A program made the translations under genes and the position numbers. The notes below the pieces were generated by a model. That model did not search any database, was not told the DNA's origin, and saw only the letters and a program-made list of their open reading frames with translations. This document shows positions 1 through 64,000 of a stretch of 64,000 nucleotides of DNA, piece after piece (position 1 is the stretch's first letter; the number at the start of each line of letters is the position of its first letter). Origin of the DNA: Chromera velia (Eukaryota); the NCBI GenBank assembly GCA_018398765.1, contig JAHBMJ010000399.1:62001-126000 (forward strand). Reading direction: 5' to 3'.

Positions 1-598
1 TGGCATAGATCGGCGAGGCACCCCTGGATGACGGTCAAGACTGCCGGCAGCAACCGCTTTGCTGTGTCCGACTGTTTCCTCAAGGTTTGGTCTCTGATGA
101 CCTCCACGGGGTCCTTGTCTGCACACACAGACACACACACACACAGACAAGCGGGTTGAGAGAACGTGAATGCCTGATCCCCAAAAAGAGAGAGAGAGAG
201 ACTTCGACCATGCGGGTCTGTGTTGGAAGCCGCACGCGATAACAGGTCCGAGCTAACTGTTGAAAAGGCGCTAGGAAGCGCAAAAGCAGACAAAGCAGCC
301 CGAGTTAAGCAGGCAGGCTTACCTTCCATCTTGCTGTGCCTTGTGTGGACTCGGAAACTCTTGACGCGGGAGACGGCGATTCAAGCGGACTCAAAAGGTA
401 CAGCGGCCCTCTTCCTCCTTCCTTCCTGTTCTGCGCTTCACGCAGAAAAGCGAGGAGAAGCTGCCTTCTCCTCAAGCAGCCCATGTGCCTGCCCCAGGCT
501 CTGTGTCTGCAGCCCCCAGGGCCAAACAGAGACTGCATGGTGGAAAGTCGGAGCCGGAGACGGCTCACCGCGATCGAGCTATAGGGTCCGGGTTATGT

Positions 599-687
599 AT
601 CAGAAGGTCCCCGGCATGCCCTCGAATTGTGTGCATGGCCGACAATTGCATGCACACAATTCGAGGGCATGCCGGGGACCTTCTGAT
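599..687. repeat. Perfect 39-bp inverted repeat (hairpin) with 11-nt loop
   Basis: 599-637 ATCAGAAGGTCCCCGGCATGCCCTCGAATTGTGTGCATG is the exact reverse complement of 649-687. Confidence 0.95.
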
Positions 688-1457
688 TTTGCACGCGTGC
701 ACGGGCCGGGTCCCGCGGGCCGGCGGCCTGCAACGGTCGGGCCTTGGCGGCTTGGCCTTCGTAACTTCGTCTTCACCTAGGCCTAAGCTATAGGCTATTG
801 CTGCTATCTGTCTATATCTGAATTGAATGTAATTGAATGAATGAATTGGGGCGGTTAAAGCCGGTGAGCCAGCATTTAGGCTTTGGCCAACTACGGGGTA
901 TGACATGCAATGTTGGTTTATTGACTTAGTATATTAACTCAACCACACATGACAACACGTACAAAATTATGTCAATTTACCTAGTATACATTCCTGTACC
1001 GCCCTCATATACCCCAATACCCGCCAGAGGCTGGAACGACGATATGTCAGTAAGTATAATTAAACGGGTCTTCCAATATCTTCCAAGTTACCAAGGTTTA
1101 AACCTCCAGACTATGCGCGCAAACGGGGTGGCACGGTTAGATACGGTGCACTGCCTAACTGTGCCAAAGGTCGGGCCCAGTCACCCAGCAAGATATAGCA
1201 AGATGATTATAGTCTTATAGAGTACTCATAACTGTATATAACTATCATTAACATAAAAACCATCTTTGCAACGATTTATACATCCAATGACCATGCAACC
1301 TGAGAGTATAACCTACAACCTACTAACGTAGAACTTGAACACGGTGCGAGTCTTTCACGCGAAGTTTTGCCGTCCCAGCACCAACGTCGCTGACAGTCTG
1401 CCATGATCGGTCCCACCATCTAGGCCGACAAGCTAAGCAACTCAGTTACTCTATCAT

Positions 1458-1611
1458 CTATGGGTACGTCGGGTCGTGTGGAGGCTCTTCTTGCGGGTTG
1501 AGGTCTGGGGAGAGGCCTGTCGCCTGCAGTTTGAGGTCCCCGAATTTTCTGTGGAAGGCCGGCATCAGCATCTTCCTCTCGTAAATGTAGTACTGGTCTG
1601 CTTGTCTGCAT

Positions 1612-1668
<57 letters not shown>

Positions 1669-3067
1669 ATAATGGGAAATTGACATTAACAGAAACACAC
1701 TGACAGAGGAAGGGGAAAGGGGGGGGCACGAACCGACAGCATGAGGAGAAAAGAAACTGAGGAAAGAATGGGCAGGAAGTGAGAGTGAAGGCAGGAGTGA
1801 GAGTCAGAAAGAGACGGAAAGAAAGGAAGAAGAAGAAAAAGAAGAAGAATGAAGAAAGAAGGAAGGAACGAACGAACGCACGAAAGGAGACAAGGGAGGG
1901 GGAGACGAAAAGAGGAATAAGCAGACTGAATTCTTGAGAAAGACAGCTCGTCTGTGTCACTCGATCGGACAATAATGCAGCGTACAGGAAGAATACAAAA
2001 ACAAAGACACAAATGCCTTCTCGATCGATGTGGCTCACCTTGCGAGAAGGAATTCGTCGAAGTGTTTGGCCAGCTTCTTGTGATTCTCCCTGATGATTTC
2101 CTTCACCTCTGGATGGAGGAGTTTGCTGTCCAAGGCCACGTAGAATTTCAAAATGTGAAAACACGACTCCTTCAGGGCCTGGCCGTCAGTGTAGCTGCAA
2201 CATTGCAACACTCAGTGTACGTGCGTCGTTGCTTGTAGGAAGAAAGAGAAACACACGCCCAGGGAACAGACAAACGAGCAAAGGGAGTCCAAAAGAGAGG
2301 GCTGCCAAAAGGCCCGGCCAGATAGTGGCCTTGGCCTGACACACAAAATGCATATGATGACCAGGAACCCCCTCCTTGAAACTTTTTCTTGTCGACAGGT
2401 GCCGTGGACTGAAATTCAGAAGAGCAGACTGACGGACTGACCGACCGACTGGCTGACTTACAAACAGACCGACAGACTATTTCGTCTTTTCTTTACTTTA
2501 CATTTTCGCTTCCTTTCACAGGCAGACAAACAGACCGACAGACTATATGTTTCTTCTTCTCCCTTCTTTTCTTCATGAACACAACAGACAAAAAGAAAGA
2601 AAGAACAAAGACAAAAGAACAGCACCAACAATCAAACAGCGTGGGCAGGGGGCCCGAAAGGTGAGAGTTAAGCGCCCCTTGCCTCTCCACCTCCCGACAG
2701 ACTTTCACGTGATCACTGGTTTCACACGCTACTCCTCTGCTGCTTCCACTCAAGACAAGAAAGAGAAGAAAAAAGACAAGACAAGAAAATTCAAAAATCA
2801 AAAAAAGAAAAAGGAAAAAAGAAAACTGCACGCGGGGACCGGCACCGTCATGGTCTTTAGACAGGGGTGGCAGACAGGCAGGCAGACAGACAGACAGACA
2901 GACAGGCAGACAGGCAGACAGGCAGACAGACCGACCGACCGACAGACAGACAGACAGACAGACACGCAGACAGACAGACAGACAGACAGACACGCAGACA
3001 GACAGACAGACAGACTATATGTTTCTTCTTCTCCCTTCTTTTCTTCACAGACAGACAGACAGACACG

Positions 3068-3104
<37 letters not shown>

Positions 3105-3196
3105 CGACAGACAGACAGACAGGCAGACAGACAGACAGACAGACAGGCAGACAGACTATCAGGCAGGCAGACAGACAGACAGACAGACAGACACGC

Positions 3197-3229
<33 letters not shown>

Positions 3230-3256
3230 CGCAGACAGACAGACGGACAGACACGC

Positions 3257-3289
<33 letters not shown>

Positions 3290-6131
3290 CGCAGACAGAC
3301 ACGCAGACAGACACGCAGACAGACACGCAGACAGACAGACAGACAGACAGACAGACCGACCGACCGACCGACCGACAGACAGACAGACAGACAGACGGAC
3401 AGACCGAGAAGCCGACTGACTGACGCGAAGAAATCGGAGATGAGCTTCCACCAGGAGACTTCGGTCATCATCACAGAGGTGAAGGGAAGGTAGAACTCGG
3501 GCTCGTGGAACATCTCTTGCATCAGAGACATCACCTCCCTCTGCGCGACGTAGTTCTCCGATTGGTCCACGCACTTCAACCACTGACACATGAACTGCAG
3601 ATAGATGCATGCACTCACGCATTCATTCATTCATTCATTCATTCATTCATTCACGCATTCATTGATTCACGCATTCATTGATTCACGCATTCATTCATTC
3701 ACGCATTCATTCATTCACGCATTCATTCATTCATTCATTCATTCATTCATTCACTCAACCCACGCTCACGCGCGCGTGCGCATTTTTGCTCTCACGTAGA
3801 CAGTATAACTGTTTTTGTCTTCTTGGCTGCGGAGAAATTTCTCCCATTATTCCACAAACAGATTTTTTCTTGGCAGGAAAACAAGGGAGAGCCCTCAAGG
3901 AATCAATCCCAATCTGCTTCCTTCCCCACCCCGCTCCCTATCCTTTCCTCCTTCCTTGCTTTCTTGCTTCCAAATCTCACGGAGACCGAGCTAGCACCAG
4001 CAAGAAGATATTCCCGAAAGGGAGCGCAAGCAAGAAGATATTCCCGAAAGGGAGCGCAAGCAAGAAGATATTCCCGAAAGGGAGCGCAAGAAAAACAGTC
4101 GGGGGGTCGTCTTTGCTTCTCTTCTCTCTGTTGTCCTTTTTTTTTTTTTTCTGTGTGTGCTTCTCTTTCCTTTTTTTTTTTTTTGTGCTTCTCTTCTCTT
4201 TGTTGTCCGTCCTCTTGTCACCATCTCATTTCATCATCTCTAGCAGACATACTGTAGCGAACACAAAGAAAAGGAGTGAAAGACGAAAAGGGGGAGGGGG
4301 AACAACTCTTCTTTCTTTCCTGCCGTTTCTTTGCTCTGTCTGCATCGTTTCAAAAGGGATTGAGAGAGAGGAAAACGGGCGGATTCTTTGATCCAACTGG
4401 TTTTGAACAAAGAGGAAGGCAGACATCGCAGAAAAGAAGAGAGAGCGCAGATGAAAGAAATCCTGTCCTCACCCACCCCATCAGCAACATCCATTTAGTG
4501 AAACAATTTCCTGACTGACCTTGACATAGATGTCGTCGTCTGAGAGCCACTCCGCTGCTATTTTGGGTTTGGCCATCATCAAATTGTGCAGAGTCGCGAA
4601 GGCCTGGGAGGAGAGGTCGAATTTCCGATTCCGTCCCAACTCCATGAGTTTCATCGGGTACCCCCTGTCCAACATCAATTTGACGGCCCCGTCAATCACA
4701 CACATGTAGCAAATCATCGTCGCTGTGATCTCCACAGAGGCGGAGTTGAACATCAGGTCCATCATCTGCACCCAACCCCCAAAATAATATAGCAGAAGGA
4801 GAGGGAGAGAGAAATACAGAAAAAAAGGGGCTCGAATGAAGTACAGAAAAATACATGTAGCTATTTGGAAGTTGAGTATCAGATCCTTTCATCATCCGCG
4901 ATTTGAAATCGACTCCTTGCTTTTTGCTCCGAGAAAGAGAGGGAGAGTGAATTCAGAACCCTGCAATTCTTCCTGTCTGCAACGACAGCATTTGCGTTTT
5001 GCCCTCTGCACAAACCGAGGGGCCTCCTGTCAAAAGGAATTAAGCCTGTGCTGTCATGTCTGCCTGTGTATCTGCCTACAACGAGAAGAACTTTTCTTTT
5101 CCCCTTTCACCGATCTCAGCGAGGCCACAAGAGCTTCCTCTTTCGTTGTATACAAAACGAAAACAACCCGGATGGATGTGCGAAACATGATCATCTGTGC
5201 GAAGAGCACCAGGAAGAAGTATTGTCTTGTTTGTTTCCTTTGAAAGAGGACAAAACTATTGCACGTGAAGCAACGAAAAGATGACAACAGCCTGTCAGAC
5301 TCTGTGCTTCCCTTTCTGTGGATGTTCCGTTTTTCCTTTCAAGCAAAAGCACTAGCAATCAACAGAAACTACACATGTGCAGTACACAGTCGCTCGGTGT
5401 CTTGCAACCTCTCCCTCCCACTGACTAACGGACTTTGTCTAGTATGTGATGATTTTCCTTTAAAAGCAGGACAGAGAAGTTTGTCACATGGCGCACACTC
5501 TTGGGACTGTCCATCTCCTGGCCCTCCGCGTCCACAGAGTACTTCTCCTGCTTGAACATCGCGTCAACTGCCTGCGCTACCTGCACAGATAGATATGGAT
5601 CAAAAGATGAATGAATTGGTAGAGATGGGGACGCAAAAATGGTCTCTGGCTTAGAGCTTGGATGACAGAGAGAGAGAGAGAGGAACCATCCTTTGGCATT
5701 TCAGCCTTCTCTTCCGGCCATGATCTTGCAAAGCAGCCTTGCTTCTGTCTACGTTCCCGTCTATTGGACACTTCCTCTTCTTCGGGTCGTGTGGGAAGAC
5801 AGACCCACAAACAAACCTGCTGTTTGATGGCGGTTTCCATTCTGTGAAGGTTATCCAGGTAGAAGAAGATTCCGTTCTCTGTGGAGGTGAAGAACTCCCT
5901 TTGCAAGACGCCGTCCGTCTTGGCACTCAGAGCCTCGACTGCACTCGTGAGCTTTAGACGGACGCTGTCCCTCCTCTTCTGTATGGTGTCCTCCACTGCC
6001 TGCATTTCCGACCCAGACAGAGGAGAGGCAAGATTCGCAGAGGAGGCATCTCGCCTCTTGTCCACCGCTGAGAGGTATTCGTCAGTCGACTTCCTCAGCT
6101 CCTCCAAGTTCACCGAATTCCCCTGACCCAT
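1458..6131 (-). CDS. Divergent Mo25/CAB39-like armadillo scaffold protein, multi-exon
   Basis: Approximate exons: 5817-6131 (MGQGNS...), about 5480-5580, about 4520-4765 ([22 protein letters not shown]), about 3424-3595 ([18 protein letters not shown]), about 2038-2194 ([23 protein letters not shown]), about 1458-1605. These motifs match recalled Mo25 segments (FDIASDAF.TF, ENYVTKRQ, AFHVFKVFVA) in the same order. Exons between about 4770 and 5480 are unresolved. Confidence 0.75.
2871..3423. repeat. (CAGA)n-type intronic microsatellite
   Basis: About 550 bp of CAGA/CACG/CCGA tetramers abutting the minus-strand donor GTCAGT at about 3423. Confidence 0.95.
4000..4092. repeat. 30-bp tandem repeat, 3 copies, intronic
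   Basis: CAAGAAGATATTCCCGAAAGGGAGCGCAAG repeated three times. Confidence 0.9.
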
Positions 6132-6499
6132 CTCGGACCTCTTCGCTCTGTTCGCTCCTTCTCTCCCACCTTGCGGTCGACGCCTCTGGAGCCTTCGTTT
6201 ATTCAATAGAACGGCCCTTCACCTACCTCTTCTGCTCACTTTTGATGGAGAGAGCACAAGGTAGACGGATCCACTGAGAGGCCGAGAAGGTGTCTACGGA
6301 TCGAGGGATCAGACTGAGCACGTCACTCCGACAGTCAGTCAACTCTCTTACACATCGTTGGTTCCCGGTTGTTCCGGATCTGCAAGGACCCTCTTCGCTG
6401 TGGGTGACGCAGCACTAGCTGTCATGCAGTAACAACTCACTTGAACTCAGTGCGGTGCAATGACAGTGACATTCGGAAAATCAGCTCAATCTTTTGATC

Positions 6500-6600
6500 A
6501 CGAATTAATCGGGTCGTTGGCCGGCCGGCCTTGCATGGCATCCGGGCGGCCGAGAGCGCGCGCGCGGCGGGCCCGCCCGGCCGCCGGCGCGGAAGCTTGA
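6500..6600. promoter_or_regulatory. GC-rich palindromic core of a putative divergent promoter
   Basis: GGCCGGCCGGCC, TGCATG and CGCGCGCG runs between the head-to-head Mo25-like and RRM genes; similar patches sit upstream of other genes at about 12560-12650, 32830-33030 and 60130-60200. Confidence 0.4.
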
Positions 6601-7088
6601 AATTTTTAGCCACATCGGTCATGGTCAATTAACCCGGCCTTTGAATTCACTTAGAAGTTCTGTGAACATCTTTGAACGCGGACTCTTCTTTCATTCACCC
6701 AGCAGAGCAGATCTTGGAACGAGTGCGCAACCAGTGCTCAGTGTCGGACTGTTTGCGACAGTTTGGTTGATTTCCAACAACACTTGAATTCAGCAGTCGG
6801 CCCTCGAATCTTCTATTTAAATATCAATCTCCAGCAGTACCGCGTGGACCTCTTCTTCTTCTTCTTCTTCTTCTGACAGCCTCAGTGTGAAGTTGTCAAA
6901 GATGAACCTTTTGTGCGAAGCGCATTCACACCTCCAGTGTGCGCCGAGGTGCATGTGTGGACTGCTACGAAAAGTGGTGCTACGTTGAGGACCACTTTCC
7001 CAAAAGTCAGTCTGAAACAGAATCTTTCTTCTGCGCACGCAGGTATCTTTGGCGTACATTTACGAGGTTGTTATTCTTCGCTTTGTCC

Positions 7089-8345
7089 ATGGATGCATCC
7101 TTGCAGCTGCCGACGAACATACACCCGAACGGCCGTGTTTCTGCCGGAGATGCTTGCTGGACGGACAATTCAGCGTACGGCAACGAGACGATGGTCAGTG
7201 CCAGGTTTACTGGGGAAGGTGTATGAAGATTGTTTGTTCAAATCCCCTGTTTCGTCTTGCTTTGACCTTTGCATAAGTTGTCGTTTTCGGATGAAGAAAT
7301 CCGTCACTCCCTTCATCCCCCACTGTTGCTGGCCCGTTATCCCCATCCATGTATCCGATACAAATCCAGCAGATCATTCCCACAGTAGATGTACGACCGT
7401 CAAACTCCACATATGCAGGTTACATCGTTGCATTGATGCTTGCTTGGTTATTTGCCTGCAGAGAACCACAGGAAAATATTCGTTGAGAATCTCCTAGACG
7501 AGAAGGGAGACCTGATTCCTCTTGGTCGGTCAGGTGGCTGCATGTTCTGTCTCCAAACACATTCATGCAGTAAAACTGTTCAGTGTACACATAGCAACGC
7601 GTGTGTATTCTTTTCCATTCTTCCTTTCTCCCAGTCTCTTTCCGATCTCCCTTCTCTGTCTTTGACTTCCGTCCCTTGCTGTATAATTGTGTTTGCTGTC
7701 TCATTTGTCTGCTCTTTATCACTAACCCTCTCCCTCGTGCTTTCCTCCCACCTCACATCCCGTCTCTGACGGTCTCCAGACTTTCCGCATTTCCTTTCGA
7801 CACGATGTATCCTTGCCAATGGGCGTGTATATCTTGATCTTGGATGCATGGGCGCATGTCATTGATCGAAGGATCTCATCATTCGTGGTCCAGGATCTGT
7901 TAAACTTTCTCTCCTTTCACCGACTTGAATCCCCCCATGCACTCGATCCTGTGTACACACCTCTTCCCTTCCCCTCCCGTCTCCTCTCCAGATCACGTCC
8001 CCTTTTATGTTTTTGTCATTTGTCCCTTAGTATCTCTCTCATTCGTCGGACTCCTCACTCATTTTTTTCGTCTGGTCTCCCTCTTCGTTTATCCCTCGCT
8101 TCCCTCCCCCCTCCGGATACTCTATCCTTCAACCCCCCCCCCCACTCCTAATTCCTCTGCATGGTGCCAATGAAGCGGCCTGTCGTTGCGATCCTTGGGG
8201 GCCCAGCTGCATGGCCCAGCAAAAGACTGACTGATGGATGCGAGGTCCCGCATGTGCGTCCCTGTCCGTGCTCACGCATCTGGTCTCGTATTGCTTGTCC
8301 GCATAACAGTTCGACCTAGAGTTCGACTGATGCAGCACATGAATC

Positions 8346-8388
<43 letters not shown>

Positions 8389-8399
8389 TTGTAGGTGTA

Positions 8400-8443
<44 letters not shown>

Positions 8444-8517
8444 TGTGTGTGTGTGTATGTGTCTGTGTGTGTGCGTGTATCTGTGTGTGTGTGCGTGTGG
8501 GTGTGCGTGTGCGGGTT

Positions 8518-8550
<33 letters not shown>

Positions 8551-10499
8551 ATGTATATGTATATGTGTATGTGTGTGTTTTCACTCCGTTGTTTCTCCTT
8601 CCCCCTTTGTCTTGCCCTGTATGTGTCTGGCGCTCGATCCATCCTTCCTTCCTTCTGTTCGGAAGCTCATGTTGGTTGTTCTTCTGTTCTTCGATCGTCT
8701 CCCTGTCTCCTTCCGCCCTCCCTCAGGCGATCAACGCTGCCGGAAACAGGTCGCTCGATTTGTCTCTGACTGTCGGTCGGACTCCGCTGCCTGCTGAAAT
8801 TGCGTCGAACGGGACGAGAGGGGATCTTGTGGCAACCCCCCCGTGGTTGTGCCCCGTGACTCTTTGGAGACAACGGACATCGCAGTGAAGGTGCGTAGAG
8901 GGATTCTGTATGGCGATGGGTGTTTGTATTCTCTTCTCTCTTTTCAGGCGGTCGTCTCCCTCCCTCTTGTTTCTCCCGCACTGGTTCTTCCTTAATTCTG
9001 TCTGTGTTGATTCCTTTTTCTTCGCCTTGCACAGCTTCTAAAGAGTCTCTCCATTTCCGATCGAAAAGAAGCTCTGTCGGCAATCTTATAGCTCAGTGGC
9101 ATCCCCATTTCATGGAGCACCTTTGCCTCGGTCTTTGCCCTTCCCTTTTCTCCTTGGCTTGTTTTCATTTTCTGTATTCGTTCCTCCTCTCTCTCTCTTG
9201 ATGCCCCCCTGTTCTTCCCCTCCCTGTCCCCTTCTGCCCTCCCTCAGGCGATCAATGCTGCCGGAAACAGATCGCTTGACTTGTCTCTGACTGTTGATCC
9301 GCTCCAAACTGACGGTGGATCCCAGCATCACCACCCCCACAGTCAACCTCCAGCTGGACCTCTTGCCCTCACCCCTCTTCTACACACGCACAGCTCCTCT
9401 GCATGTACATGATGTCTTTTGGCAAGGTCGAGCGCCTTGACTACTTCAAGGAGCAGGCTGTGCCGTTCAAACCCCGTCCCTTCGGGTTCGTCATTTTTTA
9501 CAAGCACAGATACAAGCAGCGAGCCCTCAGTCAGAAGCACCACGCCATGAAAGTGCCGACGGAGGGAGGGGGCGTGCGGGTGCACAGGCTGCGGGGGCGA
9601 GCTCCGAAGTTCGACCCGCGACAGCAGAAGAGCGGCCACAGCAAAAGCAGGGTCAGTCCGGCCTCGGGGGGAAAGGCTTTGTTTGTGATGAGCTTGGCAT
9701 GATCGATGCATTTGGATTAATAACTCAGTGCTCTGACTGACTGACTGACTCACTCACTGACTGTGCGCAGAGACTCATTTGTGGCCATATGAAGGTGGTT
9801 TGTTTCGGACTTCTCCCCTTGTTCTGGGAGTGTTCCTCCGCCTATTCCCTTCCCCTTACCTCTTGTCATCTCTGGCCGGACACTTTTTTTTTTACCTCTC
9901 CCTTAATTCCTGCTGCCTGCCCGTTTGTTGCAACGGCTCTGTGCAGATTCGAAGACAGGAAGAAGAGGCAGAGGTTGTGATCTGTCCTGCCGAGCTGATA
10001 TCCGCCTGCCGAGTATTTGAGTTGGAAATGGAAACTCTAACGCATGCAGAGCTTCCAAAGGCCGTGAAACACTACTCCCAGATCATCACAGACCTCTTGA
10101 GGGCGCTGTACAAAGAAAAAAAAAACGTGTGAGTTTCCTCTCTCTCTGCGGGTGGGTGACAGGAAGGGCCCTCAGTCTCCCTTTCCTTTCCCCTTTTCTC
10201 TTCTCCCTTCTCTCCGCTTTGTTCTTTCTGCGTTGGTTTGGGTTTTGTCGTTTTCCCGGCGGGACGAGTGCTCCCTTGTTTGTGGTTGTGTTCTGGTGGG
10301 TGTACTCCTTCACTTTCAAGCTTTTCTTTGGCTCTACCCCCTTTCCCTTCCTTGCCTTTTGCCTCTCACTCCCTTCAGAACAGAGGCACAAAAGCCGACC
10401 GACCGACCCCTTAATTCCCTCCCACGTCCCTTGCCCTTTCTTTCAGGCAATTTCTGAGAACATCCAGTCCATCCTGAGGGAGAAGCTGGAAAGACGGAG
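7089..10499 (+). CDS. RRM-domain RNA-binding protein, multi-exon; start, middle exons and last exon uncertain
   Basis: Exon about 7462-7523 gives RKIFVENL (RNP2-like). Exon about 9394-9651 gives SFGKVERLD...KPRPFGFVIF...RALSQKHH (RNP1-like). Further exons at about 9947-10127 and 10447-10499. Confidence 0.55.
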
Positions 10500-10525
10500 G
10501 TCAGTGAATTGGGTGGGTGCATGGA

Positions 10526-10574
<49 letters not shown>

Positions 10575-10934
10575 TCTCTCTGAGACGGTGCGTACTTACT
10601 TGTTGTCGTTTGCTGTACGTGCAGTCCAAACACTGGACTGACTTACTGGCTGACTGACTGATTGACTGACTGACTGACTGATTGACTGACTGACTGGCTG
10701 ACTGACTGACTGACTGACTGCCGGACTGACTGACTGACTGACTGACTGACTGACTGACTGACTGACTGACTCACTGACTGACTCACCGACTGACTGACCG
10801 ACTACCTGATGGCCCGATCAAATGACTCACGCGCAAACTTTTCAATGGATCTATTTGTGAAGTTTTCTCCTGCCTGCCAGACTCATGATCGACACATCAG
10901 ATTGTGGTTTCGATCTGCTCAATTCTCCCGGTTG

Positions 10935-10970
<36 letters not shown>

Positions 10971-11451
10971 TTGTATTTGAACAATTTATTTGTTTTCGTC
11001 GCCTTTGCTCCATTCATAGATTCATGGGCTGTATGCTTGTTGCTACTTTGCGATTGTTGGAGGACAGGAATTGAGTGAAGACTTGTCCAACCGCACAACC
11101 AAAACTGCAGACCAGATTCACAAGAGAGTTGGCAAGTGGCCAACTTTGGAAAGAAATGTTTTCTGGGTCTACGCGCCTCTACGTGCTCGCGTGTTTGCCT
11201 GCCCGTCTGCGTCCGTGCCTGTCTCACTGTCTTCTTGCCTTTTGCATGCCTGCTCGCCTGATCTCGTGTGGCTGACTGACTGACTAACTAACTAACTAAC
11301 TAACTGAGTGACTGGCTGCCTGGCTGACTGACTGACTGACTGACTGACTGACTGATACACAAACTTTTTAATGGATCTATTTGTGAAGTTTTCTCCTGCC
11401 TGCCAGACTCATGATCGACAGTGGTTCCGATTTTCTCAATTCTCCCGATTG

Positions 11452-11497
<46 letters not shown>

Positions 11498-13290
11498 CGG
11501 GAGTATCATCCTCCTCCTCATCATCAGGCGAACCCTAAGTGCCACTTAGGAGTGCCACCAGAACAAAGAACCTTTGCGCTTAATTCGTTCACTGTGTGGC
11601 TGGCCCACTATAGGTGCGTTGTCCGTGCTAGCTGTATTCAAAATTGTTGTCATCCATAAGAAAAAACATGGAATATGTGAGTGTACTAACACTGCTTTCA
11701 AAAATAGTGTTTCAAAAAAAAAAAAAATCTAGAAAAAAATGTTGAAAAGTAATGTTTTTTTACATGTCATGTTTGATCTTTAATTAGCAATCTTCGAGTT
11801 TAAAGTCGTTTAAAGATAAAACGTATCAATCAATCAACTTTAATTCAATTGAATTTAATAATTATTGAAAGCTTTATAACCGCCTCAATTCAACTCATTG
11901 AAATTTAAAAATACATTAACTAAACTAAACCAAAGTTACTAAACTAATAACAGACGGATAAAAAAAATTATAGTCAAAAATAAATGAATCTAGAAATAAA
12001 TAAATGAATCAATTAACTAGTGAATCTTAGTCAGGATTAAGACTTTGTAATTGTATACACTTTCCTATTCAAAAATGAAAAAAGATATTGAAGGGTGAAT
12101 CACTGAATTCTCTTTGTTTATTTTAATTTGATTGTAGAATATAATTTCATTATTTTTTTTCGCATCGAACGTCTTTTTTAAATTATATTTTTGAATTGAA
12201 GAGTGTCTAAAAGATGTACGGATGTTTGTAATAATTTGATATTATCAACAGCATACAGCAGCAGTGACTCACTGGGTTGAAACATTTGAGCGTCAGATAG
12301 TATGACGCGGAGTCTGATCAAGCTTTATCGAGCTTCGAATTTCGTTAAACTTAGTGTTGAATCGTCAGATCTAGTCAAATCACTACGGATCACTAATTCA
12401 TTTTTTGCATTTTTATAGATTTTTCAAATCTTAGTCCATGCATGATCTTTTTGTGCGTGTTCACACGTCTATATGATCCTAATCTAAGTTTCATTTCACT
12501 CCTAGTCTCGATCATTTCGGGGCTGTTTGTGTTCATGCATGCAGTCGATCTGCTCAACACGGCGGCGGCCGGGGCCGTGCATGCATGCATGCGTACATGC
12601 TCATGCCCTACCGATACGCCGCGCGCGAGTAGCCGCGAGCCACGCCGAGCTTCAATGTCAGAAACTCCGTCCATACAGATCGTCGATCGTCAGATATCGT
12701 CAGTCAGCTGAATTGGAAGGTGCTGAGCAAAGGCAAATCCTGTGTATAGCATCTAGAACTCGGTTTTGTCCCTGCAAATGCATCAGACGGAGGCAGGCAA
12801 AAGACGGGCAGGGATGTGGCAAAGCCTTGGATAGAGTGGCGTTGCGTTGCTTTGGCTCACTTCTTCTTGGTCATTGTGTTGTTCGGTCTTGTTTGCCTCC
12901 GCCCATTGGATTGATTCGGTTGGTCTTATGAAGTTTTACCACAGAGAGGAAGATGTGCACTTCCATAATGGACACTTCAAGGTGGCGCATGATTTGAACT
13001 GGGGCTGAAAGTCTCTCTTGGGCAGAGGCTTGCGACCCCTGGCTACGTACCGCCTCCATCCCCCAGTTAGAGAAAGGGCAGAAGGAGGGTCTCTGCCAAC
13101 AGGGAGGGACGAAGGAAGGGAGAGAAAGTGTTCGACAGGAGTGCAGTGCGTGAACTTCGTCCCCTTCTCTGTCTGTATCTCTCTGAGAACGGAACGCGTC
13201 GGCGTCGCAAGATCTGTTCGAAGTCACTGCCGCTCAGGCAGGTAGAGAGCGCACGCTCTTCTCTTCAAGCAGCGGAACAGACTGAAGGGA

Positions 13291-13594
13291 ATGGCCGGAA
13301 TCTTCACGCGCACGGTCGTGCGCTTGGGAGGAGTCGCCTCGTCAGTTTCCCCCCCCCTCTCTCTCTTCCTTCCTTCCTTCCCTCCCACCTTCCTTCCTTC
13401 TTCAGTCTGCGTGTGTGTGGCACTCCGTCTCCTCCCACTGGCGCCCGTCTGTGTACTGCTGCCTGGGATCCTCTCTGTCCAGTCTGTCCGTTCCTTCCTT
13501 TTGCTTCCTTGCGCAAGCCATGCAGAGGGGGGGAGGGAGCCACGGAGACGCGCGGTCACAACGAAATATTCTTCCTCCAAAAGAGAGAGATGAC

Positions 13595-13626
<32 letters not shown>

Positions 13627-13872
13627 TTCCTTCAAGACAACAGGAGAAAACCATGCAGCCGACATCTTCCTCCCCCAGCAAGACTCACTGATTTGTTCAA
13701 TGTCCGATTGGTGCCGTCTCGAATAATCATCTCCCTGCTTCCTCTATGATCCATCCTTCTGTACCTCTCTCTGTGCTTCTGTCAGTAGAAGTACTTACAT
13801 ACAAGCAATAAATCAGTAGGTAAATGCACTCGTGCAAGGCGTACAAACACCTTGAGAAACTTCTCCATGGCC

Positions 13873-13914
<42 letters not shown>

Positions 13915-13954
13915 GTCTCCGTCTCAGTGTCTCTCTCTGTCCCTGTCTCTGTCC

Positions 13955-13989
<35 letters not shown>

Positions 13990-14889
13990 TGTGTGTGTCT
14001 GTGTGTGTGCATGTGTGCATGTGTGTGTGTGTGTGTGTGTATCTGTCTCCCTTTCGCTCGGTCTGTGCAGGTACGGGCGTTCCCCTGACCTTCCCCGTGA
14101 CGGCAGCGACTCCTCCTCCTCCCCCATGCGCTCCTCTCTGGACATGGCCAGGTACAAGAACGAGTTGATGCAAGAGGCAGACGGCAGCAAGATGGCGTTC
14201 TTCGAGGAACTCTCGAACGGAAAGGGACACATGACGGTGGAGGACATCAGTCGGCATCTCAGAGATCAGGTAGGCGGGTCCATGTGGGTGTGGGTGTGAG
14301 GGGAGAAGGCAAATCATGCTTTTTTTCTACGGAGTCATGCTGGATCAATTTGGCAGGCCAGAAAGGGACGGGGGGAGGATCAGAGGCGGGATAAGTGACT
14401 GACTGCATGGGGCTGTATGCAGATGTAGGTACATGTGTGCAGGTGAGACAGGCTACCAAGACACTCATGAAAAGTCAAACGATCATGATGAATCAATCAA
14501 GCGGTTGGTTTCTGCACCCACCCCCGTGATGTCTGATTGATTGCAGTGTTGCGTCGACTCGTCTGACGCGAAGAAGCTCGCGAAGGACGTGATGAAGGCA
14601 GCGGACTTGGATGGAGATGGCGTTCTGGTCTTTGAGGAGTTTTGTGAGTTTGTCCAGGGGAGACGGAAAAGACTTCTGGCGCTGTTCGAGTCCGTCGACC
14701 TCGACAAAACAAAAAAGTCAGCACTAGGTCTGCATGGTAGCTAGACGCTTCAGTTCCAAGCAAAAAGGAAAAAACCTGAATGAATGAACACTTTTTCCAA
14801 TTTTGTCATCTCTCCACTCTCTTTCTCTCTGCCCCCCCCCCGGCAAAAGCCCATGTGATCGAACGAAGTAAGACAGATTCCAAGTAAGA

Positions 14890-14925
<36 letters not shown>

Positions 14926-16538
14926 TCTGACCTGATGATGAGTTGAATGATTGCAGCATCACTTTGAAGAACCTGGCCGACTCGATTGATGAGAACATCA
15001 TCCCGCCCCTCAACGTGAAGAGCTTCATGGAGAGAGTGGATGTGGATCGCACACGGTCTGTCTGTTGATGGGGGTGCTCCATTCAGTGGGAGGGAGGGTG
15101 GGTTGTCTCGTTTGGTTTGTGCGCGTGGTTGAATGTTGAATGTGGTCCCGCGGCTTTCTTTCGTTGGTCGGATTGTTCTTTTGGTGAATCGACGTTGACG
15201 GGGGGGTTCTGTCTGCATGGGTAGGATTGTTCTTTTGGTGAATCGACGTTGACGGGGGGGTTCTGTCTGCATGGGTAGGGTATTGAGTCCAAGTCTTCAC
15301 TGTAATTCTTTCCGCTTCTCGTTTCTCATGTACATGCATGCGTGTGTTGCGGGTGTGTGTGCAGAGACATTTCATACACAGAGTGGGAGAGGCACTTCGT
15401 TTTCCTTCCCACTTCGCATCTGTCAGTCAGTCAGTCAGTGCGTGAGTCTGTTAGATACTCAGGGGGGTAGAACGGCATGGGGCGTGCGGGAGGTAAGAGA
15501 GAGGGAGTCTGAAATGGAGAGGAGAAGGATCGGGTGGGGAGAGCCTCTTTTTTTTTCTTCTGGTTCTCGAGGTCTTTTGGGGCATGCTCATTCTTTTGTC
15601 TGAGCGTATTGAAGGAAAGGAACGTGTCAGTCCCACGATATTGCAAGCTTGGGAGAGACCGCCTCCCGTCGACATCTGTCGGGAAGAGATCCTGCCTGCC
15701 TGCACCTGCACATTGAATGGATACATACAGTCGAAAAGATCAACTTGAATCATGTCAAATCATCGATATGTGTGTGAACGTACACATGTTCTTTTGATTT
15801 TTCCCTTTCTTCCTTCTTTCAGGGAAGACTTTTTTGAGGTCTGGCAGGAGGAGACGGGGTTTCTCGACATGGGGGAGGTCAGCAGAATTCAATTCTCCAG
15901 AGTGCACAGGCGGGTAAATTGGGAAAGTTTTTGATGTGATGAGATTGGTCTTGAGGGTCGAAAGGAAAAAATAAGGGCAGGAGAAAGACAAGACGGAAGG
16001 AGAAGAAAGGAAGGAAGGCAAACCTCCCCAAATGCATCCATCTGCTTGTGTGTCTTCTTTTCTATGTGCGTGTCTTTCTCTGCTCATGGAACCTCCTCAT
16101 TCCCACTCTTGCTTCCTTCCTTCCTTCCTTTCCTGCAGGCCCTCTCGTGGCCCTCTGGAGGAGATGGGACGAACGGGGAGTCTCCTCGGGCTCGGCGGTT
16201 ATCCTCGAATTTGGGTGGACTCTTGCTTGGGGGGGGCAGGCGGGCAGCAGAGAAGGAAAGGGAAAAACAGGAAGAATACCGGGAAGCGAAAAAAGAGAGA
16301 ACCCCAAAGGAAAAGGAGAAGGAAGAAGAAAAGAAGAAAACAGGGCGGCGAGACGAACCGAAGCCGCCCCTCCTCTTCCCCTCCTCGGAAGCCGAGGAAA
16401 AGGAGACGGGGGTGACTGCATCTGACAGCAGAAGCAGCAGCAGTGTGTCTGCTCCTGCCCGTGCCGTCTCTTCCTCTTTCTATCAAGCGTTTCTGGCGTC
16501 CTCTGCCTTCATTCACTTGAGCTCTGGTTCAATTGCAG

Positions 16539-16572
<34 letters not shown>

Positions 16573-17930
16573 TAGTCTCTCTATCTGCATGGCAGGAGTG
16601 AAATTCGATATCTACCAACGCTTTCGAAGAACTTCTACACCCCCTTTCCTTTCTTTCTTTCTTTCTTCCCTTCCTTCCTTCCTTCCTTCCTTCCTTCTGC
16701 CTGCCGGCCTGCCTGCCTGTCGGTCGGTCGGTCGGTCGGTCGGTCTCTACGAAAGGGAAAAAAAAAAAGACGATACAGTCTGTCTGCCTGTATGCGTTTT
16801 TGAGTCCCATGTGGTCGTGCAAGTGTGCAAGTGTGCGTCTGTGTCTTTTGTGGTCGGGCATTGGGCTTTTGAGCCCATACTGCGCCACTGTTCTGTTGTG
16901 TCTCTTGTAGAGCTAGCTTTGCAGGTGCAACGTGCACACTCCATGTACGCTCGCATAGGTGTGTGCATTTTCAGTGCATGTGCATGTATTGTCTGCTGGT
17001 GATGCGTGGTTTGCATGAACGCTCGAGCGCTCATGCAGGTGCGGTGTCCCGTACGGCGACGGCCCCGCTTGATCGCATCAAGGTGATGATGCAGATCACT
17101 CGAAAGAAGGGCCGCATGCCCCTCACAGAGACGTACAGACAGATTCTCAGGGAGGGGGGGTGGAGGGCTTTTTTTCGGGGGAACGGAACGAACTGTCTGA
17201 AAATTGCGCCCGAGTCGGGTCTCAAGTTTTTTGCCTACGATCGGGTGAAGAGGTGGTTGCTGGCCTTCAAAAAGCAACGGAGGGAGTGGGACAGTCTGTG
17301 GGTAGAAACACAAAACGAACAATTGAGGGCATCTGGGGGGGGAAGTTCGACGGCATCATTCGGGAAAAATTCACAGCAACGGCAGTCTCTGCATAGCTCG
17401 GCCTTGGCCCAATCGTCTGGTCCTTCTGATGCTGTGAAAGAGAAAAGAGGGGAGACCCGACATCCCTCCCATCATTCTCTTTCTTCTGCCTCCTCTTTAT
17501 CTGTTTCCGCGTCCTCTCATAGAATTCCCATCGCATACCAATACATTCTCCTGGCAAGGGACGGGGTGGGATTGGGGACAGGGCGGCAAAGGGAAAAGGA
17601 AAAGGAAAGAGAAAGGAGGAGTGAGCCTGGACCTTCGTCCTCCTCTGCTTCTACTACTACTTCTTCTCCTTCTTCTTCTTCTTCTTCTTCTTCTTCTTCC
17701 AGCTCTTCCTCCCATGCGTCAGAAAGAGAAAGAGACAGAGTAGGGGAAAGAGAGAGAAGCTCCCACCACCACCACCCCATCCAGCCCCTCTCTCTGTCCC
17801 TCTTCGAGAAGCTGGTGGCAGGGGGGAGCGCAGGGGCTCTCTCACAGCTGTGCATCTACCCGCTGGAGACGGTGAAGACGCGACTCGCAGCGGCGCCCTC
17901 TGGAATGTATCAGGTCGGTCGGTGCGTCTG

Positions 17931-17961
<31 letters not shown>

Positions 17962-20900
17962 TCCACTGAGAGAGCGCGCCAAAAGAAGAAAGAAAAAAAC
18001 AGAAGAGAATGAAGAAGGAGAAAAAGGGAGAGAAAAGACGATATTGTCTGTCTGTCTGTCTGTCTCTGTGTCTTCCACGCTTTCTCTGATGTCTCTTTTT
18101 TAAAAATGCTGTTTTGTTTGCCTCTTCACCATTTCCTTTCAAGTCGTCTTACAGTAGCCATGAAGACTTGTGAGTCACTTCTGCTTCCACTTCTCTTTGG
18201 TGCCTGCCTGCCTGTCTGCAGGGTATCTGGCACTGTCTGGTGGACACCTACTCGAGGGGGGGGGTTCGGGCGGTGTACAGGGGCCTCAACGCGTCTCTGG
18301 TGGGCATCGTGCCCTACGCAGGCATCGACTTGGCGACCTTCGAGACGCTCAAGAATTGGTATGCCAAGACGTTCGGTCAGTCAGAAGAGGGTGGCATTTT
18401 TGTTGTTTGTTTGTGTGTTTGTATGTTTGTTTGGCTTTCGTCGTTTTGCTGCTTCTCGTTTTAAGTGTCACAGAGAGAGAGAGAGAGAGAGAGAGAGATC
18501 TCAAAAGAAGAAAGAAAAGCATGACGAGGGAAGAAGAAAGAAAAGCATGACGAGGGTGTGTCCGAGTAGGATGCAGTCTCTCTCTATGTTGACTCTTGTC
18601 TTACAGACTCTTTTTCGTTCAGTCGGTTTTCTTCTCCTCTTTTTGGGTTCTGCCTGCTCGCACATCCCAAGTGAGAAACCTTTTGCAAAAGTCTTTACCT
18701 GTCTCGCTTCCTTCCTCGCTGTCTCCGCATCAAGAAGTGAATGGGGGGGGCGGAGCAGGCAAAGGAGACGGGGCCGCCACCGTGTGAAGGAATGAAGGAG
18801 CTGGAGGGGGATCGAGGGAGGGGGTGCGAGCGAATCTGTGGGGGGGGGGGCAAAAATTGAAAAAAAAAAAAAAAAGTAAATGAAAGCGTAAACTAACGAA
18901 CTTTCCCCAATGAGGGGTGGGTGAGTTCAAATGAAATTCCCTCCCTCTCTCCCTCCCTGCCTGTATGCATGCATGTATGCACATGAATGAATAAATGAGT
19001 GAATGAATGAATGAATGCAGAGTTCGGGAACCACCGGGAGCCCTCCGTCTTCGTCCTCCTCTCCTGTGGGGCCATCAGCAGTCAGTCAGTCAGGCAGTCA
19101 GGAGAGCAGAGTCTGAGTGAGGACTCTCTCTCTCTCTCTCTCTCGAGAGAGAGAGAGAGAGAGAGCATGCAGAGAGTCCAGACGGGCGCCGCACATGCCA
19201 CGCAGGAGTCTTGCCGGTTGGGATGTCTCCGTTCATATTCGTTCCTGCGCAGTCTGGTCTCTAGATTTGCGCTCGTTCGTTTGTGTCGTGGAGGTCTGCA
19301 CACGTACCGGCCTCTGCCTCTAGGTGTGTGTCTGCAGTGGTTACTCACTCAAGAGAAGGAAAGGGAAGTGCGGAAGTGAAAGGTACGTATGGAATGGAAA
19401 GAGAATGCATCGGCTGCTTGCTTGCTGTTTTGTTCCTGATGGTGTTTCTTTGAATGGCAAGAGAGGCTTCTTTTCTTGTCTCCACGCAGGTGCAATGGGG
19501 CAAGTCGTGGCGTATCCAATAGGTAGGTCAGTTGGAGTTTGAATCTGCTGCGGGGGGGTTTCCTCATGATTCTTTTCCCTCTTGCCTCCTTATTTTTTTC
19601 GGTCTTTCACGTTTCTTTCACGTTTGTTCCTCTCTTCTCTTCCTTCCATGTGTCTTTCATTTCGAAGGTCTGGTTCACTTCTTCCTCTTCCTTAGAAAAG
19701 ACAGGAAGAAGGAAAAGATTTTTTTCCTTTTTTTGATGCTGAAAACTCTAATGTAAAAGAAAGTCGGGAAGAGTTATGCGGGACCCTCCGTACATCAAAT
19801 GATATGCAGACGCATGGCTAGGTAAGTGAGGGGGTTGAGTTTTCTTGATTGAGTGTCCGGGTGGTTGTGTGAATCAATGGACGGATGAATTGACAAGAAA
19901 CCCTCTCGGCAACGCAGTCACGATCTTCGTATGCTTTGAATGATCGATGTGGTGTCTCCCTCCCCCTGCATGCCGCCTGCCTGCAGCCCTTGTCCGTACT
20001 CGCCTCCAGGTGGAGGGCATGACGCAGACCCTGCAGGGATACCCCCAGATGGAAAGAGCAAAGTACTCGTGTCAGTCTGTCAGTCTGTCTGTCTCTGAGT
20101 CTGTCTCTGAGTCTTTCTTTCAGTCAAGCGGGCAGCTAGGCGGGCAGTCAGTCAGTCAGTTGGCCTTTCAGGTAAGCAGGTAGGCAGACAGCGAGTCCAG
20201 GAGACACAGATAGACAGTCACTTCGTAGTTGTAGTGAGCATGCCAGGAGCCTGACAGGCAGAAAATCTGCATGACGGAAGGGAACGACTAGGTGAAAGAA
20301 ATGACAGAGGGAAGGAAGAAAGGCAGGAAGGCGGGAGGGACGGACAGAGGTGAGCAGACCTTTTGGATTTTCTTTTTGATCGCGGATTCTCCTGAGGACC
20401 TTCCTCTTGTGGAGTTGCGTCTTGTTCGCCTTAGTCTGAGCAAACGATCGCCTGATGCATGCATGCACAGACAGAGAGAAAAAGAAGGGGCGGGGGACCA
20501 GTCAAAACGCCCACCTGAGCTTTCTGTCTTTGCCTCTGTGTTTGTGTCATGCTGAGAGAAAGTCATTTTTTTGCCGTGTCCATCTAGTCCTTTGTCCTAA
20601 ATCCAGTGTGAAAGAGCATGGAATAACACTGTGCTGTGCTAGCTGTTGACAAGCGCCACACTGCCTCGTGCGTTGCTGCCAACTGTCAGCCACCCAGAAA
20701 TAGATAGGCCGAATGATGGCGACGGCGCATAATGATGAAGATGATGATGAGGTCCTCTGTTTGGAGGGAGAGAGAGTCCTTCCTCAGTCTGCCTCCGTCT
20801 GTTCTGTTCATGAACCTCCTTGTCTCTACCTGCCTGCCTGCCTGTCTGTCTACCTGCCTGTTTGCCTGCCTGCCTGTTTGTCTGCCTGCCTGTTTGTCTA

Positions 20901-21574
20901 CCTGTTTGTTTGCCTGCTTGTCTGCCTGTTTGGCTGCCTGTTTGCTTGCCTGGCTGTTTGTTTGCCTGTTTGTTTGTCTGCCTGCCTGTTTGTCTACCTG
21001 TTTGTTTGCCTGCTTGCCTGCCTGTTTGTTTGCCTGCCTGTTTGTTTGCCTGCCTGTTTGTCTACCTGTTTGTTTGCCTGCTTGTCTGCCTGTTTGCCTG
21101 CCTGTTTGTTTGCCTGCCTGCCTGTTTATCTGCCTGCCTGCCTGCAGCTGTCCTGGGCGCTCTCCGGACGATCGTCCGAGAGGAGGGGTTCCTTGCTCTC
21201 TACAGGGGGTTGTTCCCTAACATGATGAAGGCGGTGGGTGGGTGCATGGGGTTGGTGGGGTGGGTGGGGTGGGAGAAGGGGGTAAAAAAAGGGGGGGTGG
21301 GTGCATGGGTCCTCGTGTGGATGCTCTCTGTCGCCGGAGAATTGTGTGCACATCATGTGGTGCTGCGGGCGCATGACAGCCTTTGCCCTTATATCTGTCT
21401 GCTTCGTTGAAGAAAGAAGGTGTCAGGTAAATCCTGTCTGCATGTTGTATGGGGGAAAGGTGAAGAAAGCACATGGTCTGTGACTGGACTCTATGCCTGT
21501 TGTCGCCTTTGTTTACTTCCCCCCCTTTCATGTGCGTACGTGTGCGTGTGCGTATGTGTGTGTGTGTGTGTGTG

Positions 21575-21619
<45 letters not shown>

Positions 21620-21625
21620 CGTGCG

Positions 21626-21676
<51 letters not shown>

Positions 21677-22129
21677 CTGATTGATTATTTTCGCTTCTGA
21701 TGCTGTACATGTCTCTGTGCGCTGTTTTTCAGGTCCCTGCGGTGTCCATTTCTTGGGCTGTCTACGAAACCTGCAAGAAGCATTTGACGTCAGTCTGTTC
21801 CTCTGTATGTCTGTCTCAATGCCTGCCTGTCATCCTGTCTGAAAACAAGATAGAAAAAAGCAGTCGTATACTCACGTCTGCGTAAAGCTCTAAATGATGG
21901 TGAGAGGGGGCAGATGAGACCTCTCGAAATAACACCCTAAGGTTTTTGTTTGTTCTTTGTTGGGTAACCAATGGCGAGAAGTGACGCGAAGTTGTGTTTT
22001 TTTGGGGTGGGGTGGGGGTGTTGTGGTTCCTATCTTCTGGATGTGTGCATTGTTCTTCTCCGCACGGATGGTGACTGCCCTGGATTTTTGTGTGTCATGT
22101 GCAGGCGGCTCGCTGACGAACGAGACTGA
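13291..22129 (+). CDS. Calcium-binding mitochondrial carrier (SCaMC / ATP-Mg/Pi carrier, SLC25A23-25-like), about 14 exons
   Basis: EF-hand [13 protein letters not shown] (about 14606-14644). Carrier signatures [93 protein letters not shown]. Exon 1 (13291-13340) joins 14071 in frame. Likely last exon 22105-22129. Confidence 0.9.
20828..21147 (+). repeat. (CCTG/TTTG)n microsatellite forming the polypyrimidine tract of an acceptor
   Basis: The array runs directly into CCTGCAG just before a carrier exon. Confidence 0.9.
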
Positions 22130-22357
22130 CCGACTGGTGGATCGACCGATGGAAACGGAAGTCAAGGGTTAATTGGCGTTTGCATGCAGGGGAGTTGGTA
22201 TGCAGGCCCAAATACTCATCGGGAAGCACGGAGCCGGGGACTCTTGGAATCGCACGTTTTATAGTATTTTAACTCAGAGATTTTCATCGTCAATCAGTCT
22301 GAATCGATGCAATATCAGAAACAAGCAAATGATCTTTACGTACATATTATGTATAAC

Positions 22358-23321
22358 CAGTGCATTGAACAAATACATTGCTTTGACCAGTTTGATGCAA
22401 ACAATTATTGCAATAGTTGCAATTAATTGCCAATAATTGCCTATAAAACAAAAATTTAATTTTTCTAGGTGCTCTAGGGTGTTTAAAGGACTACTAATAA
22501 CATTTTTGTGTTTTTTTATACATATTTAATGTGATGTACAGTATTTTAATACTTATATAAATGAATTTAAAATCTTTGAAAGGAGTTATACTAAGTTATA
22601 CAACTCATTAGTAAGCTATTACTTGGTATTAATACCTGTAATATATTTAACAATAACTATTTTATTTTTTAACATAGAAAATATAAACTTAGAATTCAAT
22701 ATGAATGATGAACAACAGAGTGCATGATGAAGAATTGCGCTGCTTCTTGCAGAGCAGACAGGCATATTTGCCTTTGATGACCTCCCCTTTGTCGTTTGTC
22801 TCTGCACTGTCTTGCAACGGAGTCTGTTCGTAGAAGTGTTTGAAAATATGTTCTGGTGCAAGGCCACAGTACGACATCGTTAGAAGAAAGGAGAAACTCA
22901 GAACTCTTCTCACTGCTCCTTTACTTTACTTAGTCGGCTGAAGCTGCCAAACAACAGACAATAACTGGAAACCGAGCCGTTTCCATAAATATATACATGT
23001 AACAGTATTGTACGTACATGTACGCATACGTGTTTTGTCGGTCTACGCGGCTTAATTGCGTGCAAAGCAGTCGTACTGCGCGCGCACCGCGCCCACTTTG
23101 CACCGTGCGCATGCTTGATCGCTTTGGCGCCCTATAAACTATAACGTGCGTTTGGCGTTGTCTTTCACTAGTTTTGAGCCTAATAAAAAACCTCAGACTC
23201 TCAATTTTAAAATTGTATACAATTATTGCAATGAATTGCAATGAGCTAAGAGCTTGCAATGAATTATTGCTCCCAATTATTTGTAATTATTGCAATTACA
23301 ATTATTGCTTTCAATACACTA
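22358..23321 (-). mobile_element. Non-autonomous hAT DNA transposon with a BED-finger-like remnant
   Basis: 8-bp TSD TGTATAAC at 22350-22357 and 23322-23329. TIRs CAGTGCATTGAA and (reverse complement) TAGTGTATTGAA. Subterminal CAATAATTGC-like repeats. ORF remnant IFKHF...KYACLLCKK at 22689-22913. Confidence 0.85.
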
Positions 23322-23508
23322 TGTATAACGTATAAAATGAATAATTGAATTCATAACTCTAATGTTTGATTTGATTTGAGTTGGTTAAAGCTAGTTAAAG
23401 CTGTTATGGTCTACTCAAACCGTAATTTAAGTCTTTAATTGATCGTTCTGAGACCTTTTGCTGCCTATGTCCTTTGGCAGATATCGCGAGAATCATAATG
23501 GATGAAGT

Positions 23509-23580
23509 GGGAGCAGGTGGCAGACTGGGAAGCAGCTAGGGAAGCAGAAGGTCCCAGGTTCGATTCCTACCCCCACCTCT
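23509..23580 (+). other. tRNA-derived Pol III promoter (A box + B box), possible SINE head
   Basis: TGGCAGACTGG at 23518-23528 and GGTTCGATTCC at 23557-23567; no full cloverleaf recognised. Confidence 0.45.
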
Positions 23581-26500
23581 TTTACCTTTCGCGTGAAACC
23601 GATTCCGCGTGGCGAACCGCAGCCGAGACCGCGCGGTGTACCATAAGAATCAGAAATTAGCCGATTATGAAAGAAGAAAAATGCAGAGCTGAATAGTTTA
23701 AGTCGCATCCAAATTTAGTGGAGGACAATCAACCTCTCCAACTCTCAGTCTTGATGAGTCCTCACCTCCAATGAACTCTGATCGACTCAACCTCTTTAAG
23801 ATCGGATCCATCCCTTCCTGTATATATGAATACATGCACTACAAAGAAGAAACACAGTAGAGATGCCTAAATGTATAGAAAGAATCCAGACAAGAGGTCA
23901 GGCATGGAAGGCCTCCTGGCGATACTTCAGATCGAAATAGTCGATCCCGGGTCTCGTCTGGGCTAGCTGGAGCCCTTGGCTACGTGGCTCCCACCCTCAC
24001 ATGATCTTCCTGGAGGATAGACGTGCGCTAAAGCTCTTAAAGACTTCAGACTCAGACTTCTAGAGTAACAAGCAAACCTGATAGAATGATTGACCTTCAT
24101 ACACTTATAGAACCTTCTAGCTCTCACCTCTTTGGAGTTAGATGGTGCCTACGTCCTCTCTCATAGCGTGAGAGTAGATCATAACAAAGTTAGGATTGAA
24201 GCCATAAACTGCTGCAGGGCCTTTAGGGCTCTGGTAAACTCTCGTGAACCATACATGGGCACACAGTGTTTGTTTTAGCATTTCACGCAACAAAAAGAAC
24301 AACCTGACACTAACTTTCAAGATTGATGTTTTAAAACACTCCGTTGATATCCTAGGCCATGCACTCCATTTAAAAAAAAAAAAGTTTCCGATCTTTTTTT
24401 TCTTTTTTTATTTATCAACCAAAACAGATATAGTTTTTACGCAACATCCCATGCAACACTCTTACAACACAGTGACTTGAACAACAGTTGTTTGTCTCCA
24501 TGTTGACTGTCATAAAAAAAAAAATCATTAAAAAAAAAGTTTTTCAGAAACTTTTTCCAACTTTTTCCGTATTTTCCGTCGAATTTCCGATCTTTTATTT
24601 TTTTTATGTAGTATACACTGCACAGCCTATATAGCTACTACTGCTTTTTAGAGACAGATGGTCTAGATCCAATATATAGCAGCATATTATAGCTTATCTA
24701 AACTAGCTGATAAACTAAGTCTGATCTGTAAAGTTATATTTATAAAAAGGTCTGCGAGAGACCTCGAGAGACTTTAACTTCAAGTTGACGATGGTTTTTA
24801 AATTTTATCTTCAATACATCTGAAATTTGGACTCTGATCGTTCATCCACTATCAGATAGAACTACGAGGGGAGAAAAAGACCTAGCAAGGAGACATGTGA
24901 GGGCTGCAGAGGAGAGTGAGACCTGGAACATACCCTGAATTGTAAGGTGGGAGAGTTTGTTACCCTGCATCACAATGATGTTAATGCTACCTGGGCTGGG
25001 CTAGCAGCCGAGGCCTATCCAGCGGGGGCAGTGAATGGTCGCGAACCCATCTGGTCCCATCATCAAGTAGCCCATCATCCGGGAGGAAGAGGATGTGCCG
25101 GGGTGCCTGGGGCTGAAAAAGGACTTCCAGGTGCGCAAGCACAAGTAACAAACTCTCCAGTCATTCCAAGAAAGGCAAATCCAGTTCCAAAAAAATGAAA
25201 ACAGTACTGCTTGCGGTATTAGGAGTTACTTCTGCACAAATAAAAGCATAAAGGCTGGAGACCAAGACAAACACGTTGGACTACAAAGGTTCCTACAAAA
25301 AAATAGATACTATAGACGGTCTTAGTGTATATTTTATGATTTAGAGGGTTTGAAGACCGAACCGTTGCTGGAATGTTGCTGAAAGCTAGGTCAACGTAAA
25401 AAAATGAGCAGCAAGCTAGGCAGCAAGTCGCCAAGTGGCAAGCTTTTTAAGGCCTGTCGCCGGTATAGGCGGCAGCGCGACGAGGCGGCAGCGCAACGAC
25501 AGCTACCAACACCGCGGTGCTTCCAGGCTATGACGCATGCAACGACCTCGATTCGCATAGATCTTTGCAATACTAGCGCGCATGCATGTTGTAATATTTG
25601 ACGTGAAAGTGTCTTAGGCTCTCCTCTACTCTATGAACGTTGGTTTTACGTCGTTGGATTAGTAACTGGCTGGTTATCAGTGTCTGCTATCTTGTAAATC
25701 AAGTTGTGATCTTGGATCGATTCTTTTACATCATATCTGCCCCTTCTTTTCCAAACTTAGACTTCCAAACTTGGACTAGTAAACGCTAGTAAGCGCTAAA
25801 TATTAGTGAATCTGTAAGATAATTTCATATAAAATCATTGTTACTAACTATTACTAATATAGTTGTTAAGTTAAACTTAGTTTTAATTGATTGAAATTAA
25901 AGATTTAAACGGAATTAAATAACTTTAGTTTTAAATTAGGCCGCTTCAGCCGTGGCTGAGGCGGCCGAAGGCCACCTCGGCCGGCGATTTGATCCATCAT
26001 GCCAGGTCAATTCTTACCAACGTCAGGGGGTAGTGAAAGACTAGCATGCATGCATGGGCTAGGGTGCACCCCGCTTCACTTTCCAGGGCTATCTGACGCT
26101 TATCAGAAAAATGAAAACGACTGCAAATGATGATTGAGTATGATCGAGGTTTTAACTGCAAGTGACTTTTGATCGACGGATGATTGAGGTTTTTGTTATG
26201 CATGCCGCGTGCCCAAATATTAATGAAAGCGCCAGATCTAGCAAATGACTTTTATTATTCTTATGTTAACAATTTATCTAGGGCTCAAAAAACTTATCTA
26301 TGACTATCTATGACTCACTAGATAGCTAAGGACATCTCTTTCCTTGTCGTGTGTTTGATTGAGAAAAAGAGGGAGAGAAAGAGGTCGGTGTCCTATCTCC
26401 TGTAACGCGCCCTGTTTGCCTGTTTGACTGAGAAACTTTGAATAAGAGAAAGAGAGAGAGGAAAGAGGTCGGTGTTCCTTAACTTCCTTCTCTTGTTTGT

Positions 26501-27715
26501 CTCTCCAACTAAAAAAAAAAGGGAAAGAGAGGGGTTGGTCTTCCTTGAGTCCCTTCTCTTATTTACCTGTCTGACCGCCAGCGAGAAAGAGAGGGAGAGA
26601 GAGAGATCGGTGTTGGATGTCTGAGTATCCTTTTTCTTGTTTGGCTGTTTCACGGAGAAAAAGATGTAGAAAGAAGAGTCCATCTCAATTTTTTCTGTTA
26701 TTAAGACTTTTGTTTATCTTCGATCTTCAATCATCATCCTGGCTGTCTTAGTGTCTCCCTCTTATATACTCTCATATGGATCGGATCAACGCTTTATATT
26801 AATTGCATATAATCGCATCGATACAACGACTCTAGCAACGACCTCGGTTTGCTAGTTGCTAATTATGTATGAGTATATATGTAGGTACATATGAGTTCAC
26901 TTATGATTTTATAGTTGCTTTTTAAAGTTCACTTTTACAGATACCTAGGGCACTACTTAAATCACTCTCACTATCACTATACCTACTAGTATAGTAGTAA
27001 ATTCTAATTATAGATAAACTTTATTCAACTTTAAATTTTTAGAGAACACGCTTAAACAATTTATAAATTGTAGTTTAGACTAGAGCTTAAATTGCTGGAT
27101 AAATGGCTTTCCACAAAAGATAATAAACAAAGTTTCACAAACAGTAGGTTTGAGTTGCAAAAGTTTGCGTTGACTCTTTATAGAAGGGAATCAGCAGCAA
27201 CAGTGACAGCAGCAGCGCTGCACAGTGAGTAGACGGAGGAGAGAATGAAAACTTTGAGAGAAGAAGGGAAAGAGACAGACAGACCCGCTCGCCCATCCCA
27301 CCCCCATACCTCGATTGAGGAAAATCCTCGTCCCTCATTTGGTTTTCATAGCCTTCATGAATTGATTCGTTCGTTCGGCCAACCGACCCCCCAAACAACC
27401 GTCAGCCCTTCTGCCCGAGCAGACAGGAAGCGACAAACAAAGAACGGAAGAGAAGAAGGAAAGCGTTGCTTCGTTTTTATTTTTGCGCTTTTCCACGACC
27501 AACCGTGGGCTCACTGGGCTGGCTCTGGACCGTGCACCTTTGTGGGGGAGCGAAGCACACCATGCTCCGATATCGACTTGCGTCTGGTTGGGTGGGTGGA
27601 AGTGGGTGGGCGCTTCGGATTAAACGAATGGCCAACTGTTGCCAGATGCCATCATGCAATTCGTTCTCCTGGTCAATGTCGCAGCTGACAGTAACATCAC
27701 GAAACTTGTCGGGCA

Positions 27716-27749
<34 letters not shown>

Positions 27750-28807
27750 CACACACACTCGATCATACACAGACTCATACACAGACTCGCAAACACACAC
27801 ACACGCTCACGCGCGCGCGCGCGTAGTCAGCCCTTCTGCCCGAGCAGAAAGGAAGCGACGAACAGAGAATTGAAGAGAAGAAGGAAAGTGTTGTTTCGTT
27901 TTTGTCTTTGTGCTTTTCTTCCTCCACGCCAGCGCCCAAAGTCCCTCTTATCTCCCTTCCTTCTGTTTTGATCTCCCAAAGATTCTGAACGGTCTCCTCA
28001 TTTTCTTCCACCTTCCCCCTCCGTGCCGCGCATACACCCTCATGATCCCTCATGCATGCATGCAATGACTCTAAAGACTAAACGGGGATCACCGTCTCAT
28101 CAATCACCCTTTGAACCTTCCATCTTCGCTCCCGCCATCTTTCTTAAAGAAAGTTTGAGGCAAGATGATGCAGCAAAGAAAGAGAAATTCATAGGAAAGC
28201 AAGTTGCTCTTTGCTTTTCCCTTTTCTTAAATTCGTGAATTAATATCCTCCCTACCGTCTCCAAGTCGATCTGTCTCCTCGAACCCAAAGCCAGCGGGCT
28301 CACCTCCTTCCTGGGTGGGCCCCACTTTTGTTAATTCTACAGATTGTCTGATCGATCAATCGATCGATCGACCCGGTATTTCTGGCCCACACAGCGTCTA
28401 CTCTTCTTCTCATTAATGCCTGCCCTTTCTTTGATTGTTCGGTGCGTCTTCGGAATAATTCAGTTGATCGATCGATCTGTGTACGTACAGACTCTCCGGC
28501 ATCCGCTTTTTTTGTTGGTCAACTGGCGCTTGAATGTGTTCTTTACATCGTTCTTCCATGATTCCATTTTGGGGGGGCTTTCAACAAAAGAGAAAGAACG
28601 AGTGGGACAGAATATAACAGACGACGGAAGTTGTATGACAGATAGAAACAGTCTAGCGAAACAGTGCAGCAATTATAGAGATCGAGAAATGGAAAGGTCA
28701 TCAGAAGCTATCTCTGTGTTTCATTGTTTCTTCCTCACCCTGCCATCTCCTTCGTCTTCCTCTGCGGACTGATCGAAAAGGGTCCCCATCCCCCCCCGGT
28801 GCCCCTC

Positions 28808-31800
28808 CTACATGATAATCCTTCCCGATATCTCCCCGTTTGATCCCAACTCCTCAAAGCGCTGTCTGTACATGTTCAGCTCAGCCGTCTGGTCTTCCAA
28901 CAGCTGGGCCTGGTCTTCAAGCAGTCCTCTCAAAGCAGAAACCAGCTGCATGCTCAAACTCATGCAAACGACCAGAGCAATACCAGAGCATAAATGAGCA
29001 TTCAAAGTATATCAATCACCTCTTTTGCAAACAAATGTAGCGCCTACTACCTCCACGCCTCTCCCATCCGCCCATCTCTTGCTGTCTGTCCAGTTGCGTG
29101 TCCATCAAGTCGTCCGACACCTGGTTTGAGAAGCTTCTTTTTCGTTCTCTTTCCGCTTCTTGCACTTTGTCTTTTCTCTCTTTGGCATTCCGAAAGCGAA
29201 AACTTTGTTGCATCTGCCTGCTTGCCTGCTTATCACAAAAGGATTCAAATGTGTTTCTTTCATCAACTTAAAACTCAATTTGTCTTTGCGTTGAACTTCC
29301 GACGGTGTTCTTTTTTTTTTCTGTGAAAAAAGGGGGGGCAAGAAAAAGATCGAAGAAAAAAAGTGAATCTATTGACTGACCCCTACTTTTTCCTCGAAGT
29401 GGCGGTCCCTTTCGGAGAGTCGCTTCTTTAACAATGCTACGTGGGCATCTCTCTGCAAGGCTTGCTGACTATAAGTTTGAACCTGTCTGTGAAGCCCCCG
29501 GTTGTCTGCAAAGGCCTGCAGAATCTGTACCTCGCGTTCCTGCACTTCGTTTTCCACTTCTGGTTTTGCCGCCCTCAGGGTTCCTTCGGTTTCCTCCCTC
29601 TGTGCTTTGAAGCGCTCCCACTCTTGACGGAGAGTCTCTACTGTCTCTCTCTCGCACTCCAACTGCTCTTCCAAGTCTCGTTTCATCACAGCAAAAGAGC
29701 GGGAGGACTTTGATTCTTGCTGCTGAAGACGGCTGATTTCGGCTTCCTTTTCTTTTGCAGTAGAGAGGGCTGCCTGCTGCATTTCCGCAATTTTATTTTC
29801 GAGGCATTCTCTGTTTTGGAGCAGTCGGTGCTCTGCGGTCTGATATTGGGCATTCTTGTGCTCTGCTGCTGAGAGGCAAATTTGGAGATCCTCTTTTTTC
29901 TGTCTTTCCTTCTCAACGGCCGTCATCGGCTCTTCCTTCTCCTTCTGCAGGGTTGCTAGAGCTTGCTGCTTTTCTGCTTTTAGAAGCTGTTGCTTTGCGT
30001 AAAGAGACTCACAGAGGTACCCTGCTCCCTCCTTTTCCTTCTTCCACCTTTCTCTGTGTTCGTGCAGAACGTCCACCCTCTCCCTCTCCAACTCCAACTG
30101 CTCCTCCAACTGCCGCATTTTCTCCTCCAAGTCTTGCTGCAGGCAGCGGGGCAAATCCAAAAAAGAGAGAGATGACAACAACGATAAGGGCATGCACACG
30201 AAAACAAAACTCTCTACTCCAGATCTGAAAAAGAAGGGACTAAAACAACGAATTCCCCTAAATGCATGGGGAGAGGAGGACATTGATGGGAGAGGCGAAT
30301 AGACAAGAAAGGACAAGAAAGAAAGATGAACAAAACGCGAGGCCCAATCAAGCAGAGCAACAGATGAGGAAGAATAAACAGACACTCACCTTGCACTCTG
30401 AAACTTTCGTTTCTTTGAAGCCTCCGTGCGTACTGCTTCCCCCTTCATCTCCTGGAGGCTGAAGTGCCCCATTTAGTGACAGTGCGGCTGTTTGAATGAC
30501 CTGAGGCTCCGACTGAGCGGCAGGTTCTTTCAAATTGCCGTCAAATCTTGGCGGAGTGCCTGGAGAGTCCGGATGAACTTGACGGCAGGCACCGATGACT
30601 TCTGCGTTCTTCTGAGACTCCTCAGAGGAGCTTTGTGCTTCTTCCCGACTTCCCTCTGTGTGTGTACCTTGCGAGCAAGAAGATGCTCTTTCCCGTTCTG
30701 ATGAAAATGAGAGGCAGGACAGGGGCTGGGGACCCCCTCCTGCTTTGTTGTCATGCTCTGCCGTCTCCCGTCCTGTGATTTCATTAAGAAAATCCCTGTT
30801 TATTGCTGCTACTGCGTAAGCAGATTTTGATTCATTTTGCTGGAAAGTGCCGACTTCAGCAATGGGAAAGAGGGGGTGGGAAACGCTCGGTGTGCCTCTG
30901 CCACGTCTCCAAAGATGCTGGCAGTGCCTCTCTGCCCTGAGAAGCTCACGTTCTGCGTACAAAACCTCGTACTCTTTCTTCCACCTTTCTCTGTCTTCAC
31001 ACAGAACTTCCGCCCTCTCCCTCTCCAACTCCAACTGCTCCTCTAGCTGCTGCATTTTGTCCTCTAAGTCAAGACGGTTGGAAGACACCGTGACGGATTC
31101 TTGCTCCCGGAGACAAGAGACGTCAGCAATCATGGGAGGGCATGAGAGGGGGGCGGAAACAGGTGAAGGCGCTGCAAGTGTGGCGGGTCTCGGGCATTGA
31201 ACGTCAGCTGTCTCACTCTCTTCTTTTTCGGGCTCCCAAGGGTCGTCTGAGTTGTTCACCCATCCACCCTCTTCAGGGGTGCAGGAAGACCAATCAGATA
31301 CCACTTCCCCCTCCTCCTTCGTCCAGTGGACCTCTCTTTTTTCCGTCCACGCGACAATGTCTTGAAACAACAACTCTGCACTCTCCCTTTGTTCTGGATG
31401 TTTGAATAACTAATATTGTAAAATCGAGGGGATGCTTCCTTCGTGTGCTGATAGAAGGCAGAAGGCATCCAATTCCGTCACTTTGATCAATGCCATAACC
31501 TGCCTGATCTTGGGCTTCAACTCAAAGCCCTGCTTTCTTTCACTGACAGCAGGACGGTCGGAAGACTCGGCATCTTCCTGTTGAAGACGAGAAACGTCAG
31601 CAATGGGAGGGCTTGGCAGGGAGGCTGCGCTTTGTGTAGTCACTGCGCCTGTGCCGGGTCTCAGGGGCTCGTCTGTCTCCTTGTCTCCTTCAAGGTGGAG
31701 AGATGGCAACGAATGCTCAGAGAGTCGACGGGCGGGACTTTCTCCACCGACCCTCAGTGGGGACTCGGAGGAGCTCACGGTGGGAGAGATCTCGGCTTCA

Positions 31801-32048
31801 GCAGCAGCGGGCAGGGGGGTATCAGACTGAGTTGGTACAGTACCTGTGCTCTCCCTCCTGCAGAGAAGAGGAGACATGTAAGAATGAAGAAAGAACCGAG
31901 TGCTGCAAGGAAAGATAGACAGAAAAACGCCGAAGAAGCACGATGCACGAGAGAGCATGGACAGACCCGCGCACACAGTTAGGCTTGATATGCCCATGAC
32001 ACACACGCGCACACACGCACAAATGCTCACTCTCTCCCCCCCCCCACN

Positions 32049-32086
<38 letters not shown>

Positions 32087-32567
32087 TCCTAGGGAAGACC
32101 ACTGGCCGTCCCACTTAAGGTCGACTTGCTACTGCCAAGTGATTCGGATGGACGAAAACAGCAGCAGGGTCAGCGAGCACTGACCGAGTCATCGGGAGCG
32201 CCCGTCCACTCTCTCTTGTGTTCGCCGTGAACACCTCAACGTCTTCTTCGACAGACTTTCGGAGGGCGTCCAGTGCGGTGAAGAATTCCCGCATGTTAAA
32301 GTTCTGATACCACTCTAACGTGAGGCCCTGCAAGTTGTCCTCAAATTGCATTAGAGCTGCAATCGGGGCTGGTAGTGGAGAAGGAAGTTCAATCCCGAAA
32401 GTTCTCGCTCTCTCTCTCACATCTTTGATCAATTGGAGAATCTCTGGGATCTCTCTCTGGTACAAATACTGCAGATGCTTCCTGCGTAGCGTTAGAGACC
32501 TCTCTTGCTGCTCTTCTGCGGCTGTCCTGAAGGAACCAGCAACAACCGAATGGCGGGCGTCTGCCAT
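28808..32567 (-). CDS. Coiled-coil protein with internal repeats, function unknown; multi-exon, possibly degenerate or two genes
   Basis: Open segments at 32115-32567, about 31410-31857, 30389-31375, 29381-30140 and 28808-28950. Repeated DLE(E/D)KM.QLEEQLELERER...RERWKKE and I(A/S)(D/E)(V/I)SRLQQ.E modules. Phases are not fully resolved; one N at 32048. Confidence 0.55.
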
Positions 32568-33903
32568 GCTGTCCTGGAACGTTCTATGTACCTCCAGACC
32601 CGAGGTTTTAAAGGTAGTCTGAAGAGTGGTATATAATCCGTGAGTGGAAGGTATTGTTATATATATATATGTGTTGTTTCGTGAATTCCAACATGTTTCT
32701 GGTAGTCAGCGTTTCGTAATTTTGACTCAACAGACAAAGTGGCATACGGTACTCCACGTGTCAAGCAACATGAATGAGAATTGACGAGTGTCATGCAGTC
32801 AGATGTCAATCACGTCATTGAATGAAAGCTGCATGCATGCATATGTCATGGGCTCATATTGGGCTCATGCAGGGATCGTTTCGTAAGCTATAGTGCATGC
32901 CCCCCGCTTCGCTTTCCGCGGGGCCATCCTGTATGCATGCATGCTTTTTGCATGCATGCATGGCGCCGCGCGCGTCCCCCGTGGCCGCGCGCGGATCGAG
33001 ATGGATCGAGACTCCATGCATGCATGGAGACTAGTAAGTGCACTAGCCTGGCCTGTCAAAAAAGTGAGCTGGTGAAGATCACCAGGCCCATCAAATATCC
33101 CTGGCCTGTCAAAAAATTTCTTGAGGGTTCGTGGATGCATAGCACGTCCCAGCATACCGGCCGTTAGTCCCGTTAAAATAGCGTGTACATGGCCTGTCAA
33201 AATAGTCTGGCGCAGGCTGGTTAGTAAGCTCGGCTAGCAGGCTCACCAAAAATCCCTGGCCTGTCAAACATTTATAACCCGTCAAATATCCCCAGCCAGA
33301 TAATTTCAATTCCAAGGCACTCACCTTTTTCGCGGGCGTGAGTCATATGGCGCGGCGCGCGCAAGGCACTCACCCCGAGGGAGTCACCCGTATAGCGTTT
33401 GGTTAATTTTTCGCTTGCGGAACCATTTTTGACCGTAGTCTTTCCGGGGCTGGTCACGCGTGGTTAGGGCACAGGATTTGTATCTAAAAAAACGTATGCA
33501 GGCGCGTGTGGCTTAAAAAAAAAGGCTCGCTGGGTTAAGTATAGTAGACTAGCCTGGCCTGTCAAAAAAGTGAGCTGGTCAAGATCACCAGGCCCGTGAA
33601 ATATCCCTGGCCCGTCAAAATAGCCTGGCTCGTTAAAAATCCCTGGCCCGTCAAACATTTATGCCAATTTTATAGCCCGTCAAATATCCCCAGCCGGATA
33701 ATTTCAATTCCAAGGCACTCACCTTTTTCGCGGGCGCGAGTCATATGGCGTGGTGTGCGCAAGGCACTCACCCCGAGGGAGTCACCCATAGCGTTTGGTT
33801 AATTTTGCCTGGTCTGTCAAAAAAGTGAGTCGGTGAAGATCACCAGGCCTATCAAATATCTCTGACCTGTCAAAAAATTTCTTGAGGGTTCATGGATGCA
33901 TAG

Positions 33904-36806
33904 TATAAGACAATGAGGATGGTCGAGATGGACCGACGGAGAAGTATAGGAATCAAAAGTAAAGAGCTAGTCCTTAGTAGACAGACTAGAAACAGAAAGC
34001 CAAAGGATAATACTATGACCTGATGACCTGATATCCGAAGTCCGTACACATATACAAAAGTATGTCAATTGAAAGGACTAACCTGAGTAGTACTATAAAG
34101 AGGCTCAATCGATCGAGGCAGGATGGAATCAATACGCAGAGTGAAAGTCGATCGATCGATCTCGAGAGTCGATCGACTAATCGGCTCGCCATGCATCGAT
34201 GGGCCCTTTAAAAAATGCACATCTACCACTTCTTAATTGAATCGCTCCTTTCCTATTTGTTGATATACAAGTGTCATCCAGGCACTCATTATAATGCATG
34301 AAGTCGATCGCCAACAATACATGCACAACAGTTGCACAACATATCAAATGGTATGCGTAGATGGATCGATTGGTCCTTACGGCGACGCGTGCATGCGCGC
34401 GGACTGATGGCGTCACATGCACGCTACATCTCCAAATTAAACCTTCACAAGAATAATGCATGGACTCACATGCACCGACCAGAGACCAGAACAAATCAGA
34501 TGAGAATATGTACCGCGCATGTAAGGTGACAATGATTGGCGGCACATAACTGCATAAGGGTCGGCCCTATGCTTTTGTCTCCACACAATCTCACTGCTGC
34601 TCATGTAACCAGGACGTTCGTTCTAACAGATCACCCCTTTTGTGCACTGACGCTCTAGGGATTCGATCAGCAGAAGTGCAAACGACAAGAACGAAAGCAC
34701 ACGGGAAAAACGAATGAAAGCTCATTTACAAAGAGAGGAGACAAACGGAATGTAAGTCAGAAGAAACGTTATGAAAGAGATGAAACGATCAATCTTCAAA
34801 CGGAAGGCCTGAAATCAAGTAAGAGCAAGCAAACCAAAAATCAGATAAAATCAGATTAGGCATGTCTAATGACCGTGTGACCAATCTTGACCGATGACCG
34901 ATGACCAAAGATACAGAGACAGAAAGAGACTGAACGACCATGCATGCACTCAATTGTAAACTGAGTCTCATGTAACCAAAGAACCGATGACCAAAAAGCG
35001 AGTCTCTCCTTTCACAGATGGGAGGAGAGTAACAACAGAAACAGACCAGAGAACAGACCGATCTTCAAATCGGAGCCGTACCCCCAATCTAGCAGATCCA
35101 CTCCTTTGAAGTGCCGTAGTCGTCCGTGAAGGTAATCTTCTTTTCGTTCTTCACCTTGGCAGGGGAAGTAGAAGAAGAACCTGCGTGATGATCTTCGAGT
35201 GCATCTGCGCTTTTGGTGTTTCTGCACATATGTGCAAAATGGCCTCCCTTTCCACACGAGTTATACTGCTTGCCTCACGTAGGGTAGCGGTGTGAAGCCT
35301 GAGCTTCGAGACGGAATCCACAGTTGCGACACGTCTTCTCTCCTTGTTCAACTCTGTCAGCCGGGAACTTGTTCGGCTTGGTGGTGGATTTCATGGAGAG
35401 GCCGGCCATGGAAGAGAAGTTAAAAGTGTTGCCGATGACGATGGGGTTCTTGGTCTTGCCTGAGAGAGCCTCCACTCGGAAGAGACTCTTCATCGCATCC
35501 TGCAGGGCTGCCCAGGTGTCGCGGTCACCCATCAGGATGGCGACCTTCTCCTTCTTCTGGTCAGTGAGGGCGTTTATCAGGTAGACGGACTTGTCGGAGT
35601 CCGACATGGTCTGGCCAGCGGGGAAGGTGGCCTCGTACGCTGCCACAGCAGCAAAGAAGCGGTCAAAAAAGATCTTTGAGTCCTCGTCGTGTCGCTGTCG
35701 GATGTTGTGGATGACCCGCAAGGCGTCGACCCTCTGCTTCTTGATATCATCAAGGTAGAAGGCCTCCAAGTCCGTGAGAATCTCATCGAGGGCCTTCTGG
35801 TTCGCCGTCCAGTCGGGGACGACCCGCTCAACTCGCTACATGAACACAAGGTCAATGTTCTCCTCCCCCTTTGCTGCACCTACAGTTACGTCGAACGCTG
35901 ACTGCATATACATTTTCTTCAGGTCATCTTCTGTAGTGGTTGCTTGAAGAAGAACGACTGCTCTGCGGAAGCTTCTTTTCCACTTCTTAAAGTGCGTAAT
36001 ACCGAAGGCTTTGAAAAGGGGAACTGAAATGGAAGAGACAGTTGTCATCTTTCCAACCAGTCTGACACGTACTGATATAAGACAATGAGGATGGTCGAGA
36101 TAGACCGACGGAGAAGTATAGGAATCAAAAGCAAAGAGCTAGTCCTTAGCAGACAGACTAGAAACAGAAAGCCAAAGGATGATGCTGTGACCTGATGACC
36201 TGATGTCCGAAGTCCATACACATACACAAAAGTATGTCAATTGAAAGGACTAACCTGAGTAGTACCATAAAGAAGCTCAATCGATCGAGGCAGGATGGAA
36301 TCAATACACAGAGTGAAAGTCGATCGATCGATCTCGACAGTTGATCGACTAATCGGCTCGCCATGCATCGATGGGCCCTTTAAAAAATGCACATCTACCA
36401 CTTCTTAATTGAATCGCTCCTTTCCTATTTGTTGACATATAAGTGTCATCCAGGCACTCATTACAATGCATGAAGTCGATCGCCAACAACACATGTACAA
36501 CAGTTGCACAACATATCAAACGGTATGCGTGGATGGATCGATCGGTCCTTACGGCGACGCGTGCACGCACGCAGACTGATGGCGTCGCATGCACGCCACA
36601 TCTCCAAATTAAACCTTCACGAGAATAATGCATGGACTCACATGCACCGAGTCGGACCAGAGACCAGAACAAATCAGATGAGAATATATACCGCACATGC
36701 AAGGTGAATATGATTGGTGGTGCACAACTGCATAAGGGTCGGCCCTATGCTTTTGTCTCTACATAATCTCACTGCTGCTCATGTAACCAGGACGTTCGTT
36801 CTAACA
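33904..36806 (-). mobile_element. Gag-only LTR retrotransposon (Ty3/Gypsy-like gag) inserted in the Helitron-like array
   Basis: LTRs 33904-34628 and 36076-36806; TSD CATAG at 33899-33903 and 36807-36811; purine-rich tract AAAAGGGGTGATC before the 3' LTR; 1.45-kb interior holds only gag. The uninterrupted site is visible at about 33125-33160. Confidence 0.92.
35089..36048 (-). pseudogene. gag: Retrotransposon gag pseudogene
   Basis: One frame MTTVSS...WIC* with in-frame stops at 35836 (TAG) and 35275 (TGA). Decayed double zinc knuckle CRNCG...HRYPT*GKQYNSCGKGGHFAHMC. Confidence 0.85.
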
Positions 36807-37886
36807 CATAGCATATCCCAGCATACCGGCCGTTCGTCCTGTCAAAATAGTGTGTACATGGTCTATTAAAATAGCTTGGCGCAGGCTGGTTAGTGAGCTC
36901 GGCTGGCAGGCTCACCAAAAATCCCTGGCCTGTCAAACATTTATAGTCCGTTAAATGTCCCCAGCCGGATAATTTCAATTCCCAGGCACTCACCTTTTTC
37001 GCAGGCGCGAGTCATATGCGGCAGCGCGCGCAAGGCACTCACCCCGGGAGAGTTACCCGTATAGCGTTTGGTTAATTTTTCGTTTGCGGGACCATTTTTG
37101 ATGGTAATCTTTCCGGGGCCGGTCGTACATAGTTAGGGCGCAGGATTTGTGTCTAAAAAAACGTATGCAGGCGTGTGTGGCTTAAAAAAAAAGGCTCGCT
37201 GGGTTAAGTATAGTAGACTAGCCTGGCTTGTCAAAAAAGTGAGCTGGTCAAGATCACCAGGCCCGTGAAATATCCCTGGCCCGTCAAAATAGCCTGGCTC
37301 GTTAAAAATCCCTGGCCCGTCAAACATTTATGCCAATTTTATGGCCCGTCAAATGTCCCCAGCCGGATAATTTCAATTCCAAGGCACTCACCCTTTTCGC
37401 GGGTGCGCGCAATTAAGGCACTCACCCGTATAGCGTTTGGTTAATTTTTCGCTTGCGGGACCATTTTTGGCGGTGGCTTTCCGGGGCCCCCGCGCGACCC
37501 CCTTTTTTGACCGTGAGGGTTCGCGCGAGGCACTCACCAAAACGCATGCAGGGGCGTGTGGCTAAAAAAAAATGGCTTGCCGTATTAAGTATAGTAGAAG
37601 TAGATACCTCTTATCGCCTCTCCGGGCGTGTATTGGTCCGGTATGCATGGAGACTCCCCAACATGCAGCCGGTGACTCCGGGTGACTCAGAGTCCGGTCG
37701 TACCGTTTGATCATTGAATATATCAATATAGAAGCACCATGAAGCACTGAACAGTCTCAGTGAAGTATTATGAATAGTAGAAAGAGCGGTAAACAAAGTT
37801 GGAGTTGGGATAGCCATTCATTTTTTGTTTGAAGAGCCAAAAGCACAGATCGGTACACAAGAGAGACTGGGTCAGAAAGAGCAGGG

Positions 37887-38687
37887 ATGAATATCGACCA
37901 GGCGGTCGCCCAGCTCCGCTCTGCCGAAGCGTCGGACGAAGCCAACATGAAAGTGCCCCGAGCAGACGAGTCACAGAGAACAACAAAGGACGACATCAAG
38001 TCAATTGTGAGTGGAATGGGGAACGTTGGCGGCAGTTCTTTTTTCGGAATTCCTCCCTGCTTCCTGCCTGTAGTCGTGGAGACGGCACAGGCCGAGGCCA
38101 GATCCCTCAACCCAGGTGCTCCAGAGCCTTCACTTGATTTGCTTTCAGATGTGTGGATGTACTTTCGGTTCTTCTGGTGGGTTCAGGACAGGATAGGCAA
38201 GCTGAGGCATCAGGGCATGCACTCACACGCGGACGTGATACAGTACTTCACACAGCAGGGCCAAGGTGGAGAGACGTCGTTCATGAACAGCAAGGAGCGG
38301 CAGCTATTGGAACAGTTGGACACGGACACCCTCACGCGCCTTGCAAGAGTCTCTCTTGAGCTCTGTAAGCGTGTCGAGGAGGCCTTCAAGAAGGTGCGCA
38401 TTGAGGAAATCGACTCGGAGATGGGGGATGTGGACGAGTATGGGCAGACTGAGCTGAAGAGGTTCATTAACTTTCTCCTCAGGATGCAGACAGCAGAGGG
38501 CATTTGCGCCAGTCTACTGGTGAGTGGCAAGCACGAGGTGGAGGAGTTTGTGCAAAAAAACAGAGAGCTGGGCATCTTCCACGAGAGAGAGACTGCAGGC
38601 CTCGATTTGCTGTTCTGCCAAGCACTGCGGGAAAGAGGAGTCCCAGCAAAGGCCCTGGAGGAGAGAGGCCTGGCCCCTCTTCGGTGA
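37887..38687 (+). CDS. Intronless hypothetical protein, 266 aa
   Basis: ATG-initiated ORF with coding-like GC3 bias and normal amino-acid complexity; no family recognised. Confidence 0.7.
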   Translation: MNIDQAVAQLRSAEASDEANMKVPRADESQRTTKDDIKSIVSGMGNVGGSSFFGIPPCFLPVVVETAQAEARSLNPGAPEPSLDLLSDVWMYFRFFWWVQDRIGKLRHQGMHSHADVIQYFTQQGQGGETSFMNSKERQLLEQLDTDTLTRLARVSLELCKRVEEAFKKVRIEEIDSEMGDVDEYGQTELKRFINFLLRMQTAEGICASLLVSGKHEVEEFVQKNRELGIFHERETAGLDLLFCQALRERGVPAKALEERGLAPLR

Positions 38688-39006
38688 AGTGAGCAGGAGG
38701 ATAGAGTGACGCAGACAAGAGGAAACGCGGATCGATCGGTGCACGCGTATGGTAGTCAACATCATATGATATCAGATTCTCTGAGGTGCCTTTTTCCAAT
38801 CAATGATTGGTCCCGATTTAAATCCAATTGGAAACAAAAATTTCCGGCCAATTCAAAATATATATGATTTTCACGATGATTTAGATGTAATTAGACAGTA
38901 AATTGTTTTCAATGTTGAGTAAAGTGTAAAACTAGGTATAAAAAAAGTAAGAAACGTTAGGAAATGATATGTAAGAAATATGTTAGAATCAGTAAGAATA
39001 GGTTAA

Positions 39007-40290
39007 TTGATTGATTGATTGATATGTTCTGCCCTAGGGCCTTCCCGCTATGTCTATCTGTCGCCAGAGCTAGCAGGGCGGGGCGTTCCCCAGCCTAAGC
39101 TGAGGTATCAGACCCCGCCCTTGGGGCCCGCCAGAGTTTGTTGCCCTGGCCGCTGCTGCATGATTGTTCGTTATTCGAGCCACCGCTCTAAATCCATATT
39201 AGCTTTCCGGCCTAAAAATCGATTAAAACGGTATGCGATTTGGGCTTCCTCGCTCTTTTTATTTGCTTTATTAATCTTCTTCTGTGGCTCCCTCCTTCCC
39301 CACCCTAACGCTCCTTCGGTCGTCTCTAAGTTATCAATTGTCTCCTCATATTCTTTTGTTAGTCTCTCGATCGCCCGCTGCCTTCCAGTGATTTCTGCAT
39401 GTCTGGCCGCCAGAGCGTCTCCCTCTATGTGTCCGTACTATCCTGGACACTCCTTAAACACCTTCCATCTGAATGACGCCCATCCCAAAAACTTATCCAC
39501 TCCAGCATGACATTCATTCAACAGAAAGCAAAAAAGCGTCGAGTTATCTCTTTTTCTCTCTTCTCTGTTGAGCCCTTCTCTTTTTATGGCTGCCTTTCTG
39601 GCTCTTTCTTCCATCTTGCTATCCCATTTCTCTTCTATTTTCCTGAACATCTCTGCTCTCTCTCTGTCAAAAATAGGACATTCTGTCACCAGATAGATTT
39701 CATCTTCCACCACCTCGATTCCTAACCACCTTCGACAGAACTGGCACATCCTTTTCTGTAACGGCACCTTCTCTCCCCCCCTTACCAGAATTTTTCCCTG
39801 AGTCGCAGCCACGGCCCTGTCTCCTACCCTGTATGCTGCTCTCCTCCTATGTTCCGATCGCGGCGCCACTCTCGTATAGCAAAAAAAGGCTCTCACTATT
39901 CTCTCTCTGTCTATTTTTATTGTTGAGCCAACCTTTCTACCTGATCTATCTTTAAACAAAAAAAGGTGGAGACGGTTTCCGTTTGAGACCTTTCTGTGTA
40001 TGTCAGCCAATGGCATCATCACTCCTGTCAGTCCCCTCCATTTCGTTCTCTACCCCCTCTCTCAGGCATGTAAGGATTGCCTGCCCTACCGTTTCGTTTC
40101 TTTTCTCCTTTAAATCTCTGCCCACCGGATCGTTCTGGAAGCCACTTCGAGATCAATCAGAATAAAACCTCCTTCCATTATCAGCGTATCACAATTTTCT
40201 TTTTTTCTCAAACGCAAAACAAACCTGACAAATCTCTTTTGCTTCTTGTTAAATTCTGCATATGCGCTATCAGGTTAGAATGCGTCAAAA
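39007..40290 (-). mobile_element. 5'-truncated non-LTR retrotransposon (LINE) 3' end with (TCAA)n tail
   Basis: ORF 39438-40022 contains RMCQFC...VEDEIYLVTECPIF, resembling the LINE ORF2 C-terminal CCHC finger with H changed to Y. The 3' UTR ends in ATCAATCAATC. A second copy lies at about 44484-45660 in opposite orientation. 5' limit approximate. Confidence 0.8.
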
Positions 40291-40304
40291 TACAGGGCCC
40301 CCCC

Positions 40305-43301
40305 CGTAGCGTTGTGAAGGTTTGACAAGCAGTTGTGTCAGGATGAAATGAAGTACGCGCACATAATGTGTGTAGGGCACATGCATGCATGCATGCATGC
40401 CGGGAATTAATTGTGCAGCATGCAGTCTCTATGAAGACATCCGTTGTTTGTCTTATAGAACAGAGATAGCAGAACTACCCATGCATGACAAAACCTTTAT
40501 CTGTATGTAGGAGCTGATCCCAGCTACGACTAGCTGAGGGCCTACATCCCTACGTGGTAGCGAGAGCCTGAACCGGCCTCAGTGGGTTCGGGTGCTCTCG
40601 TTTCATCGATTGAACATGTGAACAGTCCATCTTCTGCTGTGCGAGTGCAAAGTTACGGATTAACTTTTGTCACCTGCACGCAGTCATATCTTGAAGTCCG
40701 TAATCAGTAGAGAGCCACGTCTTTCTTTTCCCTTGAAAGTTTGTTTCGATGTCGGTGCCTGATCGCCTCGGGGAGTTCGTTCTCGCTGTTGAAAGACTTG
40801 AGAAATTCAAGCATGTCTCTTTTCTCGAAGTGCACAAGAACGGTCGATCTCTTCTCAATGAAGGAAAAGAGCTTGCAGAGAAGCTCTTTATTGCTGCAGG
40901 GGGCAACTTAGAGACTCTGCAGTCCCGGCAGAAGCCCAACTTTTCCGTTTTAACAACACCGCCCTCCACCAATACAGAGGGTGTCACGAAGAAGAAGACT
41001 CGCAGAAGCAAAAGGATGATGGGAAGAGCCTGGGCCCACAAGCAACAAGCAAGACGAATGAAGAGAATGCACCAAAGTTGATGACGTCTTCGGAGAAGAA
41101 AAACAAAAGTGCAGATCATCTGTTCACGTTACCATCATCACAGGCAGATGGAAAGAAAGAGAAGAGCCCATGCAGAGGAAGTGGGTGGAGGCCTGTGGCG
41201 TCTGTTCCTGATGCCCCACCCAGTCAGGAAGAGTATGTTGAGACAGAAGTGAGTGGTCTGCGTGCTCTGCCCCCAAGAACATTCGTAGGAGCATCAGAGA
41301 ATGGCAGAGGAGATTCTGAAGTGAGAGAGACAGAAGACCCGTTTTCATACACTGGTTGACCGACAGACCAGGAAGACGTGAATATGCACCATCCCGCAAG
41401 TGGAGAGATGTAGCTGGAGATGCAGTTTGTAGGTCCGTCTGATTTTCCCCCTGTGATTGCTCCAGCCGGGGGACATTCATAGAACGAAGAGGTAGTTCCT
41501 ATGTTGCTTGGTGTTCTGCACTCCACTTTGCAAACGCAGGAGAAACCAGGGAGAGCCGAAAGGAGGACCGCAAAGCAGCAGAGGAAGAGGGAGAGAAAGA
41601 AAGAAACTAAACACCAAGCACAGTTGTATGCAATCAGACAAACTCGAACGGGAGATCATCAGACAACCCTCAGTGGTTCCCCTCAGAAGGTAGCTGTGCA
41701 GACGCAGGGGGAGAGCGTTTGCCTGCGCACGGGTTTGTGTAGGGGATCTACAGTGCAGGACAAGATGGGAAGAGCGGCTGCTAGGAACGGCTGTCCTTCA
41801 AGGCCGTAAAGAGAGGAAGGAGACGCGAAAAGAGTGGAAAAAGCAAGAAGCGCGGAGGGCTGAAATCAAAACGATTCGACAAGAGCAGACAGAGGCAAGG
41901 GGTTTTGGCAATCAGTCAATGTCTCGCCTTAGAGAACCTTTACCAGCTTTGGAGACCGCTCCTCGTAGATTTGGCTCCATTCGCCTCCGTGGATGTGTCG
42001 AAATGGGAGGTGTACGAGAAATAAGGGGGCTTGGGAGTTCCATGCCTCTGTTGAGAAGCGTTGCCCTGCCAAGAAGAATCAGCAGCATCTATCAATCCGA
42101 TCAAGAGCACACACCGAACACACAGCACGAGGGGTACAGAGTGAAAGAATTGCCTCCGTCTGTCCAGGCACTTTTCCAGGAATCTTGGGCATAATATGCG
42201 ATAGGAATGCCCATTTACTGAGCAAGAGAGTAAGCAGAAGGCATCATGCAGGGAAGAGACAATTGATGGGGGTGCAACGTAGTAAGTGATCATGCAGGCA
42301 TGGAGACGGCGTGTGTCTCTGTTCAGTCTTGTTGTACGACTATCCGATCTCATCCATTTGCATTCGTTCTTTTCGTTTAAACAGTCGTCTTGGCCTGTTT
42401 GTCTACCCTGGGGGATCAAATTCTCGCAGTGGTTGTCATTTGGTTTAATAAGGGAATATCTGTCCGCGCTCGGCAGGAATTTTTTTTTTTTTGTGATCGT
42501 TTCAATCATTGCGTGCCTTTGCTCAGCCGCGGGGCACGGCGTTGGAGGAAGGGGGCACGGTGTGGGTGAGGAAGGAAGGGAGGAGATGGAAACAGGTGGC
42601 ATGCAGTAAGGAGACAGAGCAAAGAGAGGAAGAGAAGAAGAGCTGACAGTGAGTGACGGCTAGAAAGGGAAGACTCTGTTTGCGTAGCATGATGGCTGGA
42701 ATAAGGCAGACATTCAGATCGATCAGAAAAAGAGAGAGCAAGAGTTGAAGTAGGCAGAGGTGGCTGTATTAGCTATGGATTAGCCAATCAGAGAAACAGT
42801 TCATCTCATGTGCTACTGCATTCCAGGTTCAAATCCCGTGAACGATTTTTCATCCTGCTTTTCATGTGAGAAAAGAGAGCCTACTTTGCAATTAGTCGTC
42901 ATAAGCCTAATCAGCAGCAAAGGCTGGAAGAAGGAGAACATGACTTGAGGTGACTTGCATAGATTTGAGACCGTTCTGTATGGACCGCGCCTTTTTGAGA
43001 TCAAATTGCCTCATGCTGATGAAGTGGCGGGACGCCACTCTAGAAGGAGGGGGCACGTAGTGTTGTGAAGGTCTGACAAGCAGTTGTATCAGGATGAAAT
43101 GAAGTACGCGCGCATAATATGCATAGGGTGCATGCATGCATGCATAGTGGGAATTAATTGTGCAGCATACAGTCTCTATGAAGACATCCGTTGTTTGTTT
43201 TATAGAACAGAGATAGCAGAACTATCCATGCATGACAAAACCTTTATCCGTATGTAGGAGCTGATCCCAGCTACGATTAGCTGAGGGCCTACACCCCTAC
43301 G
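40305..43301 (+). mobile_element. Degenerate non-autonomous LTR retrotransposon with CGTAG...CTACG termini
   Basis: LTRs 40305-40554 and 43056-43301; PBS-like TGGTAGCGAGAGCC at 40555; PPT AGAAGGAGGGGG before 43056; TSD CCCCC/CTCCC; fragmented internal ORFs with no RT recognised. Confidence 0.88.
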
Positions 43302-43409
43302 CTCCCCCTGGGTTTCAATGCATGCCGCTCACAATGCGCATGGAACCATTTTTTTTTTTTAGTTTATCAACATCGAGTTTATACAAACAAAAGCTTTTAA
43401 TGCCAATAA

Positions 43410-44277
43410 CTATAGGCGTGATCCCAATAGTTTTAAATTCTAGTTTAAATTTTTAAATAAAATGATGATACCCCTACTTTAACTGTAAACTTAAAAAAAA
43501 ACACTTTAAAACTACCCTACAAAGAACGCTAGACGCGGCTACAAAAGTTGTGTTTTTTTTTAGTTCTAGTTCTAACTTTTCTTCTTTATTAAAGTGTTTT
43601 CATATTTTAAATTATTTATTTAAAGTGAAATCATCATCACTTTAACTAGGCTCCCCATACGTAAAAAAATAAATAAATACATTTCGGCTTAACCCTAAAT
43701 AATATAGGCTGAATTAGTTTTTTTATTTTCTCATTTTTCTGCGTCAGCTAGGCTTTGAGCTTTCAAGTTTGAACATGAAGTGTCTGCTTCAAAAAAATAA
43801 ATAAATAAATAAAAAGTAAAAGTCGTTTTTGGCAACGCATGCCGGAGGCGAGTGGGGTGCTTTTTGCCCCCCCTTCTGCATAGGAGACCGGCGTTTTTCC
43901 GCAAAAAACTCGTTCTCATAATTGGTAAGGAGTTAGAAGCTGAAACTTTGTATAAGAAGACGTTGTAACGATAGAAAGAGAACTAAAGAACTATGGTATA
44001 AAACTTATAAAATTTGTATGAGAGCCTATGTTTCTAGAAATGATATAAAAAATCTGTTTCATAGTTCTTTTTCTATCGTTACAACGCCTTCTTACACAAA
44101 GTTTCAGCTTCTAACTCCTTACCAATTATGAAAACGAGTTTTTTGCAGAAATGCGCCGCTTTAGGGGGGCAAAAAGCACCCCACTCACCCCCAGCATGCG
44201 CAATTCACTTTTTTATTTTTTTATGTATGGGGAGCCTAGCACTTTAATGAAAATAAATATATTGGGATCACGCCTAG
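43410..44277. mobile_element. MITE, TIR CT(AT)AGGCGTGATCCCAATA, 8-bp TSD
   Basis: TSD GCCAATAA at 43402-43409 and 44278-44285; TIR core 43413-43429 is the reverse complement of 44260-44276. Confidence 0.8.
43646..44239. mobile_element. Nested MITE, TIR CTAGGCTCCCCATAC, 8-bp TSD, long internal inverted repeat
   Basis: TSD CACTTTAA at 43638-43645 and 44240-44247; internal arms about 43838-43985 and 44062-44200. Confidence 0.88.
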
Positions 44278-44483
44278 GCCAATAAACTGTTATGCATAAA
44301 GGTTTTTATCTGTTATCATTAATCATCATAGTTACTGTATAACTATGCAATGAATCAAACTAATTGAAGCAGTGTCTTCCCTAGTGTTTTCCTAAGTAGT
44401 CACAGATTTATACGTAAAAGCACTTTCAACTTATGTTACAATTCTTCTTGCATGAATTTACGGAAAACCTAGCAGAAAATATA

Positions 44484-45660
44484 TCATTTTTCAGGCTGGA
44501 AAGCCACTACGGATCCAGAGCTGTGGCTCAAACAACGAACAATGCAGCAGCCTAGGCGACGCACAGTGGTAAAAAAAAAAAAAATAGACCTTTCCAGATT
44601 TTTTCTTTTTTTCTACGAAGGATTTCTTAGAGCACCTCTAGGAGCATCTATAGAGGAGCACCTTTTAGAAGTACTTTTAAACTAACTTCCTCATGAATTT
44701 ATTACTCAACTCAAAGTTTTAAACATCTTTCAACCCTAGTTTCAACCCTAGTTCTAGTCTTAGTTGTTATTGTACGTTTGTCTCTACTAGTGTCTCTACT
44801 AGTGTCTTCACCATTCCATCATCGACTTTGTTGAACACGGACCAACCGATCTTTTTTCCTTTGTTCAACTGCACTGTCACCAGACTTTTCTCTCTTCTCT
44901 TTGCTGTATCTGTTAAAAAAACTAACCATGTCTTCTTGTTTTGTATTCACATTGACTTGCATCCACCCTTTCTTTCTCGTAAATTCTGCAGCCACTTCAG
45001 TATCATCCCTATGCGGTATCGACTCGTGCTCTTGGTTAAACACATTTTCACGGCTGGCCGCTGCATCTACATCATCACCTTGCTCATTTTCTTTCTTCCC
45101 CTTGTCTTCAGCATCTTCATACAGTTCTTCAGATACAAAGCTGTCGACCTGGAAAACATCTTCCAACCATTCTACTTCGTCAAGAAGACGAAGTGCTCTC
45201 TCCTCTACCGTCTCATTCCTCCTCTTCTTTTCTTTGGGGAAAAAAGTTTCTAGTTACACAGAGTGTAAGAGGCGCGCGGCCTTCTTCACTCCAGCAAGCT
45301 AAAAGTGAAACTGGGATCCTAGATATGATTCAAACTCTAGTTAAAGCTAGTCATTTAACCTTTATTTTTTTTTACATATACAATAAAATTTTAAATAATT
45401 AAAAAAAAAAAGAACAGACGTTTTCAGATTTTTTTTTCTTTACCACTGTGCGTCGCCTGTTGGTACAGACTTAAAGTCGCCTAGGCAGCAGCGGCCAGGG
45501 CAACAGACTCTGGCGGGCCCCGAGGGCGGGGTCTGATACCTCAGTTTAGGATGGGGAACGCCCCACCCTGCTAGCTCTGGCGACAGATAGACATAGCGGG
45601 AAGGCCCTAGGGCGGAACATATCAATCAATCAATCAATCAATCAAATCAATCAATCAATA
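44484..45660 (+). mobile_element. Short LINE 3' copy with (TCAA)n tail, split by a DNA transposon
   Basis: 45485-45634 is a near-exact reverse complement of 39010-39159; 44484-44551 matches about 39152-39222 more loosely. Confidence 0.8.
44552..45484. mobile_element. DNA transposon derivative, TIR CTAGGCGACGCACAGTGGT, 8-bp TSD, inserted in a LINE tail
   Basis: TSD GCAGCAGC at 44544-44551 and 45485-45492; the joined flanks restore the LINE 3' UTR seen at about 39150-39220; acidic ORF remnant at 44819-45300 (-). Confidence 0.85.
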
Positions 45661-46136
45661 TCAAACAACAATTTTTAATTATTTTTATAACTTTAGAATA
45701 GTACTGCAGGAATACGTCACAGACCTAGTAGCAGACTGATAAGTCACTTGAAGCTGACCGCGAAAGACCCTATGATTTTTTTAAATACTGATACATGCAA
45801 GCGAAATTAAGACATGCAATGAGCACATTAATAGTCGGATAAGAAAAAAAACGAGCAGGCAAATCAAGTGAGCCAAGTTGAACAACAAAAAATATTTACA
45901 TCCAGCTCTCTTCTAACTGTTCCAGTTCCATCTTCACTTCCCCTTGCTCGTTTGCTTTCAACACTCAAACTGATCGACCACCCTTCTTTCATCTCTTCTC
46001 TTCAAATTGTTTTCCCTGGGCGCCCCTTGGCACTCACTCACAAAGAACCGATCTCTCCTTTCTTTTCCCTAATTTCTTTCGCCTTTAATTCTTTTCCTCT
46101 CTCCTCCACACTGCCCCCCCATACACTCTTCCTCAA

Positions 46137-49100
46137 TCAAACCCCCGGACGAGGAGCCAGGTCTCCAAGCAAGTCTGCAAGGAGACCCTCCAACGCCGCC
46201 AGCCTTCGGGCTGATTGGTCGCCGGACTCAGTAGCGGAAGAAGCAGCAGCAGCAGCAGCAGCCTGAGCAGAACTGAAACCTTGCTGCCCTCCCCCCACGA
46301 CCGCAGCGCTGCTCGAAGAAGAAGAAGAAGATGAAGAAGAGGCAGAGGAGAGGAAGGCGGAGACCGCAGCAGCTGCTGAGGGTCTGCCGAGGGCTGCAGA
46401 GATTCGCTGCTGAGTCAAATCTCCAGCAGCAGCAGCAGCAGGACTGCAAGATCCAGACCGTGCCAGTGTCTCCCTCTGTCTAAGTTGTTGCCCCCCCCCA
46501 CCGCCGTCTGCAGGAAGACCCAAGCCTCCTCCATGCACCTCAGGATCATCCAAGATCCTCCTGGACGGATGGCATTGCCCCCCAACAATGTCACCCGCAC
46601 GACGGGGGTGCACATAATGAGGCAGTGGGTTTTCTCCTTCTGCTTGTAAACCCTCTGATTCAGGCTGCCGCCTTCCTGCGTTCTCTCTTCTCTGTCTCTT
46701 CCGTCTTTCCTCCTCACAGACGGAGGCAGAAGAAGAGGAAGCAGCTGCCGTCTTCTCCGTGTTCTTTTTATTCTTCCAAACCCCCTTTTCATGATTGTCT
46801 TCCGCCCTCCTTCCCCGAACGTACGAGTCACGCAGTCGTGATGCATGCATGCACTCTCGACGCAATTCTCCCACAGGCCGCTTCGACCGGCTCCCCCCTG
46901 CATGCCGCTGCCGAGGTTCCCCCCCCCCCTCTCTCTCTGCATGTGCAGATCGGGGGGAGGGGGATGATGCCCTCCTCTGCCGATCATGCTGCTGCTGCTG
47001 CTGCTGCTGCTGCCGAGGCTGTCCATGTGGATCTCGCATGTCGGGAGGATTTGGAGCTTTCGTTTCCATTTCCTCATCATCATTGTCTTCGTTTCCTTTT
47101 CCTTCCTGCTCCTCTAACCCTGCCCTTCTTCCTCCCCCTCCACGCCCTCCTGCTCCCCCATTCTCTGCAGTGCCTGCTGACGCTCTGGATGATGAACTAT
47201 GAGAAGGCGCAGCGAAAACGTCACAACGAGAGGAAGAAGACGAAGAAGAGGAAGCGACACCTCTCTGTTGAGTGTCCGGCTGTCTCTTCTTCTTTCTCTT
47301 CCAAGCCGGGGCGGCAACTACTCGCAGGAGGGACCCCTTAACCCCTCTGTTGTCCTCCACGAGTGCCGCCCCCGCGCGGGACAGCCCCTCTGACTCTCCT
47401 TCCTTCTCCCTCTCTTTTCCGTTTCTCTGCTGTCCTTTGTCTCTTTGATGCGTTGAAGAAGCTGCAGACGCAGATGACGCCCCTCCATGCGCTGCCCAGT
47501 CTCCCCCCTTTTGTGTGTCGATGCCTTTTTTTCCCTTCCTACCCCACCTCCCCTCAGGTTCAGATTCGGATGAGGAATCCGAAATGTCGATAATCTCCGT
47601 CTGCTGAGAGGCCGACGTTTGGCCAGAGGGGGACCTGTGGGTAGACACGAAAGGTCTGTCTCTCTCTCTCCCCCCTACCCTCTCTCTAGAGAGACCCGGA
47701 GCATTGGGGAAGATCCCTCGCTCTCGATCTCTTTCTCCCTCGGCGGTTCGGGGGGAAAAGGTTCGTCTTCTTTTCTTCTGCCCATCTCCCTCGAGCTCCC
47801 TCTCCCTCGGCTGTTGTTGCTGTGAACTTCGGTGAGGCCGGCTTTGGCTCTGATTCTCCTCCGCTGCCCCCTTTTCTCTTTCCCTTCCTCCACCTCTGCC
47901 TGTCCTCTCTTTTTCTCTGATCTCTCTCTCGTCTCGGTGCTCCTGCTGCTGCTGACGGCTTCTTTTTCGGTCACTCTGACGAGCTTCTCCTGCAGCAGCA
48001 GCAGAAGCGGCAGCAGTGCCATGACGACTTCTGCCCTCATGCTCCAGAGGCACGCCCCCAGCGGCACGATGATCAGAGACCGCCCCCCTCCTCCTCCCCA
48101 CCAGTCTCCTCAATTCTCCTCTCGTTTCCTCCTCCTGTGCCCACACCTCTTGAACAGGCTCGGCTTCTCTCTCCCGTCTCTCTGTGTCTCTGTCTCTGTC
48201 TGTTGGTTCGATCAAATTTTGTGTGGGAGGAAATGAGCTGGAGGTGGCGGAGGAAGACTTGAGAGAAGCCGAGGCAGAGAGCGACAGGGGCAGTGTTGGG
48301 TCTCCAAACGGATTCTCTAAACTTCCCTGCTCACCCACTTCAAACACCCCCCCCTCCCCTCCACCTCTCACGCCTCTGAGTCTCGAGGTATCCCGATCAG
48401 CAGAGAGGGAGACGGGCTGGGTGAGAGGTCTCTCTTGATCCCCCTCTTTTTCCTCCTCTTGATCTCCCCTTGCCCTTTCTCTCTGCACCCCATCACCCCC
48501 CTCCATATCCACATCTTCAGCCCCACCCTCACCCTCTTCCTCTGTTCCCGTCTCCGTCTCTCTCTCTCTTCTCCCCCCTGTCCGACCAACCCGCCCTGCA
48601 GGAAGAGGGCCCCCTCTCCCCCCCCCCTCCCCCTCCCCAGCAGGTGCCTCTGGTTGGGAGACGCACGGGAAGAGGTCAACGAGGAACCCGCAACTCCTTG
48701 AAGGCCCCTCTCGCTCTCGGGGACGAGTCGGGGGCTCAGAAGACAAGAGGGGGGACCGCAGGGGTGATACAAGGTCAAAGGAAGACCGCAGAAAAGCCCC
48801 AGAGGGCCTTCCCGTTCTAGGGGGGGGAACTCTCTCTTCTGCAGGGGGTCTCTGCAGGGAATCATGCAAGGGAGATATGGGGGGGGGGAGCTCCTCGTCA
48901 TCTCGCCCACCCACAGGAGCTGCCCTAGCGCTGTTCCTGCTGTTGTTGGCCTCCATTCCCTCCAGACCCCCTATAAGGACACGCGGAGGGTCCAGAAGTC
49001 CTCTTCCCAAGCCCTCAACACCCCCTTCTTCTTCTTCTTCTCTTTCTTGCCTGGGCCCTCTGTGGTCCCTTTCTTGCCTGGGCCCTCTGTGGTCCCATCT

Positions 49101-52100
49101 TCCCTTCTGGTTTTGTTCAGAGACAGAGGGGTCTCGGGGAGATCCCTCCACTCGTCCTGCTGATCTTCTTCTGTCTCTTCTCATTCCTTCCGTATCCTCT
49201 CCCTCCTGCTGCTGGTGTTGGGGGTCTCTGGAAAGGACAACTTTGGGACTGTCAGCAGGAGATGTGAAGGGAAATTCTCGGGAGGGGTCCTCCTGTCTCT
49301 CTCTCACATCAGATTCTTCACTCCTCATGTCCCTCTGGCCCTCTACCTCTTCCTGGCGGGGTTCTCCGGAATGCCCCCGCTCCTGTGGCTCTGCTGCTGC
49401 TGCTCCACTCTCATGCTCTTCTTCTCCCTCTGCACCAACACCCTCGTCGACAACCGCAGGCGCATGCTGCTGTATCGCAGGAGGGACCGCAGGAGCCTCC
49501 TCGGAGATTCGATTTTGGTCTTCATCTGGATGTCTTGAGACAGACCGAGAGAGCGAGGGGAAGGGAGACGGAGGGGGCTGATCAGAAGGGGGAGGAGTGT
49601 CGCCTCGTTGTTGTCGGGTGGGTTTGTGGTGTTCATCTGCGGGGTGTGGGTGCGGTCTGCACGGGGGCGAGGGGGCACCTTCCCTTTCCTCTTCTGTAAG
49701 CTGGCTCTGTTCAGCTTCCCCTGTTGTTGGCTTGCCGGGGCACCTCTCCAGAGTATTCTGGGGCCTCTGACCAGGGCAGGGCGGTGCTTGCTGCTGCTGC
49801 CGAGACTCTGGTTGATCAGCCTGTAAGGGCTCATCGGAGTTTTGGGTGGAGATGGGAGGGGCAGAGGGGCGGGAGGCAGAGGAGGGCGGCAGGGACGCAG
49901 ACGCAGAAGCGCTCCTTCCCTCTCCACTTCGAGACAGAGACGGGGGCATAAGTTGAGGGGGGGGGGGGGGGCCTCCTTTGGGATTCTGCATCGACAGCGT
50001 GGGGGGATTTTGTGATTCGACTGCAGGGGGAAGAGTAAAGAGGGACCGAGAGGACAGGTGAGAAGGCGGAGCTTCCCCACTACTCGGCTGCCCACCATTG
50101 GCACTCTCCTGCTGACTTTGAGATTGCGATTGGCTCTGTGACTCTCCTTGCGGGCGCACAATGCACCCTTCAGCAGCCACAGCTGCAACTATACCCGCCC
50201 CCATTTCACCTCCCATCTCTCCTTCTTCTCTCGAAGCCGCGCCTGCATTTCCATCCCTTTCTCTCTCCCTCTCCTCCACCTCTTTGTCCTTGTCTCTCTC
50301 TCCATGCAGGACCTCAGCATCATCCTCCGTTGCTTCTCCTCCTCCATCTGTCCCTTCTTTCTGCACCTTCCATGCCTTTCCTCTCTGCTGTCTCTCAGGA
50401 GAGGCAAGGACTGCACTCCTATCAGCACCTGCCGCTCCCTCGTCTTGTTCTTGTGCTGTTTCTCTCTCGCCTTCTTTTGGGGTCTCTCCATCCGATTCGT
50501 GCGGCTCTTCTTCTTCTTCTTCTCTTTCTCTAACAACACCTCTGCTCTCGCTCTCCCCCTCCCCCCCTCTATGGTTCATTCCCCCCCCTTTCTCCTGTGA
50601 CGGCAGACAGTCAGCGACCGGGTCGATGTACCGAATGCGGGAGGAGAGGGGCGTCGAGGACCTCCCGTCTGAAGAGGCGACACTGACACTGGGCGTCTCT
50701 CTCTGTCCGTCTCTCTCCCTGCATCCTCTCTGTCTCTCCCTCTGCCGACGCACGAGGGCAGGAGCAAGGGGGGCCCTCCGAGAAGGGAAAGAGAAAGCGT
50801 CAACAGAGGGATCGTCGGAAGAGTCCTCACAGCCACCTGACAGAGAACCGGCAAGGAGACCCACTTGGCCGCCCTGTCTCTGTCCCTGTCTGCCTGCTGC
50901 TGCTGCTGCTGAGATCTGCTGAGCCTTCCCTCTGCTAGCTGTTCCTCCTCGCCTGTCTTCTGTACTGTCCCCTTCTGGCCTCTGCCTGTGCTCACGGCAA
51001 GCGAATGAAGAGACACGATGAGCATGAGGGTCCCCTCTTCGGCCCCGTGTTGGGTGAATCGAACTGACGGGACTGGGGGGGGGCATTTGACGTCGAGCCC
51101 TGTCTTCCTCTTCTTCCTGTTGTCGTTGAGGAGAAGTGGGGGCCTCGTGCTGCTTCTGTTGCTGAGGGGACACCGGTTGCGTCTCTGAAGGGCCCCGTAT
51201 GTGGCTCGCGGGAGACCCGGAGAGGGGGGCAGGGGAGGCGGGGGGCCGTTGGGGGGACATTGCAGAGGCCCCCCCTTTTTCTTCCCTTCTTGTCCCCCCA
51301 CCGTCTGCCTCAGTGTCCTCTCCGCTCACGGCGTCCAAATCTTCAGCAGAAGAGGGAGAGGGAGGAACAGCCTGAGACGGGGGGAGTTTGGAGGGAGAGG
51401 CTGGGGGAGCAGGGAAAGAAGACTGGAGACGATCATCACCTCTTTGGCCATGCCCAGAGGGAGGTATGGCACTCCCGTCAGGATTTTGCAGCAGCAGTTC
51501 ATCTGCATTGTTGTTGGGCTGCTCTCTTGTTTGATTCGCTTGAGGTTTTTTGAATGAGATCAGGCTGCTTGACAGAAGGGCCCCTTGCCCACTCTCTCGA
51601 CGCCGTCTGTCTTTTTCCTCCTCTTCCCTCTCTCTCTCTTTGTCTTTGTTGAACAGCACAAAGGGAAGTGCAGAACCTTCCTGAGACCCCAAGTGAATGC
51701 GCCTCCCCCCGTGTGAGGAAGAAGAGAGGGACACAGAAGAGGAGAAACGGTGAGACGACGAAAAAAGAGAAGAGGACCCAAAGAAACAACGGGGGGGAGG
51801 CGAGAGATTCCCCTCCCCCTCTTTTGCCTGCTCTTTCTCTTTCTCTTTCTGCCCCCTTTCCAACAGACTCTCTCCTCCTCCTCCTTCCTCTTCTGCTTCT
51901 TCTCTATCTTTATTTTCCTCCCCTTCACCCATCTTTTCCACACTCCCCTCAATGCCCTCCTCTCTTGCCACTGCATACCCTCTCCATCTATGGAGCGTCA
52001 AAACACCCCCCCTTCCTCTCTCTCCCTCCCTTGCCACCGCACCCACCTCCTTCCCTCTCTCCTTCTCCTTCTTCCCCTCTTTCAGGTTGGAGCGAAATTG

Positions 52101-54533
52101 GGAGAGAGACAGAGAACCAGACTCAAACACTGCAGCAGCAGCGGCGGCGGCCACAGGCACGTACGCAGAACCGGCACAACACATGCCCTGACTCGGCGAC
52201 GAAGTATCAACAGCAGCATCAGCAGAACGGGCACGGGGCTGTGTCGGCGTGATGCTTTCAGACGCCGCTGATGGTTTGGGGTCAGGGTAGGGTCTCATGA
52301 CATGCCCTGCGTCCTGCTCTTTCAAATTGTCTTTCTGTTTCTTCTTCTTCCTTTGCGTCTTTGTGTTCAGATTCTCTTGTGACTGGGAGGAGTCATTCTC
52401 CTTGTCCTTCTCTGAATCCTCGTCTTCCTCTTCCTCTGTCAGAAAAGAGGATTCATGATGGCTGGAAGGCTCAACTGGGGCCCTTCTCTGCAGTTGACAG
52501 ATCTCTCTCTGCTCCTCTCCGTCTCTCTCAACACGATTGTCCTCCCCCCCCTCTCTTCCTCTTACCTCACGCACACCAACCACACCTCCTTCCTCTTCAC
52601 CCCCTCTTTTGATCCTCGTGTTCCTGTTATGGGATGATTCCTCTTCCTCTTGTACACCCGCGGTAGCACGGCCCGTCTGCCTCTCCACTCCCCCTCCTTC
52701 TCTCTGGGGAGGAGAGTCAGAGGCTAGAGAAGACGAAGAGACGGACTCCGGAGGGGACGCCTCACCGCTCCCTCTCACTCGGCCTCTCTGGCGAAGGCAC
52801 GGACGCTTCAAGTGGCTGCAATGAAGGAAGGAAGGGAGGAAGGAAGGAAGAGGGCAAGGGAGGAAATGAGAGGGGAAGGGAGGGGGGGGTGACACGTGCT
52901 CTCAAGTTGTACGATAGAGAGACAAACGAACACACAGCTTTCATGATCTGTCTTTTCCTTTCCTTTTCTTGACAGATCATCGACCGGCATGCAGACTCCG
53001 TGTTCTCTCACAGACGGAAAGACACACATACAGGGACAGAGACAGACACGGACAGACGGTATTACTCATCTTCTTTTTTCTTTCGCCCTTTCAAGACATG
53101 CAGCCAAAACATGAGTCGAGGGTGGATGGTTCACACACACACCCGGCTGCATGCATGACAAGATTACAAGCGATCGGTTGACTGACTCAATTAATGCAGC
53201 GACCAAATCAATCAGTGGACCAACCAAACACCCAAACAGTCATCAACTATCTACCTGCGAATCCATCAAACACACACACAAAAGAAAGCCGACTAGTCCA
53301 TCGCTCGCTCTCTTTCTGACCTTTTCATAAATTGCGGCCCCAACCGGAAGCCCTCCCCTCTGTCTCCCTGTGTCCCTCTGATTCCAACTCCACCCCAACC
53401 TCCTGCAGAAGCAGAGTCGGGCCGCAGTGCCGCCGCAACACCCCCCCAAGGTGCGGGGAATGCGAAGGGGAGCCGGCTGCCGAAGGGATGAGGTCGTGGG
53501 GGAGCCTTCGGAAGGGCCCCGCGTTCTTCTTCTGCCCTTCTGCGTTGTCTTCCCGTCTGTGAGTCGATGTCGGTCAACTCACTGGAGCAGCCTGGAGAAG
53601 CCGCTGTGTGTGTGTGCTGAGGGTGCAAAGGAGCAGGACCGCACTCTCTCTCCAAGGGAGGATCGGGGGAGTCCGACGGCCCTGCCTCAGTGGGCCCGTC
53701 TGGCTGTGCCGGCGCCCCTCTTGGCTTTTTGGGACCATTTAATTGTGCCGGGGCCCCTGTGGACTCTGGCGTGTCCAGACCCTCCATCGACATCGTCTCT
53801 TCCATTCCCTCTCCCTCTTCCCCCTCTTCTTCTTCTTCTGCTACTAGAGGTCCCACCATCCTTTCCGAGGAGAACGGAGAGTCTTCTAGAGAAGCCCCAG
53901 AGGCAGCGGAGGCACAGAGTTCCTCTGTGGGAGGGAACGGACTCGAGTTGTTGTTTTTTTGAGAATCCGCACAGGGCGATGAGGAAGAAGAACACGAACC
54001 CTCATTCCCATTCCCCCCCGTCTTCTTGGAGAACCTTCTTCCACTTCTTCCCCCTTTCCCTCCCCCCTCTCCGTCCTGTCCGAACTCTTCAGAGACCGGA
54101 GAGGCAGAAGAGGAAGCCTGGCGAGATGGGGGTCGGCCACCTGGAAGGAAGTAGGGAAGGAAAGGCAACAGCCACAGAGAAATCAACGAATGAATGACTG
54201 CGTGTTTGTTTGTTTGTTTGGGCGAACTGCATGTGTTGCAGTGGAACCTAGGAGGAAGGTCGCACGCGGGAGGGAAGGCGAAAGAAAAATGACACCACGA
54301 GTACTACGCTACGAGCAGGGACTGCAAGAGGGGGGCATCACGTGTGTGATTTTTCTCTTGCTTCTCCGCTGCTAGCGCTCAAACTTCCGGGTGTCTCTCT
54401 GCGTTTCTCTGTAAACGAGAGAAACAGAGAGAAAGAGACAAGAAGAGAAGAGAGGAGGAGCAAAGAGAAAAGAAAACGGGAGACAAAGAAATCTGTCACG
54501 CGCTCCGTCGTTCTCTACATTGCTCATCATCTT

Positions 54534-54571
<38 letters not shown>

Positions 54572-56459
54572 AGACACAGACACAGACACAGACACACACA
54601 GAGACACAGAGGGAGAAAGAGAGAGACAGACTGACGGAATGCGTATCTTTCCAAGGGCTGTCCTGAGGACCCGGAGCCAGAGGAAGGGGAGGGGGTCCCT
54701 CCAGGGTCGCCTTCTCTTTCCGTCTCCTTCCCCTTCCTTCTCTTCAATTTCAGCCAACTCTCTTCTGTGTCCCTTCCTTCTTCTCTACTCTCATGACCCC
54801 CTTCCTCTCTCCCCTCAAAGGCAGCCGCCACTTCTCCAGATACACTTCCTACCACCCCTAAAGGAAAGTCCCGACGACTCTGCGGCTGCCGATCTTCATC
54901 TCTTCCTCCTTTTTCTCCTACGCACATCCGAGTTCCCTCTTGTCTCTCCATACCCCGCCCTTTCCGCTTCTCCTTCCCCTTCACGGCGAGAGTACGGAGA
55001 CAAAACTTGGCCCGAGAGGGGAAGCTCCAGTCATCCTCTCCCTCTTCTTCTCCCTCCCGCTCGGCCTCTCCTCTGTCGTTTCCACAAGCTCCCCCCCCCT
55101 CTTCTTCTTCCTCCTCCAGAGGTGCCGTGTCGTCCTGCAAGAGAGGGAGGGCAGAACAGCACGGGACACAGTCACAACAACAAGAAGAAGAAGAAAAAGG
55201 AAACGAGTGGAGGGGGCAGGTGCGAATGGACGCGCAAATGAAGAGTGGCACAGCCGTGCGTGGAAGAAAGAGACGTACCAAGAGAGAAAGGACGGAAGAC
55301 AGTGAATGAGTCAGAGCTTGCCTGCCTGTCTGTCTGCCTGTCTGTCCACCTTCTCTTCACTCCTCCATGCAGAGACTCCGAATGGAGTTGGCATGAGACG
55401 ATCGAGGAGTCACTTAAGTGAGCGCATGCCGAAAGCACAAGCAAAACTCTTTCTTACTCATATCATTCAATTCCTCCTCAGAAACAGGCATCCAGAGCTC
55501 TCGTACATGCCGAAAGAGATCGAGGAAGGGTGGACGCAACCATCCCATTCTCATCACAAAAAAACCGGCACTCCGGTTCCTCAGCTTCTCTTTTTTCTTC
55601 AGACCGGCCGCAACAGATCGACGTACAATCTCTGCTTCTCCCCTCTCTCCCACAGGACGGGAACGCCCATGCTCAGCAGAAGAACGAGAGGCAGCAGCCG
55701 GAGAGGAAGATGAAGGACTAGAACGCAAGGGGGCAGGGGACACAGAGAGACGAGAGGAACCCGAACCCCCCCCCTGCTGTCTTCTGAGAATCCCCCCAAC
55801 AGCCCGAAGATCTCCAAGACCCTCCATCTCTCTCTCTATCTCCCACCCTCCTTCCGCCTCTCCAGATGGGTCGGGGAGAGGGAAAGAAAGAGACTCAAGT
55901 CCCATCAGCTCTCTGCACACACGCAAACGCCCACACACAGGTACAGAGACATACGGACGCACGAGCACGCACAGATCAGAAAGGACATTCAAAAAAGAAT
56001 CGAAAGGCGGAAGGAAGACTCTCAAAACCAGAGAAACCGGTCTGAGGGCGAAAGGTGATTCAAAGACCGTTGAGTTGGCCAGTCAGTCAGAGTGACTTTG
56101 TCAGCGCACTTCTACTTTGCTCTCAGTCTGTCTGTGAGTCCCCACACCCGCTGAGACGGAGCATCCCAACCTCTCTTGCCGTCCTTCCTTATCCCTCTTC
56201 CTCTCACCGATGGAGGCAGACAGATGTTAATCAATGAATGGAACGGAAAAAGGAAAACGTCAGAAGGATGCATGGAGGGAATCCTTGACTGACACCGTCC
56301 CAACCCTCCTTGCCTCCCCCCCTCCCCCTGTCCAGAATTAATGACTTACTGACAGACCAACCGAATCTCCTCCTCTTGACTGGCGGAAGCAAAGGGCAAA
56401 TCTCTCGTCATCGTTCTCATGTGGTTGGCCCTTTGCCTCTGCGTCATAAACAGCAAATG

Positions 56460-56543
<84 letters not shown>

Positions 56544-59500
56544 AGAAGACACACTTCCTTGCACATGCATGCACACACAGAGAGGCGTTTTGTGTTGAGG
56601 AAGCTGATTTGCCCAACGAGACAGGCGAACTGCTGCAAAGCTAGCCTCACAAACGAACGAACGAACAATCCACAGCCCATTCAACTTCCCCCCCCCCCCC
56701 CTCCCTCGCTCTCTGACTGACTGAATGCATACACTGACTGACCATTTTGACGGCCTCGTTGGCCCTCTGGACTGCTGCCCGCACGTCCGGGAGAGTGTCG
56801 ACGAAAGGAATTGTGCCTCCCCAGGGATACCCGTCTCCCCTCGGCCTCGGCCAATAGCCTCCTTGGGCCTGCACACAATTTATTTTCATAGAGAATTCTT
56901 TTGATGTAGAAATAAACACAGAAATAAATAAATAAATACAGGCCAGTAACCTCCTTGGGCCTGCACACAATTTATTTTCATACAGAATTCTTTTGATGTA
57001 GAAATAAATACAGAAATAAATAAGCACAGGCCAGTAGCCTCCTTGGGCCTGCACACAATTTATTTTCATACAGAATTCTTTTGATGTAGAAATAAATGCA
57101 GAAATAAATAAATAAATACAGGCCAGTAACCTCCTTGGGCCTGCACACAATTTGTTTTCATACACAATTCTTTTGATGTAGAAATAAATACAGAAATAAA
57201 TAAATACAGGCCAGTAGCCTCCTTGGGCCTGCACACAAAGGGGGCGAGAGGGGGAGGGGCAAGGCTGGTGGACAGGCCTGGGGATGAAAGCCCAAACAGC
57301 AAAAAGGACAGCAAGCAAGCAAGCAAGCATGTTTTGGATGAATGGAGTTCGACGGAAAAGAAAAGGAAGAGAAAAATGTCCAGTCGTCGGCAGGGAGGGA
57401 GGGGGACAGAAAGAAGCGAAAAGTTCCGCATGCACAGATTGCTTCGGAATGAAAGGATAGGTAAATGAGAATGGAAGAGGATATCACCAAGTGGTTCCTT
57501 CAGCAATTGCCAAATGAAATCAGGAAAACACTTCCGCTCTCTGTCGGTTTCGTGAAGTCAGAAGAAAACCCAGTCAGAGAAACCAATCTTTGACAAGCCA
57601 TGACATGCTAATTGAATCTCGAGAGGGGTGAAAACGGCCGACTGAAATAAACCCACCCACACACACACCCATCCCCCATGCATTCCACCCACTGAGCGAC
57701 CCACCTGGGATCTATCCACAAGCACCCGCCCAAAGTCCGCCCATGCATTTATTTTAATGAAATAATGAATAATTTAAATGAATTCTGCATGAAAATAAAT
57801 GAACAAACCCACCTGGGATCTATCCACAAGCACCCGCCCAAAGTCCGCCCATGCATTTATTTTAATGAAATAATGAATAATTTAAATGAATTCTGCATGA
57901 AAATAAATGAACAAACCCACCTGGGATCTATCCACAAGCACCCGCCCAAAGTCCGCCCATGCATTTATTTTAATGAAATAATGAATAATTTAAATGAATT
58001 CTGCATGAAAATAAATGAACAAACCCACCTGGGATCTATCCACAAGCACCCGCCCAAAGTCCGCCCATGCATTTATTTTAATGAAATAATGAATAATTTA
58101 AATGAATTCTGCATGAAAATAAATGAACAAACCCACCTGGGATCTATCCACAAGCACCCGCCCAAAGTCCGCCCATGCATTTATTTTAATGAAATAATGA
58201 ATAATTTAAATGAATTCTGCATGAAAATAAATGAACAAACCCACCTGGGATCTATCCACAAGCACCCGCCCGAAGTCCGCCACACCCACCACGGAGCCCC
58301 GCCTGCCGAGACGATCAGACCGAGTCTCCAACTCGCACACACGAAGCTCAACAACAGAACCTGTAGACACACAGACAGACAGACAGACAGACAGACAGAG
58401 AGCACAGACGAGAGAATGCAGACACGAAAAGATGCGCAAAAAGACAGACGGACGGACGATTCCTTCCGTGAGCAATTCGTTGAGACGCTCCGTACAACCA
58501 ACCACACGGAAGGAAGAACGTTCAATTGGATGGATCGATGCACATCCTCAAAAAGAACAAAGGAAAAGCATCCATACTGAAGGATCGGGAATGGAAGCTG
58601 CGCCAATGACCTTTGAAGGAAAAAACACACACCTTCTAGAGTCTGCAGTGCCCTGGGTGTCGCTTCGTTCCCTTCCAGCAACTCTCGGAGCACACCCTCA
58701 GGGAGACGCACTGCCATCACCTGGTGCCCATCCGACACATCCGCCTCCCTCTCCCCCCCTTGCTGCTGCTGGTAGTGGTGTGCTGCTGTTACTGGGAGGG
58801 TTGCAGGAGAACTCGAGGAAGAGGCATCGTTGAGAATCTTCTCGAGCCGGCAGGGGCGAGCACAGGGAGGTGGTCCTGCTGCACAGACAGACACCAACAC
58901 ACAGAGAGCTAGAGAAAAGAAAGTGACCGCAAGGCAGAGAGAGAGAGAGAGAGAGAGTTGAGTCGAACAACTAAAGGCCGAAGATCCTTCAAGGAACGCA
59001 GGTGCAGATTTTTTTATCTTTCAGGCAGGTGAGTCAGTCTCTGTGCACATGAAAGGAAATGAAGGAGGGCCCAAGAAGCTGGTACTTGCAGCTGAAACAC
59101 GCATGATGCATCTTTTCTTCCCGATCTCCATCTTTCGTTCCTATCCGTTCATGCTACTCGACTCCCATTTTCCGCTTCCTGACATGCCTTCCTCAGAGAA
59201 GGAAAAAGAAAAGTAAAGACACAAGAAAAGAGAGAAAGGAACGGCTGGGTGGGCCTGGACCGGTGGCCAGTCAGAGACAGATCTGATGTCCAACTGGTCT
59301 CTCTCTCTGTTATTTTTTTTCTCGATCCTTTCCCTTCTGACAGTTTGCTGTCCATCTAACCAGTTTCGGACACCAAGCAAAACAGCAGCAGCAGCAGCAG
59401 TCAACAAACACCAAGCAGCATCACGCGACTTGATCGAATGCACCTGTTAACAGCTTCGTTGTTGCGGCTCTTCTCTTTTCGAGAACAACATCAGTAGGTA

Positions 59501-59745
59501 TGAAGAAGAAGAAAAAGAAGCGATTGAATGAACCAACCGTGTTGCAGTCTCCATCTGTCTGAGGTTGAACGTGCACTCTCTCTGTCTGCTTTCCTCTGAA
59601 GCTCCGACGACACAAACGACAAAATCCAGGGCTGCTGCCGAACAGTTGAGGTCATTGCTTCGCTTCGTTCTTCTCACCTCTCCCGGAGCAACGAAGAGGG
59701 TGCTCTCCTTGAAGAAGTCGAAGAGCAAAGACAGTATAGCGCCCT
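46137..59745 (-). CDS. Very large multi-exon protein, mostly low-complexity or disordered; function unknown; 5' end uncertain
   Basis: Terminal exon about 52815-46137 (open for more than 2200 codons). Upstream open exon-like blocks at about 53310-54150, 54650-55150, 55420-55910, 56360-56440, 56742-56868, 58245-58360, 58640-58880 and 59535-59745. It may be more than one gene. Confidence 0.6.
56849..57238 (-). repeat. Tandem array of a 3' splice site plus exon start, 5 copies, 92/88-bp alternating period
   Basis: TTGTGTGCAG|GCCCAAGGAGGYTAYTGGCC with exon starts at 57228, 57140, 57048, 56960 and 56868. Confidence 0.95.
57699..58281 (-). repeat. Tandem array of an exon end plus 5' splice site, 6 copies, 108-bp period
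   Basis: GGCGGACTTYGGGCGGGTGCTTGTGGATAGATCCCAG|GTGGGT; plus-strand copies start at about 57701, 57809, 57917, 58025, 58133 and 58241. Confidence 0.95.
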
Positions 59746-60129
59746 GTCAAGACAATCTATTAATATATTTACAGGGAGACCGACCCCCAATCTCCAGTCA
59801 ATGCACACAGACTCAGCAACTCTAGCAAGAAAAGAGCAAACCAACAAACGTCACAAAAGAAAGTGCCCCGTCCAGCCGGCTTGATTCAGACAACAAGATC
59901 GTTCTCAGTCTGCATGAAAGAAACTCTCAGCATCTTTGTGCACGTGAGCGGGACGCACTCCATCCGACTCCATGCATGTGCAGCCTCCTCCAAGCCGCCT
60001 CTTGTGAAGGAACGTGTGGACTGATGTGAGTTGTCATTGAGATGCTGATGCTCTTCCAAATGTTGGGGAATCTGTTGGAAGGTGCTGGAAAGGATGAGTC
60101 ACTTCGACAATCTGCGACATTTCGTTTGC

Positions 60130-60200
60130 AGTGGCGTACGCGCATCGTACGCGCGTATAGGCCGGCCGCGGGATTCGCCATGCATGCATGCATGCAGAAT
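60130..60200. promoter_or_regulatory. Putative divergent promoter with a TGCATGCA cluster
   Basis: CATGCATGCATGCATGCA plus CGTACG/GGCCGGCC palindromes about 230 bp upstream of the SBPase ATG. Confidence 0.45.
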
Positions 60201-60420
60201 CCGCCTTGCGGGACCCGTAGCCTTCGATCGTGACGGATCTCAAGCCGTCTCCTCGTGAAATGGGCCCTTCAGGCTTCCCTCCATGCAGTCACGAATTGCT
60301 TCTGATATCTTCTGGTGCAACCACTGCTGCACTGGAATACGAGTATTCCTGTATCCCCTTCCAGACCCGTGCATTGATCCGACCGTCTTCAAGAGAGAGA
60401 CCCCGGAATTGCTTTTCAAT

Positions 60421-61389
60421 ATGAAGTCGTTGGTACTTGCTGGCGCCGCCCTTGCAGGCTCTGCCAATGCCTTTCTGCCTGGCTTGCGGCCTTTGCACCT
60501 CCGCGCCCAGCGCTCTCTCAGCCCCCCCTCTCAGGATGCCTCCGTGAGCTCCACGGCTCTTGAGATGGCAGACACAGCCTATGGTGCCTCTCACACTTCT
60601 TTCTACACAAGCGCAAAGGCCAAGGACAGCTATGAGTCCCTTGCCGATGTCTTGAACAGTAAGGTGGCCGATCCCGACGTGCGTACGGTCATCAATGAGA
60701 TGCTCGACGCAGCCGTCAAGATCACAGAGGCGCTGCGTGTAAATCTGGTGACAGTGGCAGATGCGCAGAATTCTGTTTTCGGGGATGTGCAGCTGGGAGT
60801 GGACGTGATTGCTGACAATTTGATGTGGGAGACGGCAAAGAACTCTAAGGTTGTCAGACAGGCTGCCTCCGAGGAGGAGCCGGTGCTTGTGGACACCAAC
60901 CCCGACGGTCGTTTTACCGTCTGTTGGGATCCTCTTGACGGTTCCTCTATTGTTGACAACAACTGGGCAGTGGGCACCATGATTGGGATCTGGGACAAGA
61001 CGACCGGGATGCTGGGAGCCACCGGGAGGGACCAGGTGACGTCCATTGTGGTTCTGTACGGACCCCGCACGACGGCCTTGGTGGCATGTGACGATGGGGT
61101 GTATGAGTTCACCTGCGGGGAGGGCAATAAGTGGTTCGCCTCCCGAGAGAAGATTCAAATCAAACCGACCAGCAAGATCTTCTCTCCGGCCAACCTCAGA
61201 GCCGCACAGGACCTGGAGGGGTACGACGGGCTGATCAAACACTGGATGAACAACAGGTAGGTCGGTCAGAGAGGCAGACAGACAAACCTGCACAGGCTTC
61301 CTGGCATTGAAGCTCCATGTGTGTGTGCGTGAATCTCTCTCTCTTTCTCTCTGTCGCTTTGTGTGTGTATGTATGTATGTATGTATGTA

Positions 61390-61431
<42 letters not shown>

Positions 61432-61911
61432 CGCGCGCGCGCGTGCGTGTTTCCGTGTGCATTCGTGCGTGCGTTGTGAGAGAGGAAGAGAGAGAGAGAG
61501 AGAAAGTAAGCGCTTTCCTCATTTGCTTGCAGGTACACTCTGCGTTACACTGGTGGCCTGGTTTTTTTTTTTTCTTTTTCTGTATGAAAGTAAGCGTTTT
61601 CCTCATTTGCTTGCAGGTACACTCTGCGTTACACTGGTGGCCTGGTCCCGGACGTTTACCAGTGCTTCACTAAGGAGATGGGTGTGTTCTCCAACCCCAC
61701 GTCTCCGAAGGCCCCCGCGAAGCTCCGAGTGGCGTTTGAGGTCGCCCCCTTCGGGCTTTTGGTGGAGAAGGCGGGGGGTTCCACGTCTGATGGCGTGACT
61801 GGAAAGAGCGTGTTGGACATCCAGATTGATGGGGTGGATCAGCGGACGTCGGCGTGCATGGGGTCGAAGGACGAAGTCTCGAGATTCAACGAGATGGTAC
61901 TCGGGAAGTAA
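60421..61911 (+). CDS. SBP: Plastid-targeted sedoheptulose-1,7-bisphosphatase, exons 60421-61256 and 61617-61911
   Basis: Motifs [69 protein letters not shown]-terminus [18 protein letters not shown] looks like a signal peptide followed by a Phe-starting, Ser-rich transit peptide. Confidence 0.93.
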
Positions 61912-62232
61912 GTAAACGCGTTGGTGGATAGATGGATGGGCAGGCATGCATGCAGTCAATGAGGGGGGATTTTTGATTGAACGGATCAATGAAAGTGTGT
62001 GTGAGACGGGAGGGAGAGGGGTATAGAGAGAAAGAAAAGAAGAGAGCAGCGAGTTCTTTGGTGAGAGAGGCATGCATCGAGAGAGTTTGATTCGCTGAGA
62101 GAGGATAGAGGAGGAAAAGAAAGAAAGACAAAATTGAAATAAAAGATCCCTGGATTTGCTCAGGTCCCTTCGCAGGCGAGTGAGTGCTTGAGTGGACTGC
62201 AGATGGGAATGCAGAGAGCGAGAGAGAGAGAG

Positions 62233-62267
<35 letters not shown>

Positions 62268-64000
62268 GAAAGAGAAGAGAGAGAAAGATTGTCTGTCTGA
62301 TTTTTGAACAGGAAAGAAGAAAGACGACGAGCATTTGTTGTCACTTTAGATTCGTTTTGCGTTGTGTTTTGTTCTGTTTGTGTCTGTTTGTGTGTTTCTG
62401 CTCTTTATTTGTCCGAGTAGAAATTTCTCTTCTGTTTCTCTTTCCTTCCTTTCCTTCTTCTGTCTTTCTACCTTTTGTTTCCTCCATTTCTTCTCTTTTC
62501 TCTTCCGATCCTTCCTCGTTACATTTACACCCTTTTTTCTTTCCTTCTTTCCTTCCTTCCTTCCTTCCTTTCTTCTTATGCGCAAAGTTGATGAAAGAAT
62601 CCGCGTGAGAGGACGAGGTGGAAGGCATGCAGGCGAAATTAACTGAAGAAGGAAGTGTGGTGACATGCAATCAATCCACACGGACCGACGCAGTGCGAGG
62701 CGAGAAGGAATTCACATCAGTAGCACCGGTAGTAGTAGTAGTAGTAATGAGAATCCGGAAAGTCGTATCGTTAAATTCCCTCTGCTTTTTTTGTGCATTG
62801 GCAGAGGGACCTCAGAGAGAAATGACAAGCAAGAGAGAGGGGGGGAGCCTGGATGTTCTCTGTTGCATGCAGCACTTCATCTAGCAGTTCATGCCACCAC
62901 TAGTTCCACCATTTCAACCAAAATCTCAACTAAGACAATACATAATTTTTGAATGTCAAGTTCCTGCTAAGACTGTTCAGCAGCTATAGTTTAACACAAG
63001 GAAACAAATTTGATTCACTTGTGATATACAAAAGATAATTGATTAATTTATAGTTGGACTTACCATGTAGGTGTTCATTAAGTTTTGGGGCTTATGATTT
63101 TTCTATAACTTACTGAATATCTAAAGTTTCATACTAGGTTTCATACTTTATTTTAGGCCCAGTTTTAAACTAATATTTATGTATTCAAATTCCTAACCAA
63201 CTTCATAAAAAAAAATATAAAAGAACGGCTAAGAACGGCTTGATATGACTTCTAATAGTTTGTTATGCTTTTAGCAATAATTTTATATGTTATCAGTATG
63301 TATATCAAAAATGCTTATATTTTTCTTTTTTAGCCTAAATTTTAGGGTTGATCGATTTTTTTTAGGATTTTTCTAGGGATTTTTTTTTTTTTTTAATGCT
63401 CAATTAGGATATAATAGGATAGGATAGGATTTATGTTTCGGGTAGTTTCGGGTCACCCCACGGTCCACTGCCAGGCCTCGACAATTAAAGCTTTCCAGAG
63501 CGCTAAATTTAGTCAAATTCTGTTATAAATCTAAAAAAAAATTGGAGAGAACCAACATAACAAGATCTAGGATGGCAGGAGCACTGAGAAGTTTGCCCCT
63601 GGCGCCTTCAGTATCCCGCCGCCGTCCGACTAGGCAGCGAGCAAAGCGAGAGAACTACGCAAATAAATAAAAGCATGCATGCACGGCATCGAATAAGTCG
63701 ACCTGAATCACAGAAAAGATGCTGAACAGATGAAAGAGAAGGACAATTGCGAGAAGCCAGGACCAACAGACTCCTCTGTATGAAGTAGCAGAAAAGCTCT
63801 ATCCATCTGTCTAGCAGCCTACTAGCCCCGAATCTTCTAGTGGCGCTCTGCCACGCGGGCTTTCGAACCAGTCATCCTTCAGTCGAGTTCAGCAGGTAGA
63901 CCGATATAAAGTGATCAAGAATGCACTCTTTCTTCGCTGGTGGGCAGGTCGTTGTGAAGAAGAATGCCTTGCCAACACTGACAAAAGACCCGAAGACAGG

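What the first reader, a model, noticed from the sequence alone, without database searches (positions are those of the whole stretch)
33904..36806. RIP-like CpA/CpG hypermutation between paired LTRs in an apparently non-fungal genome
My by-eye alignment of the two approximately 730-bp LTRs gives roughly 39 substitutions: about 21 are CA/TA or TG/TA, about 14 are at CpG, and about 4 are anything else. CpG deamination alone does not explain the CA/TA pairs. The gag lesions fit too: two Cys to Tyr (TGT to TAT), a TGA plausibly from CGA, and a TAG plausibly from CAG or TGG. Established: CpA to TpA mutation in duplicated DNA is the hallmark of repeat-induced point mutation in ascomycetes. Inference: a repeat-targeted cytosine methylation/deamination defence works in this probable chromerid, where I do not know of one being described.
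Basis: partly seen in the sequence, partly recalled or inferred. Interest (0 to 1): 0.85.

Follow-up and report, generated by a model that had tools for sequence, protein, structure and literature searches.

The report
CpA/CpG cytosine loss in Chromera retrotransposons
A jumping-gene family in the alga Chromera velia, a free-living relative of malaria parasites, has lost cytosines almost only in the C-to-T direction and most often before A and G, likely the scar of a repeat-targeted DNA methylation that resembles fungal repeat-mutation defences but is not shown to be true RIP.

Summary
The LTRs (33904-34628, 36076-36806) differ at 39 sites: 21 CpA, 14 CpG, 1 CpT, 0 CpC, 3 transversions. Per site that is 21/117, 14/86, 1/77 and 0/59 (CpA vs CpC+CpT, p=4e-7). 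The genome is Chromera velia, not a fungus. The direction is C-to-T: 57 of 61 single-base-explicable singleton amino-acid changes among 7 gag copies, against 1 T-to-C and 3 transversions. Gene regions keep CpA and lack TpA, and short genic duplicates show only a CpG excess, so the CpA effect looks confined to repeats. Limits: it is not tied to the paired LTRs; CpT and CpC are also hit family-wide; neighbouring repeats show no significant CpA excess (p=0.17); classical RIP indices are not met; strand clustering is inconclusive (p=0.10). Best reading (0.55): repeat-targeted CG+CA methylation followed by deamination, resembling the Zymoseptoria Dim2 mutator. Chromera has 5 C5-methyltransferase genes in a published count; I could not identify their families. 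Homology-sensing RIP remains possible (0.2). I found no paper describing this in chromerids.

The parts
36076..36806 (-). 5' LTR (731 bp; element reads on the minus strand; begins TGTTAG, ends TTATA instead of a canonical CA); carries 15 of the 36 T/A alleles
   Evidence: other copies run off into unrelated flanks at 36806 (table 7)
33904..34628 (-). 3' LTR (725 bp); carries 21 of the 36 T/A alleles
35089..36048 (-). broken gag gene (319 codons; stops at codons 71 and 258, two Cys-to-Tyr changes near the zinc knuckle); middle piece annotated as Cvel_3390; no pol seen, so likely non-autonomous
   Evidence: retrotransposon-gag clusters are the top ESM Atlas feature hits (0.93) for the open copy P0008; Pfam gives only a weak zf-CCHC match (E 0.044)
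34629..35088 (-). 3' untranslated internal part, ending in a purine-rich run next to the 3' LTR (likely polypurine tract)
   Evidence: sequence; function inferred
33899..33903 (+). target-site duplication CATAG, left copy
36807..36811 (+). target-site duplication CATAG, right copy
33046..33903 (.). left part of the tandemly duplicated repeat into which the element inserted
   Evidence: self-BLAST; spectrum
36807..37407 (.). second unit of that tandem repeat (92% identical to 33138-33738; 41 of 46 differences are transitions: CpG 16, CpA 12, CpC 6, CpT 6, ambiguous 1)

Best explanation
Copies of this Chromera velia LTR element have lost cytosines one way (C to T) on both strands, most often at CpA and CpG, likely because a de novo C5 methyltransferase methylates transposon DNA at CA as well as CG and the methylated cytosines are then deaminated and fixed as T. 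Shown: the spectrum in the LTR pair, the direction, its presence across the family, and its absence from the composition of gene regions. Inferred: methylation as the cause; targeting through transposon chromatin rather than DNA-DNA pairing; deamination either spontaneous or helped by the enzyme. CA is not a symmetric site, so equal CA and CG rates would need near-saturating CA methylation that is constantly re-laid, or CA mismatches that are repaired less well. The result is progressive inactivation of copies (two stops and two lost cysteines in this gag).
For: LTR pair: 35 of 36 transitions at CpA/CpG, rate 35/203 vs 1/136 at CpC/CpT, ratio about 23, lower bound about 4. Direction: 57 C-to-T vs 1 T-to-C singleton changes over 241 vs 295 possible sites in 7 genomic gag copies (p=5e-19). 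Contexts there: CpA 21/57 sites, CpG 16/57, CpT 11/50, CpC 9/77; CpA vs CpC+CpT 2.3-fold, p=0.005. In the contig pile-up the window has the T/A allele in 35 of the 40 rows shown (of 410), and 200 of 222 variable places in X1 are transitions. All 7 right-LTR-specific T/A alleles among those rows (of 15 in all) are C/G in most or all laid contigs. Gene regions: TpA o/e 0.19-0.42, CpA o/e 1.06-1.25; repeat-like regions: TpA o/e 0.63-1.14. Four short duplicates in gene regions: CpG 14/42 (p=0.003), CpA 4/40 (p=1.0) vs CpC+CpT 12/105. A published table counts 5 DNA_methylase genes in Chromera and 0 in Vitrella (PMC5890265, supplementary file 3). Chromera has about 30 Mb of transposons, Vitrella 1.5 Mb (PMC4501334). 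Precedent: Dim2-dependent CA-to-TA mutation of methylated transposons during mitosis (PMC8016269).
Against: No methylation data were seen, and no Chromera methyltransferase could be identified. Four neighbouring repeat pairs show no significant CpA excess (18/150 vs 23/291, p=0.17). In an older repeat mosaic, 10 of 19 non-CpG window-derived rows are CpA (p=0.14; 40 of 522 rows shown). The LTR pair was picked by a scan for oddities, so its purity is probably inflated. The gag contexts are inferred from protein sequences, assuming a star phylogeny. The repeat-like regions were chosen partly for low GC, and transposons can be TpA-richer from the start. The genic controls are small (about 390 bp). 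In Zymoseptoria CG is not mutated, whereas here it is.
Confidence: 0.55

Rival explanations
1. A true RIP-like system: duplicated sequences are recognised by DNA-DNA homology, in bursts and possibly at a cryptic sexual stage, and a RID-like enzyme converts C to T at CpA and CpG in both copies.
For: The linked LTR pair has an almost pure CpA/CpG spectrum (35 of 36), purer than the dispersed gag copies (p=2e-4). Right-LTR hits fall in 4 same-strand runs where 8.1 are expected (p=0.026). Loads differ between copies: P0006 has 2 of 3 transversions but 1 of 57 singleton C-to-T changes (p=0.005; two further multi-hit codons of P0006 were left out). CpA+CpG RIP is reported for Aspergillus niger and A. 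fumigatus (PMC4352252).
Against: Left LTR 11 runs vs 11.2 expected; both LTRs together p=0.10; no spatial clustering. Internal gag is hit as well as the LTRs. A 108-bp tandem array (57706-58281) has 0 of 72 CpA sites changed and a 90-bp array 2 of 31, though both may be young or homogenised. Only 2 of 127 one-kb windows meet RIP index thresholds and the element does not. An open, full-length gag copy exists (P0008). No RID-type gene was found or excluded.
Confidence: 0.2
2. A DNA cytidine deaminase with a CpA/CpG preference attacks transposon DNA without any methylation step.
For: Strict one-way C-to-T change; hints of strand runs and uneven loads.
Against: Hits lie on both strands, and the LTR differences arose after insertion, so deamination of minus-strand cDNA does not fit. 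A 3'-base preference is typical of methyltransferases, whereas AID/APOBEC enzymes read the 5' base (recalled). No candidate deaminase was looked for in the proteome.
Confidence: 0.1
3. A genome-wide mutation bias at CpA/CpG that is merely visible in repeats because they are free of selection.
For: CpG is depleted everywhere (o/e 0.57-0.92). Neighbouring repeats and genic duplicates do not differ clearly in CpA rate (18/150 vs 4/40). No direct single-copy SNP control was available, since X1 and X2 match the window.
Against: Intron-rich gene regions have TpA o/e 0.27-0.42 and CpA o/e at or above 1.06, the opposite of what a general CpA-to-TpA bias would leave. The CpA share of non-CpG transitions is 21/22 in the LTRs vs 4/16 in genic duplicates (p=7e-6).
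Confidence: 0.12
4. The direction is reversed: TpA is converted to CpA/TpG, as in integrated viral DNA of Bigelowiella natans.
For: A two-way alignment cannot tell direction, and 21 of 36 transitions are TA/CA pairs. The process exists in another alga (10.64898/2026.01.13.699255).
Against: 57 vs 1 singleton changes favour T as the derived state. The T alleles create stops and remove cysteines that other copies keep. Repeats here are richer, not poorer, in TpA than genes.
Confidence: 0.01

Closest known systems
Dim2-dependent mitotic C-to-T mutation at CA sites in methylated transposons of Zymoseptoria tritici (PMC8016269; passages read)
   Same: Repeat-restricted C-to-T change with CpA the top context; TpA gain in transposons; needs no known sexual stage.
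   Different: There CG sites are methylated but not mutated and CT is almost unmethylated; here CpG mutates as fast as CpA in the LTRs and CpT is hit in gag. The enzyme and the methylation are shown there and unknown here. Host is an alveolate.
Repeat-induced point mutation (RIP) of Neurospora and other Pezizomycotina, RID/Masc1-dependent, including the CpA+CpG variant of Aspergillus niger/fumigatus and Tuber melanosporum (PMC4352252, PMC12543289, PMC2621366; passages read)
   Same: One-way C:G to T:A on both strands of repeated DNA, CpA preferred, stops and missense changes in transposon genes.
   Different: Far milder (index thresholds not met); CpG equal to CpA; tandem arrays in the window not hit; homology dependence, premeiotic timing and a RID gene are untested. 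RIP is described as fungal-specific in those papers.
Deamination decay of methylated transposons in plants and animals (CG, CHG, CHH; DNMT3/DRM2-type CA methylation) (recalled)
   Same: Excess of C-to-T in silenced transposons; the order CA > CT > CC among non-CG sites matches the recalled DNMT3-type preference.
   Different: Here CpA mutates as fast as CpG, and CAG is not favoured (2/19 vs CAA 6/27, CAC 6/24, CAT 7/46), so it is not a CHG pattern.
TpA-to-TpG/CpA hypermutation of integrated viral DNA in Bigelowiella natans (bioRxiv 10.64898/2026.01.13.699255; passages read)
   Same: A dinucleotide-specific mutator of foreign DNA in a non-fungal alga, acting on the same CA/TA pair.
   Different: Opposite direction and no CpG component.

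Membership tests
RIP (fungal, RID-dependent) | One-way C:G to T:A transitions on both strands of repeated DNA | tested here: met
   57 C-to-T vs 1 T-to-C vs 3 transversions; both strands in both LTRs
RIP (fungal, RID-dependent) | CpA as preferred context | tested here: met
   LTR pair 21/117 vs 1/136; gag 2.3-fold, p=0.005; tied with CpG; not significant in neighbouring repeats (p=0.17)
RIP (fungal, RID-dependent) | Composition indices TpA/ApT >= 0.89 and (CpA+TpG)/(ApC+GpT) <= 1.03 | tested here: not met
   LTRs 0.66/1.30 and 0.58/1.32, internal 0.56/1.16; 2 of 127 windows pass. Thresholds from PMC2621366, whose second formula is garbled in the text; the form used is recalled.
RIP (fungal, RID-dependent) | Burst-like, strand-clustered mutation | tested here: inconclusive
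   runs test: right LTR p=0.026, left p=0.56, combined p=0.10
RIP (fungal, RID-dependent) | Triggered by sequence duplication as such, whatever the sequence | tested here: inconclusive
   108-bp array 0/72 CpA, 90-bp array 2/31, short genic duplicates 4/40; all short, young or possibly homogenised. No paralog found for the one host ORF tried.
RIP (fungal, RID-dependent) | RID/Masc1-type methyltransferase in the genome | tested here: inconclusive
   5 PF00145 genes counted without family names; my indirect searches reached no Chromera protein (10 of 150 hits named)
RIP (fungal, RID-dependent) | Acts premeiotically in the sexual cycle | not testable with these tools
   needs crosses or mutation-accumulation lines
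Methylation-linked (Dim2/DNMT3-type) mutation of transposons | 5mC at CA and CG in transposons | not testable with these tools
   no methylome available; paper searches found none for Chromera
Methylation-linked (Dim2/DNMT3-type) mutation of transposons | Mutation signature in repeats and not in gene regions | tested here: met
   composition contrast and genic duplicates; indirect, one 64-kb window only
Methylation-linked (Dim2/DNMT3-type) mutation of transposons | C5 methyltransferase genes present | not tested
   taken from a published count (PMC5890265 supplementary file 3), not verified on sequence
LTR retrotransposon (non-autonomous, gag-only) | Two LTRs, target-site duplication, gag gene, dispersed copies | tested here: met
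   Gypsy vs Copia not resolved; no standard primer-binding site recognised; 3' end reads TA rather than CA in both LTRs

The most novel reading that the evidence does not exclude
Chromera velia has evolved, independently of fungi, an enzymatic repeat-mutating genome defence: a C5-methyltransferase-type mutator that recognises repeated DNA and converts CpA and CpG to TpA and TpG. It would be the first RIP counterpart in an alveolate.
Probability: 0.25. Interest if true: 0.85.

Novelty: new variant of a known kind. Interest (0 to 1): 0.55.

Why it matters
CpA-directed C-to-T mutation of repeats is treated as a fungal trait. This is sequence evidence for it in the closest photosynthetic relative of apicomplexan parasites, for which I found no methylome paper. 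It predicts heavy non-CG (CA) methylation of transposons in Chromera, which one nanopore or bisulfite run can test. It points to the 5 unassigned methyltransferase genes as candidates, and to Vitrella (0 such genes in the same table, few transposons) as a natural control. Chromera can now be transfected (bioRxiv 10.1101/2025.08.26.672290; search listing and two passages seen), which opens a path to duplication reporters. A practical point: LTR-divergence dating in Chromera would overstate ages, since 35 of 39 differences here come from one fast class.

Tried and rejected
No whole genome was held, so no genome-wide test was possible. Scans of metagenome contigs by an LTR motif and by gag found no copies. 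Reverse direction (TpA to CpA/TpG) was rejected by copy comparison. A CHG (CAG) pattern was rejected. Fungal origin was rejected. cDNA-stage editing was rejected for the LTR differences (both strands, post-insertion). A single-copy SNP control failed because X1 and X2 match the window. A host-paralog control failed: the ORF at 37890-38684 returned only itself among proteins of 145-464 aa. The hunt for Chromera's methyltransferases failed: E. coli Dcm against longer proteins gave 28 hits, none named Chromera; a dinoflagellate domain gave 150 unnamed hits, of which I could name-check 10, none Chromera. This says nothing about absence. Six-frame Pfam scans of 21600-27301 and 38700-45901 found no family. 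No RNA holder is on record for the element; contigs of runs guessed to be RNA cover it, which is not evidence of transcription. No mention of Chromera in the main text of PMC5890265, PMC9998398 (nor in 12 of its 23 supplements searched) or 10.1101/2024.10.28.620566. The genome paper's main text has no 'methylation' or 'methyltransferase'. bioRxiv supplements were closed and may list chromerid methyltransferases.

Full report
What is there. The stretch is a 2.9-kb LTR retroelement on the minus strand, with LTRs at 36076-36806 (731 bp) and 33904-34628 (725 bp), a CATAG target duplication and a single broken gag of 319 codons; no pol is visible. It sits inside one unit of a tandem duplicate of about 600 bp. 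The middle of gag is 100% identical to Chromera velia CCMP2878 Cvel_3390, and all 5 hits of the homolog search are Chromera proteins. The genome is therefore a chromerid alga, not a fungus. An open copy of the gag matches retrotransposon-gag clusters best in the ESM Atlas.

Checking the observation. The LTRs differ by 39 substitutions and one 6-bp indel: 21 at CpA, 14 at CpG, 1 at CpT, none at CpC and 3 transversions. Per available site that is 21/117, 14/86, 1/77 and 0/59. CpA against CpC+CpT gives p=4e-7; CpA and CpG do not differ (p=0.85). A null that assumes nothing about direction gives p=8e-9. The CpA hits do not favour CAG. Public contigs support the letters: an X2 contig matches 147 bp of the right LTR exactly, and X1/X2 match five stretches elsewhere in the window without a difference.

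Direction. A pair cannot give direction, and a reverse process (TpA to CpA/TpG) is reported in Bigelowiella (10.64898/2026.01.13.699255, passages). I therefore used other copies. The alignment of 7 genomic gag copies has 274 codons covered by three or more sequences. Singleton changes are 57 C-to-T type, 1 T-to-C type and 3 transversions; 10 shared, tied or multi-hit cases were set aside. Possible sites were 241 and 295 (p=5e-19). The window's T alleles make two stops and remove two cysteines that other copies keep. In the contig pile-up the window has the T/A allele in 35 of the 40 rows shown out of 410, and 200 of 222 variable places in X1 are transitions. The direction is C to T.

How general is the CpA bias. 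In gag the contexts are CpA 21/57 sites, CpG 16/57, CpT 11/50 and CpC 9/77. CpA is 2.3 times CpC+CpT (p=0.005), which is real but far weaker than in the LTR pair (20 of 57 vs 1 of 36 at CpC/CpT, p=2e-4). Some CpT/CpC changes may predate insertion; that is an inference from alleles shared by both LTRs or by two copies. Four neighbouring repeat pairs pooled give CpA 18/150, CpG 27/124 and CpC+CpT 23/291: CpG is significant (p=2e-4), CpA is not (p=0.17; one overlapping pair left out). An older multi-copy mosaic at 22260-26400 has 366 transitions and 103 transversions in X1. Of its 22 window-derived transition rows among the 40 shown (of 522), 10 are CpA, 7 CpT, 3 CpG and 2 CpC (p=0.14 for CpA among non-CpG). 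So the LTR pair is the clearest case, and selection of an extreme example probably inflates it.

Is it confined to repeats. No strain SNPs were available. Two indirect controls agree. With microsatellites masked, seven gene-region segments have TpA o/e 0.19-0.42 and CpA o/e 1.06-1.25, while eight repeat-like segments have TpA o/e 0.63-1.14; TA/(TA+CA) is 0.54 in four repeat segments vs 0.22 in five genic ones, a far larger gap than for the other three pairs. The repeat-like segments were chosen partly by low GC, which weakens this. Four short duplicates in gene regions show CpG 14/42 but CpA only 4/40 against 12/105.

Is it RIP. Published passages define RIP as homology-triggered, premeiotic and RID-dependent, CpA-biased, with CpA+CpG variants in Aspergillus (PMC4352252, PMC12543289, PMC2621366). 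Met here: direction and context. Not met: composition indices. Inconclusive: strand runs (right LTR p=0.026, left p=0.56, both p=0.10) and action on duplicates as such (a 108-bp array has 0 of 72 CpA sites changed). The internal gag is hit as well as the LTRs, so linkage of the two LTRs is not the trigger. One weak hint of episodic action is that copy P0006 has 2 of the 3 transversions but 1 of the 57 singleton C-to-T changes.

Mechanism. The CpA/CpG rate is about 23 times the CpC/CpT rate in the LTR pair (lower bound about 4). That is within the range of ordinary 5-methylcytosine deamination (recalled), so no special deaminase is required. What is unusual is CA keeping pace with CG. The nearest tested case is Zymoseptoria, where Dim2 methylates CA in transposons and drives CA-to-TA change in mitosis (PMC8016269, passages), though CG is spared there. 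Chromera has 5 DNA_methylase-domain genes against 0 in Vitrella in a published table (PMC5890265, supplementary file 3 rows). I could not reach these proteins. I put repeat-targeted CG+CA methylation with deamination at 0.55, homology-sensing RIP at 0.2, a genome-wide bias at 0.12, a stand-alone deaminase at 0.1 and reverse direction at 0.01.

Novelty. Searches for Chromera with RIP, 5mC, DNMT, DNA methyltransferase or LTR terms, and for RIP with alveolates, listed nothing that describes this (judged from listings and a few opened papers; the library lacks most subscription journals). Earlier notes of this scan held nothing from this genome or its look-alikes. The kind of process is known from fungi and, in CG form, from many eukaryotes; the host lineage and the equal CA/CG rate are new as far as I could see. 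Verdict: a real, well-supported signature, a new variant of a known kind, with the mechanism inferred.

Noticed in passing
window gene regions, e.g. 1500-21600, 27300-32700, 46137-62300: TpA is very strongly depleted in genic DNA (o/e 0.19-0.42; 0.32 even at codon boundaries of the long exon), with mild CpG depletion (0.57-0.76). Cause unexplained.
   Followed up: partly
33904-33905 and 36076-36077 (+ strand): Both LTRs end in TA where LTRs usually end in CA on the element strand; either the same CpA was hit in both LTRs or the family has a non-canonical end.
   Followed up: no
33046-33903 and 36807-37490: The target repeat has many internal copies of a CCTGGCCTGTCAAAA-like motif and 18-bp sub-repeats. 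Several of its CpC changes fall in GGCC. Element type unknown.
   Followed up: partly
22260-26400: Mosaic of multi-copy repeats (summed contig depth up to 200 times single copy). By eye it holds a tRNA-like stretch near 23500-23580 (not called by ARAGORN) and a fragment near 24900-25150 resembling a non-LTR element C-terminus (recalled motif).
   Followed up: partly
39003-39159 and 45485-45641: 157-bp inverted repeats 6.3 kb apart, enclosing a LINE-like zinc-finger fragment (39438-40049, minus; recalled motif, no Pfam hit), a 250-bp duplicated element (40306-40554, 43057-43301) and an imperfect palindrome (43836-44200); possibly a decayed DNA transposon.
   Followed up: partly
43300-45900 and 22200-27200: CTAG is over-represented in the AT-rich repeat regions (o/e 3.14 and 1.65 vs about 0.2-0.5 in genes), as expected if CCAG/CTGG were converted.
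   Followed up: no
57706-58281 and 56849-57238: 108-bp tandem array, 99.8% identical, and a roughly 90-bp array, 91-96% identical; neither shows a CpA excess.
   Followed up: partly
60259-61260 (+): FBPase-family gene (PF00316, E 2e-30) with what looks like a signal plus transit peptide; likely the plastid sedoheptulose-bisphosphatase.
   Followed up: no
16873-21400 (+) and 46137-52901 (-): A mitochondrial carrier gene (PF00153) with microsatellite-filled introns, and a 2254-codon low-complexity open frame.
   Followed up: no
P0031, P0036, P0040-P0189: An HhaI-like C5 methyltransferase family is found in dinoflagellates, a chytrid, a green alga and a choanoflagellate among the few named rows; no Chromera member was seen.
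   Followed up: partly

What the first reader, a model, noticed from the sequence alone, without database searches (positions are those of the whole stretch)
56849..58281. Both splice junctions of one intron are amplified in tandem with related AT-rich inserts that are mutually complementary
Seen: the donor junction (about 42 bp of host sequence) occurs 6 times and the acceptor junction (about 30 bp) 5 times, each copy separated by a 60-66-bp AT-rich insert. The two insert types share a 21-nt core in opposite orientation: ATTTATTTTCATACAGAATTC in the acceptor array versus GAATTCTGCATGAAAATAAAT in the donor array, one mismatch when reverse-complemented. Inference: either a tiny mobile unit targets splice junctions and makes unusually long target duplications, or the pre-mRNA pairs donor-side with acceptor-side cores in a docking/selector fashion that picks among many splice sites. 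I do not recognise this architecture from any described element.
Basis: partly seen in the sequence, partly recalled or inferred. Interest (0 to 1): 0.88.

Follow-up and report, generated by a model that had tools for sequence, protein, structure and literature searches.

The report
Tiny AT-rich element duplicates splice junctions
In the alga Chromera velia both ends of one intron are repeated in tandem around short AT-rich inserts whose shared core also occurs at dozens of other places in the genome; they are likely scars of a tiny mobile element that duplicated 29-61 bases of its target and was later amplified, and probably not a splicing switch.

Summary
In Chromera velia, 6 copies of a 43-bp donor junction and 5 of a 29-bp acceptor junction alternate with 59-65-nt AT-rich inserts sharing a 21-nt core in inverted orientation (20/21; 0 of 3000 shuffles). 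Two DNA runs show the donor unit at over 3x depth, so it is not a pure assembly artefact. The core is not private to this intron: 57 contigs of one DNA run carry it with other flanks, several with both arms, so it is a dispersed, partly palindromic family and the complementarity needs no selector. A third, unamplified case (61-bp duplication, 23-nt insert) spans an SBPase acceptor 3 kb away. RNA contigs, probably from another strain, use only the outermost sites. Best reading: one-step insertion at staggered breaks, survival because one intact junction remains, then minisatellite-type amplification. Open and most interesting: 3 of 3 cases span junctions (rough null 6-14% each), so real targeting is not excluded; flanks at other loci were not read. 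The scan earlier noted junction minisatellites ('mirages') in another genome, not this insert family.

The parts
58633..58878 (-). upstream coding exon of the host gene (protein of unknown family)
   Evidence: RNA contig pieces 58631-58878 in X3 and X4; open frame
58245..58360 (-). exon whose last 37 nt plus 6 intron nt form the duplicated donor segment
57699..58281 (-). donor array: 6 host copies of 43 bp (starts 57699, 57807, 57915, 58023, 58131, 58239) and 5 identical 65-nt AT-rich inserts (57742-57806 and every 108 bp on); the copy at 58239 is the donor used in RNA contigs
57780..57800 (-). intact 21-nt arm of the family in the donor insert (also 57888, 57996, 58104, 58212)
57229..57704 (-). 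inferred original 476-nt intron between the innermost donor and acceptor copies, ordinary in length and make-up, with the original pyrimidine tract
   Evidence: one X2 contig covers 57210-57728; other introns nearby 272-659 nt
56849..57238 (-). acceptor array: 5 host copies of 29-30 bp (9-10 intron + 20 exon nt) and 4 inserts (56878-56940, 56970-57028, 57058-57120, 57150-57208); the copy at 56849 is the acceptor used in RNA contigs
57058..57078 (+). intact 21-nt arm in an acceptor insert (also 56970; variants at 56878 and 57150)
56869..58244 (-). intron as spliced in RNA contigs, 1376 nt, holding both arrays
   Evidence: joint 56867-58244 in X3 and X4
56743..56868 (-). exon whose first 20 nt are in the duplicated acceptor segment
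61502..61646 (+). third, unamplified case: 61-bp duplication (61502-61562, 61586-61646; one mismatch) spanning the acceptor of the SBPase intron, around a 23-nt T-rich insert (61563-61585)
   Evidence: 95-nt unitig across the insert in both DNA runs
61257..61616 (+). SBPase intron, spliced to the second (last) acceptor copy
   Evidence: joint in X3 and X4; P0001 has the exon start once

Best explanation
The inserts share a core with a dispersed family of short AT-rich sequences in Chromera velia that likely behaves as a non-autonomous mobile element: it is likely joined into a staggered DNA break, so that 29-61 bp of target end up on both sides, and the host-plus-insert unit was then likely amplified like a minisatellite. 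Shown: n inserts with n+1 host copies at three sites; the core at dozens of other loci, with a sharp outer edge, variable AT-rich middles and in several cases both arms; splicing from the outermost donor to the outermost acceptor in RNA contigs. Inferred: insertion and duplication are one event, because the insert sits exactly between the host copies; insertions wholly inside coding exons are purged, while those spanning a junction leave one intact junction and push the rest into the intron; unequal exchange or slippage made the arrays (identical donor units are recent, the 180-bp acceptor dimer is older). The enzyme is unknown; variable long duplications point to nick-and-prime integration by a LINE or Penelope-like protein rather than a cut-and-paste transposase. 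The donor-acceptor complementarity is a by-product of a family with inverted arms.
For: Anatomy. Dispersed core: groups of 16, 12 and 29 contigs (X2) and 13, 7 and 17 (X1, two thirds of the run read) end their match at the first base of the arm and continue in unrelated sequence; the majority flank ends in GCATGC in 4 of these 6 groups (table 7). Contigs from other loci join a forward arm to a reverse arm over 7-26 differing AT-rich letters (tables 5 and 5c; e.g. depth 84.8 in X1 and 54.7 in X2). Single-sided SBPase case. Extra donors all hit a stop at codon 12, 2 of 4 extra acceptors shift the frame. Precedents: variable duplication length set by nick distance in non-LTR and Penelope-like elements, 126 bp in R9, over 50 bp in Dualen (passages); mirage repeats that leave splicing intact and change length (passages). 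Chromera holds 5.2 Mb of LINE and 6.3 Mb of non-autonomous DNA elements (supplement).
Against: Median flank lengths of 255, 100, 255, 239 and 255 nt in 5 of 6 contig groups (42 in the sixth) mean that most other copies lack an exact duplication of 31 bp or more beside that arm; shorter or diverged ones were not testable. No empty allele, no autonomous partner and no fixed internal sequence were seen. The second, degenerate arms of the window's own inserts are not better than shuffles (64 and 348 of 1000). The SBPase insert alone does not match the core beyond chance (306 of 1000); the 15-of-16 match (0 of 1000) needs 8 letters that also belong to the duplicated host segment. Survival bias alone predicts about ten wholly intronic or intergenic insertions per junction-spanning one, and none was found in the window. 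Two arrays at the two ends of one intron is a coincidence this reading does not explain.
Confidence: 0.55

Rival explanations
1. The same element, but actively aimed at splice junctions (or at exons next to them), for example by nicks at spliceosome-associated R-loops or nucleosome edges, so that junction spanning is a property of integration and not only of survival.
For: 3 of 3 cases in the window span a junction, with one end of the duplication in the exon and one in the intron; rough null 0.057, 0.092 and 0.137 (from genome totals and five local intron lengths). In all three the best-preserved arm abuts the intron-side end of the duplicated segment. No arm within 4 substitutions lies elsewhere in the 64 kb. 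The plain tandem duplications of the window show no evident junction (judged by eye).
Against: Two of the three were the reason the window was flagged, so only the SBPase case is an unselected test (about 0.14), and its tie to the family is partial. The core also lies inside RNA contigs with long unrelated flanks (6 and 3 contigs in X3). An earlier AI note on another genome found junction minisatellites no more frequent than chance (e1-7908685, not checked).
Confidence: 0.2
2. Not a mobile unit but filler made during repair of staggered breaks: a polymerase or reverse transcriptase repeatedly copies one short template and snaps back, giving mosaics of the core in both orientations between duplicated ends.
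For: Middles differ at each locus seen and hold fragments that look like the core; one contig has two forward arms in tandem, another runs straight through the central GAATTC into the reverse arm (table 5c; by eye, not tested). The window has four plain tandem duplications of 26-54 bp with no insert. Eight letters of near-microhomology at the SBPase junction.
Against: A sharp shared outer edge and a shared flank motif in dozens of contigs fit a defined element end; no template was identified; core-like fragments in the window's own inserts are not above shuffles.
Confidence: 0.15
3. The arrays are kept because donor-side and acceptor-side cores pair in the pre-mRNA, either choosing among sites (docking/selector) or bridging the intron so the outermost sites are used.
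For: Predicted duplex of -32.3 kcal/mol; the minimum-energy fold has three donor-acceptor helices of 29-32 pairs. The arms lie 10 and 9 nt from the used splice sites. The used acceptor keeps only 9-10 nt of the old intron end while the old pyrimidine tract stays with the innermost copy, and 2 of 4 inner acceptors are in frame without a stop.
Against: Listed RNA contigs show one product (15 of 22 joints shown; contigs drop rare forms). All inner donors give early stops. The SBPase intron works with one insert. Family copies are complementary anyway. Amphioxus mirages splice normally with no such pairing reported (passages).
Confidence: 0.07
4. The arrays are assembly artefacts of a single insertion or of collapsed haplotypes.
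For: Donor units are identical; the published assembly is short-read (passages); no listed contig spans an array.
Against: A 138-nt cyclic unit at 3.1-3.3x depth in two DNA runs of two studies; distinct acceptor units as separate contigs; the SBPase insert contig in both runs.
Confidence: 0.03

Closest known systems
Amphioxus 'mirage' minisatellites (Adh3, globins BflGb6, BflGb9; PMC3087553, passages read)
   Same: Tandem copies of an exon-intron boundary at either the 5' or 3' end, 3-6 units, decoy splice signals, normal mRNA, length instability.
   Different: The passages describe repeats of host sequence; here each unit also holds a foreign AT-rich insert of a dispersed family, with n+1 host copies.
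Truncated non-LTR and Penelope-like insertions with long variable target duplications (R9 126 bp, Dualen-4b, Chlamys-9/N4 median insert 128 bp; bioRxiv 2022.05.23.493040 and 2021.04.23.441226, passages read)
   Same: Variable long duplication, very short insert, sharp outer end, variable inner part, inverted copies of one end (described for Naiad and Penelope).
   Different: No parent element, reverse transcriptase, poly(A) or simple-repeat tail common to all copies; sequence inward of the arm is not shared among the loci seen; Chromera is not mentioned in the Chlamys/Naiad preprint (0 occurrences).
MITEs and miniature foldback elements
   Same: Small, AT-rich, non-coding, dispersed, inverted arms at several loci.
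   Different: Duplications of 29, 43 and 61 bp are far longer and more variable than the short ones of MITEs (10-15 bp in PMC7789003's account); middles are not uniform.
Introner elements of Amoebophrya (PMC7789003, passages read)
   Same: Alveolate introns with inverted repeats near both ends and direct repeats over the exon-intron boundaries.
   Different: There the element is the intron (8-20-nt IR, 3-5-nt DR); here an ordinary older intron lies between two separate insertions, and one intron has an insert on one side only.
Dscam1-type docking site/selector pairing (recalled, no call)
   Same: Several mutually exclusive pairings are possible between two sides of a pre-mRNA.
   Different: No alternative coding products; no conservation or compensatory change shown.

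Membership tests
Mirage minisatellite | [quoted passage not shown] | tested here: met
Mirage minisatellite | normal splicing despite decoy sites | tested here: inconclusive
   RNA contigs use the outermost sites but differ from the window at 7-8 places where covered DNA runs agree, so probably another strain
Mirage minisatellite | unit made of host gene sequence only | tested here: not met
   about 60-70% of each unit is an insert whose core is dispersed
Mirage minisatellite | length variation between alleles | not testable with these tools
   needs long reads or PCR
MITE / miniature foldback element | dispersed, short, non-coding family | tested here: met
   57 and 37 contigs; no Rfam match near a gathering score
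MITE / miniature foldback element | terminal inverted repeats | tested here: inconclusive
   both arms at several other loci; second arm not above shuffles in the window's inserts
MITE / miniature foldback element | short fixed-length target duplication | tested here: not met
   29, 43 and 61 bp
MITE / miniature foldback element | autonomous partner with the same ends | not testable with these tools
   no genome held; no arm elsewhere in the window
Non-LTR or Penelope-like retroposed fragment | variable-length target duplication | tested here: met
   three lengths at three sites
Non-LTR or Penelope-like retroposed fragment | shared 3' sequence traceable to a longer element with reverse transcriptase | tested here: inconclusive
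   sequence inward of the arm differs among the loci shown; only part of the rows was shown
Non-LTR or Penelope-like retroposed fragment | poly(A) or simple-repeat tail | tested here: inconclusive
   A-rich ends in the acceptor and SBPase inserts, antisense to the gene; not clear in the donor insert
Introner element | the element is itself the whole intron | tested here: not met
   476-nt ordinary intron between the arrays; one-sided SBPase case
Docking site/selector | stable pairing between the two sides | tested here: met
   predicted only
Docking site/selector | alternative products chosen by the pairing | tested here: not met
   one product in listed RNA contigs; inner donors give stops; rare forms and strain match not covered
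Docking site/selector | conservation with compensatory changes | not testable with these tools
   no related loci found

The most novel reading that the evidence does not exclude
Chromera velia carries a 25-80-nt mobile element that integrates at splice junctions, with one nick in the exon and one in the intron and its intact arm facing the intron side, so that every insertion regenerates an intact junction and is spliced away; copies at the two ends of an intron then pair and may help the spliceosome pick the outermost sites. That would be a new kind of safe-site targeting and a route to new splice sites and exon-edge repeats.
Probability: 0.2. Interest if true: 0.8.

Novelty: new variant of a known kind. 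Interest (0 to 1): 0.5.

Why it matters
Junction-spanning tandem repeats were described in amphioxus with an unclear origin. Here each unit contains a traceable foreign insert, which suggests how such repeats can start: an insertion with a long target duplication gives the two host copies that seed amplification. The family is undescribed as far as ten library searches show, and one genome-wide count would tell whether it targets splice junctions. The acceptor array also poses a clean splicing question: the used acceptor has lost its old pyrimidine tract to a decoy.

Tried and rejected
No whole genome is held, so no genome-wide catalogue. Exact 22-nt core in metagenome contigs: 2 hits, both in bacterial-looking sequence with no evident duplication in the 350 bases read, taken as chance; 0 in viral contigs. 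The acceptor-side exon found no homologue among 4 candidates and the host exons and long ORF no convincing Pfam family. Rfam: 2 weak microRNA matches (E 0.16, 0.37), far below gathering scores. Single inserts do not fold better than shuffles as DNA (z -1.35, -0.02, -0.77). The 45-nt filler at 2481-2525 is unrelated to the core (715 of 1000 shuffles). LINE-like ends at 39.0 and 45.6 kb show no shared 12-mer flank, so no local evidence that they make long duplications. A 21-nt in-frame microexon could be read from each acceptor copy; no listed RNA joint shows it. A parse of the acceptor insert with a 3-bp duplication inside a plain tandem duplication is possible but does not fit the donor or SBPase case. 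No run is on record as RNA; X3 and X4 are treated as RNA because their contigs skip GT-AG introns. Flanks of individual copies at other loci were not read. Literature searches listed no paper on this family; most subscription papers are outside the library.

Full report
Source and gene. The first coding exon at 60421-61257 is 100% identical to a protein named chloroplast sedoheptulose-1,7-bisphosphatase of Chromera velia, so the window is from that alga; which assembly was not established. The finding lies in a minus-strand gene of unknown family. Its exons 58633-58878, 58245-58360 and 56743-56868 keep one reading frame and are joined in contigs of two runs, X3 and X4, which skip 56869-58244 with GT..AG ends.

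Observation. The acceptor array has 5 host copies of 29-30 bp and 4 inserts of 63, 59, 63 and 59 nt, with a 180-bp dimer period; the donor array has 6 host copies of 43 bp and 5 identical 65-nt inserts. The shared core matches at 20 of 21 letters; 0 of 3000 shuffles reach this. Between the innermost copies lies an ordinary 476-nt intron. In two DNA runs of two studies the donor unit is a 138-nt unitig at 3.3x and 3.1x single-copy depth, and different acceptor units are separate contigs. The arrays are therefore real; their exact length is not verified because no listed contig spans them, and either run could be close to the assembly's source.

A third case. A blind search of the window for near-exact direct repeats with periods of 20-299 bp, leaving out the arrays and two repeat regions (20.8-21.2 and 33-38 kb), gave 6 rows. 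One is a 61-bp duplication across the acceptor of the SBPase intron with a 23-nt T-rich insert. Both DNA runs hold it, and RNA contigs and the named protein use the last acceptor. Its link to the core is partial: 15 of 16 letters match (0 of 1000 shuffles) only if 8 letters of the duplicated host segment are included; the insert alone is not above chance (306 of 1000). Four X1 contigs from elsewhere match up to the end of those 8 letters and then diverge (table 7), which suggests a family variant joined through microhomology.

The core is a dispersed family. In one search, among the 24 of 246 loose-end rows shown, three groups in X2 (16, 12, 29 contigs) and three in X1 (13, 7, 17; about two thirds of the run read) begin their match at or within 6 letters of the first base of the arm and run on in unrelated sequence; the majority flank ends in GCATGC in 4 of the 6, close to the donor insert's own end. 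Contigs are not loci (an element with two arms can count twice), so 'dozens' is the safe reading. Among the 15 of 22 joints shown, several link a forward arm to a reverse arm over 7-26 different AT-rich letters, and one links two forward arms. So the family has a sharp outer edge, variable middles and often inverted arms. Any two copies can pair whatever their orientation, which removes the need for a selector to explain the complementarity. Against a simple picture: an exact flanking duplication of 31 bp or more would cut a unitig within about 30 letters (as at the SBPase site; k of 31 inferred from the 138-nt cycle), yet median flanks are 100-255 nt in 5 of 6 groups. Long exact duplications are thus not the rule; shorter or diverged ones, like the 29-bp acceptor case, would not be seen. 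The degenerate second arms of the window's own inserts are not above shuffles (64 and 348 of 1000), and single inserts do not fold unusually.

Splicing. All 5 inner donors lead to a stop at codon 12; 2 of 4 inner acceptors shift the frame, and 2 would add 180 or 360 nt without a stop. Listed RNA contigs use only the outermost pair. Two limits: contigs drop rare forms, and these runs differ from the window at 7-8 places, so they probably come from another strain that may lack the arrays. Donor and acceptor inserts are predicted to pair (-32.3 kcal/mol; three such helices in the minimum-energy fold), so an incidental effect on site choice is possible, notably because the used acceptor keeps only 9-10 nt of the old intron end.

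Mechanism. n inserts with n+1 host copies, the insert exactly at the seam, is what a single integration at staggered nicks followed by unit amplification gives (inference). Variable long duplications are the signature of nick-primed retroelement integration (passages of bioRxiv 2021.04.23.441226, and 2022.05.23.493040), and inverted truncated copies are described for Penelope-like elements; Chromera has LINEs and non-autonomous DNA elements (supplement 11 of PMC4501334 read whole). Replitrons mostly lack duplications (passages of PMC10288648). No partner enzyme was identified, and repair filler copied from a short template remains a rival; the window also has four plain 26-54-bp tandem duplications.

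Targeting. With intron and intergenic totals from supplement 10 (read whole) and a mean of five local introns, a surviving duplication of 29, 43 or 61 bp spans a junction with probability about 0.06, 0.09 and 0.14. Three of three do, and no arm within 4 substitutions lies elsewhere in the window (one at 5). Two of the three defined the finding, so the unselected evidence is one case. An insertion bias towards exons plus purging would give the same pattern without any recognition of splice sites. The flanks of single copies elsewhere, which would decide this, were not read.

Comparison and novelty. The amplified state resembles amphioxus mirages, whose origin was called unclear (passages of PMC3087553; lead from earlier finding e1-7908685). 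It is not an introner of the Amoebophrya kind (passages of PMC7789003), since an older intron lies between two separate inserts. Ten searches listed nothing on this family; papers other than those named were seen only as listings; passages of PMC4501334 do not mention it, and 14 of its 16 supplements and all bioRxiv supplements were not read. Earlier scan notes hold nothing on this genome or look-alike stretches (one search gave one unrelated bacterial hit). Verdict: real, new variant of a known kind, interest 0.5; splice-junction targeting has probability about 0.2 and would merit 0.8.

Noticed in passing
window 3999-4090, 15166-15279, 18505-18556, 49042-49096: Near-perfect plain tandem duplications of 30 (x3.1), 54, 26 and 27 bp with no insert; the 27-bp one is in frame inside the long ORF. 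Same size range as the duplications around the inserts.
   Followed up: partly
window 56849-56877, 58239-58281, 61502-61562: The functional host copies differ from the decoy copies only at third codon positions in the two arrays (two sites in the acceptor segment, one in the donor segment); the SBPase pair differs at one intron base. Too few sites to test.
   Followed up: partly
window 2460-2546: 21-bp direct repeat around a 45-nt pyrimidine-rich filler unrelated to the core.
   Followed up: partly
window 38996-39159 and 45485-45648: Two inverted copies, 94% alike, of a 164-nt element end next to TCAA-type tails; ORF 39438-40049 (-) has a Cys/His motif recalling a LINE C-terminus (recalled; no Pfam hit).
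   Followed up: partly
window 33033-37600: Long direct repeats (33138-33738 with 36807-37407; 33904-34631 with 36076-36809; 92-94%) around ORF 35275-35835 (-), possibly nested LTR-type remnants.
   Followed up: no
window 43889-44158 and 599-687: Palindromes: 97-nt arms 93% complementary, and a 89-nt one.
   Followed up: no
window 46137-52901 (-): 2254-codon low-complexity open frame with no Pfam family; may be a later exon of the host gene.
   Followed up: partly
window 60016-60332: The host gene and the plastid SBPase gene are head to head; their RNA contigs end about 320 bp apart.
   Followed up: no
window 56403-60365: RNA runs X3 and X4 differ from the window at 8 and 7 places, while X1 and X2 agree with it where they cover them: another strain or haplotype exists in public data, useful for an empty-allele test.
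   Followed up: no
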